Program-made: the position numbers and the translations under genes
In this document: positions 1 through 62,734 of the stretch, piece after piece
How positions within the stretch are numbered: the stretch's first letter is position 1
Layout of the letters: each line of letters begins with the position of its first letter
NCBI GenBank assembly: GCA_004524565.1
Contig: SDNZ01000003.1
Coordinates: forward strand, 1 to 62,734
Reading direction: 5' to 3'
DNA: 62,734 nucleotides
DNA from: Candidatus Thorarchaeota archaeon
GTDB lineage: Archaea > Asgardarchaeota > Thorarchaeia > Thorarchaeales > Thorarchaeaceae
Notes under the pieces: generated by a model
Told to the model about the DNA's origin: nothing
Seen by the model: the letters and a program-made list of their open reading frames with translations, nothing else
Databases searched by the model: none

Positions 1-1185
1 AACCCCCAGGGTTTCGTACTTAGGAGCCTTTCCTGCTTTGAGATACTCCTTTGCTTTCTCATATCCCTCAACGAATGTTGTTGGGGGTACGTCTCGACCA
101 CCGAGTCCGACGACAAAGTCGATAATCATTGGTCTCTCCTTGGCTTCGTATAAGGCAGTTCTGACCTCAAGAGCCAACGGATGAGTAGCTCCTCCGAAGG
201 ACATTGCCTTTTCGAAGATGACTACTGCTTTGGCATTACCTACTGCCTTGGCAATTTCCTCAGCTGGGAATGGACGGAACATTTTGAGTCTGATTACTCC
301 GACTTTTTCGCCCTTCTCGCGAAGGACATCAGCTACGATCTTAGCAGTTCCTCCCATAGTGCTCATTGCGATTATGATGATGTCCGCATCTTCAGTCTTG
401 TAGGTCTCGAACATTCCGTATTTTCGCCCAGTGATCTTCTCAAACTCCGCCTCCACTTCCTTGTAGACCTTAGGAACGTTTTGAATCGCCTTATCCTGCT
501 GCTCTTTAAACTCAAAGTAGTAATCTGTCAGGGCTAAGGGTCCCATAGTGAGTGGATCACTGGGATTGAGTGGTTGTACTGGGTCTCTCACACCAACGAA
601 CTTCTCCACAACATCATCCGGGAGCATTTCTACTCGCTCAACGTTGTGGCTTAGAATAAAACCATCAATACCGACCATTACTGGTAGCAGCACATCATGA
701 TGCTCTGCTAGTTTGAATGCCATCAGAGTTGTGTCATAGGCTTCCTGGCAGCTCTGGCAGTAGAGTTGAATGAATCCACTGTCTCGCATTCCCATGCCAT
801 CACTATGATCATTGTGAATGTTAATTGGTCCAGAGAGTGCTCTGTTTGCAACGGTGAAGACTATTGGCATTCTCATTGATGCCGCAACGTACAGAATCTC
901 CCACATGAGTGCAAGTCCTGCAGATGCAGAAGCTGTAGCAACCCTTGCTCCAACTGCTGATGCTCCAACACACGCACTCATTGCAGAATGTTCAGACTCA
1001 ACGGGAATGACTGCTGCGTTTACTTCACCATCAGCTGCGAATTTCTGATAATCTTCAACAATAATTGTCTGTGGAGTAATTGGATAAGCTGCGAGAACAT
1101 CCAAGTTTGCTTGCTTGAGTGCATGTGCAATAGCAGCATCTCCAGTTAGACCCTCGATAGTGATCTTGTCTTTTGAAATGGTCAT
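1..1185 (-). CDS. porA: Pyruvate/2-oxoacid:ferredoxin oxidoreductase alpha subunit (3' end runs off the window)
   Basis: Not in the ORF track because it is truncated. Manual translation from ATG 1185 gives MTISKDKITIEGLTGDAAIAHALKQANLDVLAAYPITPQTIIVE, with the YPITPQT PorA motif; GGAG SD upstream. Confidence 0.93.
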   Translation of the reverse strand, partial: MTISKDKITIEGLTGDAAIAHALKQANLDVLAAYPITPQTIIVEDYQKFAADGEVNAAVIPVESEHSAMSACVGASAVGARVATASASAGLALMWEILYVAASMRMPIVFTVANRALSGPINIHNDHSDGMGMRDSGFIQLYCQSCQEAYDTTLMAFKLAEHHDVLLPVMVGIDGFILSHNVERVEMLPDDVVEKFVGVRDPVQPLNPSDPLTMGPLALTDYYFEFKEQQDKAIQNVPKVYKEVEAEFEKITGRKYGMFETYKTEDADIIIIAMSTMGGTAKIVADVLREKGEKVGVIRLKMFRPFPAEEIAKAVGNAKAVVIFEKAMSFGGATHPLALEVRTALYEAKERPMIIDFVVGLGGRDVPPTTFVEGYEKAKEYLKAGKAPKYETLGV

Positions 1186-1191
1186 GTTCAA

Positions 1192-1488
1192 TCACTCCTT
1201 CTCCATGTGGATGCTTTCGGTCGGGCACTCGTTGGCGCATATCCCGCATCCTTTACAGTACTCGTAGTTGAAGGCATAAACATACTTGCCATCCTTCTCA
1301 GTCAGCATGACTGACATGTCCGGACAGAAAATCCAGCAACGTCCGCATGTACCGTTCTTCACCCAAAGGCAAGTATCCGGATTGTGGATAGGTCTCTCAG
1401 CTCTCCATCCGCCAGTCTTGTACTTCTTCGAGTTGCCTGGTTCAATGATGTTACCAGCCATTGGGATCTCGTTGTATTTCTCGCTCAT
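1192..1488 (-). CDS. porD: 2-oxoacid:ferredoxin oxidoreductase delta subunit (2x[4Fe-4S])
   Basis: KTGGWR..RP, C..CWIFCPD and YEYCKGCGICANECP motifs; lies between porG and porA. Confidence 0.93.
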   Translation of the reverse strand: MSEKYNEIPMAGNIIEPGNSKKYKTGGWRAERPIHNPDTCLWVKNGTCGRCWIFCPDMSVMLTEKDGKYVYAFNYEYCKGCGICANECPTESIHMEKE

Positions 1489-2060
1489 CCGACTTGTGCC
1501 TCCTTTACAGCTCGCTCAATTGCGACCTTGTTCAAATCTCCAACCTTTCCAGGATAACGATTGAGGACTTCTCCGATAACAGTATCAACTTTCACTACAC
1601 CTGTGGCAGATACAGCAGCCGCCATAGTCGGCATATTATAGAATGGCCGTCCCATGACTTCCATGGCTATAGTGCTTGCATCTACTGTGACCACCTTTCC
1701 ACCCTCGAATCCAAGTTTGGTTCGAATGTCTTTCGGATCACGTTCTGTGTTGACTACTAGGGTTCCCTCAGACTTTAATCCCTCAGCTGGATTTACAACG
1801 TCAAGTAAGGTGGGGTCGATACAGACCACAACATCCGGGTGGTACACTTGTGCGTACACCTGGATGGGTTCCTTACTGATTCGCAAAAACGCTCTTACTG
1901 GGGCTCCAGTCCTTTCTGGCCCAAATTCGGGGAAGGCTTGGATATAATTACCCTCTGAAAGAGCGGCCTTGCCTAGCATCTGGTTTGAGGTTACGACTCC
2001 TTGGCCACCTCTGCCGTGCCAGCGAAATTCAGTAATGCCTTTTGCAAAGTCCATACTCAT
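1485..2060 (-). CDS. porG: 2-oxoacid:ferredoxin oxidoreductase gamma subunit
   Basis: RWHGRGGQGVVT and FPEFGPERTGAPV motifs. Start moved to ATG 2060, which follows a GGTGA SD. Confidence 0.93.
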   Translation of the reverse strand: MSMDFAKGITEFRWHGRGGQGVVTSNQMLGKAALSEGNYIQAFPEFGPERTGAPVRAFLRISKEPIQVYAQVYHPDVVVCIDPTLLDVVNPAEGLKSEGTLVVNTERDPKDIRTKLGFEGGKVVTVDASTIAMEVMGRPFYNMPTMAAAVSATGVVKVDTVIGEVLNRYPGKVGDLNKVAIERAVKEAQVG

Positions 2061-2204
2061 TGTCAGTATCACCTACAGGGTGAATTCACGGGCTTGAGCC
2101 CTGCAGGGTGCTTATGTATTTACTGGCGTGACCCTCTGTTTTTTTCTCTGAGAGTATCATGAAAGTTTGAGATTCTTCCAGACCTATGATAATCTACATT
2201 TGGG

Positions 2205-3584
2205 TCATTTTCTTTTCTTTACAAAGATAACGCCAATGAGAACAATGACAACTGCTGAACCACCAATAGCTAAGAATAGAGGTTCTATCGGCAATGATGT
2301 TCCAGTCGTAGTAGTAGTTTCATTTCCACTTGTACTAGGTGCAACGTACCACGGTGGGATTGATTCATTTGGAGCAGCCATTGGGTGGAGGTCGCTATTC
2401 TCAGCATCTCCATCAATCTCATATGGGATATCCACGATGCTGTCATTATTTGCATCTGGAGCTATCCAGTCATCCCAGTAATTTGAATCGAAGACATTGT
2501 TCGCTCCATCATCAGTAGCCTGACATGTATCACCATTCATGAAGAAGTAATTGTTCTGAATCAGGTTATTGTCAGCATTTGCTGTCAGGTCCAAACCCCA
2601 TCTTGAATTATTGGCAAAGACATTCCTTGCAACAATATTGTTTGCTCCACCTACCCCATCGGAGTAGGAATAGTAGAATCTCAGACCGATCTCCTCACAA
2701 TCAAATATGTAATTGTCAGTGAACGTGTTATTTTCTGTGATTACCGTTATGCCAAATTCTACACGCGATATCGTATTGTGTTCGAAGGTTGCGTTTCCAC
2801 CAGTGATATGAATTCCCGTTTGACAATCTGTGATATTGTTGAAGTTGATGTGATGTGAAGCTGTTTCAAGAACTATTCCTTTTTGGGCATGATCATAGAT
2901 ATCATTGTTTTCTACAATGCAATTCTCTGCTTCTAGAAGTGTAATTCCACCTGGACTATTTCCGTATACAGTGTTCCCGACGATAGTGATGTTGTGACTT
3001 GTTGCTGAACCAAAGGGATTGCCAATATGAATTCCAAAGTTTTCATTATCATATACTATGTTATTCTTCACCGTTACATTCACAGATCCATCTTCTACGA
3101 TAATGCCTCCAAATGGGCTATCCTGTACATCATTTCCCTCGATAATATAGTCCTCAACAGTAACAACATGAATACCCGCTGCTGCTCTACGTACGGTGTT
3201 ATCCCTGATGACTCCATTAGCTGCATTGACTATGGCAATACCACACCAAACATATGCCAATCCATCCAATTGATTATCGATGAACTCATAATGCAGGTCA
3301 GAATTTTCAACTCTAAACATCCATTCTGCTGCTGCAAAACTGTAGCCTGAGATGACGATTGGGCTCTCTGGAGAACCATCCCCTGGCCAATCTTCAATTG
3401 CATCTTGTGCAAGAAATTCTGCATTCCCATCAATGTTAATAATAGCATGAGGAGTGTAGGTCTGTGTAATTGTCGCAGAATCTGCTGGATTCAATTCTAG
3501 AGCCATTGAAGTTCCTGAAATATTAAGCACGAGTAGCGAGAGTACTGCTGTAAGTAGCAGAATATTCAACCTTTTTCGATTCAT
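2205..3584 (-). CDS. Secreted right-handed beta-helix (NosD/pectin-lyase-like) protein with C-terminal membrane anchor
   Basis: Signal peptide, repeated I.NN.I..N..GI units, Thr-rich linker, TM helix and KKRK tail. Confidence 0.8.
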   Translation of the reverse strand: MNRKRLNILLLTAVLSLLVLNISGTSMALELNPADSATITQTYTPHAIINIDGNAEFLAQDAIEDWPGDGSPESPIVISGYSFAAAEWMFRVENSDLHYEFIDNQLDGLAYVWCGIAIVNAANGVIRDNTVRRAAAGIHVVTVEDYIIEGNDVQDSPFGGIIVEDGSVNVTVKNNIVYDNENFGIHIGNPFGSATSHNITIVGNTVYGNSPGGITLLEAENCIVENNDIYDHAQKGIVLETASHHINFNNITDCQTGIHITGGNATFEHNTISRVEFGITVITENNTFTDNYIFDCEEIGLRFYYSYSDGVGGANNIVARNVFANNSRWGLDLTANADNNLIQNNYFFMNGDTCQATDDGANNVFDSNYWDDWIAPDANNDSIVDIPYEIDGDAENSDLHPMAAPNESIPPWYVAPSTSGNETTTTTGTSLPIEPLFLAIGGSAVVIVLIGVIFVKKRK

Positions 3585-3683
3585 TAGCGTCCAACCCAAA
3601 CCGCCGCGTATCCCTTTTCTATCTCTTATTGATTAATAGAGTTCGTTTACCAGCAATGGATACTACTGAAAGGACAATACGCT

Positions 3684-4877
3684 CTATGCGAATCTTTTGA
3701 CTAGTAGAAGTATGATTACGAAGCAAGCTACAGTTATTCCGGATGCAACCATTACAAGTTCGGTCCCAATTCCTCCGAGGATGAATGATATCACTGATAC
3801 CACAACGATATCTCTTCCCACATTCCCTGCACCATCAGTCACATTGAGATCGATAGTATGAGTTCCAAGACCTAACTCATCCAGAGAAAATTCAATATCT
3901 CGACCATCCCATGCGCTATCTTCAACTAGTTCATCATTCACATATATCTGATAGTGACTGGGGAATGTATCATTAGCCGTCCAAGTGAGAGTTTCTCCAT
4001 TACTCTCGACATCTATTACTAGATCATAATGCCCGAGTACTACTGGTCGCGTTTCATCTGTCAACTTCGTGGCATATGGGTCAATAGAGCTTCCTGAACC
4101 CTGAATGGAATAGACTGCTGATGAATTAAAATCTGACCATTCATTACCAATACTTACACTATCTGTGAATTCAGTATTATCTCCATCATCAACTGCATTA
4201 TGAACTCCATTCCATCCAATCATATTTCCAAAAATAATATTGTTCTCGCAAAAAGCATAGACATGTACTCCATATTGATTATTAGAATAAATGGAGTTAT
4301 TGATGATATTACAGGAGTCTGAACTGAATATCCTTGCTCCAATTGTGTTGCCAAAAATTGAACAATCAATAATCGTACAGTTATCCGAAGAATCAGTCAG
4401 GATTCCCGCATAGGAATCTATTGCAAAACAATCGCGAATTGTGCAATCTGTTGAAGCTCGGATTTCAATAGAAATATCTCCACCGCGCACATAACAATTT
4501 TCGATTGTTCCATGTTCAACACGATCGAAGCGAACCACTGCTGATCCGATGATTGCTAATTCATTAGGCGTATAGGTAAATTCAGAATCGCGAATAACAA
4601 AGAATGCCGTTGTGTCATGAATGTAAATGCAGTTCACAGCAGAGATTACTTTTCCTTCAATAATATATGGATCACTTCTTGTCCCAACACCCGCAGTGCT
4701 TAGTTGAGCTAATTCTGGATTACTTCCTATCGCTATTGGTGTTTCAATTTGACTTGTAATCATTGTACGGGCTGATTTGTTTGAATTCGCAGAGATTGAG
4801 TGTGCAGCAGGACTGAGACCTAGTGATGAAATAAAAAGTAGGATTAGAAGACTGCAAGCTATTCTGCTGTTATTCAC
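3684..4877 (-). CDS. Beta-helix (NosD-like) surface protein with Ig-like domain and C-terminal anchor
   Basis: Signal peptide, DPYIIEG motif, NC.I.N..I..N..G repeats, W.A.D..P..Y.IY beta-sandwich, TM helix and KR tail. Confidence 0.8.
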   Translation of the reverse strand: MNNSRIACSLLILLFISSLGLSPAAHSISANSNKSARTMITSQIETPIAIGSNPELAQLSTAGVGTRSDPYIIEGKVISAVNCIYIHDTTAFFVIRDSEFTYTPNELAIIGSAVVRFDRVEHGTIENCYVRGGDISIEIRASTDCTIRDCFAIDSYAGILTDSSDNCTIIDCSIFGNTIGARIFSSDSCNIINNSIYSNNQYGVHVYAFCENNIIFGNMIGWNGVHNAVDDGDNTEFTDSVSIGNEWSDFNSSAVYSIQGSGSSIDPYATKLTDETRPVVLGHYDLVIDVESNGETLTWTANDTFPSHYQIYVNDELVEDSAWDGRDIEFSLDELGLGTHTIDLNVTDGAGNVGRDIVVVSVISFILGGIGTELVMVASGITVACFVIILLLVKRFA

Positions 4878-4969
4878 TCTCTCAAGCTCCCTAAATTTCT
4901 ACTTGGAGGAATACTATGTTCAGGGATTTTAGCCTCTTGAAGCTTACCAATAGAGCGAGAGTGTATTAT

Positions 4970-5575
4970 CTATTGCTCATCAGATACAACCTCAGTAAAC
5001 ACTCCATTCATCTCACAGAAGAGTTGCCGATATTCTCTGTTTAAAATCACAACTTCGACAGAATCCTTAGTTCTACTTGTATTCTCGAACTTCAATGCTC
5101 GTTCGAGAGCTCTAGGAACTAAACTGTAAAGTATTGTAAGTACTAGGAGTGCAACGAAGAACAGTGCTCCGATTATCGGTTCAACGAGTGGTCGTGAGTA
5201 GATTATACCCAAGTTGATTTGAAGTAGGTAGAAGATTATTGGGTAAAATAACACAAAGAATCCCACAACTGAAACTAGTCTTGTGCGAATTGTTCTCACA
5301 CTCTTACTCCCGTGTGCCATACATGTTGGAACTGAGAATGTCGTTGCACTCTGTGAAGCCTGAAGAGCAACAGCAGTCTTGTCATCGCTTTTTGTCCACG
5401 AACTTGAATCGTAACTGTCTGGACCATATTTCTCAATAATAGTAATGAATACCAGGTCTTCAGCAGGGTCCATACATACTGGGCATCTGTCCGGAAATTT
5501 AATCTTGGATAATCTTGTTCTTACTTTGTTATTCTCTGAACTGCACTCAGTCACATCAGTCACGAGTTGTTCCAC
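4970..5575 (-). CDS. Hypothetical membrane protein with putative Zn site (CPVC...CMAH) and 2 TM helices
   Basis: 201-aa ORF with FPDRCPVC and two hydrophobic segments. Confidence 0.6.
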   Translation of the reverse strand: MEQLVTDVTECSSENNKVRTRLSKIKFPDRCPVCMDPAEDLVFITIIEKYGPDSYDSSSWTKSDDKTAVALQASQSATTFSVPTCMAHGSKSVRTIRTRLVSVVGFFVLFYPIIFYLLQINLGIIYSRPLVEPIIGALFFVALLVLTILYSLVPRALERALKFENTSRTKDSVEVVILNREYRQLFCEMNGVFTEVVSDEQ

Positions 5576-5606
5576 CTTCTTCTTGTTCGGACTTGGACAT
5601 TCAAGT

Positions 5607-5981
5607 TCACATTGGTGGGAGTACTATTATCTGCACACTGGTCACTGGTCTACTATCTGCTGGGTCTGAAGCATCAAATGTGTCAAAGGTCATCTCATAT
5701 GTGAACTTCGTTTCTCCAAGTTTGAGCTCGTGTGCCACTCGAACTGCAAGACCAATACCTTTGAATCCAAAACCTCGAATTGCAACCATTCTCTGTTCTT
5801 CTTTCACAAGATTTCGAAGTGTTCCCACAATTTTGGGAATATTCACTCTACCCGCTTTATGTGAAATTTCAAGAAGAACGTATTCGCTTGTTGGAAAGAC
5901 TTCTACATCGGTTTCGAGTGCAATAGAGATAATGTCCTCTCCAATCTTCAATTGTTCTGGTATTCGTTCTCTGAGTGACAT
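5607..5981 (-). CDS. Alba/SpoVS-fold nucleic-acid-binding protein (divergent)
   Basis: VAIRGFG..GIGLAVRVAHEL and C-terminal VTSVQIIV parallel the Alba/SpoVS pattern. Confidence 0.55.
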   Translation of the reverse strand: MSLRERIPEQLKIGEDIISIALETDVEVFPTSEYVLLEISHKAGRVNIPKIVGTLRNLVKEEQRMVAIRGFGFKGIGLAVRVAHELKLGETKFTYEMTFDTFDASDPADSRPVTSVQIIVLPPM

Positions 5982-6087
5982 GAAGAAATAATAGTGCGTC
6001 TAACTAATCAACTTGATGGCTACGGAAGCGCATAACTCAAGGCTCATATGCAGAATAACTAAGATTAATCGTGGAGAGAGACCATCT

Positions 6088-7086
6088 ATGGAGCGAAATC
6101 AAGCAGTCGGTCTTGCAGTCATAGCAATCGTTGTAGTATCAATTGGATTCATCGCAGTATGGAATCCGCCACCTGCACCTGATGTGAGGATCGGTTATCT
6201 TTCCAAAGATCTTCATCAACTTGCTCTTCGTGTAGCCATTGTGAATGGTCTTTTCGAACGCGAAGGGATTAATGTAGATCTCGTTGAGTTTGGAAATGGT
6301 GCCCTCGAGATGGATGGTTTTCTTGCAGGTCAAATCGATATGGGTTACTTGGGAGCTGCTCCTGCTATGCTGAAGCGAATCAATCAGGATATCCTTGTGA
6401 CAATACTTGCTGCAGTGAATTTGGAAGGCTCTGCAATTATGGTATCCAAAGAAGAGTATGATGCAGGTCACGTTACAACTATCGCAGATCTTGCAGGTAT
6501 GGGCGTATTTCAACCAGGTCCTTCAACTGTTCAGAACTTTCTCTTGAGATTGGCATTGAACCAGTCCGGACTTACATATGACAACATAACTGCGTACACG
6601 ACTTCGCCTTCTCTGATGGCTAACTCGTTGACAGCATCGAGTCCAGCTTTTATTGCTTGGGAACCATTCAATGCAAAGGCTGAGTATGATGGTCTTGCAG
6701 TACCCTTGATCCAATCTGGTGAGATTTGGCCAAGACATCCATGCTGTGTTGTAGCATCTGACAATACTTACTTAGCCGAACACCCAGACATAGTTGGTAA
6801 AGTCTTGGACATTCATATTGAAGCAGAAGAGTGGATAGTAAATAATCCCGCACAAGCAATCGCAATAGCAATAGATTGGTTAGAAATGGATGAAACCCCT
6901 GTAACAACTGCTTTCAACAACATCATCTTTGATTATAATGTGAATAGAACTGGACTTGAGATGTATCTTGATTTCCTAATCCATGAGAACCAGCTGATTG
7001 TTGACAAGATACCTGCAGATACGTCAGCTTTTCTAGACAGTTTCATAAACACTACACATGTTGATGGGCTCCTCTTCTGTTGTTGA
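6088..7086 (+). CDS. NitT/TauT (SsuA-like) ABC transporter substrate-binding protein
   Basis: N-terminal anchor, VRIGYL, GEIDMGYLG, AFIAWEPF, WPRHPCC. Start set at ATG 6088. Confidence 0.88.
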   Translation: MERNQAVGLAVIAIVVVSIGFIAVWNPPPAPDVRIGYLSKDLHQLALRVAIVNGLFEREGINVDLVEFGNGALEMDGFLAGQIDMGYLGAAPAMLKRINQDILVTILAAVNLEGSAIMVSKEEYDAGHVTTIADLAGMGVFQPGPSTVQNFLLRLALNQSGLTYDNITAYTTSPSLMANSLTASSPAFIAWEPFNAKAEYDGLAVPLIQSGEIWPRHPCCVVASDNTYLAEHPDIVGKVLDIHIEAEEWIVNNPAQAIAIAIDWLEMDETPVTTAFNNIIFDYNVNRTGLEMYLDFLIHENQLIVDKIPADTSAFLDSFINTTHVDGLLFCC

Positions 7087-7114
7087 GAATCGACAGACAG
7101 AAAAGTAGGACATA

Positions 7115-7966
7115 TTGTTTGCAGTGATGAGAAGGATGGCAATAGTAGAATCTGGTGAAGCAGATGCAAAAACTCATCCAGTTTCGAAAAGTAGTATGGG
7201 AACTATACATCGGAGAATAATTCTGAAGGTCTTCCTCCCACTCATCATCTTGCTTATTCTGTGGCAGATAATAGCGACCCTCGCAAGAACATCATTGATT
7301 GAAGTAATCGAAGCATTTGTGCAATTAGCTATCGAAGGTGATAGTGAAGGAGCGTATCTCAGTGACCATATTTTTGCAAGCCTATTCAGAGTATTGATTG
7401 GTTTTACAACAGCAGCCGCAACAGCTATTCCGCTTGGAATCCTTATAGGTCGTTACCGTCTTGCTGATTCCATATTTGGTCCTGTTATAGAAGCAATGCG
7501 CCCTATTCCACCAATTGCGTGGATTCCTCTGTCAATCTTGTTATTCAGTAGCAATATGCTAGGTGCTCAGGCATTCATTATCTGGATTGGTGCCTTCTTT
7601 CCAATTCTCATCAATACGACAACTGGAGTAAAACGAACTGAGCCAGTTCATATAGATGCAGCTAAGACCCTCGGTGCAAGAGAAACACAGATACTCTGGA
7701 AGATTGTAATTCCTTCGGCAAGTCCTGAGATTTTCGCAGGAATCCGTATTGGATTCGGAATTAGCTGGATGTGTCTTGTTGCAGCTGAAATGATTGGCGG
7801 TCGTGTTGGTCTCGGTTATCTTGTATGGATAATGCAACAGGTAGGACGTACAGGCGCAGTCATTTCAAGTATGTTTCTAATAGGTCTGATAGGGTTTCTG
7901 ATCACCTATTTCTTCCTGTATATTGAGAGACATCTTATCAAATGGAAGCAGTCTGTTTCTGTCTAG
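7115..7966 (+). CDS. NitT/TauT ABC transporter permease
   Basis: SLFRVLIGF, RPIPPIAWIP, DAAKTLGA EAA-like loop, LVAAEMIG. Exact start uncertain. Confidence 0.9.
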   Translation: MFAVMRRMAIVESGEADAKTHPVSKSSMGTIHRRIILKVFLPLIILLILWQIIATLARTSLIEVIEAFVQLAIEGDSEGAYLSDHIFASLFRVLIGFTTAAATAIPLGILIGRYRLADSIFGPVIEAMRPIPPIAWIPLSILLFSSNMLGAQAFIIWIGAFFPILINTTTGVKRTEPVHIDAAKTLGARETQILWKIVIPSASPEIFAGIRIGFGISWMCLVAAEMIGGRVGLGYLVWIMQQVGRTGAVISSMFLIGLIGFLITYFFLYIERHLIKWKQSVSV

Positions 7967-8735
7967 TTCTACTCATCGCTTTCTCTTGTTCTACTCGGAG
8001 AACATCCAGGATCTTGCTTCTGTAAGCTAGGCATTCAGGTGAAGTTCGATTTCTTGGTTTGGGAAGTTCCATCTTGTATTCTGCAATGACTCTTGCAGGA
8101 ATGTTGCTCAGTACAAGTATCCGATCTGATAGGAAAACCGTTTCATCTACATTATGCGATACAAAGAGGATTGTTGATCCAGTTAAACCCTGAATCCGCA
8201 GAAATTCTTCTTGGAGATAATTTCGTGTCTGTGCATCAAGATTGGAGAGGGCTTCATCAGCTACAAGAATGTCCGGAGCTAGAATAAGACTCCGAGCCAT
8301 CTCGGTCTTACGTGCCTGACCTCCTGAAATCTCATGTGGGTAGTGGTCATCAAGACCGTCCATACCTGCAATCTTGAGTGCCTCGTTAACAGCAATAGTT
8401 CTCTTTTCTGGAGGAACACCCTTGACCTCAAGACCAAACTCGATATTCTCTCTTACAGTTCTCCATGGGAAAAGTGATTCTTGTTGAAAGATGTAACCCA
8501 CTCGATTGTGTCCAAGTTCAACTTTCTGACCATCAATCAGTACTTCTCCCTTATCAGGTTCTAAGAGACCTGCGATGATTTTCAATAGTGTTGTCTTTCC
8601 ACAACCGCTAGGCCCAAGGATACTCAGTAATTCCCCTTCTTGAATATCAAAAGAAATATTGTCTAAGACTTCAGTCTCACCTGAATCACCGTTTGGATAT
8701 GACTTTGATAGATTGAGAACTGAGAGTTTAGGCAT
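7938..8735 (-). CDS. NitT/TauT ABC transporter ATP-binding protein
   Basis: GPSGCGKTT, YPHEISGG, VADEA, SHNVDETVFLSDR. Confidence 0.92.
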   Translation of the reverse strand: MPKLSVLNLSKSYPNGDSGETEVLDNISFDIQEGELLSILGPSGCGKTTLLKIIAGLLEPDKGEVLIDGQKVELGHNRVGYIFQQESLFPWRTVRENIEFGLEVKGVPPEKRTIAVNEALKIAGMDGLDDHYPHEISGGQARKTEMARSLILAPDILVADEALSNLDAQTRNYLQEEFLRIQGLTGSTILFVSHNVDETVFLSDRILVLSNIPARVIAEYKMELPKPRNRTSPECLAYRSKILDVLRVEQEKAMSRTRQKQTASI

Positions 8736-8939
8736 TTTATATCCAAGTTATGTCTTACTTCGCTCCTCTGTTATATACTATGCTGTAAACAGGTCCGTTA
8801 TACCTAGGGGAGGCTGACCGCACAAAGTAAAAATAGTCACCCGACGCAGTCATACTAACATTAGGCACTGGTATTTGGGCTTACAATTCCCAGATTTAGT
8901 ATTCAAAGTGCCTTTTCATAACTCCGGAAGGTAACTGAC

Positions 8940-11267
8940 GTGGGCTCGCCAAAGATTCTATTCGAAATCGACGACGATGAGAGCACCAGTGCGATTGCTG
9001 TTGGTGATGTAACTGGTAATGGTAAAGCTGAATTATGTACAGGTGGTCGTGACGGTTTCATCCGTCTATATGATGCCAACAGTTCAGAAATTATCTTACT
9101 AGCTCAACATGATGTAGGTGGAAGTGTCTTATCCATCAAGGTCGCAGATGCAAATAACGATGGGCAAATGGAAATCATCGTGGGTAGAGCACTCAGTTCC
9201 TCAGAGGTTCCCGGTGAGGGTAATACCGTCCAAGTCTTCAGGTATTCTCCGAGTGGACAATTAGAGACAATTGGAGGATTTGCTGTTGATAAGTTTGTGA
9301 CTACTGTCTACGTGACAGATGTCACAGGAAATGAAAAGAACGAGATTCTTGTTGGTGGAAGTGATTCGACTCTTCGAATCCTCCAGATGGACACAGAGAA
9401 TACTATCACTCAATTTGCTGTGCATAAACTGGAAGATATGCCTCTGGCTATAGGCACCTGTGACGTAATTGGTGATGAGATTGAGGAGATCGTCACTGGA
9501 AATCGTGACAATACATTAAGAATATTCAAGGTGACTGACCATTCCGTAGAACAGATTGAAGCATTAGAGCTACCCTCTCCTGTGGTATCTCTTGCCTCTG
9601 GCGATATTCTTGGAGACCGTAAGATGGAACTCGGTGTTGTCACAAGGGATGGTTCTATCCGAGTGTACCGTAATGAAGAGAGTAAATTCGACCTCTTCTC
9701 CTCTTTAATGGATGTTAATGCGCTTTCAATTCGAATCGAAGAGATTAATGCCGACCATATGGACGAAGTCATCGTTTCAACAAAAGACCACAAGATACGA
9801 TTCTATAATCTGTACATGGCAGACCTCATCGAGTTAGCAACTGTAGACATTGGAAAGAAGATTCTTGCAATCAATGTTGGTGATGCTGGCGGCGATGGTC
9901 GCAAAGAAGTACAGGTCGGTGTGTCTGATGGACCTCTCAAAGTCATCGAGGGTCTCTACAAGATTATTCCAAGCTTCGAGGTTAGTACTGATGCAAAGAC
10001 TGGTTCCGAGTTGAACGGAAAGATTACTGTGTACAATATCAGTGATGAGCCCATCACAGGTATCGCTGGAAAGATATACCACTTCCCCAAGGATCACATG
10101 GATGTGGAACCACAGCAACTACGGTTTGACCTTGGTGCTGGTGAGAGCAAGAGCATCGACGTTCGACTCATGCCTAAAGCAGAAGGGACTGTCATTGTCC
10201 GACCCATTGTTCTCATGTGGACCGATGCTAATGGAACCGTAAAGCAAGTTACTACTCCAGAGACCGCAATCCTCATTGAACAAGGTGCGGCTGTTGCTGC
10301 TCCTGCAGAGATGGCTCCTGTGCCTATCGAACCAATTGAGACGAGCTTTATTGAAGAAACGATAATTGAAGAAGAATCCCCATTTGGCCCTGTCGTTGGC
10401 ACTGGATTCGGTGATGTTGATATTGAACAGAAATTGGCAGCTCAGCGGATACTTGAGACCACCATGCCTGATGATGGTGGCGATTCATTAAAGGCTGCAG
10501 AACAACTTCTCGACCAACTCTTTGGAGCGGAAGAGACCTCATCAGCAATGACTGCTATTGATGATGTTGAAGCACTCATTGCAGAGCCGACTCCTGACGA
10601 GCAACCCACCATTGTAGCAGCTGCGGTATCAGATAATGAGAGTGCGCTGGTCACTGAGATTAAGCACAGACGACCAAAGGCTCCACGACCCGGTTCCGCC
10701 CCTGACTCTTACCAATATTTGTTCAAGCTCATGGTAATAGGTGAAGGTGCTGTCGGAAAGACAACTCTCGTCAACCGCTATGTTACAGGAACCTTCGAGC
10801 GAGACTACAAGACAACCATAGGGTCGCAATTCGCCGTTAAACTGGCACATATCTCACCTCCCGAAGCAGAGTATGCAACTGGAATTAAAATTCAAGCTTG
10901 GGACGTAGCCGGCCAGGCGCGATTCAAGGCAGTGCGGAAGATGTACTATTCTGGTGCAGCAGGAATCATCATTGTGTTTGATGTTACCCGAAGGCGTTCC
11001 TTTACCGAGCTATCAAAGTGGGTGCAAGAGGCAGACGAGTCGATTGGGACACGAGTTCCAGTTCTTCTTGTAGGAAACAAGACGGACCTTCCAGACCGCG
11101 CAGTTCCCTCTGATGAAGCAAAGCGCTGGGCTGAAGACAATGGATTCCTCTACATGGAGAGTAGTGCTAAGACAGGTGAGGGTGTTGCTGACATGTTCAC
11201 AGTTCTTGCAGAGATCATGTGGCATGAAGCCAGAAGGATTTCAGATAGCAAAAAGACCGAGATGTGA
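8940..11267 (+). CDS. FG-GAP 7-blade beta-propeller + Ig-like domain + acidic linker + C-terminal Rab-like small GTPase
   Basis: Seven D..G(D/N)...E...G..D..(I/L)R-type repeats; GTPase motifs GEGAVGKTT, TIG, WDVAGQ, NKTD and SAK. GTG start. Confidence 0.88.
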   Translation: MGSPKILFEIDDDESTSAIAVGDVTGNGKAELCTGGRDGFIRLYDANSSEIILLAQHDVGGSVLSIKVADANNDGQMEIIVGRALSSSEVPGEGNTVQVFRYSPSGQLETIGGFAVDKFVTTVYVTDVTGNEKNEILVGGSDSTLRILQMDTENTITQFAVHKLEDMPLAIGTCDVIGDEIEEIVTGNRDNTLRIFKVTDHSVEQIEALELPSPVVSLASGDILGDRKMELGVVTRDGSIRVYRNEESKFDLFSSLMDVNALSIRIEEINADHMDEVIVSTKDHKIRFYNLYMADLIELATVDIGKKILAINVGDAGGDGRKEVQVGVSDGPLKVIEGLYKIIPSFEVSTDAKTGSELNGKITVYNISDEPITGIAGKIYHFPKDHMDVEPQQLRFDLGAGESKSIDVRLMPKAEGTVIVRPIVLMWTDANGTVKQVTTPETAILIEQGAAVAAPAEMAPVPIEPIETSFIEETIIEEESPFGPVVGTGFGDVDIEQKLAAQRILETTMPDDGGDSLKAAEQLLDQLFGAEETSSAMTAIDDVEALIAEPTPDEQPTIVAAAVSDNESALVTEIKHRRPKAPRPGSAPDSYQYLFKLMVIGEGAVGKTTLVNRYVTGTFERDYKTTIGSQFAVKLAHISPPEAEYATGIKIQAWDVAGQARFKAVRKMYYSGAAGIIIVFDVTRRRSFTELSKWVQEADESIGTRVPVLLVGNKTDLPDRAVPSDEAKRWAEDNGFLYMESSAKTGEGVADMFTVLAEIMWHEARRISDSKKTEM

Positions 11268-11268
11268 T

Positions 11269-11988
11269 CTAGTCCTGTGGGGCTTTCCAGCAGGGGAGAT
11301 TGAGTCTACTCTTTACCCAGGCGTCTTCAATTTCTACCTCAGTAGATCTATCTGGATTAGTGCAAAGACACCAGAGTGACCCATTACCATTTTTCTCACC
11401 AACACAGAAGTGACAATTCTGGCAGCGTTTTAGAAGAAGGATGTTATCATTGTAGATGAGTGGGTCAGATCTCTTCTTGGTAGATTCAGTGGGTCTGTGG
11501 TATTCTTCTAACGCCTCGACCAATCTTCGTTCCGATTCGCTAGTACCCATTTCATCCTGTAAAAAGTCAACCGCCTCTCTCATTCTTGTTGCTAGTCCTG
11601 ACACATCTTTTACGACAATAGTGTTCAAAATATCTTCAACGATCTTATCCTCAGGTTGCACTCGTTCAAGTGGTTGTACCTCTACTGGTGGCAATTTCTT
11701 CTCGACTGGTCTTACACTCACTTCGGGGAAGAATCGTTGGCGCAGTCCTTCGTCAAGGGTATCACGGGGGGGTTTGGATTCCCTACCATGTTTTTGTGAC
11801 TGAGACGTTCTCTTTGTTCGTTCCAGTTCCTTCAACGCATCTTTCTTGAGCATCATTCTAATGTAATCTTCATCATCTATCTCACGTGCAGGTTTACCGC
11901 TAGGTTGAACATCGGGACTAACGAAGTCATCAAGCAGTTGTGAAACCGAAAAGTCTTCTATGGTTTTGTGTCTCTTTCTGTTACGCAT
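11269..11988 (-). CDS. Hypothetical protein with C-terminal 6-Cys domain (paralogue 1)
   Basis: KRCQNCHFCV...WCLCTNPDRS...WVKSRLNLPCWK; N- and C-terminal motifs shared with 12111..12806. Confidence 0.75.
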   Translation of the reverse strand: MRNRKRHKTIEDFSVSQLLDDFVSPDVQPSGKPAREIDDEDYIRMMLKKDALKELERTKRTSQSQKHGRESKPPRDTLDEGLRQRFFPEVSVRPVEKKLPPVEVQPLERVQPEDKIVEDILNTIVVKDVSGLATRMREAVDFLQDEMGTSESERRLVEALEEYHRPTESTKKRSDPLIYNDNILLLKRCQNCHFCVGEKNGNGSLWCLCTNPDRSTEVEIEDAWVKSRLNLPCWKAPQD

Positions 11989-12110
11989 GTTCCAATACGA
12001 TCCATGGTGGCCGGTCCAATCAAGGTTTCCCGAGGCATATCACTAATCAATTCCGATTGTGTACTAATAAAATACCTTTGGAATGTAGATAGCAGGAGAT
12101 GTATCTCAAT

Positions 12111-12806
12111 TCAGTCCTGCTGAGCCTTCCAGCAGGGGAGATTCATTCTACTCATCACCCATGATCCTCTCACAACTGCATGAGTGGATCTGCCTGGGTT
12201 TGAGCAACTACACCAACATGCACCTCCGACCTTCCGCTCTTTGACACAAAAATAGCAGGTCTGACACCGCTTTATGGGAGCTCGCTTCTCTGAGACTACT
12301 GGTGTATCCCGTTTCTTTTCACTGGTTGGTGTGTCCTTTCTATGCTTCGCCAGTGTTTCACGCGCTTTACGTCTTGCTTCCCGGGGACTTATTTCATTCT
12401 GTGGGACTTCCGGAGATATCTTCTTCCTTCCTGTTTGTGCCGCTTCATCCATCATATCTTGAGTTTTCATAATCTCTTCAATGATCGCTGTTTCTTCTGG
12501 TGACAAGTCCCTTTCACACGTCAACGGAAACGTTTCTAGCTCTTGTTCATCAAGTTGCAACGTAGCTCTCTCAATTATCTTTTCTTGAGTTGGATGTACT
12601 TCATTGTGTGTACTTGCTGCAGGTATCTTCTTGATTCTTTCTTTCTTTCTACTCTCTTCTTTTTCAATCATCATTCGGATATACTCTTCATCGTCCAATT
12701 CCCTTGCTCGTTTACTTTCCTCTTCTGCACTTAGATCGACGAAATCGTCTAGTAGTTTTGAAACTGATAGATCATCTATAGACTTTGTTTTCTTACTTTC
12801 GCGCAT
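12111..12806 (-). CDS. Hypothetical protein with C-terminal 6-Cys domain (paralogue 2)
   Basis: KRCQTCYFCV...WCSCSNPGRS...WVMSRMNLPCWK. Start moved to ATG 12806 to align with paralogue 1. Confidence 0.75.
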   Translation of the reverse strand: MRESKKTKSIDDLSVSKLLDDFVDLSAEEESKRARELDDEEYIRMMIEKEESRKKERIKKIPAASTHNEVHPTQEKIIERATLQLDEQELETFPLTCERDLSPEETAIIEEIMKTQDMMDEAAQTGRKKISPEVPQNEISPREARRKARETLAKHRKDTPTSEKKRDTPVVSEKRAPIKRCQTCYFCVKERKVGGACWCSCSNPGRSTHAVVRGSWVMSRMNLPCWKAQQD

Positions 12807-12909
12807 GATAAGCAACGGCCTTTGCAATATTTCAGAAATACCCCAATTTCCCACCTAAGTAAGAAAACCGACAAACCATCATAAAACACCTACTGTCTGA
12901 ACACATGTC

Positions 12910-13500
12910 TTATTGACGTAGTCTTGCTCCCTCATCAAAAGCTAAGATGTTGTTGGAGTCTGGGCCAAATATAGATTCAAGGGCCTCTCGAATAATGTTC
13001 AGAGATAGGGGATTTTGAGTCAGGGCTCCCATAGTTCCTAAAATAAAGGAGTTCAGCATCTTCATAGAACCGCTATGAGTTAGGGTTTCTTCTGCATCCA
13101 GCACAATAACTTGCTTGCATAGTTTGTTCAATGATTCAATAATTCTCTCAAGAGAAGGATACTCCGTGGTTTCACCATTAGTAGCAACTGTGGGGATTTT
13201 CGTCTGACTGACTATTACGACAGTTCTATCACCTGCAAATTTAGATGCAGCTCGCAGTGCTTCTAGTGGTTCCAAGCCGAGAATGATATCTGCTTCTCCT
13301 CTTGGTATCAATGGTGCCCAGTCAATCTTCCCAATTCGAAGATGGGTAAGAACACTCCCACCTCGTCGTGATGCACCAAAAGTATCTCCAACAACTGGTC
13401 TCAGCCCTGATCGTACTGAAGCTTCTGCTAGTACTCTACCACAGACAAGATTTCCTTGCCCTCCCACTCCTGCAACTAGAATATTGAAGGGGTCTCTCAT
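12910..13500 (-). CDS. iorB: Indolepyruvate:ferredoxin oxidoreductase beta subunit
   Basis: AGVGGQGNL and SRRGGSVLTHLRIG motifs; follows iorA. Confidence 0.9.
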   Translation of the reverse strand: MRDPFNILVAGVGGQGNLVCGRVLAEASVRSGLRPVVGDTFGASRRGGSVLTHLRIGKIDWAPLIPRGEADIILGLEPLEALRAASKFAGDRTVVIVSQTKIPTVATNGETTEYPSLERIIESLNKLCKQVIVLDAEETLTHSGSMKMLNSFILGTMGALTQNPLSLNIIREALESIFGPDSNNILAFDEGARLRQ

Positions 13501-15350
13501 GAAGTTCGTTCCTCCTTTATTGCATCATGAGGGCAGACTGCTACACAGGCTCCACATTGTACACAGAGTTGATCAAGAATCACTGGATGACCTATTACCT
13601 TATCCCAACTGATAGCAGGGCATGCAAACTCTTGGACACAGATAAGACATCTATCTCCTTTACACAGATCTTTGTCAATTCTGAATGATACACCTTCAGT
13701 AGCAAGTTCTCTTCGGGCTACCTCAAGTCTACAGATACTGTCGAGGAGTAATACCTTCAGTCCTTCTTTGTTGATTGTTGAATGTAGAAGGTCAACTAAT
13801 TTGGGAATGTCAGTGGCGTCACACCTGGCAAAGAAATCAGGCTCTATGGCTTTGACAACGTTTTCTATCTTCACTCTATTCAGTCTGGATTCCTGATGGA
13901 CTGAACCTGGATGCGTCTGGAATCCGGTCATTGCAGTGGTCTCATTATCTAGAATTACAAAGGTAAGATTGGCACCTTTGTGCTTTGCATTGATGAGACC
14001 TGGGATGCATGCGTGAAAGAATGTGGAGTCACCTGCAACTGCTATCACCTTTGAATCAAAACCAAATTGCTCGAGTTGACCCAATCCTGTGGCAACTCCA
14101 ATTCCGGAACCCATTGCTTGCATTGTGGTCATTGCCCTATCATAGAACACTCCTAGTGAGTAGCAACCAATGTCTCCTGCAACGACCAGTTTGTCCTTAG
14201 TCCTCTTCCGTACCTTTCTCACAGCCCAGTAGAAATTGCGATGCGTGCAACCTGCACAGAAGGTAAGTGGACGTGGTATCAAAAGATCGGACTCTACCTG
14301 TTTGGTCTTTCCAAACTTTATTCCCCTTAGATTAGCAATAGCTTCTCGCATGAGGTCCGTTGTCATCTCACCAAAAGCTGGGATTGTTCCATTTCTTTTT
14401 CCGTGGAATTCTGGAATATTCCCCAACTCAACTGCAAGAGACCTTACTTCCTCTTCTATAAAAGGGTCAATCTCTTCAGAGAATAGAACTTGTTTAGCTT
14501 TACTTATTGCGGCAGATACTATCTTATTTGGTAGTGGATAGGTTGTCACAAGATTGAGAACACCAATATTCTCTGCATCCAATAGATTGATTGCATCCTC
14601 TGAGTATCGTCGACTTATCCCACTTGAAATGATTAAGACATCGATTTTCTTCTCAGATGGTAACGTATTCCATAATGATTCTTCGAACACCTCACTGATT
14701 TTATCCATCTTTTTGAGCAAGTCCCTATGTTTCAAATGCGGTGTTGGAACATTGAACAGATTTTCTACTAGTGGTTCAGCTTTCCAGGTTCTTTTCGGAA
14801 TTTCTCCCATTGTTACGAGCCCTCTTGAATGACTTAGTCGGGTTGTGCTACGAATAAGTACTGGTAACTCATAATCTTGGGAAATTTTCAAAGCATACGG
14901 TATGATGTCCTTTGCTTCTTGATAGGTGGATGGTTCAAGCAGAGGAATTTGAGCAGCTTTTGCATAGAATCGTGAATCCTGCTCATTGCTTGAGCTATGG
15001 CCTCGAGGATCATCACACACAACGATGACCAAACCTCCTTTGCCAGTCCCCGAGAGATTAAGATTCAGCAGAAAATCTGAGGCGACATTCAGACCTAGTG
15101 ATTTAATTGAGCATAGGGCTGGAACTCCTGCCCAACTTGCTCCAGCAGCAGCCTCCAATGCCACTTTTTCATTTACACTCCATTCTACATAGATGTCGTG
15201 CTCTTCAGCAATTCTTTGTAGTGTAGCAGCTATCTCTGTGGAGGGTGTGCCCGGGTAGGATGCACAGAAACCAATCCCTCCTTCTAATGCTCCTCTTGCA
15301 ATAGCTTCATTGCCGCTCATGATTGTTACGTGCTTTGAGGCCGTCATCAT
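13497..15350 (-). CDS. iorA: Indolepyruvate:ferredoxin oxidoreductase alpha subunit
   Basis: MSGNEAIARGA, YPGTPSTEI, EWSVNEKVALE, FCAGCTHR, GDIGCY, C-terminal ferredoxin. Start trimmed to ATG 15350. Confidence 0.93.
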   Translation of the reverse strand: MMTASKHVTIMSGNEAIARGALEGGIGFCASYPGTPSTEIAATLQRIAEEHDIYVEWSVNEKVALEAAAGASWAGVPALCSIKSLGLNVASDFLLNLNLSGTGKGGLVIVVCDDPRGHSSSNEQDSRFYAKAAQIPLLEPSTYQEAKDIIPYALKISQDYELPVLIRSTTRLSHSRGLVTMGEIPKRTWKAEPLVENLFNVPTPHLKHRDLLKKMDKISEVFEESLWNTLPSEKKIDVLIISSGISRRYSEDAINLLDAENIGVLNLVTTYPLPNKIVSAAISKAKQVLFSEEIDPFIEEEVRSLAVELGNIPEFHGKRNGTIPAFGEMTTDLMREAIANLRGIKFGKTKQVESDLLIPRPLTFCAGCTHRNFYWAVRKVRKRTKDKLVVAGDIGCYSLGVFYDRAMTTMQAMGSGIGVATGLGQLEQFGFDSKVIAVAGDSTFFHACIPGLINAKHKGANLTFVILDNETTAMTGFQTHPGSVHQESRLNRVKIENVVKAIEPDFFARCDATDIPKLVDLLHSTINKEGLKVLLLDSICRLEVARRELATEGVSFRIDKDLCKGDRCLICVQEFACPAISWDKVIGHPVILDQLCVQCGACVAVCPHDAIKEERTS

Positions 15351-15447
15351 CTCACAACCTGAACTCCTCTCAGAAAACACTTTCGAATTTGGTATGCCTT
15401 TCCAGAAAAGAGAAAAAGGGGAACTTCTAATGCGAAATAGTACCACA

Positions 15448-16533
15448 ATGTCAGAACAACGAGAAAGCGAGTCTAAAACAGTGAGAAAAATCACCTCACT
15501 TCATTCGATATCCCATGACAAAGACGTGGATGGTCTAAATTCAGCAGCTATTGTATGGAGATATGCAAAATCAAAAGGACTCGACTTCAGTGTGACTCTG
15601 ACTGACTATGGTGCATTTGAACCTGTATTTTCAGCTATTGCTTCGAGGAGAGATACGCTCATCGTCGTGTCCGATTTGGGTATGGATGATACAATTTTGG
15701 ATACTGTTGTAACCAGTTTGACTCGGGCTATTTCTCAGGGTTGTAAGATTGTATGGCTTGACCATCATCATTGGTCTGAACGAGCAATTAAAGCAATTCT
15801 TGCACTACCCAACAAACCTATACTGAGAATTAATCATGACTTTTGTGCTGCAGAAATAGCACATAAAGTACTCCTACCTAGAGATGAAATTAGTGCTGAA
15901 CTTGCTCGCATCGCTCATGATACAGATTTTAATCTGAGGGAACTCGATGGTGCAACTGCATTGACCGATGCAGTTTCAGTGATACGTTTTAGTGCAATCG
16001 ACCACCGTGAAGATGTTTCTGATGCTCTATATCCTGTTCTGCTAAAACTTGCTGAGAAAGGTTTAGAGGGTGTCTGGGATGATACCAAAAAGAAGTTCAT
16101 AGACGCACTCTTGGATAAGCGAGTTGATCATTATAGAAAGGATAAAGCGAAGAAGATGCGAAAGGCCCTCGCTGGTCATTGTGATACCATTATCCATGAT
16201 AGACTTGTTCGTGTCGTGGAAATACCCAGTGGAGTGACCTCTACAGATATGGGTACCTTTGCTGCAAAACCAGAAAATCTTCACTTAGACGGAAAATCAT
16301 TGAAAGTGGCTGACCTGCTCTTCATGCTTAGTCAGGGTGGAATGCTCGGAATTCGAAGAGGGCACGACACAGTTCTCTGCAATATGGTAGCAAAACAATT
16401 CAATGGTGGTGGGCACCCATTTGCTGCCGGAGGAGAATACGGTCTCTACGAAGACTTTCAAGCAGTCTGTGATGATCTATTCCAGACACTCTCAAAAAGC
16501 ACTGATTGGCTTGTTCAAGATGACGCCCAGTAA
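15448..16533 (+). CDS. DHH/DHHA1 family phosphoesterase
   Basis: HDKDVDG, VSDLG, LDHHH, GGGHPFAAG. Start trimmed; 15430 is also possible. Confidence 0.88.
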   Translation: MSEQRESESKTVRKITSLHSISHDKDVDGLNSAAIVWRYAKSKGLDFSVTLTDYGAFEPVFSAIASRRDTLIVVSDLGMDDTILDTVVTSLTRAISQGCKIVWLDHHHWSERAIKAILALPNKPILRINHDFCAAEIAHKVLLPRDEISAELARIAHDTDFNLRELDGATALTDAVSVIRFSAIDHREDVSDALYPVLLKLAEKGLEGVWDDTKKKFIDALLDKRVDHYRKDKAKKMRKALAGHCDTIIHDRLVRVVEIPSGVTSTDMGTFAAKPENLHLDGKSLKVADLLFMLSQGGMLGIRRGHDTVLCNMVAKQFNGGGHPFAAGGEYGLYEDFQAVCDDLFQTLSKSTDWLVQDDAQ

Positions 16534-16552
16534 TTCTCAGAAAGCGTCTGTT

Positions 16553-17488
16553 TCATTCTATCCATGCATCGGTTGCTGCATCGTAGATTGTATCAAAGGT
16601 CGTAACAGCATCATCAATTAACCCAGGATTATCCTTACGCAGAATTAAAGCTGCCATATCTGAATCTGCTGCATGTGTGAGATAGAGTAGCATCTTATCA
16701 GAATTCAGGCTCACCATGCGATATGTTTTAAAATTCTCTTTTGCTATCCTGAGCGAAATATTACCAGTGGAAGCGAGTTTTACAAATGAATCTCTTACGT
16801 TTTTTATGTAATTTGATATCAGCTCCTTCGTAATTGATTCTTTCCCCTTCACTGGCATCATTAGACCGATTACCTTTACTCCATCAATAGCTCTTGCCAT
16901 GAGACTCATTTCTGCCATCCCTGCCTGTTGTAAACCTCTGTCAAGCACACTTGCTGGTGCTATAACCCGAATTACCTCTCCTGGTTTGGCTGCCTCTCCA
17001 AATTCTCTAATGACCGCACTGCGAACATTTTCGATTCCTTCTATGATAATTGACCCTTGTAAAGACTCTAATCCCCGAAGTTGATTATATAGAGTAAAAG
17101 CGATATTATCTGGGCTAATCGATTCGAGCAGATTCAATTTAGCGGCAATCTCTTGCCTTCTAGTTAGGCATCCAGAAAGAGCTTCTTTCCGTTTTTCTTC
17201 GAGTGCGTTATCAATCCCTGTTTTTGATATTGCATACCTTCTTGGTGTCTGCACCGGATCACAAACCAAATACCCTTCATCTTTCAGATTTGATAAATGT
17301 CGATAGACGTATGCTTTGGTAAATTTCTTCTTCTCCAATTTCTGAAGATGCTTCACAATTTCTTTGTAGGTTACGAATTTAGATGGTCCTCGAGCTGCTG
17401 CCATTACTGCCTTCAGAATCATCATCTGACTTGAATCCACATCAATTCCCAATCGACTGAAATCGTTTGAATCCCTTCGGTCTGCCAA
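16553..17488 (-). CDS. TrmB-like regulator (wHTH + coiled coil + PLD-like effector domain), paralogue 3
   Basis: N-terminal wHTH (AYVYRHLSNLKDEGYL) and C-terminal NPGLIDDAVTTFD. Confidence 0.65.
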   Translation of the reverse strand: MADRRDSNDFSRLGIDVDSSQMMILKAVMAAARGPSKFVTYKEIVKHLQKLEKKKFTKAYVYRHLSNLKDEGYLVCDPVQTPRRYAISKTGIDNALEEKRKEALSGCLTRRQEIAAKLNLLESISPDNIAFTLYNQLRGLESLQGSIIIEGIENVRSAVIREFGEAAKPGEVIRVIAPASVLDRGLQQAGMAEMSLMARAIDGVKVIGLMMPVKGKESITKELISNYIKNVRDSFVKLASTGNISLRIAKENFKTYRMVSLNSDKMLLYLTHAADSDMAALILRKDNPGLIDDAVTTFDTIYDAATDAWIE

Positions 17489-17490
17489 CC

Positions 17491-18402
17491 TTAATCTCCC
17501 CCGATATCCGTGATATCTTCTCCAACATCATAATCTGTATCAAACGATTCTATTGCATTATCGACCAGATCTGGATTTGCATTTCTTGGTATCCATGTTG
17601 CTGACATAGGGTTCTCAGACACGATTAATACAATCCCCTCATCATTTCGCCCAACAAACTGGTACGTAGAATCCTGTCGTTCACAAATCCTGAATCCCGG
17701 ATTGAATCCTTGTTCTCGATAAGCTAGTGTAAATCTCTTGAACAACTCTCGTTGTTGTTTGCTAATCTTGTTGTGTTCAAGACCCAGAAAAATAACTCCC
17801 TCATCCATTAATCTTCCTAATCTATCCGCCCTGATTGGTGTAATCATATCAGACCGACTCAACCACTCCAGAGAAAATCTGACGAGATCTCCTTTCTTGG
17901 CGTACGTGTATATCTTATCCTCTATCAGTTGGATGACATTTTCCCATCCTTCTGCGAATACAGGTTTCTCGATCTTTTGCTTGCCTGCGGCCAGTGAAAT
18001 CATATCTGTGGAAAGTTCTTCTATGTCTATCTTTGAGAGCTGCTCAATTTCGGTATCTATTAGATGCAGTTCATTCTCCAGTTTTGATATTGCTTTATTA
18101 ATTGCTTTACGGAATACTTCATGCATGAGTCCAACATCTGTGTTGTATCCATGTTTGTGTTCACTTCGGTCTACTTGAATGAATCCAGTTTTTTCAAGTC
18201 CTGATAATCCTCGATAGATAAGTGGGTCTTTTCCCTTTTTCCCACCCTCTTCAATTGCTAGTTGAGATCGAATAGCTTCAAAATCAACAAAGGCAGTGGG
18301 TTCGTTTTGACTCTTCAATAGAGCTCCAAGGATTACCATTTCTTTCCTGGTACTTTCAAAATTGAGAATCTCTAGGACTTCTTTGTACTGGTCTTTATTC
18401 AT
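17491..18402 (-). CDS. TrmB-like regulator, paralogue 2
   Basis: LIYRGLSGLEKTGFI; SENPMSATW...NPDLVDNAIESFD. Confidence 0.65.
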   Translation of the reverse strand: MNKDQYKEVLEILNFESTRKEMVILGALLKSQNEPTAFVDFEAIRSQLAIEEGGKKGKDPLIYRGLSGLEKTGFIQVDRSEHKHGYNTDVGLMHEVFRKAINKAISKLENELHLIDTEIEQLSKIDIEELSTDMISLAAGKQKIEKPVFAEGWENVIQLIEDKIYTYAKKGDLVRFSLEWLSRSDMITPIRADRLGRLMDEGVIFLGLEHNKISKQQRELFKRFTLAYREQGFNPGFRICERQDSTYQFVGRNDEGIVLIVSENPMSATWIPRNANPDLVDNAIESFDTDYDVGEDITDIGGD

Positions 18403-18429
18403 GCTCCTCTATCCACCTTAGGCTTACTC

Positions 18430-19404
18430 TTACCCCTCATCTGTTGATAATATCTTTCTAATTACTCCTTCGGGTCCTGCTCCAAATGCCTTGAAATCTT
18501 CAGGAGTTAGATCCAAGACAGACTTTGCCTTCTTCCAATCATTATCGAAGGTCTTCACTGCATTATCAATAAGGTCCGGATTAAACTCTCTAGTCATCCA
18601 TGTTGCTGTGACTGGATTCTCTGCAATAATAAGCGCCATGCTCTCATTATTGAAGCTGACTTGGTTGTATGTTTTAGGTCCTGAATATAGGCGTCCGTCA
18701 AACTTCTTTCCTCGTGCCCTAAGATCAAGAAACATTTGCATCATGCCCATTAATCCTTGCAGCCCTTGTCTTACACTCGAATCTTTTTCTGCATTGAAAA
18801 CATCGGTTGAAACCATGTACCTTACTTCAGCACCTTGTTCTGCAGCATCAAAGAACCTCTTCACTCGTACCAGTGATGTTTCATCCACGAACGGTCCTAA
18901 CCAGAGTAGTGTTGCACGAATGATATCCCCTTCTCTCGCCTTCTCAAGCATATTAAATCTCAGAATCCTGTGAAGTTCTTCAACACCTCGCACTATTCGA
19001 GAACTAACTTCTTCAGTTCGTCCGGTAACATCTTTTACAAATTCCCTTGAGAGGTAACCGCAATCTAATGCAGATATTTCTACAAGCTCAGTTTCAACCT
19101 TCTTCTGTATAGCTTCAAGTTCTTCTATCTTCTTGCTCTTGAGTTCTTCAAAACCCGCCATAATCGTATTAACATCAGCTATGTACTTCTTCCGGTGGGA
19201 AGTTGGGTTATCTAGACGCACAAGCTTTGTTTCAGTGAGGGTTTTTAGCACTCTATGAACCCACGCTTTCGTTAGTTTCGTGGCTGGATCGTCTTTCTGC
19301 AACTGGTCGTAGATTTCTGAAAATGACAACGGAACTGGAGGATCTGATTGAAGCCTGAGAATGACTTCCAGTATACTCATCAATCGTGATTCCTGCTTAT
19401 CCAT
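18430..19404 (-). CDS. TrmB-like regulator, paralogue 1
   Basis: WVHRVLKTLTETKLV; AENPVTATW...NPDLIDNAVKTFD. Confidence 0.65.
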   Translation of the reverse strand: MDKQESRLMSILEVILRLQSDPPVPLSFSEIYDQLQKDDPATKLTKAWVHRVLKTLTETKLVRLDNPTSHRKKYIADVNTIMAGFEELKSKKIEELEAIQKKVETELVEISALDCGYLSREFVKDVTGRTEEVSSRIVRGVEELHRILRFNMLEKAREGDIIRATLLWLGPFVDETSLVRVKRFFDAAEQGAEVRYMVSTDVFNAEKDSSVRQGLQGLMGMMQMFLDLRARGKKFDGRLYSGPKTYNQVSFNNESMALIIAENPVTATWMTREFNPDLIDNAVKTFDNDWKKAKSVLDLTPEDFKAFGAGPEGVIRKILSTDEG

Positions 19405-19570
19405 TGTGATGAATCCACATAACTCTAGTTGCTCAGCAATCTTCTTTCTGATTGGAATTCGTTACCACCTCTACTCATTCATGAGTATTACTCATAACCA
19501 TCAAATTACTAACTTTATGACTGTATACAACCACACGATATATATATCCACCTAACTATAGATATTCTAG

Positions 19571-19716
19571 GCAGCAATTAGCTGCTAAACTCCGGGATGG
19601 ATGGTTTTCCATTCATACGGGCATGGTACAGGGCGACCGATGAGAATCGGGCAAAACGAAGCAGGTGGGTACGGGGGGTGTCCCCTGCTTCTCCTTTTCT
19701 TTCTCTCATTTTTTTT
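19571..19716 (+). ncRNA. Candidate structured small RNA (4 consecutive hairpins ending in stem + poly-T)
   Basis: Hairpins gcagc/gctgc (19571-19585), atggatgg-tttt-ccattcat (19597-19616), ccgat-GAGA-atcgg (19637-19650) and gaagcagg/cctgcttc (19658-19691), then a T-rich tract; TATA-like run at about 19540. Confidence 0.35.
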
Positions 19717-20947
19717 ACAAACCGCTGATTGCTATACTTTTCAGATAGCCTACACCAAGTTTCATGACCATTGGGAGAAATTCGGAAATAAGTGTCATGT
19801 ATGTACTGATTCCTGCATGTCCTTGAATCAACTCATTGAGAATCTGGGCATCTAGTTTACCTCCCAGTACAATCTCTGCGGCTGCAATGGGATCATTGTG
19901 CATTGCGAATTTGGAAACTGCCCACATGCCTTTGCCTGTGTTTGTTATGTTAGAAGCGAGCTTACTCTTCCTGTACTCTTTCTCGTAGAGTTCTACACTA
20001 GTCTGTGAGAAGTCTCCTGAGTCGACCATTCTCTTGGCATGCTTGGCAAGCACCTGACCTGCATGGAAACAAGTTGTCACCCCACCTCCGACAATGGAAG
20101 AAACCTGACCTGCAGCATTACCACAGAGTGCAACACCCGCATCTGTAAATTTCGGGATAATTCCGGCACAGGGTACGACGCCGCCGTTGACTGAAGCAAT
20201 CTTTGCGTTCTGAGTTTCAGGGTGAGTCTTCATGTACTTCCTGAGGACGTCTTGCATCGGTGGCAACTTGTCCCAGTTCGCCTTTGATGAAGGCACGCGA
20301 CCTATTCCAAGATTGATCTCGGTTTCAGAGCGAGGGTACAGCCACAGATAACCTAGACCAACATCCTTGCCTACGTAGAAATACGCTACATTGGGATCTA
20401 TTCCCGTACAGTTAGTGAGTTTGAACCTGTAACCATAGCTGAGAAGCCATTTTGGATGAGTAAAACCTGCGGTCTCGGAGACCCTGCTGAACGAACCGTC
20501 CGCACCAACAGTAAGATTCGCACGTGCCTCATCATCTTGATTGTACTTGACTCCTACGACAGAATTGTCCTCTTTGATAACAGACTTGACCCTTGATTCA
20601 AATCTAAACTCCGCTCCATCAGAGAGTGCTCGGTCCCTCATCAATTCTTGGCAATTGTCTTCATCCAATAGGTATGAGTTGCCAAGATGTTGTCTGTCCA
20701 CAACGATATGGGATCCCGTATCAAGACTCTCACCGACGATTGATGTGTACTTGTTGCCAATATATTCGGATTCTGGTTTGACCCTCAGAAAATTCAAGGC
20801 TTTGTCGGTCACGAGTTCGCCCATGAGCGAGTGTGTCACCTCTTTTCGCTTCTCAAGTACTAGCGTCTTTAGTCCATATTTTGAGGTTCGTTCTGCTGTC
20901 ATAAGCCCTGCTGGGCCAGTTCCAGCTACAATCACGTCGTAGACCAT
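19715..20947 (-). CDS. Geranylgeranyl reductase family FAD oxidoreductase (DGGGPL reductase-like)
   Basis: VAGTGPAG, VGADGSFS, GYLWLYP, GGVVP, GNAAGQV...GGG. Confidence 0.85.
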   Translation of the reverse strand: MVYDVIVAGTGPAGLMTAERTSKYGLKTLVLEKRKEVTHSLMGELVTDKALNFLRVKPESEYIGNKYTSIVGESLDTGSHIVVDRQHLGNSYLLDEDNCQELMRDRALSDGAEFRFESRVKSVIKEDNSVVGVKYNQDDEARANLTVGADGSFSRVSETAGFTHPKWLLSYGYRFKLTNCTGIDPNVAYFYVGKDVGLGYLWLYPRSETEINLGIGRVPSSKANWDKLPPMQDVLRKYMKTHPETQNAKIASVNGGVVPCAGIIPKFTDAGVALCGNAAGQVSSIVGGGVTTCFHAGQVLAKHAKRMVDSGDFSQTSVELYEKEYRKSKLASNITNTGKGMWAVSKFAMHNDPIAAAEIVLGGKLDAQILNELIQGHAGISTYMTLISEFLPMVMKLGVGYLKSIAISGL

Positions 20948-21089
20948 GGCATATCACCTGGAATGATAGAGAGGTATTCCAAGTATGGTGTCTATAATCC
21001 TTTCTCTGGAGTTGTAAAATCTAAAATTTGTACCGTTGACAAAATATAATACGACGTGCAATTATTTGAAGATTCCAGAAGTGTTTCAC

Positions 21090-21956
21090 ATGAGAGCTAG
21101 GTCTGTCGGATACTCGATTTACATGGTCCTTTCTATTATGGCTAGTCTGACAATTGCAGCCATTCCTGCCATTCTATTCTTTGGATGGTTCCTATTGCAT
21201 TTCACTAACTTCTTGAATAGCATAGGCTTTCCATTTTCTACATTGTATGATTGGGCATTGCCTCTTTTATCCGGAACTTTTGACCCTATTGTAATCCAAT
21301 ATTTCTGGGTCTTTGTACTCTTTGTTCCTGTTGGTCTGACATGTTATGCAATTTTCTTAGGAAGCCTCCTTGGATTATTCAAACTCTCACGAAGAGGTAT
21401 TCCTTTCCTCGAAGATGGTTACTACTCCTCAGACACTGAGGCATGGTTACTTTACGAATACTATGAAATTTACTATGTTCTATTTCCATATTTTGCTGGA
21501 TTCTTCTCAGTGTTCCTTGATACAAAACCAAGACATCAAGCATTTGGTTGCAAGATTGGCAATAACACAGTTGTTGGTAATGGAAGACTGTTCAATCCTG
21601 AACGAACTATCATTGGGGATAATTGTTTCTTTGGCTATGACGCGATTTTAAGTGGTCATGTATATGAGAGCGGTCGACTATACCTCAAGACTGTAAAACT
21701 CGGTAACAACGTCACTGTCGGTGCCAATGCAGTAGTTTTACCTGGAGCTGATATTGGTGACAATGTTATTGTTGGTGCTAACACAGTAGTGCCAAAAGAC
21801 ACAACCATTCCTTCAAACACAATCTGGGTTCATGGGAAAGCAATCCCGCGAAAGTCAAAGCCTGTAGCTGAAAAGCTTCATCAACCCATTGGTGGCCCCC
21901 CTCCTCTGGATCCTGAAGATGAAGCAGATATTCCTGAGAATGGAGAACGACTATAA
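21090..21956 (+). CDS. Membrane-bound left-handed beta-helix acyltransferase-like protein
   Basis: Two to three N-terminal TM segments, then hexapeptide repeats (GCKIGNNTVV, IIGDNCFFG, VGANAVVLPG). Start set at ATG 21090. Confidence 0.75.
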   Translation: MRARSVGYSIYMVLSIMASLTIAAIPAILFFGWFLLHFTNFLNSIGFPFSTLYDWALPLLSGTFDPIVIQYFWVFVLFVPVGLTCYAIFLGSLLGLFKLSRRGIPFLEDGYYSSDTEAWLLYEYYEIYYVLFPYFAGFFSVFLDTKPRHQAFGCKIGNNTVVGNGRLFNPERTIIGDNCFFGYDAILSGHVYESGRLYLKTVKLGNNVTVGANAVVLPGADIGDNVIVGANTVVPKDTTIPSNTIWVHGKAIPRKSKPVAEKLHQPIGGPPPLDPEDEADIPENGERL

Positions 21957-21987
21957 TCCATTGGAAACTAATCAATAGGTGTTCTAG

Positions 21988-22380
21988 TTGCGATTACTCA
22001 TGTTCCATACGGAGAGTTTCTGGTATCGTCACAATGAATCTGAGGAAGAGAAGACACAGATCAGAGAGTCCGTGCTTGTATGGATTCATTCTGAAGAATC
22101 AGATGAGAGTAATAGGAGCAGTATTATTCGAAAGATGGTCAAGAACATTCGATGGCTTTCGAAGAAGGTGTCCTGTGACACCGTAGTGCTTCACTCATTT
22201 GCACATCTTGATGATAGTAAAGCCAGTCCTGATTTTGCAGATGCACTTATAGAAGAGGTGGCAAGGAATCTTCGCGATCGTGAGTATGATGTGCACATTG
22301 TACCCTTCGGTCAGTTCTATGAGTTCAATTTGCATGTGAAAGGTCCTTCGCTAGCAAAGGTCTTCAAAAGAATACAATAG
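21988..22380 (+). CDS. Stand-alone archaeal threonyl-tRNA synthetase editing domain
   Basis: MRLLMFH, VVLHSFAHL and VPFGQFYEFNLHVKGPSLA match the archaeal ThrRS-ed pattern. Confidence 0.85.
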   Translation: MRLLMFHTESFWYRHNESEEEKTQIRESVLVWIHSEESDESNRSSIIRKMVKNIRWLSKKVSCDTVVLHSFAHLDDSKASPDFADALIEEVARNLRDREYDVHIVPFGQFYEFNLHVKGPSLAKVFKRIQ

Positions 22381-22594
22381 GTGCGGCAAAAAAGGGGAAA
22401 GGTCATGTACCACTTTTGGCTCACAATAATGAGATTGAGAGTTTGAGTATGCCCTATGACAAGTTCATTGAATACCCAGATGTACTCGAAGGAAGAAACC
22501 TAAGATTCACACTTTCTCATTACCTCAGAAATCAGGAAAAATAGAGACGCTCATAAGATGAGTTCTTAACTCCTAAACCCGACGTTGATTTGAG

Positions 22595-24025
22595 ATGACG
22601 AAACCCAAGTACACTCCTAGAGGATACCAGACATATATCCTTGATAGAGTGAGTGAGAATCAGGATACCCCACTATTGTTGGAACTTGATTGTGGACTTG
22701 GCAAACGTTTCATCACACACCAAATTGTCGCTGAGAAATTCCCTAACACTGGAATTCTCATTGTTGTCCATTCATCATCCTCGTTAGTTGAAACGGTAGA
22801 CTATCTCAAGGGGGAGTATGGAGGTCTCGAAGATGATCTCGGAGAATTGTCCTCAAGAGTGGGTTCTGGATATCGTCGAATGAATCTGAAAGAAAAACGC
22901 GTAATCGTTGCAACGCCTCAAGTTCTTGCTACAACCTTCCAGAAGGACCCGTCAGTCTTTGATCGTTTCAAGATAGTTCTGATTAACGAAGTAGATACGT
23001 TGGTGCGAAGAGCTGGGGGAAGAACTGCTCTAGTCTTTCCATGGCCAACTCTACTCATGTACTTGAAGGATAAGTGGGTCATTGGAATGAGCGGTACCCT
23101 GCGAGATGACCATGCAGTTTTCACAAAGGAACAGATTGAGATTCGCGACGAGCTGGCAACACTAAAGGAGTACATTCCAGGAGCCACGGTGATCTCAATG
23201 GAAGACCTCTACGGGACTGATGTAGAGGATTTTCTTGAACCTACACTTCTCACCGTTAATAAAGTGAATGATCCAAAGATACGCTCCATCTCCAGGGTGC
23301 TGGATGAGCTCATCCGCAATACAAGAACGGAGATCATGCATGAGCTTGAGGAAGATGGTAATCTAGATATGGTAGATGGTGATTCTCGACGGGTTCACCT
23401 TCTTCTAGAACGATTACCAATCACTGAGGAGTTGAAAGGTCGGTATTCAGGACTCCTCATGCTTCGGAAGTATATCTATGCAATGCCCCCAAAGCAATTC
23501 CTTCGCATGTTCTATGGAGATTACATTAAACACTACTTCAATGTCAATGACCTACGACGAGCACTTCCGACAATCTCTGCAAAGGTCACTCAAGTCCTGA
23601 AGATTGCGCTTGAACACAAGAAGACTCTCGTTCTCACATCATACTTGGAGATGGTTTCCCAGATACAAGATGTTCTGGAGAAATCCCATCTGTCTGTTCT
23701 TACAATCACTGGACAAACTAGAGATAAGGGAGAAGTACTCCAATCATTTAGAGAAGATGCAGACAAGCAGGTCTTGGTCATGTCCCCTGTGGGTGAAAGA
23801 GACCTTGATATTCCTCATGCAGAAGTCATGATTGTATGCGATTCCATTAACACGACAAAGACCATGTATCAGAAGTTCAAACGTACACGTGGCGGTCTTG
23901 TTGTCCTTCTTGCTTATTCTGGAACCTCTGAGGAGCGAAAAGTTGGTCGTCTAATGGACACAATCCTCAAACGCTATCCATGGTCCATAGCTATTATGGA
24001 GTCTGGTGGAGAAAGACTTGGATAG
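22595..24025 (+). CDS. Hef/ERCC4-type SF2 helicase-like protein with degenerate motifs and no nuclease domain
   Basis: PRGYQ, LDCGLGK, IVATPQ, NEVD, GMSGT, VGERDLDIP, QKFKRTRG. Confidence 0.75.
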   Translation: MTKPKYTPRGYQTYILDRVSENQDTPLLLELDCGLGKRFITHQIVAEKFPNTGILIVVHSSSSLVETVDYLKGEYGGLEDDLGELSSRVGSGYRRMNLKEKRVIVATPQVLATTFQKDPSVFDRFKIVLINEVDTLVRRAGGRTALVFPWPTLLMYLKDKWVIGMSGTLRDDHAVFTKEQIEIRDELATLKEYIPGATVISMEDLYGTDVEDFLEPTLLTVNKVNDPKIRSISRVLDELIRNTRTEIMHELEEDGNLDMVDGDSRRVHLLLERLPITEELKGRYSGLLMLRKYIYAMPPKQFLRMFYGDYIKHYFNVNDLRRALPTISAKVTQVLKIALEHKKTLVLTSYLEMVSQIQDVLEKSHLSVLTITGQTRDKGEVLQSFREDADKQVLVMSPVGERDLDIPHAEVMIVCDSINTTKTMYQKFKRTRGGLVVLLAYSGTSEERKVGRLMDTILKRYPWSIAIMESGGERLG

Positions 24026-24077
24026 CTCTGTCATTATGATTATAAGAGTTTCAGACTCGTTGAGAGATTGAAGTACA

Positions 24078-24524
24078 ATGACCGATGAATCTCAAACCTC
24101 AGTGGACCTACAATTTGGTCTGGGGACTGACATAGTTGAGATTCAGCGATTTAGAGCATTAGATAGAGATGCTCCGTTCTTCTCACGGGTATTCACACAC
24201 GATGAGTTGACCTATTGTCGGAAACATACAGATGCATCACCGCATTTTGCCGCTACATTCGCTGGAAAAGAATCTGTACTAAAAGCAATGAATTCGCGAA
24301 GGCAATTATCTATTTCAGAAATTGAGATCCTGAGAGATTCGGATGGAGCTCCGTATGTATGTGTTGAAGAGAATACAGATGTTGAAGTACTTGTGAGTCT
24401 AGCGCATTCTGAGCACTATGCAGTTGCTGTGGCAATAGTAATTCCGAAATCACAATCAAGTAATGTTGAGATGTTTCGTAAACTACTAAACGAAACCATC
24501 CATGATATCATACCCGGACAGTGA
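24078..24524 (+). CDS. acpS: Holo-ACP synthase (AcpS-type 4'-phosphopantetheinyl transferase)
   Basis: GLGTDIVEIQRF, FTHDELTY, FAGKESVLKA, GAP, VSLAH. Confidence 0.9.
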   Translation: MTDESQTSVDLQFGLGTDIVEIQRFRALDRDAPFFSRVFTHDELTYCRKHTDASPHFAATFAGKESVLKAMNSRRQLSISEIEILRDSDGAPYVCVEENTDVEVLVSLAHSEHYAVAVAIVIPKSQSSNVEMFRKLLNETIHDIIPGQ

Positions 24525-24530
24525 ACTACT

Positions 24531-26345
24531 ATGAATGAAATCCTCGAGTCCGTAAGGAAAGACCCCTCGTATCTCAGCCTATGGAGTGCATACAAGAAGA
24601 TACAAGATCTTGATCTTAAAGCTCCTGAGGATGACACGAATACTGTCCGTTTAGCTGTAATTGGCTCAACAACTCTAGAGCCATTGGCTGCCTGCGTTGA
24701 TATTAAGACTCGCCTTGAAGGATTTCATGTAGAGACCTTTGTTGGTGGTTTCAATACATACAGGCAGGAAATTCTGAACAAATCTTCAGACTTATACAAA
24801 GTCAAACGTGATGTTATAATTCTCTCAATTGATGCATGGTCTATTTTAGATAAGATGTTCCTGTCGAACTTCGTAAGAATGAGTGAAAAGGATCGTCAAG
24901 CAACTCAGAAAGAACTTGTAGAAGATATTCTCTCTATTGTATCCAATTTGGAATCTACTACCTCCGCGCTTGTCCTTGTTAACAATTTAGTAGTTCCTGT
25001 TTTCACCCCTCTTGGTGTAGTAGATAATAAGCAGAAGATTGGTCTGAGACGATTTTTTGAAGGAGCTAATATTCTGCTGGCTGAGAAACTTGAGAAGAAC
25101 TCACGAATATTTCTTGTTGATCTAGATGCCGTAGCTGGTGCTTTTGGAAAAACACGAATCACAAACTGGAACACGTGGTATCGTGGATCGATTCCCTTCA
25201 GTGATGAATTCACTCCAATTCTTGCGGACGAATACGTCAGATATATTCGGGCTATGAAAGGACGTACGAAAAAGTGCATTGTAGTGGATTTGGACAATAC
25301 ACTATGGGGCGGTATCATTGGAGAAGATGGTATCGAAGGGATCAAATTAGGAAATACATCTCCTGGTATCGAATATGTTGAATTCCAGAGAAGTTTACTT
25401 AGTCTTTACAATCGGGGTATCATTCTTGCAGTCTGTAGTAAGAACAATCCCGATGATGCTCTCAGAGTCTTTCGAGAACATCCATCCCAGGTGTTGAAGG
25501 AAGACCATTTTGCTGCGATGAGGATCAATTGGCAGAACAAAGCTGCAAACATCGAAGAACTAGCGAAAGAGATCAATATAGGCCTCGATAGTATGGTCTT
25601 CTTGGATGATAATCCTGTAGAACGTGCTCAAGTTTCACAGGTTCATCCCGAAATACTGGTTGTTGACATGCCTAAGAATCCACGACTCTATCGAGAAATG
25701 ATTGAAAGTCTCAATGTATTCGATGTACTGTCTATAACAAGTGAAGATATAGCTCGCGGAGAGATGTATGTAGGTAAACGAAAGCGTACCGAACTTGAGC
25801 GGAGTGCGACATCAATAGAAGATTTCCTACGAACTCTTGATCTCAAAGTTCGTATCAAGGAAGTAAGTGATTTTGATACCCCTCGTGTAGTTCAGTTGAT
25901 TGGTAAAACCAACCAGTTCAATCTCACAACTCGACGATACTCTGATGTTGAAGTGAGTAATTATAGGAAATCCTCAGATGCCGCAGTCTATAGTATGACA
26001 GTTCACGATAAATTTGGAGATGAAGGAGTCGTTGGAGTGGCCATCGTGAAAAAGAAGGGAGGCGATTGGTGGATTGATTCTCTTTTAATGAGTTGTAGAG
26101 TGATAGGGCGGTCCGTTGAAACTGCCTTTCTAGCAAAGATTGTTGCTGATGCGAGGAAGGCAAAAGCTACACGAATTATCGGAGAATATGTTCCAACGAA
26201 GAAGAATCCTCCTGCTGCTGATCTTTATGAAAGACATGGATTTGGTATGCCTACAACATCTGATGCCGGCGTGACAAGCTGGATTTTGAATCTTGATGAA
26301 CAGACCATAGATGTACCTGAATGGATTGAATTAATCGAGGAATAA
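24531..26345 (+). CDS. fkbH: FkbH-like HAD-IIIC glyceryl transferase/phosphatase with C-terminal acyltransferase domain
   Basis: VDLDNTLWGG, CSKN, INWQNKA, FLDDNPVE, KTNQFNLTT, DKFGDEG, LMSCRVIGR. Confidence 0.92.
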   Translation: MNEILESVRKDPSYLSLWSAYKKIQDLDLKAPEDDTNTVRLAVIGSTTLEPLAACVDIKTRLEGFHVETFVGGFNTYRQEILNKSSDLYKVKRDVIILSIDAWSILDKMFLSNFVRMSEKDRQATQKELVEDILSIVSNLESTTSALVLVNNLVVPVFTPLGVVDNKQKIGLRRFFEGANILLAEKLEKNSRIFLVDLDAVAGAFGKTRITNWNTWYRGSIPFSDEFTPILADEYVRYIRAMKGRTKKCIVVDLDNTLWGGIIGEDGIEGIKLGNTSPGIEYVEFQRSLLSLYNRGIILAVCSKNNPDDALRVFREHPSQVLKEDHFAAMRINWQNKAANIEELAKEINIGLDSMVFLDDNPVERAQVSQVHPEILVVDMPKNPRLYREMIESLNVFDVLSITSEDIARGEMYVGKRKRTELERSATSIEDFLRTLDLKVRIKEVSDFDTPRVVQLIGKTNQFNLTTRRYSDVEVSNYRKSSDAAVYSMTVHDKFGDEGVVGVAIVKKKGGDWWIDSLLMSCRVIGRSVETAFLAKIVADARKAKATRIIGEYVPTKKNPPAADLYERHGFGMPTTSDAGVTSWILNLDEQTIDVPEWIELIEE

Positions 26346-26347
26346 CA

Positions 26348-26587
26348 ATGACTGACTTTGACAATAAGCTTCTAGATATACTCTCACGGGTTTTCCGAAT
26401 CGACCAAGGGGAAATCACAGATAATTTGAAACGAAAAGATTTCGAACCCTGGGACTCCATGGCGCATCTCATGCTTATCAGTGAGATTGAGAACGAATTT
26501 GAGATCTTCTTTGAAGATGAGGAAGTTGTCGATATTTGGACCGTTGGAGATCTCAAGAAGATATTGAACCAGAAGATGTCTCCTTAA
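26348..26587 (+). CDS. Acyl carrier protein
   Basis: Acidic 79-aa protein with WDSMAHLMLISEIENEF (phosphopantetheine Ser); directly after fkbH. Confidence 0.9.
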   Translation: MTDFDNKLLDILSRVFRIDQGEITDNLKRKDFEPWDSMAHLMLISEIENEFEIFFEDEEVVDIWTVGDLKKILNQKMSP

Positions 26588-27030
26588 TCCTTCTGGGGCT
26601 CCAATTTCTGGACCATTCTAGCAGGATTACCTGCAAACAGTGTTAATGGTGGAACGTCTTTACTTACAACTGCTCCGGCTGCAATGATAGCACCTTCACC
26701 TATTGTCACACCTGGAAGGATAGTAGAACCTGCGGCAAGCCATGCACCTTTCCCAATGACTACTTTCTTGGGTCCTTCATGGAATATCCTTCTGCGCTGA
26801 TGATATGGGCTTGCCCCTGAATGTGCCATTATCTTGACTCCTGGACCAATGCTCGCCCAGTCGTGGATTTCTATATACTCCGGGTATTCTCCATCCATCA
26901 TTACAAGGAATCCCATGTATACACCTTTTCCTACTTTAATCCCACATTTTCTATACACACTAGCGCGAAATTGATAGGATGGTGCAATCCAAGCTAGAAT
27001 TCTCAGGAACCTTCCAAGAAACTTACCCAC
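26584..27030 (-). CDS. Hexapeptide-repeat O-acyltransferase
   Basis: GIKVGKGV, VVIGKGAWLAAGSTILPGVTIGEGAIIAAGAVV, GNPAR. Confidence 0.85.
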   Translation of the reverse strand: MGKFLGRFLRILAWIAPSYQFRASVYRKCGIKVGKGVYMGFLVMMDGEYPEYIEIHDWASIGPGVKIMAHSGASPYHQRRRIFHEGPKKVVIGKGAWLAAGSTILPGVTIGEGAIIAAGAVVSKDVPPLTLFAGNPARMVQKLEPQKD

Positions 27031-27052
27031 TTTTTATCTCTCCATATACTCA

Positions 27053-27925
27053 TTACATCTGTCTCTTCCATAATACTCTTCTTAGATAGTCTGAGAACAC
27101 CCAGTTATCGATATCACCAGTTAGCAACAAGCAGAATGAGCTATCACCCTTCCACGTGTTATGTGAATTCCAATACTTGACTGCCTCACTGGGTGTAGGA
27201 CACCATGCTCCTAATCCATGTGCATATTCAACAACTTCGCGAAGACATATTGCAAATTCAGGCTGTCCCATTCTGATAGGATGAAGATCAAACATAATCA
27301 CTCCACCTTTCTTGGAGGCATCTAACACTGTTTCATTCAATGTCTTTGTCACAGATTTAGGTGCCATCCCCTTACTATCGATCATAAGATCATCACTCCA
27401 AATATTGAGGGGTATGTACGTGACTTTGGAAGGAGTACCATCCAGATCAACCCTAAAGAAATGTGTTCTATCCCTGTGCTCTGCCTGATACCCAAATCCT
27501 CCGTCCCACATGAGACCATATTTCTCAAGTATTACTGGCATATCTGGTGTATAGTTATCATATGGTGCTCTAAATCCTTCAATTTTGATTCCAAGTTTTT
27601 TATACACTTGAAGACTGAGTGCGAAATCTTTCTCTCTAGCCTTTGGACTGAGTGTCGGATATCTAACATGGTTGTATCCATGTGAGGCAACTTCATGCCC
27701 TCGTTCTACAATTTCACGGACGAGATCAGGACGCATTTTCGCAATTGCTGCTATTGTTGGAAATGCAAATTTTCCGTCTACATCTTCAAGTGCTTCAAAC
27801 ATATTTCGCAAGATTGTACTGAAAGAGGTTCTATGGAGTCGCATCATATGATATAGCTGTTTTGGAGCCCTCGTTCCCCATCTTTTCGAGAGCTGCCCTA
27901 GATATCCCAAACGCGACACAATCAA
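27053..27925 (-). CDS. Polysaccharide deacetylase (CE4/NodB-like)
   Basis: ATFP-like FAFPT, HEVASHGYNH, GFRAPY, DLHP. Confidence 0.82.
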   Translation of the reverse strand: MIVSRLGYLGQLSKRWGTRAPKQLYHMMRLHRTSFSTILRNMFEALEDVDGKFAFPTIAAIAKMRPDLVREIVERGHEVASHGYNHVRYPTLSPKAREKDFALSLQVYKKLGIKIEGFRAPYDNYTPDMPVILEKYGLMWDGGFGYQAEHRDRTHFFRVDLDGTPSKVTYIPLNIWSDDLMIDSKGMAPKSVTKTLNETVLDASKKGGVIMFDLHPIRMGQPEFAICLREVVEYAHGLGAWCPTPSEAVKYWNSHNTWKGDSSFCLLLTGDIDNWVFSDYLRRVLWKRQM

Positions 27926-28028
27926 AGCCTCAACTAATTATCTGGTCCTGTTCGTAATGTGTTTCTTTCATAAGACTTGTGGGCAACCTAATGGTAAGAC
28001 TTATGCTGTTGCCAGTAAGTCTTCTCGT

Positions 28029-28439
28029 ATGAAACTCAGTCACGTTGGTATAATTGTGAAAGATATCGCGGAAGGAATCAAGAATCATGAGGCTCTCTAT
28101 GGATACAAACAGCTCAGCGATATAGTAGAAGATACAACGCAGAAGGTGCGTGTTGTAATCATGGGGCACTCTGAGAACGATCCCGTGAAGATTGAGCTCA
28201 TATCACCACTCGGGGAGGATTCTCCAGTAACTGAACTTCTGAATAAACGACAGGCGATATACCATCTCTGCTACGAAGTTACAGATATTGAAGAGGCAAA
28301 GAATAAAGCTCGAAAGAATGGAGCTATCGTGATTAGTAAACCAGTTAAAGCTCCACTCTTCGATGATAGGAAGATATGTTTCCTTTTTACAAAGGATCAT
28401 TACGTGATTGAGTTAGTCGAAAGTGGTTATAACCACTAG
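28029..28439 (+). CDS. VOC/glyoxalase family protein (methylmalonyl-CoA epimerase-like)
   Basis: LSHVGIIV, IELISP, YHLCYEV, IELVE metal ligands. Start set at ATG 28029. Confidence 0.85.
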   Translation: MKLSHVGIIVKDIAEGIKNHEALYGYKQLSDIVEDTTQKVRVVIMGHSENDPVKIELISPLGEDSPVTELLNKRQAIYHLCYEVTDIEEAKNKARKNGAIVISKPVKAPLFDDRKICFLFTKDHYVIELVESGYNH

Positions 28440-29356
28440 AGCGCAGCAACGAACGCAGATGCGAATAGATCGAACAATGGTTCTATCCATTTTGTATCTA
28501 ATTTGGCAAAGACATAGCTACACATATCGATGAAGCGATCTGCACGTACATCAGCAAACTCACCAATACCAACAATAGACTTCGTTCTTTTGGTTAGTTC
28601 CTTTGCGATGCCTTTAGCACTCTTATCTTCAATGAAGACCTTAAGCGTATCCTGTTCGATTCTTTGCAGGACACTCTTAACTCGAATGTCTGAAATATCG
28701 TCACTTCCAAAGCTCTTCACAAGGTCCATTAAGACATCTAAGATGCCATTGTGCAGTCCGGTAACGAGGGCTTCAATTTCAAAAGCTGTGAATTTCACAG
28801 TACTCTCTCCACTTCGTAGCTGCCACTTCAAATCACTTGTTCTGCTAACAATTAGCTTCCGCTGCCCGATAGCGATTGTTTCATCAAAGTATCTTGAATC
28901 AATACTGCTACGTATCGCTGTCTTCAGAAGTGCTGCTTCAGGAAGTCGAAGTCTAAATGATTGTCCTCCATTTGATAGAAGAAGACACATTCCATCATTT
29001 GGTGCAATCTTTTGGACATAATCGGACGGTGGGGCAACTTCAAGCTGTGGCATATTTCTAAGCTTTTTAGCCAGTTCTCGAATCTCAGGTTCTGTACAGA
29101 TGTATGTCTGCCTATCCCCTGCGATTGTTATTGTTCCATCATCAGCTCGGACGAAATCAATTTTATTACCTCCTCCCACTGTTGTGGTCTTAATGTAGGT
29201 CTGTTTATGATTTCTGGCTGTTTGAGCGAGTTTCTCTAGTGCGGCTGCAACCATATGGGCCTCGCCAGTTCCCATAGTGATTTCGGCATCTCCCACGGTC
29301 CCGCGGCCTATTCCGAGGGCACCGTCTTGGCGTATCTTAACATACATACTTTCCAC
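28436..29356 (-). CDS. Hypothetical protein with internal beta-beta-beta-(beta)-alpha repeats
   Basis: 306-aa ORF with four units ending in E(A/I)xxL helices. Confidence 0.6.
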   Translation of the reverse strand: MESMYVKIRQDGALGIGRGTVGDAEITMGTGEAHMVAAALEKLAQTARNHKQTYIKTTTVGGGNKIDFVRADDGTITIAGDRQTYICTEPEIRELAKKLRNMPQLEVAPPSDYVQKIAPNDGMCLLLSNGGQSFRLRLPEAALLKTAIRSSIDSRYFDETIAIGQRKLIVSRTSDLKWQLRSGESTVKFTAFEIEALVTGLHNGILDVLMDLVKSFGSDDISDIRVKSVLQRIEQDTLKVFIEDKSAKGIAKELTKRTKSIVGIGEFADVRADRFIDMCSYVFAKLDTKWIEPLFDLFASAFVAAL

Positions 29357-29456
29357 CGCTTTTTTTGGAACATCAAATGCACAAAACTATTGCCATTCAT
29401 TCTTCCTCAGTCATAATCATCATAAAGAATGGATTCAAAGTATCTCATGGACATAA

Positions 29457-29630
29457 ATGACCGAATGCAAACAAAAAAGGACTTTCACTTCATCGGATAT
29501 TCCTGAAACTGTGATAGTTTGTCCTTTTATAGAACATCAAGGTAAGAGGATTGGTGATATCCTGTTAGTTCTTATGTTCATTGTAGTTCCCTTCTCACTT
29601 CTAATTTACTTTGTTTCAATACTAATATGA
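29457..29630 (+). CDS. Possible 57-aa tail-anchored membrane protein (below ORF-track cutoff)
   Basis: MTECKQKRTFTSSDIPETVIVCPFIEHQGKRIGDILLVLMFIVVPFSLLIYFVSILI*; fills the intergenic gap. Confidence 0.3.
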   Translation: MTECKQKRTFTSSDIPETVIVCPFIEHQGKRIGDILLVLMFIVVPFSLLIYFVSILI

Positions 29631-29681
29631 TTGAGAAAGAAGGAAATGCAGAAGGCTATCTGCCCTCTGCAGATTGTAAAA

Positions 29682-30059
29682 TTAAATCGTATCTTTAACA
29701 TCAAATGCGAGATTGCCAACTTCCTTCGTTGCCAATGCTATGTCTATTGTGTGCTCACCTTCAGGGAGTTGATCTCCTTTGACGTGAACCGTAATAAAAA
29801 GACCCACTTTGATGGGGAACGAATTTTCTGCTGAGATATCACTACCAGCGATTTCACCATCTTCTGAACTGATTATAGTAGTATCAAGAGAATATTCATT
29901 TCCATTGACCTTAAGTGGTTGAAAATCAACAGCAGTTGCGGATGATATTGTATTCTTAATTTTGAACATAAAACCATCGTCAACATTTTCCAGACTGCCT
30001 TTTACGTAGAGTTTCCTCAGGAGAAATGTAGGTATTTGCAATTTATCATTAGCCTCCAA
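29682..30059 (-). CDS. Conserved hypothetical beta-sandwich protein
   Basis: IPTFLLRKLYVKGSL.N...GF.FKIKN is a recurring prokaryotic hypothetical pattern; beta-rich. Confidence 0.6.
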   Translation of the reverse strand: MEANDKLQIPTFLLRKLYVKGSLENVDDGFMFKIKNTISSATAVDFQPLKVNGNEYSLDTTIISSEDGEIAGSDISAENSFPIKVGLFITVHVKGDQLPEGEHTIDIALATKEVGNLAFDVKDTI

Positions 30060-30218
30060 CTATTTCTGATTATATCGTCAAACTGCTGAATCTTTTATAA
30101 GTTCCGAAGCCCTAATTATTCGTACTCGCCTGCTGAGTAGTGATGAGTCACATCAATCACGTCATACTCAGCACTAAATGTTTGAATCTTCATTGCATTC
30201 TTGGAAGGAGTTGATTTG

Positions 30219-31274
30219 ATGCCCACTAAGTCCACTACAGTAACACAATTTCGTTGTGAGAAATGTAATGCACCTTATCCACTTGGAGCTGACGATGTTA
30301 TTGCTACTTGTCCATATTGTGGCTACACCTTCGTTGTTGGAGGTTCAGAAATCAAACATCTCATCATTCAAAATAAACTGAATCCGAAATCCGTGAAGAC
30401 TGCTGTGACTAAGTGGTTGGCATTGGCATCTTCAAAAAGCGTGGGCGGCGGTGTAATAAAGGATATCACACTGGAAGAACCAACACTTCGGTGGATTCCG
30501 ATATTTCGAGTTACAGGGCAGTTTGAGTCTTACCACTTTGGTGTCAAAAAGGAAGGAAGTGGCGATAATGCCAGACACATCCGAATCGAAGATCGTGACT
30601 CTGGTGAATTTACAGAATGGGTAATTGCTAGGAGACATGCAGCAACTTTTGGAATTGATGAATTTATTCGAACACTGGATGACCGTAAGATCAAGAATTT
30701 TGAGATTGCCCATACTGAAGGTGCACCAGTTCTTAACTCTGAAATAGATGATAGAGACGCAGCAAAACGAGCTCATACCACTAGGATGGATAGAGAACGA
30801 GTCGAATTGCTAGAAAAAATGGATAAATTACTTGACCACAGATTGAATCTGAATCCAGACACAAGTACCTATACTCATGCTCCCTACTGGCTGGTTCGGT
30901 TTACTTATCAAAAAGGAACGTTCCGTGTAGCTGTTTCAGGGGCTACAGGAGAGATACTCTTGGGTGAACTCCCTGTCACGAAGCGATACAGACTTAAAAA
31001 ATGGTTCACCAGTATTTTTCTATTAATCGGTTCTGGGCTGTTGTTTCAAGTTCTTCCCTACATGCTATTAGTCCTCTTTCAAGGTAGTTCGGATAGTGGT
31101 GATATTTGGGCGATTCCTCTGATTATAATAGCTGTAGCAGGATTATTCTGGGTTGCATCAATCATCGTTTTAGGCGGAGCTCTACGGTATGAGGTTGAAG
31201 TAGACACAGAAGGAAAAGAGCGCGGCGATAGATTCAGTATCACTGAGGCAATAAAAAAAGTGGGAGGGAAGTAA
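30219..31274 (+). CDS. Zinc-ribbon membrane protein (paralogue A)
   Basis: CEKC...CPYCG, PYWLVRFTY...VSGATGEILLGELP, 2 C-terminal TM helices; GGAG SD before ATG 30219. Confidence 0.75.
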   Translation: MPTKSTTVTQFRCEKCNAPYPLGADDVIATCPYCGYTFVVGGSEIKHLIIQNKLNPKSVKTAVTKWLALASSKSVGGGVIKDITLEEPTLRWIPIFRVTGQFESYHFGVKKEGSGDNARHIRIEDRDSGEFTEWVIARRHAATFGIDEFIRTLDDRKIKNFEIAHTEGAPVLNSEIDDRDAAKRAHTTRMDRERVELLEKMDKLLDHRLNLNPDTSTYTHAPYWLVRFTYQKGTFRVAVSGATGEILLGELPVTKRYRLKKWFTSIFLLIGSGLLFQVLPYMLLVLFQGSSDSGDIWAIPLIIIAVAGLFWVASIIVLGGALRYEVEVDTEGKERGDRFSITEAIKKVGGK

Positions 31275-31275
31275 G

Positions 31276-32250
31276 TTGACTCAGACTAAATGCCCAAACT
31301 GTGATGGCAAACTTACAATTCCGAAACAGAGTAGCACAGTGGTCTGCGAATATTGCAATACCACAGTCAATGTTAAGACTGGCAAGATTCTCAAAGAGAA
31401 CTATTTCATGAAGCTCCAATACGATTTAGAGATGGCAACAGAGAAGATGTATAGTTGGGGAACAAAACAACTAGGAGCTCCTAAAAGTCTCAACCAATCC
31501 AAGGTTATTGAAAGTAGACTTGTATTCTGGCCTTTCTGGGTAGTTGAAGTAGAAGCAAAGGCAAGTTATACAGGGGTCCAAAAGAAACCCGATTTCAAAG
31601 GTAGTGATAGTCAAAGGACTCTGAAATGGAACAAGATCACTGAAACAGGCAAAATCGATATGGAGAAGGATCTCTTTATTCCGGCGAATCCTGAAACTCC
31701 TTCCCCTCTGAAAAATTATATCATTCCTACAAAACGAAAGGAATACTTCGATAAAGACAAAATTCTCGAAGTACGTGGGACCGCTGAACCAGTTCATGTG
31801 GAGCAAGAAACAGCCATTCAAACAGCAAAGAAAATGATGTCTGAGATATTACGTGAAGAAGCTCTGAAGGAAGTAGATTCGATCACAAGAATGGATGAAA
31901 AACTCAAAACCCCTGCGGTCTTTTTGGTAAGTGTTCCAATCTGGCACATAAAATATTGTTATAAGATTCGAAATTATGAAGCTCTTGTAGATGGGGCCTC
32001 TGGAAGAATAATCCATCTGAAGTTTCCAAGAAAGATGGCTTTCCGAGCAATGACACTGCTGAGTGGACTTATTCATCTTGTAGTTGGCGGTGGAATTGGT
32101 TTGTTACTGGTATATATTGGACTAACAATGTTTGATGGGATATTTCCAACGATATTTGGAATTACTTTCGGATTAGGTATGCTTGCAATAAGCCTACGGT
32201 TCTTTAGAACCGCTTTGTCGTTGAGCGCAGGAATGGAGGAAGCAAGATAG
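31276..32250 (+). CDS. Zinc-ribbon membrane protein (paralogue B)
   Basis: CPNC...CEYC, VPIWHIKY...VDGASGRII..KFP, 2 C-terminal TM helices. Confidence 0.75.
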   Translation: MTQTKCPNCDGKLTIPKQSSTVVCEYCNTTVNVKTGKILKENYFMKLQYDLEMATEKMYSWGTKQLGAPKSLNQSKVIESRLVFWPFWVVEVEAKASYTGVQKKPDFKGSDSQRTLKWNKITETGKIDMEKDLFIPANPETPSPLKNYIIPTKRKEYFDKDKILEVRGTAEPVHVEQETAIQTAKKMMSEILREEALKEVDSITRMDEKLKTPAVFLVSVPIWHIKYCYKIRNYEALVDGASGRIIHLKFPRKMAFRAMTLLSGLIHLVVGGGIGLLLVYIGLTMFDGIFPTIFGITFGLGMLAISLRFFRTALSLSAGMEEAR

Positions 32251-32319
32251 TTAATAGAACCGTGATTCATGAAAAGAATATAAGGTATCAATCAACGAGA
32301 GGAATTGAGGCGATTGTAG

Positions 32320-32697
32320 GTGCAGTTTGATCTATTTGATCCATTTACTATCTTTGATAGTTTCTTTGGTAGTTTCATGACCATATTCATTATCATTTCT
32401 ATAATCTTCGTGATTGTCTTTGTAGTGATTATATTCACGGTTTGTCGAAGCGGTGCTGGAATAGCAAGAGGAGTTGCCAGAGGATTTACAATGGAGGCAC
32501 CATCATTTGTTATTCCTGATAGACACCGTGGACAAAGGAGATCAGATGGTTCTGAAATGACCACTGTAAGACTTCCGGAGAAATGTCCTTCATGTGGTGC
32601 AGCAATAAGTCAAGAAGGTATAGACTGGACCGGGCCTCTTGAAGCAAAGTGCTCATACTGTGGTGGAAGCTTACGAGCTACGTTTGAACGTGTTTAA
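32320..32697 (+). CDS. Small membrane protein with C-terminal zinc ribbon
   Basis: N-terminal TM helix, CPSCGA...CSYCG. Confidence 0.72.
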   Translation: MQFDLFDPFTIFDSFFGSFMTIFIIISIIFVIVFVVIIFTVCRSGAGIARGVARGFTMEAPSFVIPDRHRGQRRSDGSEMTTVRLPEKCPSCGAAISQEGIDWTGPLEAKCSYCGGSLRATFERV

Positions 32698-32788
32698 ATT
32701 ACACACGTCAAACACATTGTCCCAGTAATACCTACACTCTTAGTCAATCTGACTTTGGAAACCGTCCTAGGATAGTATATAGATATTC

Positions 32789-33154
32789 GTGAGTAAAGTA
32801 TATCACTATCTTGCTAGTAGAGGAACCAGCAAACATTCGTTTGTTGAGGTACCACCTACACGACTCGAGGAAATGCAAATGGCTAATGCGCTAGAAATGC
32901 AGGATGATGGTACTTCTATTGAAGTATGTATCAATAGGAACAATTTATCCTCTGATCGCGTTCTCTGTATTATCGATGACGAGGGAAAGAACGTCTTCCT
33001 CTGGTTAGGAAAAGACGCTCATGTCAGAAAACGTTTTGTCGGTGCCACAACAGCAAGTAAACTTCGTGATGAGCAAGGAACAGGTTTCAGAGTGCGGTCT
33101 CTTGATGAAGGTCATGAACCGGACCAATTCTTTAATTCTCTCGAGCATGAGTGA
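32789..33154 (+). CDS. Single-domain gelsolin/villin-like protein
   Basis: LSSDRVLCII...VFLWLGKDA...RFVG...A..L...RSLDEGHEPDQFF. Start may be ATG 32873. Confidence 0.82.
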   Translation: MSKVYHYLASRGTSKHSFVEVPPTRLEEMQMANALEMQDDGTSIEVCINRNNLSSDRVLCIIDDEGKNVFLWLGKDAHVRKRFVGATTASKLRDEQGTGFRVRSLDEGHEPDQFFNSLEHE

Positions 33155-33219
33155 TAATTTCCGACCCATCCATAACATTCTATAGGTCTATCTCTACAGC
33201 TGATATGAGGTCATAACCA

Positions 33220-34263
33220 TTGCGAGGACTAATGAAGACCACACGAGGGCCAGGCAATCTTGAATTGAAAGAAATTGATGAACCTCGACCTAAGAAAGAT
33301 GAGGTTTTGATTGAGGTCGTTGCAGCGGGAATCTGTGGCACAGATGTCCATATCAAACATGATCAGGCTTTCTATACTCCACCAGTAGTGCTTGGACATG
33401 AATACTCTGGAAAAGTTGTAGAAATTGGACCCGATGTTACCCAGATTGCTATTGGGGATCTTGTTGTATCTCCTGCAACTCAATATTGTGGAAAATGCTA
33501 CCAATGCAAGACAGGTCACATGAATCGTTGTACTGCCGAAGGAAAGAAGATTCTGGGAACCTCCCTAGCTAATGGTGCGTTTGCAAAATATCTCACTGTT
33601 CCTGAATACATCATCCACAAAATTCCTTCAGGTGTGACGATGGAGGAAGCTGCACTAGCTGAACCGACAGCATGTGTTGTGCACTCAGTCATTGACAAAT
33701 CTCCCATAATCCCTGGAGATGTTGTTGTTGTTCAGGGCCCTGGAACAATGGGACTACTTGCTGCTCAAGTAGCAAAGTCTATGGGGGCTGGAAAAGTAAT
33801 CGTTACTGGTGTGACAGCAGACCAGTGGCGCTTTGATATTGCCAAGAAGATTGGTGTAGACATTGCACTTGATGTGCAGGCAGATAACGATCCAGTCAAG
33901 ACAGTAATGGAAGAAAGTGATGGACGAGGAGCTGATGTTGTTATCGAAGCATCTGGAGCCTGTATTGCATGTAGTCAAGCGCTTGAATTTGTGAAAGTAG
34001 CTGGGCATGTGACCCTTCTCGGTATACGCGGGAGACCTCTCGATATTGACCTTGATACTATGGCAGTGAAGGAGCTGACGATGTCAGGTACTTGGGGTAC
34101 ACTTCCCTCTTCTTGGGTAACAACCCTACGTTTAATGGGTTCAAAGAAGATTGATGTTGCGCCTCTCATCACGAATAGAATTTCACTTGCTGAGTGGGAG
34201 AAAGGTTTCGAGTTGATGGAGAGTCAGAAAGCAATCAAAGTCTTATTCACTGAATTTGCATGA
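33220..34263 (+). CDS. Zn-dependent medium-chain dehydrogenase (threonine/sorbitol/butanediol dehydrogenase family)
   Basis: GICGTDVH, GHEYSG, CGKCYQC...C, EPTAC, GPGTMG. Confidence 0.92.
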   Translation: MRGLMKTTRGPGNLELKEIDEPRPKKDEVLIEVVAAGICGTDVHIKHDQAFYTPPVVLGHEYSGKVVEIGPDVTQIAIGDLVVSPATQYCGKCYQCKTGHMNRCTAEGKKILGTSLANGAFAKYLTVPEYIIHKIPSGVTMEEAALAEPTACVVHSVIDKSPIIPGDVVVVQGPGTMGLLAAQVAKSMGAGKVIVTGVTADQWRFDIAKKIGVDIALDVQADNDPVKTVMEESDGRGADVVIEASGACIACSQALEFVKVAGHVTLLGIRGRPLDIDLDTMAVKELTMSGTWGTLPSSWVTTLRLMGSKKIDVAPLITNRISLAEWEKGFELMESQKAIKVLFTEFA

Positions 34264-34265
34264 AA

Positions 34266-34616
34266 TTACTTTCTTGGTGCCCATAATTCTAGGCAGTCCT
34301 GCACAATTGCAATGCTGGATACTGCAGGTCCGCCACCCATTACAATAGCTACTGAACAGGCTTCCATAATTTCTTCTCGTGTAGCACCTAGTGAAATTGC
34401 TTGCTTAGTATGGTAAACCATGCATTCTTCGCAGGGTTTCAGGATACTTGCTACAATGCAGATTATTTCTTTGAATTTGGCGGGTAGAGATCCATCTTTA
34501 TGGACCGTTTTCTGTAAATCCGTATACGCATTTCTTGCATCAGGAATATCTCTGTTCAGTGCACCGAAATGCTTCATGAAACTCTTCAGAATATTTTCAA
34601 CATCGTGAGTCATCAT
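34266..34616 (-). CDS. Carboxymuconolactone decarboxylase/AhpD family protein
   Basis: GSLPAKFKEII, CEECMVYH, GATREEIMEA, MGGGP. Confidence 0.88.
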   Translation of the reverse strand: MMTHDVENILKSFMKHFGALNRDIPDARNAYTDLQKTVHKDGSLPAKFKEIICIVASILKPCEECMVYHTKQAISLGATREEIMEACSVAIVMGGGPAVSSIAIVQDCLELWAPRK

Positions 34617-34629
34617 TGTGTACCTCTAC

Positions 34630-35427
34630 TCAATCATGGGCTAGAGTTCCCATGTTCCATGATGGCTGCGTGTAGAGTGTTTGATATAAAGTCTGTGAAG
34701 TGTCTGCCTCTGCTTTGGTTAGTACTCCTTCTTCAATTGAGGTCCCTGCAAATTCAGTGAAAGTTTCAATAATTGCTTGGAGGATTTCGTCACGTGTAGG
34801 ACAATCTTTCAACTCATGTGCAATGTTTGTAACGATAGCTCTCTTGCTATCCATGCATCTGATCCTCGTTTTATCTCTAAGAAATACAGGTTGTCCTTTA
34901 GGCGGTGTTAGACTCTCCTGAAGAATCTCAAGGTTCGCATCAATGAGCAAGGTTCCATGAATGAAGGAGATTCCTTGTTTTATCCATCCTGCGGTTCCTG
35001 AGATTTTCTTCTTACCAATTTTGATACTTGAGTCAACAGGATCATAATGTGCTGGGATATTGAGGCAGTTCAGGCTTTTTGCAATAGCTCCAATGAAAGT
35101 TTCATAGAGTTCCTTGAGACCTCGAGGTACATAACTGTGAGATTGGTGTAGACGAAGCGCATAGTTCAGATTTCCGAGATCATGAAAGACTGCACCGCCT
35201 CCTGTGAATCTTCGCGCAATCGATATGTCATTGCTCTCACAGAATTCTAAATTGACTTCTTTGTGTACGCACTGGAATCTACCGATTACTACTGCTTTCT
35301 CCGACTCCCAGAATCTTAGAGTATTAAGAGTATTTTCAGATTGCATAAACGTCTTAGCTAATGCTTCATCTATAGCTAGGTTGCGATATACATCAGAACC
35401 CCTATCATTCAGTAATCGCCAAGACAT
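34630..35427 (-). CDS. lplA: Lipoate-protein ligase A (catalytic domain)
   Basis: NLAIDEAL, VVIGRFQ, RRFTGGGAVFHDLGNLN, KKISGTA, HGTLL. Confidence 0.92.
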   Translation of the reverse strand: MSWRLLNDRGSDVYRNLAIDEALAKTFMQSENTLNTLRFWESEKAVVIGRFQCVHKEVNLEFCESNDISIARRFTGGGAVFHDLGNLNYALRLHQSHSYVPRGLKELYETFIGAIAKSLNCLNIPAHYDPVDSSIKIGKKKISGTAGWIKQGISFIHGTLLIDANLEILQESLTPPKGQPVFLRDKTRIRCMDSKRAIVTNIAHELKDCPTRDEILQAIIETFTEFAGTSIEEGVLTKAEADTSQTLYQTLYTQPSWNMGTLAHD

Positions 35428-35697
35428 ATGGGAGAGATATTTTCTGTATCTGATTAATCTGTTGTACTAATTCAAATGTAAAATGAAACCCTTTTGAGCC
35501 GATGGCTAAAAGTAGTTGCTCGCCACCGGCGGGAAGGCCTCAGAGCAACATTGAGGCGGAGCAGATGTCGTATTTCGAGGCTTGACACGTCTAATACGTG
35601 CGAGATGAAGTACTGGTGCTATGATTTAAGGTCCACCTGATTTTCTTTGTCTGAGGGGGGCAGGTCGATATAGTTCTGATTCTCAGAGAAATCGCTC

Positions 35698-36003
35698 TTA
35701 GATGGTGTTTCCGCATTCTTGACAATAGGTGGCTTCTGGACGAACTGTAGTCCCACAATATGGACATATACGTCCTGATTCGCCTTCCGACTTATTTAGG
35801 AATCTACCATATTTTTTGATATTTTCCAGACCTAGTCTATCACTATACAGTTCAGTGTACCCACATTCGGCACATGTTAGAGCTTCCAGAGTAGCAGTTG
35901 AAACTCCTGGAAGATCTATTCTTACATGGTGTTGACCAAAAATTCTATGAGGGCCTGCTATCGATTTACAACCACATTTCGGACATTCGCCTGAGTTGAG
36001 CAT
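35698..36003 (-). CDS. Small double zinc-ribbon protein (paralogue 1)
   Basis: CPKCG...CAECGYTELY...CPYCG...CQECG. Confidence 0.8.
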   Translation of the reverse strand: MLNSGECPKCGCKSIAGPHRIFGQHHVRIDLPGVSTATLEALTCAECGYTELYSDRLGLENIKKYGRFLNKSEGESGRICPYCGTTVRPEATYCQECGNTI

Positions 36004-36025
36004 TGTTTATTCATTGTAGATATGT

Positions 36026-36053
36026 TTCTGAATGCTCATAATGCTTTGCAGAA
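36026..36053 (-). promoter_or_regulatory. Duplicated 28-bp promoter/operator element upstream of zinc-ribbon gene 1
   Basis: ttctgaatgctcataatgctttgcagaa; 26/28 identical to 36414..36441. Confidence 0.6.
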
Positions 36054-36086
36054 TTTGATAATCCCTTTTCTAAAAAGTAAATTAAT

Positions 36087-36392
36087 TCAGATATTTTTTC
36101 CACACTCAGGACAAATCACATCATCAGGTTGAATTCGACAATTGCAGAATAAACAAACACGTTGCCCTGAGGGTTGGGAACTCTTTGATTGTGGCACTTT
36201 GTAGACTTCGCCTAATCGTCTGACATTGTCCAAACCCAACTCATCACTATACCATTCTGCATAACCACATCCAGAACATACGAGTGCTTTCAAAGTAGCT
36301 GTTCTAAAATGTAGAAGGTCAATCAATTTAGATCCGTGTGGACCTACAATCTTTGTGCAACCACATTTAGGACATACTCCAGAGTTTTTCAT
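36087..36392 (-). CDS. Small double zinc-ribbon protein (paralogue 2)
   Basis: CPKCG...CSGCGYAEWY...CLFC...CPECG. Confidence 0.8.
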   Translation of the reverse strand: MKNSGVCPKCGCTKIVGPHGSKLIDLLHFRTATLKALVCSGCGYAEWYSDELGLDNVRRLGEVYKVPQSKSSQPSGQRVCLFCNCRIQPDDVICPECGKNI

Positions 36393-36413
36393 TTTCCCTC
36401 ATGAAGTATTAAC

Positions 36414-36441
36414 TTCTGAAAGCTCATAATACTTTGCAGAA
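36414..36441 (-). promoter_or_regulatory. Imperfect palindrome TTCTG(C)AAAG-N9-CTTT(G)CAGAA containing BRE/TATA-like AAAG-TATTATGA
   Basis: Lies the same distance upstream of its start codon as the 36026 copy (22 vs 23 nt to the element edge). Confidence 0.6.
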
Positions 36442-36443
36442 AT

Positions 36444-36612
36444 TCACATCTTCAGCATGAATGGATTCTCAAGAGTATCCTTTAGAGCAGTAAGAAATTG
36501 TCCTGCTGGGGCACCATCTAACACTCGATGATCCACAGCACATGATGCCATCATCATAGATCGAATCGCAATTGCATCATAGTATTCATGTCCAAGTACT
36601 ACTGGTGGAGTA
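36444..36612 (-). pseudogene. Chimeric remnant: Zn-ADH fragment fused in frame to an E2 C-terminus
   Basis: Reads TPPVVLGHEY-Y-DAIAIRSMMMASCAVDHRVLDGAPAGQFLTALKDTLENPFMLKM*. 30/31 nt match to 33375..33405; 38/44 aa match to the end of 38415..39662; no in-frame ATG upstream. Confidence 0.9.
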
Positions 36613-36860
36613 GTACGTGCAGGTTGATGTATTGTCTGTTGAATTTAAAGCACCCATGATTCTTCGAGCTTATTGGGCTCTTGAATTTATAACTTAGAAT
36701 TTCACTTCAAGATCAAATTTGTCCTAAAATGCTATACAAAGTATTTGACAGGAATTGAGATTGATTGTAGTTTTGTATCATCATCAAAGAAATAGCAAAA
36801 AAAAAGTTTCAGTAGACTATTTAGTAGGTTATTCCATGTTTATTTGTTACAAAAACAAAG

Positions 36861-38405
36861 ATGGGGTTTTGTTGTTTGGTAGTAGAGAAACAGAATTCAT
36901 ACCTTGAGAAACATCCACCCAAACAACTTCCCTATACAACTTCATCAATTTGTCCTGAGTGTCTGTACTCCCTGGAAAAAGTGAATGTCATTGAGGCTTT
37001 TGTCTTCGAAGAAGATGGAAAAATATGGATAAGTAAGAGTTGTGACCGCCATGGCTACTTTAGAGACATCTATTGGTCTGATGCAACCCTCTTTCGAAAA
37101 GTAATGAAGTATTGGTACAGATCTATTCCTTTGCATAATCCGCGGACAGTGAGAAACCGAGGTTGTCCATATGATTGTGGTCCATGTCCTAATCACTTCG
37201 CTCAGACTGCTCTAGGATTAATTGATGTCACGAATCGATGCAATATGCAATGTCCGATTTGTTTTGCATCTGCATCTAACCCTGTCATCTATGAACCAAG
37301 TCCCGAACAGGTGCTTGAAATGTTGAAGAACTTACGAGGAAATCTTCCTGGTCCTACAGCTGCAGTACAATTTGCAGGGGGTGAACCAACCCTAAGTGAG
37401 AACCTGATAGATTACGTAAGATGGTCAAATGAGCTTGGATTTAGGCATATTATGGTAGCGACAAACGGGTTGAGATTTGCTAGAAACCCAGATTTTCTCC
37501 GACAACTAGTTGATGTAGGGTTGAAGACTATCTATTTACAATTTGATGGAGTAACGGAGAAACCCTACTTAGAAATGCGTGGAAAGGACTATCGTGATAT
37601 GAAAGACAAAGTTCTCGATAGTGCAAGATATGCCAATTTGGATGGTGTAATACTTGTTCCTACAGTTGCAAAAGGAGTTAATGATGATCAACTGGGTGAC
37701 ATTATAGATTATGCAATTACTAATCGTGATATTGTGAGATGCATTAATTTCCAACCAGTCAGTATCACAGGTAGGATTGATCAAAATGATCGGGATAATA
37801 TTAGAATAACAATACCAGATGCTATTCACTTGATTGAAAACCAGACTAAGGGAGGTGTCAAGGTATCAGATTGGTATCCTGTTTCGTCTATGAATAGTGT
37901 TGGACGGGCTTTGGGACTCTTACGGGGAGAGCACTTTTTCGAGTTGCATTCTCACTTTGCTTGCGGAATGGCTACGTTTCTCTTCATCAATGATGATGGA
38001 AGTTATGTTCCGATAACAGATGTCATTGATCTCGACAATCTTCTCGAAACACTGGAAGATATTTGCAATCTATACGCGGATAAGAAGACTCTTGCAGGAT
38101 TGCGTTCCAAATTGAAACTCATTGGATTAATTCGGAAAATAAAACGGAAGAGCTTCATGAAACCCCTCATCTCTTCGTTTCTAAAGAAAGGCAGCTATAG
38201 TTCATTACGGGCATTCATGAACAAGGTGTTAATGTTAGGGATGATGCACTTCCAAGATGCTTGGAATATGGACCTGGAAAGAGCACAACATTGTACGATT
38301 AACTATGCTACCCCTGATGGAAGAATTATTTCCTTCTGCACCTATAACAACATTCACCGAAAAACAGTAGAAGAGCGTTTTTCTACTTCACAACTGAATG
38401 AATAA
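36861..38405 (+). CDS. tes: Radical SAM enzyme of the tetraether lipid synthase (Tes/GDGT-MAS, MJ0619) family
   Basis: CPEC...CDRHG rubredoxin-like site, GCPYDCGPC, DVTNRCNMQCPICF, H..CG...C.I.Y.TPDGRIISFCTYN. Confidence 0.8.
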   Translation: MGFCCLVVEKQNSYLEKHPPKQLPYTTSSICPECLYSLEKVNVIEAFVFEEDGKIWISKSCDRHGYFRDIYWSDATLFRKVMKYWYRSIPLHNPRTVRNRGCPYDCGPCPNHFAQTALGLIDVTNRCNMQCPICFASASNPVIYEPSPEQVLEMLKNLRGNLPGPTAAVQFAGGEPTLSENLIDYVRWSNELGFRHIMVATNGLRFARNPDFLRQLVDVGLKTIYLQFDGVTEKPYLEMRGKDYRDMKDKVLDSARYANLDGVILVPTVAKGVNDDQLGDIIDYAITNRDIVRCINFQPVSITGRIDQNDRDNIRITIPDAIHLIENQTKGGVKVSDWYPVSSMNSVGRALGLLRGEHFFELHSHFACGMATFLFINDDGSYVPITDVIDLDNLLETLEDICNLYADKKTLAGLRSKLKLIGLIRKIKRKSFMKPLISSFLKKGSYSSLRAFMNKVLMLGMMHFQDAWNMDLERAQHCTINYATPDGRIISFCTYNNIHRKTVEERFSTSQLNE

Positions 38406-38414
38406 TCAAAAATC

Positions 38415-39662
38415 CTACATCTTCATCATGAAGGGACTTTCTAGGGTATCTTTCAGAGCTGCAAGAAATTGACCTGCTGGGGCACCATCGAGAATACGAT
38501 GATCCACAGCACAAGAAGCCATCATCATTGATCGAATAGTGATCTCGTCATTAACAACTACTGGTTGCTTCTTTATTTGTCCTAGTGCCAGGATAGCAGT
38601 TTCGGGAGGATTGATGACAGGTATAAAGAGATCAACTTTGAATGGTCCTAGATTGGATACAGTGAATGTGCTTCCAGTTAGCTCTTCAGGAGTAAGTTTG
38701 TTCTCCTTTGCTCTACTTCCCTTTTCCTTTGTTTCAACAGCAATCTCTGTAATTGATTTCTTGTTAGCATGTGGAACTGTAACAACAATGAGACCATCAT
38801 CTGTTGCCATTGCTACGCCAATGTTTACTTCGTCGAAGATGTGAAGGTCTGTGCCTGCAAGAGCAGCGTTGAATTTCGGAAATCTCTCCAACGTATCAGC
38901 AACAGCTTTCACTATGATATCATTGAATGAAACTCGAATACCATGGACCTTCTCAACTTTGAGATTGATTTCCTTCCTTAGAGCAACTACTTCAGTCATA
39001 TCAATTTCAGTAATCATGGTGATATGTGGATTCTGAGCACTCTGAGTCATTCGTCGAGCAATAGTTCTTCTTAATGGAGTCATACGTTCAACCTTGCTGA
39101 CCTTTCTCTCGTCAGAGATTGAAACTTGTGGGGTTGAATCCTTTCCAGCAATAACATCTTTCTCGACAATTCTTCCTTCCGGACCAGTTCCAACAATCAA
39201 TGATAGATCAATACCAAGTTCCTGAGCTTTCTTTTTCGCTCGCGGTGATGCTTTGATTTTTCCACCAGGTAATCTAGTTTCACTACTTGGCGTACTTACT
39301 TTGGAAGTAAATGGTGCTGATATTTCAGGTGTGGTAATTGGTGTTGTTGCTGGAGTAGGTGCTGTTGGACTTGCAGCATTCAACTTCCTTGGTTTCACAT
39401 CAGGGATTTCCTCGCCTTCTTTACCAATGAACGCAATAGGCTCGCTGATGGGAATTTCATCATTGACTTCACAGAGAATCTTCAGGATAACTCCATCATC
39501 TGGAGCTTCGAGTTCGAACTCATTCTTCTCACCGAATATCTCCACAACGAGGTCTCCTTTCTTGACTTTGTCACCTTCCTTCTTGAGCCATTTGAGAATG
39601 ACACCGTATTCCATTGCAACACTCATGCGCTGCATGATCATGGTTGTGACCATAATTATCAC
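38415..39662 (-). CDS. 2-oxoacid/acetoin dehydrogenase E2 (dihydrolipoamide acyltransferase)
   Basis: Lipoyl domain, Ala/Pro/Thr linker, ASPRAKKKA E3-binding domain, DHRILDG. Confidence 0.93.
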   Translation of the reverse strand: MIIMVTTMIMQRMSVAMEYGVILKWLKKEGDKVKKGDLVVEIFGEKNEFELEAPDDGVILKILCEVNDEIPISEPIAFIGKEGEEIPDVKPRKLNAASPTAPTPATTPITTPEISAPFTSKVSTPSSETRLPGGKIKASPRAKKKAQELGIDLSLIVGTGPEGRIVEKDVIAGKDSTPQVSISDERKVSKVERMTPLRRTIARRMTQSAQNPHITMITEIDMTEVVALRKEINLKVEKVHGIRVSFNDIIVKAVADTLERFPKFNAALAGTDLHIFDEVNIGVAMATDDGLIVVTVPHANKKSITEIAVETKEKGSRAKENKLTPEELTGSTFTVSNLGPFKVDLFIPVINPPETAILALGQIKKQPVVVNDEITIRSMMMASCAVDHRILDGAPAGQFLAALKDTLESPFMMKM

Positions 39663-40637
39663 CTATACAATATCTCGAACAGCTTGTGCAATTCTCTTGT
39701 TATCAGGGATGAAGTAGTTCTCCAATGGTGGGCTAAATGGCACAGGAGTATCTGGTGCGTTCACTCTCTTGATTGGCGCATCCAACCAGTCAAAGGCTTC
39801 TTCCTGAACAATTGCTGCAATCTCTGCAGTTGTTGCTCCAGTCTTAGTTTCTTCTGTGACAAGTACCAATCTACCGGTCTTCTTAACTGACTCGATGAGA
39901 GTCTTTTTATCTAGAGGGACTAATGTTCGGGGATCTATCACTTCAACGCTGATTCCTTCTTTCTGAAGTTCTTCGGCAACCTCAAGAGCTTTATGCAGCA
40001 TGATGAATGTGCCCCAAATTGTGACATCTGCACCTTCACGTCGCACTTTTGCTTCCCCAAAGGGAATGAGGTACTCATCATCTGGTACTTCCTCTTTCTT
40101 GTCATAGACTAGTTTGTGTTCAGCAAAGAGTACGGGGTCGGGGTCTCTAATTGCAGTCTTGATTAATCCTTTCACATCTGAAGCAAAGGCTGGTACTGCA
40201 ACCTTGAGACCCGGTGTATGCATGAACCATGATTCCAAGCTTTGTGAGTGATGTGAAGCGATATTCTTTCCACCACCAAAAACGGTTCTCAAAACTAGTG
40301 GGACTGATGTCTGTCCTCCGAACATGTACCTCATCTTTGCTGCTTGATTACACACTTGGTCCATTGCTAGGGTAATGAGATCTCCAAACATAATTTCTGC
40401 AACTGGTCTCATACCAGTAATAGCTGCACCAACTGCCGCTCCTGCGATTGTATTCTCTGAGATTGGTGTGTCTCGAACTCGTTCTACTCCGAACTCTTCC
40501 GCTAGACCTTTAGTCACCTTGAAGGCTCCGCCCCAATTAAGACCGATATCTTCTCCGAGAAGGAATACACGTTCATCACGGAGCATCTCTTCGCGAATCC
40601 CTGCTTTGAGAGCTTCTCTGTATACCATCTCTGTCAT
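39663..40637 (-). CDS. 2-oxoacid/acetoin dehydrogenase E1 beta
   Basis: LLGEDIG, RVRDTPISE, RPVAEIMF, HHSQS, DPVLFAEHK. Confidence 0.94.
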   Translation of the reverse strand: MTEMVYREALKAGIREEMLRDERVFLLGEDIGLNWGGAFKVTKGLAEEFGVERVRDTPISENTIAGAAVGAAITGMRPVAEIMFGDLITLAMDQVCNQAAKMRYMFGGQTSVPLVLRTVFGGGKNIASHHSQSLESWFMHTPGLKVAVPAFASDVKGLIKTAIRDPDPVLFAEHKLVYDKKEEVPDDEYLIPFGEAKVRREGADVTIWGTFIMLHKALEVAEELQKEGISVEVIDPRTLVPLDKKTLIESVKKTGRLVLVTEETKTGATTAEIAAIVQEEAFDWLDAPIKRVNAPDTPVPFSPPLENYFIPDNKRIAQAVRDIV

Positions 40638-41612
40638 CTAGAACGCCTCCGCATAGACATCATCCAGAGTTTCTTCGGGTTCTGGAAAGTCAGATTTCTT
40701 TGCGAATTCTCCTGCCTTGTCTACTTCTTTCTGTAGTTTTTCACGTATCTTTTCAGCGTCCTTTTCAGTGATTGCACCTTGTTCGATAGCAATCTTTTGA
40801 ATAACATTTACCGCATCTTTCTCACCACTGAGCCAATGATCTGCTTCTTCTTGTGGTCGGTATTTTGCTGGATCAAATCTAGAGTGTCCTTTCATTCTGT
40901 ATGTTTGACATTCAATGAGTGTTGGACCTCCACCTTCTCGAGCTCGCTTGACAGCTTCAACTGTTGCTTCATAAACTTCGAGAGCATTATTACCATCAAC
41001 GACTTGACTTGGAATACAATAACCCTCAGCTCTCTGGGCAACCGTTGAACTTGGACAAGTGAGTTTGATAGGTGTTCCCATCGCATAGAAATTGTTCTCA
41101 ACAATCCAGACTAAAGGCAACTTCCAGATGGCTGACATGTTCAATGATTCACCAAAAGTTCCATTGTTTGAAGCTCCATCTCCGAAGAAACATACCACTA
41201 CGTCGTCAGTCTTTCTCATTTGACATGATAGTGCGGCACCGACTGCTATTGGTAGACCTGATGCTACAACACCTGTTGCTCCCAATACCCCCACATCAAA
41301 CTGCGTGATGTGCATTGATCCGCCCTTACCCTTACATGAACCTGTCTTCTTGCCCAGTAATTCAGCTAAGGCGGCGTTCATATCCGCACCTTTTGCTACA
41401 ACATGCCCGTGTCCTCTATGAGAGCTCTGAATCCAGTCAGAATCCTTGAGTGCTGTTGTTACTCCTGCTGCCACTCCTTCCTGTCCTAGATACAGATGTA
41501 GTGTCCCAGGAACTATATTTTCTCCGAATAAATCCCAGACCTTCTCTTCAAAGAGTCTTGTCTTCAGAGTTCTTGTGAATAACTCCTTGAGGATCTTCTT
41601 GTCAACTGTCAT
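40638..41612 (-). CDS. 2-oxoacid/acetoin dehydrogenase E1 alpha (TPP-dependent, AcoA/PdhA-like)
   Basis: HLYLGQE, HRGHGH, GKGGSMH, GDGASN...ENN, TYRMKGHS. Confidence 0.94.
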   Translation of the reverse strand: MTVDKKILKELFTRTLKTRLFEEKVWDLFGENIVPGTLHLYLGQEGVAAGVTTALKDSDWIQSSHRGHGHVVAKGADMNAALAELLGKKTGSCKGKGGSMHITQFDVGVLGATGVVASGLPIAVGAALSCQMRKTDDVVVCFFGDGASNNGTFGESLNMSAIWKLPLVWIVENNFYAMGTPIKLTCPSSTVAQRAEGYCIPSQVVDGNNALEVYEATVEAVKRAREGGGPTLIECQTYRMKGHSRFDPAKYRPQEEADHWLSGEKDAVNVIQKIAIEQGAITEKDAEKIREKLQKEVDKAGEFAKKSDFPEPEETLDDVYAEAF

Positions 41613-42009
41613 TATCTAATACACTACCTTGTGAAGACTAAGAGCTTCTGGAGGGCTCCACTAATCTAAGTTGATAAAGGCTTCGAAGTAGCCGATTCCT
41701 TTTTACTAAATATCTCTAGCAATATTTGGTTTTAGAAGAGGCAGACAGCATACGCGAGATATTATCTTCACAATAGTTACCTCCGATTGGTCGGAAAAAT
41801 ATATGTGTCTGTGAAGACACATCAACGCTTAAGATAGACTATGACATCAAAAAAAATAGGGATGTCGGAATTTAGAACGTTGCTACAGAATGCAATTGTT
41901 GGAATTGGATTGGATTGTTCCGCATCCCTTCCTTGTTCTCCCTAGATATTTTACTATTCCAATAATTAATAGGACAAAATGACCACAGCTGGATAAAGTG
42001 TGTAGCAGG

Positions 42010-42795
42010 ATGAACGAAGAGAACGGAAGTCTGTCTTCAAAATCAGGATACGAGGGAGTTGGTCGTTTCTACGATCTCTTCACTGATAATTCAGACATTC
42101 CCTTCTTCTTGAAATGTGCAAAGAATTATGGGTCTCCGATATTGGACTTGGCAGCTGGTACTGGTCGTATCTCATTTGCATTGGCAAAAGAAGGACATGC
42201 TGTTGTGGCTCTTGAACAATCTCCTTCGATGCTTGAAGTTGCTAGGCTAAAATTAGAGTCTACAAATCCATCAATTGCTAGCAATGTGACGATTATTGAA
42301 GGTGACATGACTCAATTCAATTTTGACCAAAAATTCCCACTAATTATAATTCCAAACTCAATTGGCCACGCAATTACTACAGAAGAACAACTTTCTACAC
42401 TTCAGTGCGTACACCATCATCTTACAGATAACGGAACCTTCATACTTGACATCTATCCTGGTGCTCTCCAACATGAACATGCTGAATTCAAGGAGATACC
42501 TGTATCACTTGCTGATGGGACTACAGTTGAGAGACATGGCAAAATTCACACTGATATGCTTCGTCAAATAATGCGTATCGATTTGGACTACATAGTTCGT
42601 GATGCGAATCAGAACATCGTTGAAGAAGTACATGTGGAGTCCTACGCAGCACTACTTTTTGATCGAGAAGTGAATCTCCTCATCCGAATAGCTGGATTTG
42701 AAATAGAAAATGAATTTGGGGGTTTTGATCAATCACCTTATTCACAATACAGCTCTCGTCGAATATTGATATTGAAAAAGAGTAGGGAAGAATAG
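42010..42795 (+). CDS. Class I SAM-dependent methyltransferase
   Basis: ILDLAAGTGRI, EGDMTQF. Start set at ATG 42010. Confidence 0.87.
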   Translation: MNEENGSLSSKSGYEGVGRFYDLFTDNSDIPFFLKCAKNYGSPILDLAAGTGRISFALAKEGHAVVALEQSPSMLEVARLKLESTNPSIASNVTIIEGDMTQFNFDQKFPLIIIPNSIGHAITTEEQLSTLQCVHHHLTDNGTFILDIYPGALQHEHAEFKEIPVSLADGTTVERHGKIHTDMLRQIMRIDLDYIVRDANQNIVEEVHVESYAALLFDREVNLLIRIAGFEIENEFGGFDQSPYSQYSSRRILILKKSREE

Positions 42796-42797
42796 GC

Positions 42798-42817
42798 AGG
42801 GGGAAGTCAATCCCCCT
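42798..42817. terminator. Hairpin between convergent genes
   Basis: aggggga-agtcaa-tccccct directly after the methyltransferase stop. Confidence 0.3.
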
Positions 42818-42858
42818 ACTTAGAATAAACGTTGGGGTGAAGGCCCGGAATATTTATT

Positions 42859-44100
42859 CTATTTCATTTCTTCGGGATTAGGTAGTTTATCCACTTTCTT
42901 GGGTTCTTCTCTGAATTCTACACCATTCTCAGATTCGAGGCTTTCAGTGTAGAGTGTTTCACCTTCTACGATTGCATCACGCTCAATGTAGATCTTGCGA
43001 CCATAGAGATTACCTACACGAGCGCGTTCTTCAATGCGAATGTCATCACCATGAAGTGATTCTGTTCTGGCACGCTCACGAATCAGAATCTCTTTCGATT
43101 CTACAGGTCCTCTGACCTCAGCACGTTTTCCAATCCTTATACCATCTGTGGCTTTTGTGTATTCCGCAGAGATTTCACCACCAACGATGATTCGGAATGT
43201 ATGAATTCTACCATCCACTCTGACAGTTCCACCAACTTTGATTTTGTCTTCACAGGTAAGGTTTCCTTCAACTGCTACAGTGCCACCGACCTCAATTGCA
43301 CCTGTGGTGGTTAGATCACCCTCAGTCTTCAAAGTACCACCTACATTGACTGATTCGCCATGTGCGACCCCGCCCAGTTTGACAGTGCCACCAACATCAA
43401 TCTCACCAAATTCAATATCTCCTTCAGCTTTGAAGGTTCCACCGATATCGACATTTTTAACCTTTGAACCTGGACCCACTTTAGCTGAACCGCCAACATC
43501 TAAGTCATCGATTTCAATAGCTTCCTCCGCCTTGAAACTTCCACCAACTGATACTTTTTTGATGGTACCAGTTACGACCTTTCCAGATCCGCCAGCATCC
43601 AGTTCTTCAGCATTGATTGTACCGTATACCACTACTGAGCCGCCTCCGGCAATCCTTTCAACAGTACAGTCACCCTCAATTTTAACAGATGCTCCGCCAG
43701 TCGCTCTTTGAGCAACTGCGTTACCTGTTACTTTGATTGAAGCTCCTGCTTTTGCGGATATACAATTTAGATTTCCACCGACTTGAAGAGACGCTCCGAC
43801 TTCGATATCACGAGAATCCAGATTTCCTTCTACACTGATTGATCCTTTACGAGCATCAATACCACTTGTTGCAATTAAATCACCAAGTACAGCGATTCGG
43901 TCTCTAGTTTTTAATATCAAACTGTCACATTTGAGGGATCCTTCTATGTCCAAATCCCCAAACACAGTCAAGGTCCCTGAGATGATAATCTCATTACCCT
44001 GTTGAGGTCGAAGTGATCTACAGTTGCGAATCTCTACATCACCATCGGTAGTGCTGAGTTCGACAACGCTTTCATTTTTGTATTCAAATTTTTCTGCCAT
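42859..44100 (-). CDS. Long bactofilin-like (polymer-forming cytoskeletal) beta-helix protein
   Basis: At least 13 consecutive ~17-aa G(G/A)(S/T)x-repeats; C-terminus resembles B. subtilis YhbE/YhbF. GGTGA SD before ATG 44100. Confidence 0.75.
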   Translation of the reverse strand: MAEKFEYKNESVVELSTTDGDVEIRNCRSLRPQQGNEIIISGTLTVFGDLDIEGSLKCDSLILKTRDRIAVLGDLIATSGIDARKGSISVEGNLDSRDIEVGASLQVGGNLNCISAKAGASIKVTGNAVAQRATGGASVKIEGDCTVERIAGGGSVVVYGTINAEELDAGGSGKVVTGTIKKVSVGGSFKAEEAIEIDDLDVGGSAKVGPGSKVKNVDIGGTFKAEGDIEFGEIDVGGTVKLGGVAHGESVNVGGTLKTEGDLTTTGAIEVGGTVAVEGNLTCEDKIKVGGTVRVDGRIHTFRIIVGGEISAEYTKATDGIRIGKRAEVRGPVESKEILIRERARTESLHGDDIRIEERARVGNLYGRKIYIERDAIVEGETLYTESLESENGVEFREEPKKVDKLPNPEEMK

Positions 44101-44207
44101 TTTGGCCTTCACCAATTGTTATTTTCTAAGATTAGTTCCCTTAATTCTGCATATAAGCAGAAGTCACATCATGAAGTCACAATTTGTTACTAGGCTATTC
44201 GGTTTTT

Positions 44208-44543
44208 TTACATTCCAATGATTGGTTCTGGAATCGGAATTCCAACGAGACCGGCCATTCGCTTGTATAGTTCTAAGTATTGGTGACCTCGTACTGTGAC
44301 CTTGTACACTCGCATACCTTCGTCATCATCTTCTTCCAAGAGCCCTCGCTCACAGAGTTCTCCTATTGATTCTTTTGCGCGGTCAACCGGCATATTGGTG
44401 GATCTTGCTGCTCTAGTTAATGGACAATATCCCCAGATGTAGACTACGCGCAGTAGCTCGGCATAGATATCGTAACGTGTACGTTTCTGAAGTTCTTTCC
44501 TCTTCCTCTTCTTTGGTGCAACAAACGCTTTCTCTTCTGACAT
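44208..44543 (-). CDS. Archaeal winged-helix transcription regulator
   Basis: RTRYDIYAELL...LTRAARSTNM...GLL...YKVTVRG..YLE. Confidence 0.85.
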   Translation of the reverse strand: MSEEKAFVAPKKRKRKELQKRTRYDIYAELLRVVYIWGYCPLTRAARSTNMPVDRAKESIGELCERGLLEEDDDEGMRVYKVTVRGHQYLELYKRMAGLVGIPIPEPIIGM

Positions 44544-44678
44544 CTTTACCGACCTCTAGCAGTTGAGTACTTTCGTGGTTTAAAGTCTACTGAAATCCGC
44601 TATAGTGACGCGCTCTACTAAACACTAGTAACTCTTATGTTTTGAGAAAGATGCTCTTTGTTACTGGCCGGAGTAAAT

Positions 44679-45413
44679 ATGATACGGAATCTGTATATTG
44701 TGAAGGCTGATGGTGAGCCACTCTACGGTAGATCCATGGAGGAAGGCAGGGTTATTGATTTGAATATACTTCCTCACTTTGTTAGAAATAGTGTCACACT
44801 CTTTCATTCACGATCAAGTACATCCTCTGAACGAGTCTATATTTTAGAACATAGTGATTCTATATGGGCTTACGTTTTCTTCCATTCATTTGCTCTTGTG
44901 TCCCTATCCGATAAAGAAGATGCACTAGCTGATCTCAAGAACATGGTACTTGCAATGGGGCAAAGCATAGCTCATAGATTTGGTGAGATGATATCTTCGT
45001 GGAGTGGAAGCATGTCTGAGATTGTTGATATCGACGAACTGATTGATCAGTATATTTCTGTCAATCTTGAACCACCCTCAGAGAAACTAATGAAAAAGAT
45101 TGAGAAGCAAGTCCATAAGGCTCTGTTAAGGCCTGAGATTGTTTTTGCAGGAGTATTTGATGCTGGTGGTCAAATGATTGAAGGAAATCTTCCTAGCACA
45201 CACTTATTCAGAATTGAAGTGGAAGTTTCCCAAGGAGTCATCTCGCCGGTGATGGACATCGTTCCTACCTGTGTTAATTCTGGAGACTATAAGCTCCAGA
45301 TGTTACGAGTGAATTCTCTGACCGTTGTCGTAGCCTCACATGTCAATGAGAGTACGATGAGAGCAGTAGCAGTAGCTAGTGAAATCGCACAGAATCTTTA
45401 CGATCTCATGTAA
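44679..45413 (+). CDS. Longin-like + Roadblock/LC7-like fusion protein
   Basis: IRNLYIVKADGEPLY...WSGSMSE.VDIDELI (longin pattern); IVFAGVFDAGGQMIEGNL...LTVVVAS...A..IAQ.L (roadblock pattern). Confidence 0.6.
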   Translation: MIRNLYIVKADGEPLYGRSMEEGRVIDLNILPHFVRNSVTLFHSRSSTSSERVYILEHSDSIWAYVFFHSFALVSLSDKEDALADLKNMVLAMGQSIAHRFGEMISSWSGSMSEIVDIDELIDQYISVNLEPPSEKLMKKIEKQVHKALLRPEIVFAGVFDAGGQMIEGNLPSTHLFRIEVEVSQGVISPVMDIVPTCVNSGDYKLQMLRVNSLTVVVASHVNESTMRAVAVASEIAQNLYDLM

Positions 45414-45481
45414 GCTTTCAGCACTTTGACGAAAGACAAAAGTAGTGCGTCTGTGGTGTATCTTTCTATTGGAGAGGTTAC

Positions 45482-46102
45482 ATGATGCGTATTGTTGGAA
45501 TTTCAGGGTCTCCTAAGAAAGAAAAATCAAATACCCAATTTCTTCTATCAAAAGCACTTGAGGCTACATCTGCAGATACAAGACTGATTAACATTAGTGA
45601 ATATGATATTCGCCATTGTACAGGTTGTGACTCGTGTGTTAGGAAAAAAACCTGTCCCGAAAGTGCTCATGACGATATGCCAAAACTGGAAGAAGAATTA
45701 CGAAAAGCTGATGCTATAATAATCGCCGCTCCTTCATACTTCACTTCTGTTCCCGGCGTCCTCAAAGATTTCATCGATCGTTCACGAGCTATGAAGATGC
45801 TTGACCATCAATTGAAGGACAAGGTATTCGGTGCTTTGACGTATGCTGGTCTTAGATACGGAGGTCAAGAACATGTCATTGATGTATTGAATCGATATGC
45901 CTTAGGTCAGGGAATGATTGTTGTTGGGGCAGTGGGAAGCCCAGTTAAACATGGTACATTTGGTTCAGGCAGTCTCCAAACCGATGAAGGCTCTTGGAGG
46001 TCTGCTTTGAATGATGAACTTGCGATTAAGGGAAGTATTCTCCTTGGTGAGCGGGTTGCTTACTTAGCAGGTCGTATCAAAGACTCTGAGGTGCGCATGT
46101 GA
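45482..46102 (+). CDS. Iron-sulfur flavoprotein / flavodoxin family
   Basis: GISGSP, CTGCDSC...C, APSYF, FIDR, YGGQE. Confidence 0.88.
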   Translation: MMRIVGISGSPKKEKSNTQFLLSKALEATSADTRLINISEYDIRHCTGCDSCVRKKTCPESAHDDMPKLEEELRKADAIIIAAPSYFTSVPGVLKDFIDRSRAMKMLDHQLKDKVFGALTYAGLRYGGQEHVIDVLNRYALGQGMIVVGAVGSPVKHGTFGSGSLQTDEGSWRSALNDELAIKGSILLGERVAYLAGRIKDSEVRM

Positions 46103-46662
46103 CAAACAGTACAGCTCCTGGTCTTGTTCAAGTATATACAGGAAATGGAAAGGGTAAGACGACCTGTGCATTAGGTGCAGGACTACGTGCAGCCGGACAC
46201 GGACTGGAAGTTCTCGTCATCTCCTTCATGAAGGCGAAAGTAGCGATTCGAGGAGATGGTGTGGATATCAATTATGGTGAATTCAGGTCTGTGGAGAAGG
46301 TACCTAATTTCACAATCAAACCCGTAGGAAGAGAGACCTTTGTAGATAAGGAAAATCCCGACCCTATTGACATCAATATGGCGCAGGAAGGTTTAGAGCT
46401 GGCTCGGGAAGCCTTGAGAAATCACTCATGTGATGTTCTTATTCTTGATGAGATCAATGTAGCTGTGGAATGGGATCTATTCTCCATAAAAGATCAGCTT
46501 GGTCTCTTGGATATGCGACCATCTGATGTAGAAATAATCATGACGGGACGATATGCAAAGCCGGAGATAATTGAAGCTGCGGACCTTGTGACGGAGATGA
46601 GGGAAATCAAGCATTATTACAATACGAGAAAAATTACTGCGCGGCGAGGCTTTGAATTCTAG
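46099..46662 (+). CDS. cobO: Cob(I)alamin adenosyltransferase (CobO/BtuR)
   Basis: VYTGNGKGKTT, LILDEIN, MTGR, ADLVTEM..IKH, A..G.EF. Confidence 0.93.
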   Translation: MTNSTAPGLVQVYTGNGKGKTTCALGAGLRAAGHGLEVLVISFMKAKVAIRGDGVDINYGEFRSVEKVPNFTIKPVGRETFVDKENPDPIDINMAQEGLELAREALRNHSCDVLILDEINVAVEWDLFSIKDQLGLLDMRPSDVEIIMTGRYAKPEIIEAADLVTEMREIKHYYNTRKITARRGFEF

Positions 46663-46746
46663 ACAAATTTCCCTGTATTATACAAATCGAACAGTTAATA
46701 TCAGGTACACAATTCGAAGTCTTGTTCTACTTCGGAGGAGCTCGAC

Positions 46747-48429
46747 ATGGGTGCAGATAGGAACTTGGAAGATATTCAGAAAGCTCAAGATAATTGGGAA
46801 AAAGAAACCCTTGGCTCACATCAGAAGCAACATCCTGACCGTCGAAAGGATTTCGTGACCACTTCAAGCCGACCAATAAAAGCAATCTATACTCCCCTCG
46901 ATGTACCAAACTTGGATTACTTGAAAGACCTAGGTTTTCCAAGTGAGTTTCCGTTTACTCGTGGAGTTCAACCGAGTATGTATCGTGGTCGTCTCTGGAC
47001 AATGCGTCAGTTTGCTGGAATGGGCTCTGCTGAGGAAACTAATCAACGATTCAAGTTTCTATTAGCCAACGGGCAGACAGGCCTCAGTGTTGCATTTCAT
47101 CTACCTACACTCTTTGCACGAGACTCTGACCATCCCTATTCGATGGGTGAAGTAGGAAAACTTGGAGTTGCTGTTGATAGTCTCAAAGATATGGAGATTC
47201 TCTTTGCAGGTATCCCAATAGACAAAGTAACTTCATCATTCACAATTAATGCACCTGCAGGAATTCTTCTTGCAATGTACATGGTAGCCGCTCAGAAACA
47301 AGGCATCTCTGCAGACAAAATAGGCGGAACCATTCAGAATGATATTTTGAAGGAATACATGGCTCAAAAGTCTTGGATATTAGCTCCTGCTCCATCTCTT
47401 CGTATCATCGGAGATATTATGGAATACGCTACTAAGAACATTCCCCGATGGAATACAATCTCAATCTCAGGCTACCATATACGCGAAGCTGGCTCTACTG
47501 CATCTCAAGAATTAGCCTTCACCCTCATCAATGGTATGGAGTATGTCCGGGTCGGAATGAGGAAAGGTCTGGATGTTGATGCTTTCGCCCCTAGATTATC
47601 TTTCTTCTTTAATGCACATAGCGATATCTTCGAAGAGGTTGCCAAGTACAGAGCAGCCCGACGCATCTGGGCTCGCGAGATGAAGGAGACCTTTGGTGCG
47701 AAGAATGAGCGGTCTCTCTGGATGCGATTTCATACTCAGACTGCTGGATGCTCACTGACAGCACAGCAACCAATGGTCAATGTTGTCAGAACAGCTTATC
47801 AAGCTCTAGCTGCGGTTCTTGGAGGAACTCAGTCACTGCATACAAACTCAATGGACGAAGCACTTTGTTTGCCAACGGAAGATGCTGTTAGAATTGCATT
47901 AAGGACACAACAGGTGCTTGCTCACGAGAGTGGTGCTGCTAATACTATTGACCCGTTAGCTGGTTCATACTATATTGAAAAACTTACAGATGATATGGAG
48001 AAAGAAGCCTACGAGTATTTTGACAAGGTTGAAGCTATGGGTGGAGTAGTCGAGGCTATTGAGAAAGGATTCTTCCAGCGTGAAATCTCTGAGGCGTCAT
48101 ATCGTTACCAGAAAGAGATTGAATCAGGAGAACGCACGATTGTTGGTGTAAACGATTATGTTCTTGATGGTGAGCAAATTACCATCCCTGTATTGAAGAT
48201 TGACCCGGAAGTAGAACGACGACAGGTAGAACGAACCCAGAAGATTAGAAGAGAACGAGATAACACCAAGGTCGATGCGGCATTAGCAGGTCTCCTGAAA
48301 GCATCAGAGAATGGTGATAACGTCATGCCTCACATTGTAAATGCTGTGAAAGAGTACGCAACAGTGGGTGAGATATTCCAAGTCTGGCGAGACCTTTGGG
48401 GCGAGTGGGACGAACCAAAGATCTTCTAA
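46747..48429 (+). CDS. icmA: AdoCbl-dependent acyl-CoA mutase large subunit, isobutyryl-CoA mutase type
   Basis: FPFTRG...[48 protein letters not shown]; no B12-binding domain. Confidence 0.8.
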
Positions 48430-48439
48430 TTCATAGATA

Positions 48440-50311
48440 TCAAGGATTCAGTTCCTCATTTCGGCGGCGAATTATAGTAACTGTGCAATAGATGATTGTT
48501 ACAGCTGATCCAATTCCTAAAGGAATACTGATGGCATACGACCAAATAAGCGGAAACGAAGTAGTATTTTGGTTTGATGTTGTAGCGGTACTTGTATTAG
48601 CAGAATCCACACTCGGGTACGCAGAATAATAGAAGAGAGTATTTCTCTCTATACTATAGTGTTCTCCAATCTTAAAATCCGAGAAGACGAAAGGACCGCA
48701 GTGTGTAGATGGTTCACTCGGATCTAAGAATGGATTCCAATTCATCCATTCCTCATATCCGATTCCTGTATCATTATTGAAGATGTGTCTTGGAATGATA
48801 CAGTGATATCCAACGTTACTGAAGTGCCAGTAAGATTCTGTATTGCACTCGATGACAGCTTGATATGGAGTTGGTGCAAAAGCAGCAGCTATCTCTCCAG
48901 CAAATGAAGGTGCAGTAAATGTGTCATTATAGATTCGCTCGACATCATAGTAGAAGCTAAATGCTACATCCTCTGCAGTTAGTGGGGTTCCATCACTCCA
49001 AGTAGCATTCTGAATAATATCAAAGGTGTATCTTCTATGACCTTCGGGAATGCTGGGATTATCGGTATGAGTTTCAATCATCATACTTTCAGCTAGATTC
49101 GGAACAGGTCGCATATCAGGTCCACAGTCATACAATGAAGGCCAAAGATTCTCAAGAATTGTCTTGGACCAATAGGAATTTGTGGTAAAGATATTGAATG
49201 TATCAGGCTCCCTATCTAGTCCAACTGGGACCGTGCCGCCAAAAGTCCCGTCAATTTTATGGATATTCCTCAAGGTCCAAGGACCGGATATGAGTCTACT
49301 ACGATCCTCAACATGACCCTCAAATTGATCGTTCCTATATGCTTGGGTGGACATTTTCACATAGACTACTAATTGTGGTACATTGTAATGGAGGATTTTT
49401 TGCATCTCAGATGCAGCCTCAAAGACCTCCTCGTAGGTTGCACCGTAGAGTAGTTGGTCTCGCCAGCTATCGTATGTTTCGTTAACAAAATTTGTTGGGT
49501 TTTCACCTTCAATTGATGCATATTCCGACCAATAGTCGTAAGCTAGCCAGTCTACGTCATTATCATTGAAAAAATCATAATTGTAGACCATATCATAATC
49601 TCCATGTTGGTCTAAGACTGACTCCAGACCACCTGCTTCTCTAGAAGCATTGATGTATAAGGAATGTAAAGCATCAACTGCTATCCGCGAAACTTTGTCA
49701 GCCCAACTATTACAAACGTTGGAAAATCTAATATCAAATTCTTCTCCGTTTGGTGCAAGACGATATCCCGTTGTACTGCTAATATTGAAACCAAGTTCAT
49801 CCAAAAGTTGATTCCCTATGTCTGATTGTTCAGTATAGTAATGCCACTCAAACTCATCTTCTACACACCAACCACTTTTTGGATGGATAAGCGAATCATG
49901 GTCTATCGACTCACCGCCAAGGAGGTCTTCGGCAGCTCTCCCCTTGTCAAAGGCAAAAGCAAAGGCTCGTCGGAGACCACTGATATTCAATGGATAATCA
50001 CGACAGTTGATGGTAATATATCCGTAATGATCACCTGCGGCGCTGTATATGTCGATATTTGGGTCTGACTCCAATACTGAGAGACTATCTCGGTCATTTC
50101 GAACAAAGGCCATTTCAAGCTCACCAGATTGAAGAGCAAGAACTTCCTGTTCATAGCTATTCATCACCCTGAAGATAACCTCATCAACGTATGGTCCTGT
50201 CTGAGGAGAATCTGACTCAAATACAGCGTTAACAATATGAACACTTGAGTATAAACTGAGTAGTATAATTCCTAATGCAAACACAGTTATTGCATAAAGG
50301 CGACTCCTCAA
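48440..50311 (-). CDS. Family-5 solute-binding protein, circularly permuted, C-terminal TM anchor (copy 1)
   Basis: GPYVDEVIF near the N-terminus; GGTV...PDTFN and WSDGTPLTAEDV in the C-terminal half; TM + RRR tail. Confidence 0.88.
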   Translation of the reverse strand: MRSRLYAITVFALGIILLSLYSSVHIVNAVFESDSPQTGPYVDEVIFRVMNSYEQEVLALQSGELEMAFVRNDRDSLSVLESDPNIDIYSAAGDHYGYITINCRDYPLNISGLRRAFAFAFDKGRAAEDLLGGESIDHDSLIHPKSGWCVEDEFEWHYYTEQSDIGNQLLDELGFNISSTTGYRLAPNGEEFDIRFSNVCNSWADKVSRIAVDALHSLYINASREAGGLESVLDQHGDYDMVYNYDFFNDNDVDWLAYDYWSEYASIEGENPTNFVNETYDSWRDQLLYGATYEEVFEAASEMQKILHYNVPQLVVYVKMSTQAYRNDQFEGHVEDRSRLISGPWTLRNIHKIDGTFGGTVPVGLDREPDTFNIFTTNSYWSKTILENLWPSLYDCGPDMRPVPNLAESMMIETHTDNPSIPEGHRRYTFDIIQNATWSDGTPLTAEDVAFSFYYDVERIYNDTFTAPSFAGEIAAAFAPTPYQAVIECNTESYWHFSNVGYHCIIPRHIFNNDTGIGYEEWMNWNPFLDPSEPSTHCGPFVFSDFKIGEHYSIERNTLFYYSAYPSVDSANTSTATTSNQNTTSFPLIWSYAISIPLGIGSAVTIIYCTVTIIRRRNEELNP

Positions 50312-50354
50312 TCTCCTTCACCAAAACCTCCAATTTCACCTATAGATTGTAGTT

Positions 50355-52244
50355 CTACTGATTTAACTCCTTTGTATGTAATAGAATGGATTCTTCTTTT
50401 CGCTTCCTGATTATGGCAACTGTGCAATAGATGATTACTATAGTTGACCCGGAAGCTAATGTAATACTCACAGCATATGACCAATTGAGTGGAAATGAAT
50501 CGTTTGTTTGATTGGTGGTGGAACTGGAATTTGTGGTTGTTGATGAGTCAATTGAGAATGTGGAATAATAGAAATTTGGATTTCTCTTAATAGTGTAGAA
50601 CTCCCCAACCTCGTAATTTGAGAAAGTGTATGGGCCACAGTTCACGTTAGGCTCTTCGGGATCAAATACTGGGTTCCAGGTATTCCAGCCCTGATAACCA
50701 ATACCTGTTTCATTGTTGAATATGTGTTGCGGGAGGATGTATGTGAATCCACAATAGTTGAAGTACCAATATGATTCTGTGTCGAATTCGATTATTACCC
50801 TGTATGTGGTAGGGGCATAAGCTGAAGTTAGATTTCCAATAAATCTGGGAATCGGAGTCATGTATTGGGCTCTTTCATAATCATAGGTGAACGTAAATAC
50901 AACATCTTCTGCAGTCAATGGTGTGCCATCACTCCAGGTGGCGTTATGAACAATATCGAATGTGAATCTGGTGTGCCCCAGAGGAACATTCTGATTATCC
51001 ATATGAGTTTCAATTACCATACTCTCAGCTAAATCTTGTACTGGCACCATATCTGGACCATAATCATACAATGAGGGATAGAGATTATCTACAATTGCCA
51101 GTGAATAATCAGATACCTGCAGGAAAATATTGAAACTCTCCGGTTCTTCCGCCATCCCAATAGTGACAGTACCTCCAAAGGTTCCATCGATCTTGTGGAT
51201 CTTTCTCATGGTCCAAGGACCTGTGATGTATTTTCTTAAATCTCCAACATGACCAGTGAACTGATCATTTCTGTATCTTTGCAGATAGGTGTCCTCGTAC
51301 ACGACAAGCCTTGGCACATTGTAGTGTAGAATCTCTTGCATAGCTTTTGCTGCTTCATAGACTTCCTCGTATGTTGTTCCATAGAGGAGTTGGTTTCGCC
51401 AGTTATCATAGGTGTCATTTTCGAATCTAGCGATATTCCAGTAGTAATCATCAGCATTTTCTGACCAATATTCATGTGCAAGCCAATCGATGTTATAATC
51501 ATCGAAATCTATGGTATACAGGATCATGTCATAGGCTCCTCCTGAAATATCTTCATAGAGGTATTCCTCTCTCCTTGCATCGATATGTAATGAATGAAGT
51601 GCATCAACTCCAATCTGTGCTGAACCTCCTGCAATTTCCGACGAAGCGCTTGAATAGAGAATCACTACCTCAAAGGGATCTCCATTTGGGGCAAGACGAA
51701 AGCCTGTTGATGGATTGATGGTGAAGTTTAGGTCATCTAGAATCTGGTTGCCAATATCTGATTGATTTGTATAGTAGTGCCAATCAAATTGATTCTCAAC
51801 ACACCAGCTATTGACAAATGGAACAAGGGAATCATGCTCCTGCGAGAATCCATCCATAATCTCCGCAGTGATTCGTGTCTTATCAAAGGCAAACGCAAAG
51901 GCACGTCTGAATCCACTGATGCTTAGAGGGTATCTCTGGCAGTTAATGGTGATTTGACCATATCCATTTCTCAAAGATGAGAATATGTCTATGTCGAGCT
52001 CCCAAATGTTTGGAAGATGGATTGGATGAAAGAAATCCAAGTCCATATCAATCTCTCCTGCTTGAAGAGCCAGGAATCGGTCATCTGGATGTTCGATGAT
52101 TTGGAAGATTATCTCATCTACATAGGGACCTGTCTGGAGGGAATCTGACTCATGCCATGAACTAGCAATCTGTATGCATCCAAGTGAATCTAGTAAGAGA
52201 ATCACTATTCCAAGAACCATTCCTACCTGAATCTGCTTCCTCAA
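50355..52244 (-). CDS. Family-5 solute-binding protein, permuted (copy 2)
   Basis: Same motif order as the other copies. Confidence 0.88.
   Translation of the reverse strand: MRKQIQVGMVLGIVILLLDSLGCIQIASSWHESDSLQTGPYVDEIIFQIIEHPDDRFLALQAGEIDMDLDFFHPIHLPNIWELDIDIFSSLRNGYGQITINCQRYPLSISGFRRAFAFAFDKTRITAEIMDGFSQEHDSLVPFVNSWCVENQFDWHYYTNQSDIGNQILDDLNFTINPSTGFRLAPNGDPFEVVILYSSASSEIAGGSAQIGVDALHSLHIDARREEYLYEDISGGAYDMILYTIDFDDYNIDWLAHEYWSENADDYYWNIARFENDTYDNWRNQLLYGTTYEEVYEAAKAMQEILHYNVPRLVVYEDTYLQRYRNDQFTGHVGDLRKYITGPWTMRKIHKIDGTFGGTVTIGMAEEPESFNIFLQVSDYSLAIVDNLYPSLYDYGPDMVPVQDLAESMVIETHMDNQNVPLGHTRFTFDIVHNATWSDGTPLTAEDVVFTFTYDYERAQYMTPIPRFIGNLTSAYAPTTYRVIIEFDTESYWYFNYCGFTYILPQHIFNNETGIGYQGWNTWNPVFDPEEPNVNCGPYTFSNYEVGEFYTIKRNPNFYYSTFSIDSSTTTNSSSTTNQTNDSFPLNWSYAVSITLASGSTIVIIYCTVAIIRKRKEESILLHTKELNQ
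50360..50374 (-). promoter_or_regulatory. BRE/TATA-like promoter of copy 1, overlapping the last codons of copy 2
   Basis: Minus strand CAAAGGAGTTAAATC; TATA 50-55 nt upstream of the start. Confidence 0.6.
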
Positions 52245-52291
52245 TCCCTTTCACCAAAACCTCCAATTTCATTTATGATTGGAATAATTAC

Positions 52292-52308
52292 GATTTAACT
52301 TCTTTGAA
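52292..52308 (-). promoter_or_regulatory. BRE/TATA-like promoter of copy 2
   Basis: TTCAAAGAAGTTAAATC; TATA 49-54 nt upstream of the start. Confidence 0.65.
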
Positions 52309-52387
52309 CCACAAAGTGTCGGTTTCTTGAATATTGCAGAACCATTATCCCCTTTGACTCCGAATTACCTAAATCATACATATCAGT

Positions 52388-54271
52388 TCAAGTGTTCGTC
52401 AGACTTCTTCGTTTCTGAAGTATCTGAACGCCGCAGTATAGAATGATAATACTTGAGAATCCTCCAACTGCAGACGCAATTGTTAGGGAAAAGGGAATCT
52501 GTGGCAGAGTTGTTTGATTTGTATTAGAAGTGGTTGGATTCAGACTTGTCGTTGTAGTAGTATTTTCGTAACTAGCTGCATAATGGAATAGGGGATTTCG
52601 TTCTATTTTATAGTAATTTCCTTCTTCAAAATCTGAAAAGACGAATGGTCCACAGGTCACATGTGGATCCTCCGACTCAAATATTGGATTCCATATATTC
52701 CATCCTTCATACCCGATTCCTCCAGTATTATTGAAGATGTGAATGGGTATAATGTATTCAAATGCAAAATCATTGAAGTTCCAGTATGACTCCGTACTAA
52801 ATTCAAGCACAACTCTGTATGGAGTTGGTGCATAGACTGCAGACAAATCAGAAAATGAACTTTCTATAGGATTGCCAAATGATCCACTCTCTATTGCATA
52901 TACGAAGGTGAAGACAACATCCTCGGCTGTTAAGGGGGCCCCGTCACTCCAAGTTGCATTCTGTAAGATATCCAGTGTAAATCGAGTGTGTCCATCTGGG
53001 ACTACATGGTTATCTGAATGGGTTTCTATCAGCATATTTTCCACTAGATCTGGGATTGGATTCATATCCGGACCATAATCATAGAGTGATGGCCAGAGCT
53101 CTTCTAGAATTACTTTCGATGAATCTGAGCTGGTCATATAGAAATTGAAACTGTCTGGGTCCATGCTGATTGCTATCGTAACTGTGCCACCAAAAGTACC
53201 ATCGAGTCTGTGAATTTTCCTTACTGTCCAAGGACCTGAGATGTTATTACTAATGTCTTCTATATGACCAGTAAAGACATCAGTTCTGTATACTTGTGTA
53301 TCTGTTCTCTCAAAGAGAACAAGTTCTGGAACATTATAGTGGAGTATCTTCTGCATCTCTGTTGCAGCTTCACACACTGCTTCATAGGACGTACCGTGGA
53401 GGAGCTGCTCAAGCCAAATATCATAGGAGTCATTGGCAAAGTTAGATGGATTCAGATAGGGTTCGTCTGAGAATTCAGACCCGAACTCATATCCAAGCCA
53501 TTGCACGTCATTTTCATCGAATCCCCTACCACGAATAATCATATCATAATCACCATGGTGGTCTAGCCTTGGAATATACTCTTCAAAGTTAGCTACTTTC
53601 ATAGATGCATTAATTCCAAGACTATGTAACGCATCAACTCCAATCTTTGCATGACCACCTGATTTCTCACAAGAGCATGCAGTGTATTCAATTGTGACAC
53701 TGAATGGAGAACCATCAGGTGCTACTCTGTATCCTGTTTCTGTATCGATTGTGAAATTCAAGTCATCCAGTATTTGATTCCCAATTTCCGGTAGAAATGA
53801 ATAGTAATGCCAATCAAACTGATCTTCAATACAAAATGCATTTGGTCGAGGTAGAAGTGAATCGTGTTCGATACCTGGTCCATGTGCCCATTCGTCTAAT
53901 ACTCTTGTCTTGTTGTATGCAAATGCAAAAGCTCGTCTAAAGCCGCTGATATTGAGAGGATATTTTGCACAATTGATTATGAGATTCGTATAACTATTTC
54001 TTGGAGTAGTATATGTGTCAATATCGGGGTCTTCATCCAACATCAGGTAGTACCAAGAGAGACTCGTGTCCAACTCAATCTCTCCCGCTTGAAGAGCTAA
54101 TAATCTCTCACTATCATAGGGTATAACCTTGAAGATAACCTCATCAACGTATGGTCCTGTTTGAAGAGGAGCTGACTCAACGAATCCATTAACTGCAGGA
54201 ATCCAACAAAGTGATACTACTAAGAACGCAGCTAATATTAATAGTGAAGAAGCAGAAAAGGACTCTCTCAT
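52388..54271 (-). CDS. Family-5 solute-binding protein, permuted (copy 3)
   Basis: Same motif order; carries the ACSC loop. Confidence 0.88.
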   Translation of the reverse strand: MRESFSASSLLILAAFLVVSLCWIPAVNGFVESAPLQTGPYVDEVIFKVIPYDSERLLALQAGEIELDTSLSWYYLMLDEDPDIDTYTTPRNSYTNLIINCAKYPLNISGFRRAFAFAYNKTRVLDEWAHGPGIEHDSLLPRPNAFCIEDQFDWHYYSFLPEIGNQILDDLNFTIDTETGYRVAPDGSPFSVTIEYTACSCEKSGGHAKIGVDALHSLGINASMKVANFEEYIPRLDHHGDYDMIIRGRGFDENDVQWLGYEFGSEFSDEPYLNPSNFANDSYDIWLEQLLHGTSYEAVCEAATEMQKILHYNVPELVLFERTDTQVYRTDVFTGHIEDISNNISGPWTVRKIHRLDGTFGGTVTIAISMDPDSFNFYMTSSDSSKVILEELWPSLYDYGPDMNPIPDLVENMLIETHSDNHVVPDGHTRFTLDILQNATWSDGAPLTAEDVVFTFVYAIESGSFGNPIESSFSDLSAVYAPTPYRVVLEFSTESYWNFNDFAFEYIIPIHIFNNTGGIGYEGWNIWNPIFESEDPHVTCGPFVFSDFEEGNYYKIERNPLFHYAASYENTTTTTSLNPTTSNTNQTTLPQIPFSLTIASAVGGFSSIIILYCGVQILQKRRSLTNT

Positions 54272-54318
54272 CCAAGCTCACCCCAATCTCCTGACAATAC
54301 ATGTATTGTATTATTGAT

Positions 54319-54335
54319 GATATAATCTCTTTGAA
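54319..54335 (-). promoter_or_regulatory. BRE/TATA-like promoter of copy 3
   Basis: TTCAAAGAGATTATATC; TATA 49-54 nt upstream. Confidence 0.65.
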
Positions 54336-54365
54336 TTCCTCACTTGATTTCAATTAATGGAATAT

Positions 54366-56255
54366 TCAAGTATTCCCACTGTTTTTGCGTTTTTGGATGA
54401 TTGATACCACACAATACACAATGACAATTCCTGAACCTGTACCTAACACTGTGCTAAACAATCTTAGCCAGCTCAACTCTGGAACTATCGTTTGATCTGT
54501 AGTAGTATTAGAAGTAGTAGGATTAGATGTGGTTGATGTTGTTGGTGCGTTTGGATTAGCTGCATAGTAAAACAGAGGATTCCTAACTAATTTGTAATAC
54601 TCCCCTAGTTCAAAATCAGAGAAAATGAATGGACCGCAGTTCACATTAGGTTCAGCAGGAACGAATACTGGATTCCAATGTTCCCAACGATCATACCCTA
54701 TCCCAGTATCATCATTGAAGATATGTTCTGGAATGATGTAATCATATGCAAAGTTGCTGAAGTGCCAAAAAGACTCAGTGTTGAACTCAATTACAGCTCT
54801 GTATGATGTTTGAGCATAGGCTGCCGCCAGATCACCAATATCAGAACCTGCGGGGTTGTTAAATAATGCACTTTCAAATGCATAGGTGAGGCTGAATGCT
54901 ACATCCTCTGCAGTTAGTGAGGTTCCATCACTCCACGTTGCATTCTGGATGATGTCAATAATGAAACGAGTGTGGCCGGTAGGAACTGCAGGATTATCAG
55001 AATGAGTTTCTATCAACATATTCTCGGTTAGATCCGGTATGGGTGTTAAGTCCGGTCCGTATTTATATAGTGATGGCCAGATATTTGCTATGACCATATC
55101 GGAGTATTGTGGATCTGTAACGTAGATATTGAAGCTGTCAGGGTCAGTGCTGATTGCAATGGGGACTGTGCCACCAAAGGTACCATCGAGCTTGCAAATC
55201 TTCCTCATGGTCCAGGGACCAGCAATATATCTGCCAAGGTCCTCAACATGGCCAGTGAACTGGTCGTTTCTGTACCCCTGTATGTAGGTATTCTCATAGA
55301 TTACAAGTATTGGAACGTTGTAGTGGAGGATCTTCTGCATCTCTGCTGCTGCTTCATAGATTTCCTCGTAGGTTGTACCATAGAGAAGTTGGTCCCTCCA
55401 GCTGTCGTAGGTATCATTTTGAAAATTGGAAGGATTCTCCCCGAAAACATCTGCATACTCTGACCAGTACTCGAATGCTAGCCAGTCAACATCATTGTTG
55501 AAAAAATTTACTGAATAGGTCATCATATCGTAGTCCCCGTGACTGTCTAACCTCCAACGCATATCGTTGAAGTCTGCTGCACGTGTCTGAGCGTTGATGT
55601 GCAGTGAGTGCAGTGCGTCTACTGCAATTATCGCGGTATAAGGAGTAATACCTGTTGAAGCATGTTCAATAATAATCTCAAACGGAGAACCATCTGGTGC
55701 CAACCTGAAACCTGTTTCTTCATCGATTTCGAAATTAAGATTATCAAGAATTTGGTTCCCAATATTTGCTTGGTTTGTGTAATAGTGCCAATCGAATTCA
55801 TCCTCAATACACCAACCGTTAGGTAAAGGGACTAGCGAATCGTGTTCGATTGAAAACCCATCAAAATAATATTCAGTTAAATTTGTCTTATCATACGCAA
55901 AAGCGAAAGCTCTTCTCAGGCCACTGATATTAAGTGGATACTTGGCGCAGTTTATAGTGATGTGACCATATCCATTTCGTGTAGCACTAAAGATGTCTAT
56001 ATCGGGATCTGCTGCCAATGTCGGAAGGTGAACTGGATCAAAAAAGCTATTGTCCATTTCAATCTCACCGGCTTGAAGAGCAAGAATCCTCTGATCCCGG
56101 TTAGCTATGACTTTGAATATGACCTCATCGATGTATGGTCCTGTCTGAAGAGAATCCGACTCCATGAAGCCACTGACTATTGGTGCTTCACTGATCGATG
56201 CAAATAGCAAAGCCGCAATTACCAGCCCTGTAGTAGCAAAAAAGGATCTCCTCAA
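54366..56255 (-). CDS. Family-5 solute-binding protein, permuted (copy 4)
   Basis: Same motif order. Confidence 0.88.
   Translation of the reverse strand: MRRSFFATTGLVIAALLFASISEAPIVSGFMESDSLQTGPYIDEVIFKVIANRDQRILALQAGEIEMDNSFFDPVHLPTLAADPDIDIFSATRNGYGHITINCAKYPLNISGLRRAFAFAYDKTNLTEYYFDGFSIEHDSLVPLPNGWCIEDEFDWHYYTNQANIGNQILDNLNFEIDEETGFRLAPDGSPFEIIIEHASTGITPYTAIIAVDALHSLHINAQTRAADFNDMRWRLDSHGDYDMMTYSVNFFNNDVDWLAFEYWSEYADVFGENPSNFQNDTYDSWRDQLLYGTTYEEIYEAAAEMQKILHYNVPILVIYENTYIQGYRNDQFTGHVEDLGRYIAGPWTMRKICKLDGTFGGTVPIAISTDPDSFNIYVTDPQYSDMVIANIWPSLYKYGPDLTPIPDLTENMLIETHSDNPAVPTGHTRFIIDIIQNATWSDGTSLTAEDVAFSLTYAFESALFNNPAGSDIGDLAAAYAQTSYRAVIEFNTESFWHFSNFAYDYIIPEHIFNDDTGIGYDRWEHWNPVFVPAEPNVNCGPFIFSDFELGEYYKLVRNPLFYYAANPNAPTTSTTSNPTTSNTTTDQTIVPELSWLRLFSTVLGTGSGIVIVYCVVSIIQKRKNSGNT
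56005..56096. repeat. 92-bp exact direct repeat shared with 57991..58082
   Basis: Base-by-base identity; both flanks diverge. Confidence 0.9.
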
Positions 56256-56302
56256 CCCAGTTCACCCTAACCTCTATGCACGTTGAATATTGTGAAAATG
56301 CT

Positions 56303-56317
56303 GATATAACATCTTTT
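56303..56317 (-). promoter_or_regulatory. BRE/TATA-like promoter of copy 4
   Basis: AAAAGATGTTATATC; TATA 49-54 nt upstream. Confidence 0.6.
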
Positions 56318-56351
56318 ACTCAAGCTCCTGATTCCAAACCTTCGAAAGATG

Positions 56352-58235
56352 TTAAGTTGTTTCAATGGTTCTGCGTTTTTGAATGATAGATACAGTGCAG
56401 TATACAATGACAATGAGTGAACTAGAGCCCAACGAAATACTGAATACACTTAGCAAATTCATCTCGGGAATTGTAGTTTGATTTGTTTGGGAAGTTGAAT
56501 TGGTTTCGGTCGTTGAAACAACTTGTGTTTCAGTAGTTAAAGCACTTGGAGTTGCTGCATAGTAAAAGAGTGGATTTCTCTCTAATCTGTAAAACTCTCC
56601 CGCTTCATAATCCGCGAATATGAATGGTCCACAGTTTACATGAGGCTCTGCTGGATCAAACACTGGGTTCCAAGTTTCCCAATCATCATAGCCTACTCCA
56701 GTGTCATCATTGAAGATATGTTCTGGAATGATGTAGTCATATGCAAAGTTGCTGAAGTGCCAGTATGACTCAGTATTGAACTCGATGACTGCCCTGAATG
56801 GAGTTGGTGCATATGCTGCTGCCAGGTCTCCAATATCAGTACCTGCGGGATTATCGTATAATGCACTTTCAAAAGCATAGGTAAGGCTGAATGCGACATC
56901 CTCTGCGGTGACTGGTTCACCATCACTCCAAGTTGCGTTCTGAATGATATCGAACGTAAATCGTGTGTGACCATCTGGAATTGCTGGATTGGTTGAATGG
57001 ATTTCGACTAGCATGCTCTCTGCAATGTCTGGGATTGGATTCATATCTGGCCCAAATTGATATAGTGAAGGCCAGAGATTAGCCAGAATAGACTCAGAGG
57101 ATTGTGAATCTGTGTTGTAGATGTTGAAGCTGTCAGGTTCTTCGCTGATAGCAATGGGAACTGTGCCACCAAATGTACCATCGATTTTCTGAATCTTCCT
57201 CATGGTCCAGGGACCTGAGATGTATCTTCCAAGATCTTCGACATGACCAGTGAACTGGTCGTTTCTGTACCCCTGCATGTAGGTGTTCTCATATACAACA
57301 AGTATTGGAACGTTGTAGTGAAGGATCTCCTGCATCTCAGCAACTGCCTCATAGACCTCCTCGTAGGTTGTACCGTAAAGGAGTCCGTCTCTGCAGGCAT
57401 CGTAGGAAGAATTAACAAAGTTGGTTGGGTTCTCGTACTCAACATCTGCGTACTCTGACCAGTAGTCATATGCAAGCCAGTCAACATCGTTGCTATAGAA
57501 GTTTGTAGCAAAGAAGACCATGTCGTAATCTCCATGGCTGTCTAGCCTTGACATGTATTCATTGAAATCTGATGAACGAGTCCTAGCATTGATATATAGA
57601 GAATCTAATGCTTCAACGCCTATCTGTGCTATGTATCCATTGTTTGTATACTCAATAATAATCTCAAATGGCGAACCATTCGGGGCCAATCTGAATCCTG
57701 TTTCTTCATCTATTACAAAATTCAAATCATCAAGAATTTGATTTCCAATTTCTGGTTGAGCAGTATAGTAATGAAAGTCGAATTGCTCTTCAACGCTCCA
57801 ACTATTTGCCCGAGGGACAAGTGAATCATGCTCGATAGAGAATCCGTACATTACTTCTTCAGTTACTTTTGTTTTATTAAACGCAAATGCGAAGGCTCTT
57901 CTCAGCCCACTGATATTGAGTGGATATTTTGCACAATTGATTGTGAGATGACCATACCCATTTCTCAAAGTACTGGCGATATCTATGTCAGGATCTGCTG
58001 CCAATGTCGGAAGGTGAACTGGATCAAAAAAGCTATTGTCCATTTCAATCTCACCGGCTTGAAGAGCAAGAATCCTCTGATCTTGGTTTGCAATTACCTT
58101 GAAGATGATCTCGTCAACATACGGTCCTGTTTGCAAAGCGCCTGATTCTGACCAACTACTAGTTTCAGGAATTCCACTAAATGTTACCATAAGAAGTGCT
58201 ACTGTGATTAGTATAGTATACCTGATTCTCCTCAA
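56352..58235 (-). CDS. Family-5 solute-binding protein, permuted (copy 5)
   Basis: Same motif order. Confidence 0.88.
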   Translation of the reverse strand: MRRIRYTILITVALLMVTFSGIPETSSWSESGALQTGPYVDEIIFKVIANQDQRILALQAGEIEMDNSFFDPVHLPTLAADPDIDIASTLRNGYGHLTINCAKYPLNISGLRRAFAFAFNKTKVTEEVMYGFSIEHDSLVPRANSWSVEEQFDFHYYTAQPEIGNQILDDLNFVIDEETGFRLAPNGSPFEIIIEYTNNGYIAQIGVEALDSLYINARTRSSDFNEYMSRLDSHGDYDMVFFATNFYSNDVDWLAYDYWSEYADVEYENPTNFVNSSYDACRDGLLYGTTYEEVYEAVAEMQEILHYNVPILVVYENTYMQGYRNDQFTGHVEDLGRYISGPWTMRKIQKIDGTFGGTVPIAISEEPDSFNIYNTDSQSSESILANLWPSLYQFGPDMNPIPDIAESMLVEIHSTNPAIPDGHTRFTFDIIQNATWSDGEPVTAEDVAFSLTYAFESALYDNPAGTDIGDLAAAYAPTPFRAVIEFNTESYWHFSNFAYDYIIPEHIFNDDTGVGYDDWETWNPVFDPAEPHVNCGPFIFADYEAGEFYRLERNPLFYYAATPSALTTETQVVSTTETNSTSQTNQTTIPEMNLLSVFSISLGSSSLIVIVYCTVSIIQKRRTIETT

Positions 58236-58282
58236 ATCAGCTCACCAAAACCTCCAATCCAAAACAATACTGTGTATTTGAT

Positions 58283-58299
58283 AATTTAACTTCTTGGAA
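58283..58299 (-). promoter_or_regulatory. BRE/TATA-like promoter of copy 5
   Basis: TTCCAAGAAGTTAAATT; TATA 49-54 nt upstream. Confidence 0.62.
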
Positions 58300-58331
58300 T
58301 CAAGCCGATGTAACTGGGACTATCAATGGAT

Positions 58332-60230
58332 CTATTGATTTCTGCGGGTCTGGATTATAGAAACCACACAGTATAGCATCACAATTCCTGAAACTGAACC
58401 TATTGATACACTGAATACTTGTGACCAATTCATTTCTAGCGGAGTCTGATTTGTAGCAGTAGTAGTTGTAGTAGTAGTTGCAGTAGTAGCAGTAGTAGTA
58501 GTTACGATAGTAGCAACACTTGAACTTGCTATATAGTGAAAGAGTGGGTTCCTTTCTAATTTGTAGAACTCACCAGCTTCGTAATCTGAGAAGATATACG
58601 GACCACAATTCACGTTAGGTTGTTCTGGATCATATACTGGATTCCAATCGAACCAACCCTCATACCCAATTCCATTTTCATCATTAAAGATGTGTTCTGG
58701 AATGATGTAGTCAAATGCAAAATTACTGAAGTGCCAGTATGATTCAGTGTTGAACTCAATAATTGCAGTGTATGGTGTCGGTGCATATGCCGCAGCCAAG
58801 TCCCACATATCAGCACCTGCTGGGTTTCCGTAACGTTCACTCTCATACGCATATGTGAGGCTGAATGCTACATCCTCTGCAGTTAATGGGGTTCCATCAC
58901 TCCATGTTGCGTTCTGGATTATATCAAAGGTGAAACGTGTATGACCATCAGGTACTGCAGGATTATCGCTGTGAGTTTCCGTCAAGACATTTTTTGCCAA
59001 ATCAGATACGGGTGTCAAATCTGGTCCATATTGATACAAGGATGGCCAGAGATTAGCAAGGAGTGCTTCAGAATAGCTAGAATCTGTATCATAGATATTG
59101 AAACTGTCAGGTTCTTCGGCGATTGCAATAGTGACTGTGCCACCAAATGTACCATCTAGTTTGTGAATTTTTCTTAAGGTCCAGGGACCAGAAATGTATC
59201 TACCAAGGTCTTCTACATGACCAGTGAACTGATCATTTCTATATCCTTGCATGTAGGTGTTCTCAAAGACAACAAGCCTGGGCACGTTGTACTGGAGAAT
59301 CTTCTGCATCTCAGAAGCAGCTTCATAGACTTCCTCATAGGTTGTACCGTAGAGGAGGGCGTCTCTCCAGCTGTCATAGGTTTCATTAGCAAAGTTCGTT
59401 GGGTTTTCATATTCTACATCTACATACTCCGACCAATATTCGTGTGCAAGCCAGTCAACATCATTATCATAGAAGTTTACCGCATACCAGACCATGTCGT
59501 AATCTCCATGGCTGTCTAGCCTTGAAATGTACTCGTTGAAGTCTGCTGCACGAGTTCTAGCATTGATGTGTAGAGAATGTAGCGCGTCTACGCCTACTTG
59601 CGGAAGGGCTCCAGCTAATTCACAACTACATGCTGCATATTCAATCGTGATATTAAACGGAGTACCATCCGGGGCTAATCTGAATCCAGTCCCTTCATCT
59701 ATTGTAAAATTCAAATCATCAAGGATCTGGTTACCGATTTCTGGTTGAGCGGTATAGTAATGCCAATCAAATTGGTCTTCGGCACACCAACCATTTGGCA
59801 GAGGAACTAGTGAATCATGCTCGATAGAGAATCCATCCATGATTTCTTCCGTGACTCTTGTTTTATCAAACGCAAATGCGAAGGCTCTTCTCAATCCACT
59901 GATATTGAGCGGATACTTAGCACAGTTGATGGTAAGATGACCATACCCGTTCCTGATTCCGTGATGTATTGAAATTTCCGGGTCTGCAGCCAGTGTAGCA
60001 AAGTGAACTGGGTCGAAAAAGCTATTGTCCATTTCTATCTCGCCAGATTGGAGAGCAAGAATCCTCTGGTCTTGGTTTGCAATTACCTTGAAGATGATCT
60101 CATCAACATAGGGGCCTCTTTGTATTGGATCTGAATCACTCCATGCATTAGCAATGTGAACACTTGAGTATGAACTGAGTATTATAACTACTATTGCAAG
60201 CATAGACATTGCATAAAGGCGACTCCTCAA
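58332..60230 (-). CDS. Family-5 solute-binding protein, permuted (copy 6)
   Basis: Same motif order; ACSC loop; longest Thr linker. Confidence 0.88.
   Translation of the reverse strand: MRSRLYAMSMLAIVVIILSSYSSVHIANAWSDSDPIQRGPYVDEIIFKVIANQDQRILALQSGEIEMDNSFFDPVHFATLAADPEISIHHGIRNGYGHLTINCAKYPLNISGLRRAFAFAFDKTRVTEEIMDGFSIEHDSLVPLPNGWCAEDQFDWHYYTAQPEIGNQILDDLNFTIDEGTGFRLAPDGTPFNITIEYAACSCELAGALPQVGVDALHSLHINARTRAADFNEYISRLDSHGDYDMVWYAVNFYDNDVDWLAHEYWSEYVDVEYENPTNFANETYDSWRDALLYGTTYEEVYEAASEMQKILQYNVPRLVVFENTYMQGYRNDQFTGHVEDLGRYISGPWTLRKIHKLDGTFGGTVTIAIAEEPDSFNIYDTDSSYSEALLANLWPSLYQYGPDLTPVSDLAKNVLTETHSDNPAVPDGHTRFTFDIIQNATWSDGTPLTAEDVAFSLTYAYESERYGNPAGADMWDLAAAYAPTPYTAIIEFNTESYWHFSNFAFDYIIPEHIFNDENGIGYEGWFDWNPVYDPEQPNVNCGPYIFSDYEAGEFYKLERNPLFHYIASSSVATIVTTTTATTATTTTTTTATNQTPLEMNWSQVFSVSIGSVSGIVMLYCVVSIIQTRRNQ
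58453..58503 (-). repeat. Imperfect (ACT)n trinucleotide tract encoding the poly-Thr stalk
   Basis: gtagcagtagtagttgtagtagtagttgcagtagtagcagtagtagtagtt on + encodes TTTTATTATTTTTTTAT. Confidence 0.8.
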
Positions 60231-60277
60231 TCTCCTTCACCAAACCTCCAATATCTATTAGAAATTAGAACTATCTT

Positions 60278-60294
60278 GATTTAACTTCTTTGAA
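60278..60294 (-). promoter_or_regulatory. BRE/TATA-like promoter of copy 6
   Basis: TTCAAAGAAGTTAAATC, identical to the copy-2 element; TATA 49-54 nt upstream. Confidence 0.65.
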
Positions 60295-60349
60295 TTTCGG
60301 TCATTTGCTATATTCAATGATATTCTAATGTTGAGATTTCAAGATCACT

Positions 60350-62215
60350 CTAGACCTTACGGTTCTGATGTCTAGCAATAACATAGACAATAACAACCAT
60401 CCCTGTACCTGTAATTACTGTTGTGCCAATCATTATTGGCCAGAACATATCTGAAGTCGTCGTCTGATTGTTTGCTGTCGATGTTGTGTTTGTCGTAGTG
60501 GTAGGAGGAGTAATTGCATATTGGAATTGAGTATTTCTGACCATTCTGTAGTAGTCATGTTCCACGTAATCTGAAAAGACGAAAGGACCACAGGTCACAT
60601 GAGGGTCATTTGGATCAAATACTGGATTCCATGTATTCCATCCCTCATACCCAATCCCACCAGAGTCATTGAAAATGTGAACTGGGATGATATATCGGTA
60701 AGCAAAATTGTTGAAGTGCCAGTATGATTCTGTGGTATATTCAACGACAACTTTGCTAAGCGTGGGTGAATAGACCGCTACCATATCTGAAGCCAGTTTA
60801 CCTGCTGGGTATCCAAAAGGTGCGCTTTCTTTTGCATAGATATAGGTGAACGCAATATCATCTGCTGTCAATGGGATACCATCGCTCCATGTCGCATTCT
60901 GAACGATGTCGACTGTGAAGCGGGTATGACCATCAGGAACAGCTGGATTATCAGAGTGAGTTTCAATCACTAAGTTGGTAGCAATATCGGGAATAGGTGT
61001 GATGTCCGGGCTATATTTGTAGAGAGATGGCCATATGTTCTCAAAGACAGCATTGCAACAGTATGCACTATATAATGAAAAGATGTTGAAAGTGCAAGGG
61101 TCTTGCTGAATAGCGACGCGAGCACTTCCACCGAAAGACCCATTGATGAGATGCATATTCCGCAATGTCCAAGGACCCGCCATGTATTGACCCATGTCTT
61201 CAACATGTCCTGTGAACTGATCATTTCTGTATGCCTGCATGAATGTCCTTTCAAAGGCAATAAGAACTGGGACATTGTAGTGTAGGATCTTCTGCATCTC
61301 TGCTGATGCTTCATAGACATCTTCATAGCTTGTACCATAGAGGAGTTGATCTATCCATATGTCAAATGTATCGTTAGCGAAGCTAGATGGATTTTCACCG
61401 TCGAAGTCTGCATATTCTGAACCAAAATCGTAAGCCAACCAATCAATATCGTTGTTGTAAAATTGTCTTGTAGAAAAAGCTATATCATAATCGCCATGGG
61501 TTATCAATCTGGTAACGTAATCATTGAAGTCTATTGCATGTTTTTCCGCATTGATACCCAGACTTCGAAGGGCATCAACTGCAAGTTGACTTGTTTCACT
61601 GTATCCATCACAAGAGCATGCTGGATATGCTATTTCAACACAGAATGGGGTACCATCTGGTGTTTCTCTAAATCCCGTTCCTGTATTGATTGTGAAGTTC
61701 AAATCATCCAGTATTTGATTCCCTACTTCTGGTTGTGCCGCATAGTAATTCCACGTGAATTGGTCTTCTATACACCACGGATTGCATTTCGGTAAAACAG
61801 AGTCGAGTTCAACACTGAAACCGTACAGTATTTCAGTTGCGCCTTTAGTCTTGTTGAATGCATAGGCGAAGGCTCTTCTAAATCCACTAATGTTGAGTGG
61901 ATATTTTGCACAGTTGATAACTAGCTGGTGATATCCATTATTCTCTGCTTGAAATATTGAGATATCTGGGTCTGCTTCAAATGTTTGAAGATGAACTGGA
62001 TCGAAAAAGCTCGCATCCAACTCAATATCTCCTGATTGGAGAGCAAGCGCTCGTTGATCTTGGTTTAGCACCTTGAAGATGACCTCGTCAATATATGGTC
62101 CTGTCACAAGTGATTCCGATTCAAAGAATCCACTAGTCACGATCACTTCACTCATCGATACTACAAGTAAAGCCGCAATCACCAGCAATGCAGTAGTTGG
62201 AAAGGGTCTCCTCAA
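60350..62215 (-). CDS. Family-5 solute-binding protein, permuted (copy 7)
   Basis: Same motif order; ACSC loop and AYCC. Confidence 0.88.
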   Translation of the reverse strand: MRRPFPTTALLVIAALLVVSMSEVIVTSGFFESESLVTGPYIDEVIFKVLNQDQRALALQSGDIELDASFFDPVHLQTFEADPDISIFQAENNGYHQLVINCAKYPLNISGFRRAFAYAFNKTKGATEILYGFSVELDSVLPKCNPWCIEDQFTWNYYAAQPEVGNQILDDLNFTINTGTGFRETPDGTPFCVEIAYPACSCDGYSETSQLAVDALRSLGINAEKHAIDFNDYVTRLITHGDYDIAFSTRQFYNNDIDWLAYDFGSEYADFDGENPSSFANDTFDIWIDQLLYGTSYEDVYEASAEMQKILHYNVPVLIAFERTFMQAYRNDQFTGHVEDMGQYMAGPWTLRNMHLINGSFGGSARVAIQQDPCTFNIFSLYSAYCCNAVFENIWPSLYKYSPDITPIPDIATNLVIETHSDNPAVPDGHTRFTVDIVQNATWSDGIPLTADDIAFTYIYAKESAPFGYPAGKLASDMVAVYSPTLSKVVVEYTTESYWHFNNFAYRYIIPVHIFNDSGGIGYEGWNTWNPVFDPNDPHVTCGPFVFSDYVEHDYYRMVRNTQFQYAITPPTTTTNTTSTANNQTTTSDMFWPIMIGTTVITGTGMVVIVYVIARHQNRKV

Positions 62216-62262
62216 TCTATCTCACCTTAACCTCCACGCTATTATACTAATGTCAAATGTTC

Positions 62263-62275
62263 ATATAACCTCTCT
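62263..62275 (-). promoter_or_regulatory. TATA-like promoter of copy 7
   Basis: AGAGAGGTTATAT; TATA 48-53 nt upstream. Confidence 0.55.
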
Positions 62276-62310
62276 CAATTAATCATATGATTCCAATAAA
62301 TCGAAATATA

Positions 62311-62734
62311 TCATGGGCTCTCAGTGCTCTTGCGTTTTTGAATAATAGATACAGTGCAATATACAATAACAATTCCCGTGCCTGTAATTACAGCAGTAAA
62401 AGCGATTGTTGGCAATAATGAATTTGGTTGTGAAGTCTGATTTGTTGCACTTGAAGTAGTTGTCAGGTCCTCCACGACTCTATAATGAAACAATGGATTC
62501 TTTTCCAATGCGTAATAATCCCCTTCTACATACTCTTTGAAAATAAACGGACCACAATTCACGTTAGGTTCAGAAGAATTGTACACAGGATTCCAAGTGT
62601 CCCATCCATCATATCCAATGCCAGTACTATCATTGAAAATATGTAAGGGAATGACATAATCAAATGCGAAATCAATGAAATGCCAATACGATTCCGATGA
62701 AAATTCAACAACGCAAGTATAAGTTGAGAGCGCA
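62311..62734 (-). CDS. Family-5 solute-binding protein (copy 8, 5' part off the window)
   Basis: The frame stays open to the window edge: ...EFSSESYWHFIDFAFDYVIPLHIFND...NCGPFIF...KNPLFHY, linker, TM helix. Confidence 0.88.
   Translation of the reverse strand, partial: ALSTYTCVVEFSSESYWHFIDFAFDYVIPLHIFNDSTGIGYDGWDTWNPVYNSSEPNVNCGPFIFKEYVEGDYYALEKNPLFHYRVVEDLTTTSSATNQTSQPNSLLPTIAFTAVITGTGIVIVYCTVSIIQKRKSTESP

What the first reader, a model, noticed from the sequence alone, without database searches (positions are those of the whole stretch)
24078..28439. Complete ACP-loading module (AcpS-FkbH-ACP) in an archaeon
Seen: co-oriented acpS, fkbH and ACP (gaps 6 and 2 nt) with intact active sites, next to an O-acyltransferase, a CE4 deacetylase and a VOC protein. 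Known: archaea generally lack ACP and AcpS; FkbH enzymes load a glyceryl group from 1,3-bisphosphoglycerate onto ACP; bacterial fkbH-ACP-VOC loci usually lie in surface-glycan clusters with an MBOAT. Inference: a horizontally acquired glyceryl-ACP pathway that tailors S-layer glycans or lipids, with no PKS, FAS or MBOAT in the window, so the acceptor step may be new.
Basis: partly seen in the sequence, partly recalled or inferred. Interest (0 to 1): 0.75.

Follow-up and report, generated by a model that had tools for sequence, protein, structure and literature searches.

The report
Archaeal carrier-protein sugar-acylation gene cassette
A Thorarchaeota (Asgard archaeon) genome carries a conserved six-gene unit with its own acyl carrier protein and activating enzyme, which most likely replaces the acetyl group of an amino sugar in protein-linked glycans with a three-carbon glycerate-derived group; I found no published description of this route in archaea.

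Summary
AcpS (24078-24524), FkbH (24531-26345) and ACP (26348-26587) are co-oriented with 6- and 2-nt gaps and keep their catalytic motifs. A hexapeptide (LbH) acyltransferase, a CE4 deacetylase and a VOC protein follow.

It is not contamination. The locus sits in the same chromosomal slot in 9 of 16 genera of the window's Thorarchaeota family.

The six genes are one unit:
- Two congeners lack exactly these six genes, and a third keeps only a decayed remnant.
- The same six families cluster, rearranged and with unrelated flanks, in other Asgard families, Kariarchaeaceae and Bathyarchaeia.
- In at least four of those arrangements they lie within two genes of the N-glycosylation enzyme AglB (STT3).

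MBOAT, ketosynthase, and any second ACP or PPTase are absent from the genome.

Best reading (about 0.5):
- AcpS activates ACP.
- FkbH loads glyceryl from 1,3-bisphosphoglycerate.
- CE4 removes an N-acetyl group from a glycan precursor.
- LbH transfers the C3 acyl from ACP onto the freed amine.
- VOC is an optional tailoring step.

This follows NodB/NodA/NodF or LpxC/LpxD logic. The acceptor and the ACP dependence of the LbH enzyme are inferred.

This scan had already flagged the same cassette in Bathyarchaeia. It is a new variant of a known kind.

The parts
24078..24524 (+). AcpS-type 4'-phosphopantetheinyl transferase (148 aa), the only PPTase in the genome
   Evidence: PF01648 scores 61.6 bits and TIGR00516 scores 66.7 bits, above its cut-off. 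It is the single PF01648 hit in the own genome. The motifs GxD, KE..K and H are conserved in orthologues. In the Thor family an AcpS hit occurs only next to FkbH. A TATA-like TTATAA lies at 24040-24045, 32 nt before the ATG (read output; inference).
24531..26345 (+). FkbH-type loader (604 aa): N-terminal domain, HAD-IIIC phosphatase domain and a C-terminal GNAT-like domain with a conserved Cys
   Evidence: TIGR01686 scores 319.8 bits (cut-off 146.65) and also matches PF21211 FkbH_N. PDB 3SLR matches at 7e-55 over residues 38-403. DLDNT, SKNN, DDNP and the Cys of MSCRVIGR are invariant or conservatively kept in Thor, other Asgard, Bathyarchaeia, Nitrospirota and Woesearchaeota homologues.
26348..26587 (+). 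Dedicated acyl carrier protein (79 aa), the only ACP-like gene in the genome
   Evidence: PP-binding scores 19.0 bits (below cut-off) and NF002150 scores 30.8 bits. The best PDB hits are ACPs (2LML at 2.4e-6). The WDS(M/L) serine motif is conserved. It is the best of only three weak PF00550 hits in the genome.
26584..27030 (-). Short left-handed beta-helix (hexapeptide) acyltransferase (148 aa), proposed to transfer the acyl group from ACP to the acceptor
   Evidence: Hexapep scores 51.4 bits. The nearest solved relatives are galactoside and maltose O-acetyltransferases (3e-18), then sugar N-acetyltransferases. It is the best conserved protein of the cassette: 85-97% identity within the genus, 55-62% to other Asgard families and 69-70% to Bathyarchaeia. 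It always lies in the cassette. It has a conserved amphipathic N-terminus (hydrophobic moment 0.67).
27053..27925 (-). Cytoplasmic CE4 (NodB-fold) deacetylase (290 aa) of a small subfamily with the Asp motif on the C-terminal strand
   Evidence: PF01522 scores 52.2 bits. The AlphaFold model has pLDDT 91.7. Foldseek's best matches are PuuE-type and 'polysaccharide deacetylase' entries (TM 0.65-0.68), with ArnD at rank 17. Invariant residues are H82, H86, R119-P121-Y122, D178, D179, D183, H215, D271 and D273. Of 1.84 billion representatives, only 5 clusters match at E<=1e-30 and 74 at 1e-10. All ten distant members I read end in (T/S)GD(I/V/L)D.
27957..28439 (+). VOC / glyoxalase-I-like metalloprotein (probable true start 28029, 136 aa), an optional member of the cassette
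   Evidence: Glyoxalase_4 scores 80.9 bits. TIGR03081 (methylmalonyl-CoA epimerase) scores 71.6 bits, below its cut-off. The best PDB matches are the Clostridium acetobutylicum glyoxalase I entries 2QH0 and 3HDP at 1e-22. It is present in the cassettes of f18, f20, Bathyarchaeia, L058, L061 and Woesearchaeota. It is absent from L004, L016, L017, L050, L051, L049 and L060.

Best explanation
The six genes form one self-contained, carrier-protein-dependent acyl-tailoring cassette.

Proposed steps:
1. AcpS converts apo-ACP to holo-ACP using CoA.
2. FkbH takes a glyceryl unit from 1,3-bisphosphoglycerate. It holds it on the conserved Cys, dephosphorylates it with its HAD domain, and passes it to holo-ACP as glyceryl-S-ACP.
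3. Where present, the VOC protein acts on this 2-hydroxyacyl thioester through a metal-bound enediolate. The outcome could be epimerisation at C2 or dehydration to pyruvoyl.
4. The cytoplasmic CE4 enzyme removes an acetyl group, most likely the N-acetyl of a HexNAc, from a nucleotide- or dolichol-linked glycan precursor.
5. The LbH acyltransferase moves the C3 acyl group from ACP onto the exposed amine, giving an N-glyceroyl-type amino sugar.
6. AglB then transfers the finished glycan to surface proteins.

Shown: the gene families, intact motifs, the unit character of the six genes, their distribution, and their linkage to AglB in relatives.

Inferred: the substrate of FkbH (by family), the role of the VOC, the use of acyl-ACP by the LbH enzyme, N- versus O-acylation, and the identity of the acceptor.
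For: Unit character:
- The congeners G001 and G013 have the helicase gene directly beside the 306-aa gene. All six genes are missing and the flanks are intact.
- G015 keeps a truncated AcpS fused against a truncated CE4, plus the VOC.
- The same six families cluster in other orders and with unrelated flanks in Asgard f18 and f20, Bathyarchaeia, Kariarchaeaceae and two further lineages.
- CE4->LbH converging on AcpS->FkbH->ACP is the recurring core arrangement.

Private cofactor system:
- The genome has one PPTase, one ACP, no MBOAT and no true KS.
- In the Thor family, AcpS occurs only next to FkbH and is absent where the cassette is absent.

Loader:
- FkbH scores 320 bits with all motifs intact.

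Glycan link:
- STT3/AglB lies within two genes of the cassette in f18 (four genomes), Bathyarchaeia (two to three lineages), Kariarchaeaceae and L061, in four different arrangements.
- UDP-sugar dehydrogenase, GFO/IDH/MocA, GT4, GT2 and GlcNAc-1-P-transferase-family genes flank it in L061 and L058.

Chemical precedent:
- N-glyceroyl sugars exist on S-layer glycoproteins (Pse5Am7Gra). Their genetic basis was called unknown (PMC5378307).
- A C. jejuni strain whose fkbH-domain gene cj1302 is a pseudogene lacks dimethylglyceroyl-Pse (PMC7099621).

CE4 and LbH:
- The CE4 looks catalytically complete and belongs to a very small clade.
- LbH is the most constrained protein of the set.
- No TM segment is evident in any of the six proteins: the highest 19-residue hydropathy peaks fall in segments of soluble-fold families.
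Against: - No biochemical data exist for any member.
- The nearest solved relatives of the LbH enzyme all use acetyl-CoA. Nothing here shows that it accepts acyl-ACP.
- CE4 enzymes also remove O-acetyl groups, so the N-acyl swap is one of several readings.
- In the window's own genome the cassette is not next to AglB, which lies on contig C95. It sits among housekeeping genes.
- The sugar genes that flank the cassette in L061 have no close orthologues in this genome, so no acceptor can be named.
- The VOC is dispensable in many cassettes and survives in G015 without the rest, so its tie to the pathway is looser.
- The idea of pairing CE4 with LbH came first from an earlier AI note. It is not independent evidence.
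Confidence: 0.5

Rival explanations
1. The two halves are only loosely coupled. LbH is an ordinary acetyl-CoA-dependent O-acetyltransferase. CE4 is its counterpart esterase on the same sugar. The glyceryl-ACP is consumed by another route, for example direct transfer by the GNAT-like C-terminal domain of FkbH or by an unlinked enzyme.
For: The nearest solved LbH relatives are CoA-dependent galactoside and maltose O-acetyltransferases. FkbH has a weak GNAT match at residues 493-571. CE4 enzymes include O-acetyl esterases (acetylxylan esterases among the matches).
Against: The LbH and CE4 genes are lost together with AcpS-FkbH-ACP. They stay with them through every rearrangement seen, across two phyla. 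The close LbH relatives whose loci I read (two Bathyarchaeia-named, two unnamed) and all orthologues in the fetched loci lie inside such cassettes. No other candidate transferase is conserved with the cassette.
Confidence: 0.17
2. The cassette decorates a membrane lipid rather than a protein glycan. Examples would be acylation of a polyprenyl-glycerol or glycolipid head group, in the manner of Bacillus YvoF.
For: The best NCBIfam hit of LbH is the heptaprenylglyceryl-phosphate O-acetyltransferase family, at 83.6 bits against a cut-off of 300. A geranylgeranyl reductase gene lies 3 kb away. LbH has an amphipathic N-terminus.
Against: The reductase and the other flanks stay in place when the cassette is deleted, and they are absent from the cassette's surroundings in other lineages. 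The recurrent neighbour is AglB, not a lipid-synthesis gene. The NCBIfam score is far below its cut-off. A dolichol-linked glycan would also explain the membrane-seeking helix.
Confidence: 0.1
3. The cassette makes a soluble small molecule rather than a glycan decoration. Examples would be an N-acyl amino sugar used as a solute, a cofactor or a low-molecular-weight-thiol-like compound, built by the same deacetylate-then-acylate logic as mycothiol or bacillithiol synthesis.
For: In Thorarchaeota, f20 and L058 the cassette is not adjacent to AglB. No glycosyltransferase is part of the conserved unit. A glyoxalase-I-like protein is associated with it.
Against: AglB adjacency recurs in four arrangements. 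No ligase or thiol-donor gene is conserved with the cassette.
Confidence: 0.1
4. FkbH loads an acyl group other than glyceryl, such as lactyl, glycolyl or phosphoglyceryl. The product would then not be glycerate-derived in the simple sense.
For: Identity to the nearest solved homologue is moderate, and none of this clade has been characterised. The VOC resembles an enzyme that forms S-lactoyl thioesters.
Against: The match to the FkbH domain model is full-length, with all HAD motifs and the Cys conserved. All characterised FkbH-type enzymes cited use 1,3-bisphosphoglycerate.
Confidence: 0.08
5. The segment is bacterial contamination or a mis-binned contig.
For: ACP, AcpS and FkbH are bacterial-type families. 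The assembly is a MAG with 4% estimated contamination.
Against: The cassette lies inside a 62.7-kb contig between archaeal genes (ThrRS editing domain, TrmB-like regulators, geranylgeranyl reductase). GC content is unchanged across it. The same genes occupy the same slot in more than 30 independently assembled Thorarchaeota genomes of 9 genera.
Confidence: 0.01

Closest known systems
FkbH/ACP glyceryl-ACP loading pairs of methoxymalonyl-ACP and tetronate pathways (FK520 FkbH/FkbJ; tetromadurin Mad14/Mad12 and Mad7/Mad8; OzmB)
   Same: It has an FkbH-domain enzyme with HAD-IIIC motifs and a conserved Cys. A stand-alone ACP is encoded immediately downstream. The expected product is glyceryl-S-ACP from 1,3-bisphosphoglycerate.
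   Different: There is no PKS, no FabH-like tetronate enzyme, and no FkbI/FkbK dehydrogenases or FkbG methyltransferase. There is no ketosynthase anywhere in the genome. The host is an archaeon. The outlet is an LbH acyltransferase plus a CE4 deacetylase, and a private AcpS is part of the unit.
The same six-gene cassette in Bathyarchaeia next to aglB
   Same: The same six families occur, with the same core arrangement: CE4->LbH converging on AcpS->FkbH->ACP. LbH is 69-70% identical and FkbH 49% identical.
   Different: In Thorarchaeota the VOC is inverted or absent. The cassette sits between a helicase-like gene and a 306-aa gene of unknown function, not beside AglB.
Nod-factor N-acyl replacement: NodB (CE4 de-N-acetylase), NodA (N-acyltransferase), NodF (dedicated ACP). 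This comparison rests on established knowledge; the system was not retrieved or tested here.
   Same: The logic is the same. A cytoplasmic CE4 enzyme frees an amine on a GlcNAc residue. An acyl group carried by a dedicated ACP is then put on it.
   Different: The transferase is an LbH protein, not NodA. The acyl group is a C3 hydroxy-acid made by FkbH, not a fatty acid made by NodE/FAS. The CE4 belongs to a different subfamily, with the Asp motif on its C-terminal strand.
LpxC/LpxD steps of lipid A synthesis. This comparison rests on established knowledge.
   Same: A sugar is deacetylated and then N-acylated by a left-handed beta-helix enzyme that takes its acyl group from acyl-ACP. This shows that the fold can use ACP donors.
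   Different: The LbH here belongs to the galactoside/maltose acetyltransferase-like branch, not LpxD. The deacetylase is CE4, not LpxC. The acyl group is C3.
Glyceroyl-decorated nonulosonic acids of bacterial surface glycoproteins: Tannerella forsythia Pse5Am7Gra, and the Campylobacter jejuni dimethylglyceroyl-Pse locus with the fkbH-domain gene cj1302
   Same: A glycerate-derived N-acyl group sits on a sugar of a surface glycoprotein. An FkbH-domain gene lies in the glycosylation locus, and its loss goes with loss of the modification.
   Different: These are bacterial O-glycosylation systems on nonulosonic acids. The transfer enzymes are not established, and no CE4/LbH/AcpS unit has been described for them.
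Dlt-type and FkbH-ACP-MBOAT envelope acylation (Woesearchaeota locus L023)
   Same: A dedicated carrier protein delivers a small acyl group for envelope decoration. In L023, FkbH, ACP, VOC and AcpS are clustered in an archaeon.
   Different: L023 uses a membrane MBOAT as outlet and lies among sugar genes. The Thor-type cassette has no MBOAT in the locus, the genome or the family. It uses soluble LbH and CE4 proteins, which implies acylation on the cytoplasmic side.

Membership tests
FkbH-type glyceryl transferase/phosphatase | Full-length match to the FkbH domain model above its curated cut-off | tested here: met
   TIGR01686 scores 319.8 bits against a cut-off of 146.65, covering model positions 2-320 of 323. 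PF21211 FkbH_N scores 39.7 bits against 27.
FkbH-type glyceryl transferase/phosphatase | HAD-IIIC catalytic motifs (DxDx(T/V), S/T, K, DD) | tested here: met
   VVDLDNTLWGG, CSKNN and FLDDNP are conserved in all 13 aligned homologues.
FkbH-type glyceryl transferase/phosphatase | Conserved Cys of the C-terminal domain, taken from memory of the OzmB work to be the acyl-enzyme site | tested here: met
   The Cys in LLMSCRVIGR is invariant across Thor, f18, f20, Bathyarchaeia, Nitrospirota and Woesearchaeota. Its catalytic role was not tested.
FkbH-type glyceryl transferase/phosphatase | Uses 1,3-bisphosphoglycerate and yields glyceryl-S-ACP | not testable with these tools
   Inferred from family membership and from PMC7489565.
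AcpS-type holo-ACP synthase | Match above the cut-off of the equivalog-domain model, small single-domain size, conserved Asp/Glu/Lys | tested here: met
   TIGR00516 scores 66.7 bits against 59.8. The protein is 148 aa. GTDIVE, FAGKESVLKA and SLAHS are conserved.
Acyl carrier protein | Four-helix carrier fold signature with the D-S-(L/M) phosphopantetheine serine | tested here: inconclusive
   The Pfam score of 19.0 is below the 20.8 cut-off, and the NCBIfam score of 30.8 is below 66. However, the top PDB hits are ACPs (2LML at 2.4e-6). The WDS motif is conserved in 12 of 13 orthologues. Phosphopantetheinylation was not tested.
Methoxymalonyl-ACP pathway (FkbG-K) | FkbI and FkbK dehydrogenases and the FkbG O-methyltransferase beside FkbH/FkbJ | tested here: not met
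   None of the six cassette proteins or the immediate flanks match acyl-CoA dehydrogenase, 3-hydroxyacyl-CoA dehydrogenase or methyltransferase families.
Tetronate 'glycerate utilisation' operon / PKS | FabH-like condensing enzyme or any ketosynthase partner | tested here: not met
   PF00109 gives only three partial hits (model positions about 163-222) in roughly 400-aa ORFs of the genome. I read these as thiolase-like cross-hits. The same search also rings in all four archaeal control genomes.
Dlt-like / MBOAT carrier-protein envelope acylation | Membrane-bound O-acyltransferase (MBOAT) partner | tested here: not met
   PF03062 is absent from the own genome. It is absent from 69 of 71 genomes of the family and from all 23 high-quality ones. 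No MBOAT occurs in any Thor, Asgard or Bathyarchaeia cassette locus read.
CE4 (NodB-fold) metal-dependent deacetylase | NodB fold with the His-His metal ligands, an Asp ligand and base, the RxPY motif and a catalytic His | tested here: met
   PF01522 scores 52.2 bits. The model has pLDDT 91.7, and CE4 structures match at TM 0.65-0.68. H82, H86, R119-P-Y122, D178/D179/D183 and H215 are invariant. The TFDD-like motif appears as T269-G-D271-I-D273 on the C-terminal strand. The geometry of that Asp pair was not measured.
Galactoside/maltose O-acetyltransferase-like LbH enzymes | Hexapeptide beta-helix with the catalytic His loop, and acetyl-CoA as donor | tested here: inconclusive
   The fold and the His loop (MAHSGAS) are present. 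The roughly 45-residue N-terminal acceptor domain of these enzymes is missing, since alignments start at chain residue about 74. The donor was not tested.
Glyoxalase I / methylmalonyl-CoA epimerase (VOC) | Paired beta-alpha-beta-beta-beta modules with H/E/H/E metal ligands, and a score above an equivalog cut-off | tested here: inconclusive
   The ligands are conserved (HVG, ELI, YH, IELVE). PDB 2QH0 and 3HDP match at 1e-22. TIGR03081 scores 71.6 bits against 114.95, and TIGR00068 scores 25.8 against 120. It is a member of the superfamily but is assigned to neither enzyme.

The most novel reading that the evidence does not exclude
Asgard archaea (Thorarchaeota, Kariarchaeaceae and others) and Bathyarchaeia may keep ACP and AcpS solely as a donor system for protein N-glycan tailoring. 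A galactoside-acetyltransferase-like beta-helix enzyme would have switched from acyl-CoA to acyl-ACP. It would work with a CE4 deacetylase that carries its Asp motif on the C-terminal strand, swapping the N-acetyl group of a lipid- or nucleotide-linked amino sugar for a glycolysis-derived glyceroyl (or VOC-modified) group. This would be the first carrier-protein-dependent step in archaeal protein glycosylation. It would also give a genetic route to N-glyceroyl sugars, whose basis is unknown in bacteria too.
Probability: 0.4. Interest if true: 0.75.

Novelty: new variant of a known kind. Interest (0 to 1): 0.62.

Why it matters
Archaea are generally thought to do without ACP chemistry. Here a complete, private ACP system (PPTase, loader, carrier, transferase) is inherited across a whole family of Asgard archaea. 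It recurs in other Asgard lineages and in Bathyarchaeia, repeatedly beside the oligosaccharyltransferase AglB.

If the model holds, three things follow:
- It defines a new way of decorating archaeal surface glycoproteins.
- It gives a candidate genetic basis for N-glyceroyl sugars, which was called an open problem for bacterial S-layer glycans (PMC5378307).
- It provides an LbH enzyme that may use acyl-ACP outside lipid A synthesis.

All six proteins are small and appear soluble, so every step can be tested by expression in E. coli and intact-protein mass spectrometry. Natural cassette-minus congeners (G001, G013) offer a built-in comparison.

The surprise is tempered in two ways. This scan has already met the cassette in Bathyarchaeia and many other FkbH-ACP modules. 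About a third of sampled Asgard genomes also carry some AcpS-type domain.

Tried and rejected
- **Contamination:** rejected by synteny in more than 30 Thorarchaeota genomes and by flat GC content.
- **Membrane-anchored LbH gene (21036-21956), geranylgeranyl reductase and helicase-like gene as module members:** rejected. They remain when the cassette is deleted and are not near it in other lineages.
- **MBOAT partner elsewhere in the genome or family:** not found.
- **KS/FAS/PKS partner:** only partial PF00109 hits that I read as thiolase-like.
- **Recent horizontal transfer:** no compositional signal.
- **FkbH tree:** it separates a Thor clade from Bathyarchaeia + (f18, f20) at 87/91 support. 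The base is unresolved and distorted by long branches. I therefore make no claim on donor or direction.
- **Empty site in G001/G013:** no cassette remnant or flanking repeat found.
- **Naming the acceptor from the sugar genes upstream of the cassette in L061:** failed. DUF354 and the UDP-sugar dehydrogenase have no close orthologue in this genome.
- **The FkbH paralogue class (31-36% identity, L052):** it has no ACP or AcpS beside it and was set aside.
- **Literature:** searches combining FkbH with MBOAT, polysaccharide, archaea, or Asgard/ACP gave no paper on such a system in archaea.
- **Tools:** A Bathyarchaeia-centred genome survey failed because 'of' needs a G handle, and I ran no further search on it.

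Full report
**Observation**

- AcpS 24078-24524 (+).
- FkbH 24531-26345 (+).
- ACP 26348-26587 (+).
- The gaps are 6 and 2 nt.
- A 148-aa hexapeptide (LbH) acyltransferase at 26584-27030 (-). Its stop overlaps the ACP stop by 4 nt.
- A 290-aa CE4 deacetylase at 27053-27925 (-), 22 nt upstream of LbH.
- A VOC protein at 27957-28439 (+).

Profile searches confirm the families:

| Protein | Model | Score (bits) | Cut-off |
|---|---|---|---|
| AcpS | TIGR00516 | 66.7 | 59.8 |
| FkbH | TIGR01686 | 319.8 | 146.65 |
| LbH | Hexapep | 51.4 | 27 |
| CE4 | Polysacc_deac_1 | 52.2 | 23.1 |
| VOC | Glyoxalase_4 | 80.9 | 27 |

The ACP falls just below the Pfam cut-off (19.0 vs 20.8 bits). Even so, the listed PDB matches with E up to 0.5 are all acyl carrier proteins. 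The best is 2LML at 2.4e-6, with its WDSLSH aligned to WDSMAH. FkbH matches the structural-genomics protein BF1531 of Bacteroides fragilis (3SLR) at 7e-55 over its N-terminal and HAD domains.

Alignments of orthologues show that the residues expected to matter are kept:
- FkbH: DLD(N/G)(T/V), SKNN, DD(N/S)P and an invariant Cys in SCR.
- ACP: the WDS(M/L) serine.
- AcpS: the Asp, Glu-Lys and His positions.
- LbH: the AHSG loop.
- VOC: the four metal ligands.

Orthologues start the VOC at the second Met, so its real start is probably 28029.

**Organism and contamination**

The window is contig C173 of a 3.13-Mb MAG, 86% complete. A search of species-representative genomes returned FkbH orthologues at 66-85% identity in at least 19 independently assembled Thorarchaeota or 'Promethearchaeota' MAGs.

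tblastn of the window's proteins against those loci shows one and the same gene order in them. The order is: TrmB-like regulators, geranylgeranyl reductase, a membrane LbH protein, the archaeal ThrRS editing domain, a helicase-like gene, AcpS, FkbH, ACP, LbH, CE4, (VOC), a 306-aa protein, and so on. GC content is flat across the cassette (0.41-0.43).

Across 400 genomes of the phylum, orthologues at 61% identity or more occur in 9 of the 16 sampled genera of the window's family. About two-thirds of the genomes of its genus have one. The two other genera I checked (L050, L051) hold the cassette in the same slot. The refutation by contamination therefore fails. Any horizontal origin predates the family.

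**The six genes are one unit**

Three lines of evidence support this.

First, natural deletions.
- In the congeners G001 and G013, the helicase-like gene is separated by only 160 bp from the 306-aa gene. All six genes are missing, and every flank gene on both sides is present.
- In G015, a 44-codon AcpS remnant abuts a 131-codon CE4 remnant, with the VOC still intact.
- The helicase of G001 and G013 is closer to the window's (80-81%) than those of many cassette-bearing genomes (64-77%). Absence is therefore secondary loss.
- The membrane LbH gene at 21036-21956 and the reductase stay behind, so they are not part of the unit.

Second, conservation through rearrangement.
- In Asgard family f18 the order is CE4, AcpS, FkbH, ACP (+), then VOC, LbH (-).
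- In f20 it is VOC, LbH (-), then CE4, AcpS, FkbH, ACP (+).
- Both have unrelated flanks.

Third, the closest relatives of the LbH protein outside Thorarchaeota lie in the same six-gene set.
- These relatives are 69-70% identical and are named Bathyarchaeota and Nitrososphaerota by NCBI.
- So do members from a Kariarchaeaceae MAG and two further lineages.
- The recurring core is CE4->LbH converging on AcpS->FkbH->ACP.
- The VOC is the loosest member. It is absent from several Thor genomes, one f18 genome and the Kariarchaeaceae locus, and it survives alone in G015.

**A private cofactor system**

The own genome has:
- one PPTase;
- one ACP-like gene;
- no MBOAT;
- only partial hits to the ketosynthase model, which I read as thiolase-like; the same search also rings in all four archaeal control genomes.

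MBOAT is absent from 69 of 71 genomes of the family. Within the family, every AcpS hit lies next to FkbH, and genomes without the cassette have none. ACP chemistry in these organisms therefore exists for this cassette alone.

The same search tempers the premise that archaea lack ACP. Of 400 Asgard genomes, 123 have an AcpS-type domain. In several other families it forms the C-terminus of a 3,200-3,800-aa megasynthase. One example is a 3,795-aa protein with NMO, KS, AT, ACP, KR, DH and PPTase domains in a closed genome. Earlier notes of this scan had already described that feature.

**What the cassette is linked to**

In Thorarchaeota the surroundings are housekeeping genes, and AglB lies on another contig. 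In relatives the oligosaccharyltransferase gene (STT3/AglB) is the recurrent neighbour:
- It is divergent from CE4 in all four f18 genomes.
- It is divergent from the VOC in two to three Bathyarchaeia lineages.
- It is next to LbH in Kariarchaeaceae.
- It is two small genes from AcpS in L061.

L061 also places a nucleotidyltransferase, DUF354, a UDP-sugar dehydrogenase and a GFO/IDH/MocA oxidoreductase co-directionally upstream, with GT4 and GT2 genes downstream. L058 has a GFO/IDH/MocA gene, a methyltransferase and a GlcNAc-1-P-transferase-family gene nearby.

Four different arrangements beside a gene that archaeal genomes carry in one to a few copies argue for a functional tie to N-glycan assembly. 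The particular sugar genes of L061 are not conserved in the window's genome, so the acceptor cannot be named.

**The individual enzymes**

CE4:
- It has a confident NodB-fold model (pLDDT 91.7).
- It superposes best on PuuE-type and unnamed 'polysaccharide deacetylase' structures (TM 0.65-0.68).
- ArnD, which acts on a lipid-linked sugar, is also among the matches.
- It keeps the two His, the RAPY motif, an Asp cluster and a His.
- The usual N-terminal TFDD motif is missing. An invariant LLTGDIDN instead forms the last beta-strand.
- All ten more distant relatives I read end in (T/S)GD(I/V/L)D. I read this as the Asp motif relocated to the C-terminus; the geometry was not measured.
- The clade is tiny. 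Of 1.84 billion representatives, 5 clusters match at E<=1e-30 and 74 at 1e-10.

LbH:
- It is most like galactoside and maltose O-acetyltransferases, and then sugar N-acetyltransferases.
- It lacks their N-terminal domain.
- It carries a conserved amphipathic N-terminus.
- It is the most conserved protein of the set.

VOC:
- It is closest to Clostridium acetobutylicum glyoxalase I (1e-22).
- It scores below the cut-offs of both glyoxalase I and methylmalonyl-CoA epimerase models.

No TM segment is evident in any of the six proteins. The highest 19-residue hydropathy peaks fall in segments of soluble-fold families.

**Mechanism proposed**

1. AcpS makes holo-ACP.
2. FkbH loads glyceryl from 1,3-bisphosphoglycerate, as FkbH-like enzymes do with stand-alone ACPs (PMC7489565).
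3. The VOC, where present, works on the 2-hydroxyacyl thioester. Glyoxalase I chemistry forms exactly such thioesters through an enediolate, so epimerisation or dehydration are the obvious outcomes.
4. CE4 frees an amine by de-N-acetylation of a cytoplasmic, nucleotide- or dolichol-linked sugar.
5. LbH transfers the C3 acyl group from ACP to it.
6. AglB later transfers the glycan.

This is the logic of NodB/NodA/NodF in Nod-factor synthesis and of LpxC/LpxD in lipid A synthesis (established knowledge, not tested here).

N-glyceroyl sugars are real. Pse5Am7Gra decorates Tannerella S-layer glycoproteins, and its genetic basis was called a major open question (PMC5378307). In Campylobacter jejuni, a strain whose fkbH-domain gene cj1302 is a pseudogene lacks the dimethylglyceroyl-pseudaminic acid (PMC7099621).

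Steps 1 and 2 rest on strong family evidence. Steps 3 to 5 are inference from gene association. The pairing of CE4 with LbH was first suggested to me by an earlier AI note. I then tested it only through co-loss and co-conservation.

**Comparison and novelty**

The loader pair is a member of the FkbH/ACP kind. The cassette is not a methoxymalonyl-ACP, tetronate, PKS or Dlt/MBOAT system, because the defining partners of each were sought and not found. A Woesearchaeota locus (39% FkbH identity) does use an MBOAT with FkbH, ACP, VOC and AcpS. The soluble LbH/CE4 outlet is therefore a distinct variant.

The nearest bacterial FkbH homologues (Nitrospirota, 44-45%) sit in polysaccharide loci without this outlet. 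The FkbH tree leaves the relations among the Thor, other-Asgard and Bathyarchaeia clades unresolved.

No paper in the held library connects FkbH with archaea. Within this scan, however, the same cassette beside aglB in Bathyarchaeia has already been followed up with the same reading (e1-2412164).

What this window adds:
- The cassette's family-wide, slot-stable presence in an Asgard lineage.
- Its presence in at least three more Asgard families.
- Natural deletion variants that delimit the unit.
- The dispensability of the VOC.
- The signature of the CE4 subfamily.

**Limits**

Taxon names for the anonymous handles f14, f18 and f20 are not known to me. No step has biochemical support.

Noticed in passing
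L062:88-11475 (G167:C1, closed 4.36-Mb Asgard genome of another family); hits listed: In 400 Asgard genomes, 123 carry an AcpS-type PPTase domain. Outside the Thor family, most of these are the C-terminal domain of a 3,200-3,800-aa ORF. The one I read has NMO, KS, AT, ACP(s), KR, PKS_DH and ACPS domains, so it is a type-I FAS/PUFA-synthase-like megasynthase with a built-in PPTase. It is not present in the window's genome. Earlier scan notes (e.g. e1-547189) describe this family.
   Followed up: partly
L039:5682-6742 (G015:C7): This is a decayed copy of the cassette in a congener. A 44-codon AcpS remnant is followed by a stop and abuts a 131-codon CE4 remnant. FkbH, ACP and LbH are deleted, while the VOC gene is intact.
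   Followed up: yes
L017:9831-10049: In one Thor-type MAG, on a contig with about 2x coverage, the ACP reads WDAM instead of WDSM. The phosphopantetheine serine is therefore replaced by Ala. This is either a sequencing error or a dead carrier.
   Followed up: no
window 21036-21956 (+): A 306-aa protein has an N-terminal half with several hydrophobic segments (maximum KD19 2.34) and a C-terminal hexapeptide-repeat domain. This layout recalls the membrane-embedded LbH domains of Pls-type synthetases. It is conserved in all relatives, including those without the cassette.
   Followed up: partly
L052:8835-10667 (G028:C38); also G002, G006, G014, G024, G110: A second class of FkbH-like proteins (31-36% identity, about 610 aa) occurs in several Asgard genomes, some of which also have the cassette. 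In the one locus I read, no ACP or AcpS lies beside it, and the neighbours have no Pfam match.
   Followed up: partly
G356:C369:1639-2334 and G356:C396: The only clear MBOAT in the Thor family sample lies in a genome that also has a divergent FkbH (37% identity). It may be a separate MBOAT-type FkbH system or contamination.
   Followed up: no
window 27053-27925 (-) and relatives P0241-P0284: This is a CE4 subfamily whose canonical N-terminal TFDD motif is missing. An invariant (T/S)GD(I/V/L)D sits on the last beta-strand, suggesting a circularly shifted placement of the catalytic Asp pair. About 74 clusters at 50% identity match at E<=1e-10.
   Followed up: partly
L023:6329-11674 (Woesearchaeota MAG): A DPANN archaeon clusters an MBOAT, an unknown 333-aa protein, FkbH, ACP, two methyltransferases, a VOC and AcpS beside UDP-glucose dehydrogenase and an epimerase. 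This is the MBOAT-outlet version of an FkbH-ACP system in an archaeon.
   Followed up: partly
window 24040-24045: A TTATAA box lies 32 nt upstream of the AcpS start codon. The surrounding motif ATTA(T/C)GATTATAAGAG is also present upstream of the AcpS remnant in G015. It is a likely archaeal promoter for the AcpS-FkbH-ACP operon.
   Followed up: no

Follow-up and report, generated by a model that had tools for sequence, protein, structure and literature searches.

A truncated E2 gene end with an ADH-derived filler in a Thorarchaeota lipoylation locus: probable illegitimate junction between two diverged versions of the locus

Introduction

Homology-facilitated illegitimate recombination (HFIR) leaves displaced 'orphan' 3' pieces of genes beside incoming modules (PMC5361080). 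The process is known from transformable bacteria and from E. coli conjugation (PMC3240628); the HFIR experiments are those of de Vries & Wackernagel 2002, Prudhomme et al. 2002 and Meier & Wackernagel 2003, as they are cited in PMC5361080. Orphan 3' fragments and immunity arrays of Rhs, CDI and T6SS systems (PMC5361080) share this layout: an incoming homologous module takes the functional position, and downstream of it the gene that it displaced survives as a 3' end without a promoter, with one homologous anchor and one illegitimate join being the proposed origin.

The feature described here, termed the scar, has the same arrangement and the same proposed pair of joins. It differs from the Rhs, CDI and T6SS arrays in that the gene is a housekeeping-type archaeal E2 acyltransferase rather than a polymorphic toxin, in that there is a single orphan with a templated filler at its junction, and in that retention by selection is not evidenced. 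With bacterial HFIR it has in common diverged or foreign DNA with homology at one end, an illegitimate join near the edge of the anchor and small duplications or deletions. The bacterial cases were shown experimentally, whereas the present one is read from a natural scar in an Asgard archaeon.

End-joined breaks that carry templated insertions have been described for synthesis-dependent MMEJ (PMC2943611) and for the 'templated extension in cis/trans' of Pol theta (PMC4912351). Such insertions resemble the insert in the scar in being short inverted copies of nearby sequence on the same molecule, and differ from it in the distance to the template, which is 3.2 kb here and tens of nucleotides there. 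Junction inserts copied from nearby sequence are also produced by replication template switching (FoSTeS/MMBIR). To our knowledge, Archaea are without Pol theta.

Acetoin/2-oxoacid dehydrogenase (aco-type E1-E2) clusters are linked to 2,3-butanediol-type Zn-dehydrogenases. The locus that carries the scar is similar in its neighbourhood of E1alpha-E1beta-E2, LplA and a Zn-ADH, which is conserved across the genus. Unlike the aco-type clusters it has a convergent ADH that is not co-transcribed with E1/E2, and an E3 gene is absent from the cluster.

Materials and methods

The window, meaning the whole stretch of DNA that was analysed, comprises 62,734 nucleotides of contig SDNZ01000003.1 of a Candidatus Thorarchaeota archaeon (GCA_004524565.1). 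The source genome is a MAG of 218 contigs with 86% completeness and 4% contamination. The region was compared by BLASTN with the window and with the whole assembly (3.13 Mb, 218 contigs). Sixteen stretches of the same genus were fetched, 13 of which carry the operon itself; L063-L065 are metagenome loci. The search for a donor covered the C-termini of 120 E2 homologs and, of the seven loci that matched best, the sequences of three.

Gene order at the locus

The features around the scar are as follows, with the basis of each assignment in brackets.

33220..34263, plus strand: Zn-ADH gene, with the filler template at 33375..33406 (Pfam)
34266..34616, minus strand: CMD/AhpD-like gene (Pfam)
34630..35427, minus strand: LplA gene (Pfam)
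35440..35650, minus strand: complete conserved structured leader with promoter-like flank, upstream of lplA (comparison with relatives)
35698..36003, minus strand: zinc-ribbon gene ZnR_a (Pfam)
36087..36392, minus strand: zinc-ribbon gene ZnR_b, in tandem with ZnR_a (Pfam)
36393..36443, minus strand: 51-nt E2-ZnR spacer or ZnR leader, homologous to that of relatives lacking the radical-SAM gene and of the same length (alignment)
36444..36580, minus strand: orphaned E2 3' end (E2' tail), 44 codons and a TGA stop, DAIAIRSMMMASCAVDHRVLDGAPAGQFLTALKDTLENPFMLKM (BLASTN and homolog comparison)
36581..36612, minus strand: 32-nt Zn-ADH piece (codons TPPVVLGHEY), inverted relative to the ADH gene and read as templated filler (BLASTN)
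36613..36665, minus strand: truncated, diverged second copy of the promoter-like flank and hairpin start of the lplA leader, similar to L060 (alignment with relatives)
36666..36860, plus strand: spacer S, the upstream region of the radical-SAM gene, common only to L060 (69-73% nucleotide identity to L060:150-325)
36861..38405, plus strand: Tes-like radical-SAM gene (Zn_ribbon_HMPTM and Radical_SAM), a cargo found in some locus variants only (Pfam)
38415..39662, minus strand: intact E2 gene (Pfam)
39663..40637, minus strand: intact E1beta gene (Pfam)
40638..41612, minus strand: intact E1alpha gene, in an operon with E1beta and E2 (Pfam)

The gene order E1alpha-E1beta-E2-(ZnR)-leader-LplA-CMD with a convergent ADH was present in all 16 fetched same-genus stretches and in L063-L065. 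Across 24 same-genus genomes and 9 further E2-bearing loci the ADH gene was always convergent and at the far end. In this same set neither a second E1/E2 operon nor a co-oriented ADH-E1-E2 arrangement was found; an intact ADH-E1alpha-E1beta-E2 operon, for which the original prediction had proposed a search among relatives, was thus missing from all of them.

The radical-SAM gene of the window encodes a distinct Tes-like paralog, 55-59% identical to the regular Tes (tetraether lipid synthase) of the genus, which lies elsewhere in those genomes; a copy of regular Tes was not found in this assembly (86% complete). Close homologs of the paralog (71-87% identity) occupy the same place, from E2 to ZnR/leader, in L058, L059, L060 and L061. 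The spacer between ZnR and the radical-SAM gene is only ~140 nt in L058 and L059. A further close homolog, the L062 ortholog, is embedded in a carotenoid-type cluster that also contains a phytoene/squalene synthase, two desaturases, UbiA and Caroten_synth. The scar itself was absent from all relatives, including the five that bear the radical-SAM gene (L058, L059, L060, L061 and L062).

The spot between E2 and the lplA leader was found to be a hotspot for cargo (L038:6835-13583, L041:6138-12047, L059:5222-7549, L062:486-13085, L064:8244-8645). Inserts vary by relative and comprise 6-7 kb of unrelated genes, FixC/FixX-like genes, a carotenoid-type cluster and a 133-aa ORF. Copies of ZnR at this spot number 0, 1 or 2 depending on the relative. 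In the window, ZnR_b and ZnR_a share a duplicated 31-nt leader (36414-36444 and 36026-36056, 28/31 nt identical) and encode strongly diverged proteins, ZnR_a being 73% and ZnR_b only 46% identical to the ZnR proteins of relatives.

A separate difference between loci was seen on the other side of the ADH gene. L058:1965-4097 encodes a 710-aa protein with a Cas12f1-like/TnpB domain, upstream of homologs of 32320-32697 and 32789-33154, the hypothetical genes that precede ADH in the window. The position matching the Cas12f1-like gene is taken in the window by two Zn-ribbon membrane proteins (30201..32250).

Structure of the scar

The scar at 36444..36612 is a 167-nt feature on the minus strand, made up of the ADH piece (36612..36581) and the E2' tail (36580..36444) joined in frame. 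Homology of the E2 part to relatives starts at 36580, so that the two pieces abut directly. On the minus strand the scar is translated as one open frame, TTPPVVLGHEY up to the junction and YDAIAIRSMMMASCAVDHRVLDGAPAGQFLTALKDTLENPFMLKM from there to the stop. The enclosing stop-to-stop frame (36444..36644, minus strand) has 66 codons and reads IQQTIHQPARTTPPVVLGHEYYDAIAIRSMMMASCAVDHRVLDGAPAGQFLTALKDTLENPFMLKM. Its start candidates are confined to an internal MMM, which is why the frame is missed by ORF lists, as had been stated from the outset. A small ORF overlapping the scar, MGALNSTDNTSTCTYYSTSSTWT (36586..36657, minus strand), was weighed as a possible feature and rejected, since L060 has a shorter form of it and since its ATG precedes the promoter-like TATA.

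For the ADH piece, BLASTN against the whole assembly placed 36612..36578 on 33375..33409 of the oppositely oriented ADH gene, with 33/35 nt identical (E=1.4e-8). In the core, 31/32 nt agree with 33375..33406 (plus strand), 3.2 kb away, and the one difference is synonymous (GTA/GTG). The insert is an inverted near-exact copy of an ADH stretch on the same molecule and is unique in the 3.13-Mb assembly. At the corresponding positions the ADH genes of congeners differ from it at 2-10 of 30, against 1 of 32 for the resident ADH. To judge from this comparison, the piece was copied from the physically linked ADH gene. The first description of the feature, an ADH fragment from the opposite strand ~3 kb away joined directly and in frame to 44 E2 codons, thus stands.

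The E2' tail was recognised by BLASTN, in which 36566..36446 matched the intact E2 3' end at 38537..38417 (102/121 nt, E=3e-32). Over its whole length it agrees with the intact E2 at 38/44 amino acids and 107/132 nucleotides, and its stop is at the homologous position. Beyond the stop, homology to L065 extends for a further 30 nt into the spacer. The tail lies 51 nt upstream of ZnR, exactly where the E2 3' end sits in loci without the radical-SAM gene. The assembly contains one full E2 and the scar fragment; no other E2 copy and no further E2 or ADH fragment of the scar type was found in its 3.13 Mb.

The differences from the resident E2 (25/132 nt) were 17.5 synonymous (Sd) and 7.5 non-synonymous (Nd), with a dS of ~1.2 and a dN/dS of 0.07. 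Against the E2 of L058 there were 20 differences and a dN/dS of 0.03, and against any E2 compared the dS was ~1 and the dN/dS 0.03-0.10. Under neutral decay of one copy after a duplication, about two thirds of the differences would be expected to be non-synonymous, and the binomial probability of at most 7-8 in 25 is ~1e-4 to 5e-4. Columns that are invariant in 120 E2 homologs are all kept in the tail, including the catalytic DHRxLDG motif, encoded in the scar as AVDHRVLDGAPAGQFL... and the conserved C-terminal helix is kept as well. Only two bases of the tail are seen in no other E2; both are non-synonymous changes at conserved sites (A to T and M to L) and put the decay after truncation at ~1.5%.

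On these comparisons the E2' tail diverged under purifying selection. The low dN/dS, the retained invariant residues and the restriction of private changes to two identify a different E2 allele, species-level diverged and functional until recently, as its source. The original prediction had likewise proposed a second functional allele from the excess of synonymous differences, and the Ks calculation that it called for bears this out. The donor lineage was not found among the 120 E2 homologs and the fetched loci, the best nucleotide identity being 85% (L058).

As an E2 gene (PF00198) the scar lacks the complete catalytic domain (~230 aa), the lipoyl and E3-binding domains and a start codon. As a Zn-ADH (PF08240/PF00107) it lacks the GroES-like and Rossmann domains; 32 nt are present and the flanks are not ADH. 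The E2 part is a pseudogene fragment, because it has 44 codons only and no start upstream of the internal MMM. The scar is a young pseudogene piece with ~1.5-3% neutral change. Both the ADH piece and the E2' tail became neutral recently, at about the same time, and their in-frame fusion is incidental.

An independent assembly of the region was located by an exact-protein look-up of ZnR_b. The Logan contig of run SRR7615342, which may share its sample with the MAG, was 100% identical to 33087..36772 of the window over 3686 nt and crosses both junctions. The junction was also searched with exact and codon-degenerate patterns in metagenome and genome contig collections, which may omit the window's own genome, and was not found there. 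No contig with an alternative haplotype was found in the assembly.

The lplA leader and its second flank copy

Directly upstream of lplA lies a GC-rich non-coding element of ~170 nt, the leader, which was found once per genome in 23/23 related loci. Its nucleotide identity among relatives is 80-96%, while the synonymous sites of neighbouring genes are saturated. Three hairpins show compensatory changes (GCCTC/GAGGC to GTCTC/GAGAC to GCCCC/GGGGC). The element further has an invariant loop-loop complementarity (GTTGCTC/GAGCAAC), an invariant CGACATCTGCTC and a CAGATTAATCAG-type motif near the lplA start. Its first hairpin, GCACGTATTAGACGTGTC, is preceded at ~24 nt by a promoter-like TTAAAT. Searches of 35300..36900 for tRNAs and Rfam families returned no match, and the leader matched neither Rfam 15 nor a tRNA. 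The element is thus a candidate for a new RNA of the lipoylation genes, either a cis-regulatory leader or riboswitch-like, and it may be a more interesting object of this stretch than the scar.

The first hairpin contains the GCACGTA that is repeated at 36614..36620, next to the scar. This repeat belongs to a truncated second copy of the flank (36613..36665), in which a promoter-like TTTAAAT (36642..36648) precedes GCACGTA by ~22 nt and the first hairpin breaks off after these first 7-10 nt. Flank copies 1 and 2 are ~35% diverged from one another. Copy 2 is closest to L060, where this sequence runs uninterrupted into a complete leader element, and copy 1 resembles L058/L063.

Recombination signals

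In the trio of window, L060 and L058, a breakpoint was found near 37858 within the radical-SAM gene (maximum chi-square 59, 0/2000 permutations). Informative sites favoured L060 by 124:66 on its left and L058 by 225 to 98 on its right. The significant breakpoint indicates homologous exchange among these lineages at the locus; it lies 1.25 kb from the scar and may reflect the history of L060 rather than that of this genome (rate differences, outgroup). On the left side of the scar no clear breakpoint was found by sliding identity. Concatenated trees of the left genes (ADH, CMD and LplA) and the right genes (E1alpha, E1beta and E2) were broadly congruent.

Microhomology at the two junctions is weak, amounting to 0-2 nt between the ADH piece and the E2' tail and to at most GTA or AGTA between leader and ADH piece, depending on the parental sequence. 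The two blocks that abut at the scar differ in lineage affinity, and each duplicates part of the other's locus, as would fit an HFIR-type integration scar.

Discussion

The scar is real, and recombination between two versions of the locus is its probable origin; the reading as the residue of a second, lost operon fails. The explanation that we favour, with a probability of about 0.6, is an illegitimate junction of two diverged versions formed by HFIR, with a 32-nt filler templated by ADH. One version, here B', would be that of L060, with E1alpha-E1beta-E2 followed by the convergent Tes-like radical-SAM gene and then by the lplA promoter and leader. The other, version A, would be that of most congeners, E1alpha-E1beta-E2-ZnR-promoter/leader-lplA. 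Read along its minus strand, the window would then follow B' (E1alpha-E1beta-E2, radical-SAM gene, spacer S and flank copy 2) to a point 7-10 nt into the leader hairpin (36613). After this would come the 32-nt filler and then version A from codon 371 of E2', with ZnR_b, ZnR_a, flank copy 1, leader, lplA, CMD and ADH. With the window composed of B', filler and A, each version contributes its own copy of the segment that runs from E2 codon 371 to the leader hairpin, and the divergence between these copies is that seen between species of the genus.

Most likely, DNA of a congener integrated by a homologous crossover on one side and by end-joining on the other. The incoming DNA would have been either version A, arriving in a B' genome, or B' with its radical-SAM gene, arriving in an A genome whose own E2 it displaced. 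L060 may represent the parent, or else may have been derived by deletion between the two GCACGTA copies. For the filler, a resected 3' end in E2' may have been extended by ~32 nt on the ADH gene, 3.2 kb away on the same single strand, giving a snap-back or template-switch 'templated insertion'. A template on the same single strand would account for the filler being inverted as well as for its close match to the resident ADH. In classical snap-back, template and break are tens of nucleotides apart, unlike the 3.2 kb here, and we know of no such repair pathway shown in Asgard archaea. As a possible side effect, the duplicated leader promoter might transcribe through the scar into ZnR_b and ZnR_a.

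It is rather unlikely that the arrangement is instead an intragenomic tandem duplication made by one template switch (FoSTeS/MMBIR type) from E2 codon 371 to the leader hairpin. The ADH 32-mer would then be the product of the switch; the functional copy (E2 tail, radical-SAM side) would later have been overwritten by recombination with a congener, and the radical-SAM gene and ZnR lost differentially. In formal terms the locus is a tandem duplication whose junction is templated, the filler does match the resident ADH, and homologous exchange with congeners is demonstrated at the locus. Set against this, the scheme needs a precise loss of the radical-SAM gene that restored the 51-nt E2-ZnR spacer of relatives without it, as well as a loss of ZnR from the other copy, and the flank copies are ~35% diverged, the second being specifically L060-like.

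Retention of the fragment for a function concerns the consequence of the junction rather than its origin, and is compatible with the HFIR explanation. The fragment might serve as a 5' UTR or promoter module for ZnR_b/ZnR_a, a role suggested by the TTTAAAT 22 nt upstream of GCACGTA, which copies the leader promoter, or might encode a 38-aa peptide from the internal MMM in the frame that is still open. We consider either distinctly unlikely. An open frame is expected when a fragment has decayed by only ~2%, the two private changes strike conserved residues and suggest relaxed constraint, and all relatives, with or without the radical-SAM gene, manage without the scar.

The original prediction had taken the scar as what remained of a second, co-oriented ADH-E1alpha-E1beta-E2 operon, collapsed by one deletion from ADH codon 64 to E2 codon 371. 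The in-frame fusion and the once-functional allele behind the E2 part speak for such an operon, although an in-frame join has a 1-in-3 chance of arising anyway. That origin now seems very improbable. Only 32 nt of ADH are present, and upstream of them lies not ADH 5' sequence but the leader-promoter fragment (36613..36665). Identity to the resident genes is 97% (31/32) for the ADH part and 81% for the E2 part (19% diverged, dS ~1), so that the two do not have one shared diverged history. The survey of 24 congeners and 9 further E2-bearing loci yielded no second operon or co-oriented ADH, and the position of the E2' tail, 51 nt upstream of ZnR, is that of the E2 3' end in loci without the radical-SAM gene.

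An artefact, either a contig chimeric between two co-occurring strains or chimeric amplification products, can hardly be the answer for all that the MAG has 218 contigs and 4% contamination, that the two halves resemble different lineages and that the junction was not found in other contig collections: a graph mis-join needs shared k-mers, and here overlap with the partner sequences is 0-4 nt at most at each of two junctions separated by 32 nt, so that junction-spanning k-mers must exist in the reads, while the Logan assembly is identical across both junctions and the assembly holds no alternative haplotype contig.

The scar is a fresh example of a known phenomenon, a recombination scar or orphaned 3' gene end with a templated filler. 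On its own it is a small pseudogene fragment whose value is forensic. Tentatively, and with well under even confidence in the whole, it might be regarded as a natural, datable footprint of DNA integration between species in an Asgard archaeon. Such a footprint would combine an HFIR-like event with a kilobase-range templated insertion at a cargo-swap hotspot (Tes-like radical-SAM, carotenoid-type and FixC/X-like genes), with the leader promoter duplicated and the ZnR genes possibly driven through the scar.

The analysis corrects the tempting inference of a lost second operon. Nor does the scar supply the independent link of ADH to E1/E2 that had been claimed for it: the association rests on conserved synteny, to which the scar adds physical proximity only. 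The scar indicates that congeneric Thorarchaeota exchange pieces of the E1/E2-lipoylation locus by recombination, with a cargo hotspot lying between E2 and the lplA leader, and it would mean that break repair in these archaea can leave templated insertions like those of bacteria and eukaryotes.

Follow-up and report, generated by a model that had tools for sequence, protein, structure and literature searches.

ABC translocators are commonly served by several solute-binding proteins (SBPs) that are encoded apart from them, as known for the OppA paralogues of Borrelia burgdorferi, for MppA with OppBCDF in Escherichia coli, and for HisJ/ArgT. Membrane-anchored members of the oligopeptide class are found among the sugar binders of Sulfolobus solfataricus and Pyrococcus, which carry a Ser/Thr linker and a C-terminal transmembrane segment on a chain of canonical order. 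A natural rearrangement of the chain itself has been described in Treponema pallidum, where the glucose-binding protein TpMglB-2 (Tp0684; 'Type Ic / Cluster Bc') is circularly permuted (PMC4990184). The two-lobe fold and transporter role are kept, the members are tethered, and tethering has been raised as a possible driver (PMC4990184).

The window analysed here, a whole stretch of 62,734 nucleotides from a Candidatus Thorarchaeota archaeon (contig SDNZ01000003.1), encodes a tandem array of circularly permuted binding proteins of family 5 (OppA/DppA type). Open reading frame (ORF) calls placed seven complete genes (621–632 aa), together with the 3'-terminal 140 codons of an eighth, on the minus strand of positions 48440–62734. 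A fragment with the first 414 codons of another copy was located at the end of contig C19 (13507–14748, plus strand), which synteny sets beside the window end; this fragment is probably the start of copy 8. The earlier note had correctly counted at least eight copies. Copy 1 is the final gene of the array and is convergent with a methylmalonyl-CoA-mutase-family gene, a 90% identical orthologue of which flanks the arrays of two sister genomes (G352 and G348). At this mutase locus, the copy number in sister species was 0, 3, 4 or at least 8. The copies are 46–73% identical to one another, with variable patches at residues 191–210, 221–250, 371–390 and 461–480, and thus represent diverged paralogues, as the proposed diversified repertoire implied. 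TTG is the start codon in six of the seven complete copies. The leader box was matched six times against 0.26 expected, always ahead of an array gene, and the motif AAGArrTTAwATC was matched seven times against 1.7 expected, with six matches preceding array genes. The latter boxes may act as archaeal TATA/BRE elements. The features are listed in Table 1, with copy 4 as the reference copy for searches and structure modelling.

Table 1. Coordinates of the array genes, the parts of copy 4 and the neighbouring elements in the window.
Feature	Positions	Strand	Basis or remark
Methylmalonyl-CoA-mutase-family gene	46747-48429	+	PF01642, 742 bits; conserved downstream array boundary
Copy 1, permuted family-5 SBP	48440-50311	-	623 aa; PF00496 135.5 bits, protein 39-263 = profile 145-363; halves swapped in genome scan
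Copy 2, permuted family-5 SBP	50355-52244	-	629 aa; profile 145-364 (51456-52130) lies 5' of profile 6-144 (50562-51032)
Copy 3, permuted family-5 SBP	52388-54271	-	627 aa; ORF and genome scan; sole ATG start
Copy 4, permuted family-5 SBP	54366-56255	-	629 aa; ORF, PF00496, AlphaFold2, Foldseek
Copy 4, signal peptide region, about residues 1-30	56166-56255	-	Hydrophobic window 4-22; model helix 2-21, then low-confidence segment
Copy 4, residues ~36-343, canonical second part (AppA ~210 to C-terminus, DppA 207-494)	55227-56150	-	Alignments and HMM
Copy 4, linker, residues ~344-361, old C-terminus to old N-terminus, GHVEDLGRYIAGPWTMRKICKLDGTF	55173-55226	-	Between the two HMM blocks
Copy 4, residues ~362-565, canonical first part (AppA 20-207)	54561-55172	-	Alignments and HMM
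Copy 4, Ser/Thr-rich stalk with N-X-S/T sequon	54453-54560	-	37 aa, 41% Ser+Thr; model pLDDT <50 for 569-600
Copy 4, C-terminal membrane helix and basic tail QKRKNSGNT	54369-54452	-	Hydrophobicity; model helix 596-627
Copy 5, permuted family-5 SBP	56352-58235	-	627 aa; ORF and genome scan; 72% identity with copy 4
Copy 6, permuted family-5 SBP	58332-60230	-	632 aa; ORF and genome scan
Copy 7, permuted family-5 SBP	60350-62215	-	621 aa; PF00496 139 bits; genome scan
Copy 8, C-terminal 140 codons only	62311-62734	-	ORF running off contig end
Leader boxes GGAGGTTnnGGTGA, Shine-Dalgarno-like	50318-50331, 52251-52264, 54278-54291, 56262-56275, 58242-58255, 62222-62235	-	7-25 nt 5' of start codons
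Promoter-like boxes AAGArrTTAwATC	50360-50372, 52292-52304, 54319-54331, 56303-56315, 58283-58295, 60278-60290	-	~45-60 nt 5' of start codons

The array proteins represent a naturally occurring circular permutant of the cluster C / family-5 (OppA-DppA-NikA) chain. Residues ∼36–343 match the canonical second half and residues ∼362–565 the canonical first half, with a conserved linker of ∼20 residues between them. The PF00496 profile (368 positions) matched three copies, each in two stretches, with scores of 129–139 bits (cut-off 32.4). Protein residues 39–265 corresponded to profile positions 145–362, and a whole-genome scan with this profile found positions 144–363 upstream of positions 2–170 in all copies. 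A family HMM built from 40 members was aligned with a canonical SBP of the same genome (C2:774-2564), where HMM positions 386–565 corresponded to residues 66–230 and positions 36–332 to residues 237–531. In the profile comparison with Bacillus subtilis AppA (1XOC), positions 362–564 matched residues 20–207 and positions 38–250 matched residues 210–418, which places the cut between AppA residues 207 and 210 with nothing lost. The block order was likewise swapped relative to DppA and TM1223, and a collinear chain order was absent from all of these comparisons. The motif order described in the earlier note was therefore confirmed, and the profile comparison with PF00496/DppA that it had proposed returned swapped rather than collinear matches.

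Tandem genes, and assembly breaks that fall within copies, could also give rise to an apparent permutation if reading frames were called from the middle of one canonical gene to the middle of the next. Such an assembly or gene-calling artefact is exceedingly improbable and was ruled out, as the ORFs are stop-bounded, begin with a signal peptide and end with a stalk, a membrane helix and a basic tail; solitary copies on contigs C8, C158 and C123 show the identical order; the order is common to 272 proteins from many independent assemblies; and the junction linker is conserved. Within the linker region, W348, T349, R351, G361 and G362 were invariant in 40 sequences, and linker conservation among the array copies was 0.67–0.74. 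The origin by tandem duplication suggested for the permutation is plausible; no 1.5-copy intermediate was found.

The AlphaFold2 model of copy 4 had a pLDDT of 77.8 and a pTM of 0.72, with the linker poorly modelled (pLDDT 55–61). Foldseek searches with this model retrieved cluster C SBPs only, at probability 1.0, over ∼310 columns (about half of the length) and with TM values of 0.36–0.42; such partial matching is what a sequential aligner should give for a permutant. None of the PDB chains retrieved was collinear over the full length. No NCBIfam model reached its cut-off, the best being Opp4A with 59.9 bits against 650. At the ends of the chain, all seven complete copies begin with a hydrophobic signal, and the anchor that had been described at the new C-terminus is present in all eight: a stalk of 27–41 aa (21 aa in the partial eighth) with 41–52% Ser+Thr and 1–4 N-X-S/T sequons, at which it may be glycosylated, then a hydrophobic helix and a tail with 2–5 Lys/Arg.

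The permuted family was found in 108 of 400 Asgard genomes, including 76 of the 86 in the family of the source genome and nearly all Thorarchaeota genomes searched; its named members belong to Thor-, Loki-, Hod- and Odinarchaeota. The narrow lineage-specificity earlier suggested is not upheld by this distribution. Among 342 collected proteins, the permuted model aligned collinearly with 272, and 33 had the canonical order; the best 150 representative clusters were all collinear with the permuted query, down to 27% identity. The proposed phylogeny was obtained with re-ordered canonical relatives, and it placed the permuted proteins on one side of a branch with a support of 99; they appear to form a single clade. 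Searches of the literature, of curated family models and of solved structures gave no example of the swapped family-5 topology; a form that is widespread in Asgard archaea, and in swapped order relative to every solved relative, thus had no description that we could find.

No Opp-type permease or ATPase gene lies within the array. The sole PF00528 match in the window (7424–7936) lies 40 kb away and belongs to an unrelated transporter of the NMT1/TauA type. Comparison of gene order in sister genomes indicated no transporter genes beyond the contig end, the sister arrays being bounded by the mutase gene and non-transporter genes rather than by a permease operon. The reported lack of transporter genes is accordingly true of the 14 kb array, but not of the genome. 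Contig C123 carries OppD/OppF and, divergently, OppC, OppB and a second OppB (OppB') together with a permuted SBP, with the Pfam domains OppC_N, BPD_transp_1 and oligo_HPY and a large external insert in OppC. As this permease/ATPase operon ends in a permuted SBP, a cognate importer exists. The operon type is kept, with its permuted SBP, in four relatives (G362, G355, G353 and G313). The array proteins are therefore probably ABC receptors of the ordinary kind whose partner genes are not adjacent. The array copies are 52–68% identical to the operon copy and have the same anchor and core conservation. The two canonical SBPs of the genome are each encoded alongside a different Opp-type transporter (C100; C2 plus C171), and the one at C2:774-2564 is tethered by the kind of stalk and C-terminal membrane anchor seen in the array copies.

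We therefore favour, as rather probable, a reading in which the array proteins are tethered, permuted cluster C receptors that feed the C123 Opp-type importer and most likely bind oligopeptides. The chain begins at AppA ∼210, continues along the second lobe as far as the canonical C-terminus, crosses the ∼20-residue linker to the canonical N-terminus and ends at canonical ∼207. The glycosylatable Ser/Thr stalk and the membrane helix tether the proteins to the outer face of the cell, where they would work as ordinary Venus-flytrap receptors and pass ligands to the importer (OppC, two OppB copies, OppD and OppF). The array would then provide additional specificities for one shared translocator, docking on which is suggested by family membership only.

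The proteins might instead capture or sense at the surface without feeding an ABC importer; the permuted fold would then have been recruited as an all-purpose binding module that holds substrates for extracellular proteases, mediates adhesion or signals. Flanking transporter genes are missing from the array, from its sister-species versions and from a six-copy array, itself without an Opp-type permease gene, in a distant Asgard family; the source genome holds roughly 12 permuted SBP genes and one transporter operon with a permuted SBP. The same module stands at the N-terminus of surface proteins of 1,600–2,600 aa with subtilase and PKD-like domains, four giant relatives being fusions to a Peptidase_S8 subtilase, and it also occurs in multi-SBP giants and in fusions to Ig-like repeats. 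These protease and Ig-like-repeat fusions indicate that the module can also function outside a transporter context. For the array proteins we nevertheless regard this alternative as unlikely, because a conserved and complete Opp-type operon has a permuted member as its binding protein, with which the array copies share anchor and core conservation, and because separately encoded SBPs are common among ABC translocators. The surface receptor or scavenging role put forward in the earlier note stands as regards diversified, tethered paralogues, and probably not as a transporter-independent system, given the conserved operon. Overall, its observations (array, permutation and anchors) were confirmed and its interpretation was supported in part.

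The ligand class is less clear-cut. Oligopeptides appear most likely and oligosaccharides would also be possible: the best profile match among solved structures was the nonapeptide binder AppA, and the best single-sequence matches were oligosaccharide binders, namely Thermotoga maritima TM1223/TM1226 (mannoside binders; 4PFT/1VR5, 4PFU) and the Vibrio chitooligosaccharide-binding protein (chitooligosaccharide binders 7EBM, 6LZT, 1ZTY), which makes sugar ligands plausible. If their ligands were oligosaccharides, the receptors would have a parallel in the 'Opp-family' sugar binders known from Thermotoga, Pyrococcus and Sulfolobus. P0297, the closest canonical relative identified, is labelled Sulfolobales, and the region aligned to the 'GW..D' amine-binding motif of OppA looks nearer to TM1223, a weak resemblance judged by eye. 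Against this, the repeated fusion to subtilisin-like proteases hints at peptide ligands, the profile search ranks the peptide binder first, and no glycoside hydrolase was seen beside the operon or the array; we hold sugar receptors to be a minority possibility, and oligopeptide receptors remain our preferred reading. Published surveys of Asgard genomes describe peptidases alongside Opp/Dpp systems (PMC8072921).

A broader scenario may be offered tentatively. The chain of the main peptide-receptor family could have been re-threaded a single time at an early stage of Asgard evolution, after which the module would have become a portable unit for capture at the cell surface. It would serve as the receptor of a dedicated Opp-type importer, as cassettes with their own promoters whose gain and loss between sister species retunes scavenging, and as the head that holds the substrate in giant anchored subtilases. 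If true, these uses would together make up a coupled system, confined to the archaeal relatives of eukaryotes, in which proteolysis outside the cell is linked to capture and uptake.

Compared with the canonical PF00496 SBPs (AppA 1XOC; E. coli DppA 1DPP/1DPE, 8Z1Y; TM1223 1VR5/4PFT; Vibrio 7EBM), the array proteins are significantly similar in sequence over both halves and probably also in fold, whereas their chain is rotated, with canonical ∼210 to the end first, then the linker and canonical ∼20–207. The Opp-type permease/ATPase operon partner of the canonical proteins is found for the C123 paralogue and its orthologues in the four relatives, but not for the eight array genes. The anchored binders of Sulfolobus and Pyrococcus share the signal peptide, Ser/Thr-rich linker and C-terminal membrane helix of the array copies and differ in their canonical order. 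As in the importers of Borrelia and those using MppA or HisJ/ArgT, several diverged receptors probably share one translocator; here, however, the receptors are permuted and C-terminally anchored, each with its own promoter-like cassette, and vary in copy number between sister species. TpMglB-2 is likewise a tethered, naturally permuted ABC binding protein, but it is bacterial, not arrayed and of cluster B (MglB-type), whereas the array proteins match cluster C only; the two permutations are independent, non-homologous events, and the likeness is one of analogy.

The genome containing the window (contig C173) spans 3.13 Mb in 218 contigs and is 86% complete; by the names of its closest database proteins it belongs to Thorarchaeota, a group of Asgard archaea. 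ORF calling on the minus strand, from 48440 to the contig end, identified seven complete ORFs of 621–632 aa (copies 1–7, numbered from 48440 upward) and an eighth of which only the final 140 codons are present before the contig ends. This confirmed the core observation of the earlier note, an array of at least eight permuted substrate-binding proteins (SBPs) of family 5 (PF00496, cluster C, OppA/DppA-type). Opposite-strand ORFs within the array (100–122 aa) were taken as chance frames. A TTG start codon was found in six of the seven complete genes. Pattern counts revealed a GGAGGTTnnGGTGA box directly ahead of six array starts (6 matches against 0.26 expected), as well as an AAGArrTTAwATC box ∼45–60 nt ahead of the start codon in six genes (7 matches overall, six of them in place, against 1.7 expected), which we infer to be a TATA/BRE element. 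Each array copy appears to be its own cassette, with a promoter-like box and a leader box. The promoter-like box of copy 1 (AAGGAGTTAAATC; window 50355–50372) overlaps the last codons of copy 2, just upstream of its stop, and the gap between these two genes is only 43 nt.

The permuted order, in which the canonical second half precedes the first, was observed in each comparison of the chain. Three copies matched PF00496 with 129–139 bits (cut-off 32.4) in two stretches, protein residues 39–265 corresponding to profile positions 145–362 of 368, and the whole-genome scan with this profile placed positions ∼145–363 upstream of ∼2–170 in all copies. A family profile was then built from 40 family members. 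Against it, the genome's own canonical family-5 protein on contig C2 was swapped, with profile 386–565 at residues 66–230 and profile 36–332 at residues 237–531. Bacillus subtilis AppA (1XOC) likewise matched in swapped blocks, residues 20–207 to profile 362–564 and residues 210–418 to profile 38–250, which shows that the chain is cut between AppA 207 and 210 without loss of residues. The circular permutation claimed from the sequence was therefore borne out against PF00496, the canonical SBP of the same genome and AppA. Going by the OppA/DppA domain boundaries, the cut presumably lies within lobe I, with neither hinge crossing disrupted. The junction of the old C-terminus to the old N-terminus comprises ∼20 residues. 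This linker is more than a flexible spacer: its residues W348, T349, R351, G361 and G362 were invariant among the 40 sequences, and with a conservation of 0.67–0.74 it was among the better-kept parts of the array copies.

The AlphaFold2 model of copy 4, the reference copy, had a mean pLDDT of 77.8 and a pTM of 0.72, with weak values in the signal region, linker (55–61) and stalk. A Foldseek search of this model against the PDB returned exclusively cluster C binding proteins (probability 1.0), with at most ∼350 columns aligned and TM values of 0.32–0.42. Such short alignments and low TM values are expected from a sequential aligner facing a permutant, and the result indicates that no solved chain has the permuted topology; all of the solved cluster C structures found had the same chain order. 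All copies displayed an N-terminal hydrophobic signal, a hydrophobic C-terminal helix and a tail with 2–5 Lys/Arg. The stalk was 27–41 aa long, except for 21 aa in the truncated copy 8, with 41–52% Ser+Thr and 1–4 N-X-S/T sequons. A similar stalk and helix terminate the canonical C2 protein of family 5, so this style of anchor is not special to the permuted form.

The array copies are old paralogues, with identities from 46 to 73%, and the diversified repertoire proposed in the earlier note stands. The patches varying most among them were residues 191–210, 221–250, 371–390 and 461–480. A Cys-x-Cys motif (ACSCE/ACSCD) was present at residues ∼191–210, the most variable patch, in copies 3, 6 and 7 (window 52388–62215) and absent from the others.

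A profile search of the window detected no transporter genes in the array, and the sole permease match (7424–7936) was part of an NMT1/TauA-type transporter 40 kb away. That small importer is a complete ABC system of the nitrate/sulfonate/bicarbonate type (6013–8735, minus strand), unrelated to the array. Nearby, the window also encodes a 775-aa protein in which an FG-GAP/BBS-like beta-propeller occupies the N-terminus and a Ras-family GTPase domain (PF00071, 161 bits) the C-terminus; eukaryote-like signatures of this kind typify Asgard archaea. The locations of these and other features are listed in the table.

Table. Locations of features in the window and on other contigs
Feature	Location	Strand	Remarks
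Right-handed beta-helix (NosD-like) proteins	window 2205–3599, 3684–4877	−	
Right-handed beta-helix (NosD-like) protein	C19:11162–13441	+	
NMT1/TauA-type binding protein	window 6013–7086	−	
NMT1/TauA-type permease	window 7115–7966	−	
NMT1/TauA-type ATPase	window 7938–8735	−	
Propeller-GTPase protein	window 8940–11267	+	
OppB-type permeases	C123:2228–3313 and 3407–4477	−	tandem, near-identical
OppC-type permease	C123:4647–6206	−	520 aa; OppC_N; ∼250-aa extracytoplasmic insert between OppC_N helix and core
Canonical family-5 protein	C2:774–2564		
Permuted SBP, uvrC/uvrA locus	C8:47008–49005		
Diverged permuted copy	C102:80685–81980	+	runs off contig end
830-aa ORF	C178:17008–19497	−	at contig end
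Loci compared with window 48440–62734	G352:C234, G348:C296, G355:C66		mutase gene to C19-type genes

Two sister genomes carry a 90%-identical copy of the methylmalonyl-CoA-mutase-family gene that bounds the array downstream; next to it come three or four genes for permuted SBPs and, beyond these, orthologues of genes found on contig C19 of the present genome. By synteny with these two genomes there is no transporter beyond the contig end; C19-type genes occupy the place where the earlier note had considered that a permease operon might lie. A permuted copy with the same promoter and leader boxes as the array starts near one end of C19 and is cut off there after 414 codons. Together with the synteny, this fragment makes it most likely that C19 adjoins the window end, in which case a beta-helix surface protein and the mutase gene would flank the array. 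The C19 beta-helix protein (760 aa), directly upstream of the array by synteny, has an SBP-like Ser/Thr stalk and a C-terminal membrane anchor.

The absence of a transporter held within the array but not genome-wide, as a cognate Opp-type operon was located on contig C123. There, one strand carries genes for an OppC-type permease and two near-identical permeases of the OppB type, as well as a permuted SBP gene with a hairpin after it; the genes for the OppD- and OppF-type ATPases run divergently from these. Operons of this type with a permuted SBP were present in four relatives; the orthologous operon of one relative, G362, has one OppB-type gene versus two on C123. The only match of a conserved 1148-aa protein beside the C123 operon was a weak one to GCS2, which offered no ligand clue. 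This genome's two canonical SBPs lie with two other Opp-type transporters (C100; C2 plus C171). The transporter at the C171 end was rejected as a partner of a permuted SBP, since its remainder is more likely to lie on C2, where a canonical SBP and a permease start are encoded. With ∼12 permuted genes versus two canonical ones, the permuted form is the predominant family-5 form in this genome. Most simply, the ∼12 permuted SBPs would serve the C123 transporter, with the array copies as its additional receptors.

Species of one genus differed in the number of permuted copies at the mutase locus, with none in G355, three in G348, four in G352 and at least eight here. At the uvrC/uvrA locus, one permuted copy was found here versus three in G355. 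The paralogue tree was star-like and weakly supported, with copies tending to group by species, not position; it was too weakly resolved for any claim of gene conversion among copies.

Four giant proteins from metagenome relatives (P0152, P0159, P0162 and P0156; 1,627–2,586 aa) open with a permuted module and carry a Peptidase_S8 subtilase behind it. In the two longest, a PKD-like match and a stalk and anchor of the array type come next; P0152 terminates in such an anchored stalk. In the present genome, the diverged permuted copy at the C102 end is the one most similar to P0152 (46%), and the 830-aa ORF at the C178 end matches P0152 residues 1310–2048; from these matches, a similar fusion is probably present, split by assembly gaps. 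Two further metagenome proteins combine SBP modules: P0167 (2,427 aa) has two permuted modules in tandem, and P0121 (4,308 aa) has a permuted, a canonical-order (Pfam profile 1–364 at residues 1578–2013) and a permuted module, with Big_7/PKD repeats. In-frame SBP–SBP fusions, the raw material required by a duplication route to permutation, therefore exist in the clade. The ligand may be a peptide or an oligosaccharide. The best single-sequence matches were Thermotoga mannoside binders and Vibrio chitooligosaccharide binders, which favours sugars. The subtilase fusions favour peptides, as does the nonapeptide binder AppA, ranked first in a profile search of solved structures, and Opp/Dpp systems occur together with peptidases in Asgard genome surveys (PMC8072921); peptides appear somewhat more likely. 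Reading the ligand class from the OppA 'GW..D' region was dropped, as by-eye inspection of the alignment was too uncertain. Taken together, the receptor arrays, the protease fusions and the differing copy numbers of sister species suggest that the scavenging of organic matter evolves rapidly in these sediment archaea.

Among 342 collected proteins, 272 were collinear with the permuted model, 33 were canonical and 36 partial. Copy 4 matched 199 clusters at E ≤ 1e-30 when searched against 1.8 billion representative proteins, and the best 150 of these were all collinear with it, down to 27% identity. Matches at E ≤ 1e-20 occurred in 108 of 400 Asgard genomes, including 76 of the 86 within the same family; in three distant Asgard genera, matches of 26–30% identity were still collinear across the junction, and one genome from these has a six-copy array with no adjacent Opp-type permease gene. 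All named members looked up were Thor-, Loki-, Hod- or Odinarchaeota. The family spans the Asgard archaea and is not narrowly lineage-specific, contrary to what the earlier note had considered. In a tree for which canonical relatives were re-ordered computationally, for alignment only, 79 permuted representatives fell on one side of a branch with support 99, a grouping that fits a single origin within the sampled proteins. A profile search separated permuted matches (at least 546 bits) sharply from the best canonical one, a Sulfolobales protein (281 bits). P0268 (945 aa), from one 4.9-kb metagenome contig, has its blocks rotated again, model 186–567 preceding 37–183 at a distance of only 17 residues, which points to a second permutation or else to chimeric assembly.

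Public records label the closest proteins plainly as 'ABC transporter substrate-binding protein', domain tables give just 'PF00496' for the permuted genes, and no NCBIfam model covers the family; the permuted form is also of interest for annotation. Few transport receptors are as well studied as the cluster C proteins; a large, naturally rotated family offers a ready-made test of chain connectivity against folding, hinge motion and permease docking. The arrays and fusions supply concrete proteins for expression and screening. The relevance to protein-topology evolution and Asgard nutrient scavenging is moderate. No literature on a permuted OppA/family-5 protein was found beyond a precedent in cluster B. 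The array proteins are clear homologues of the cluster C binding proteins, but their chain order differs; in this they resemble Treponema pallidum TpMglB-2 of cluster B ('Type Ic / Cluster Bc'), likewise a naturally circularly permuted ABC binding protein and the sole published precedent found (PMC4990184).
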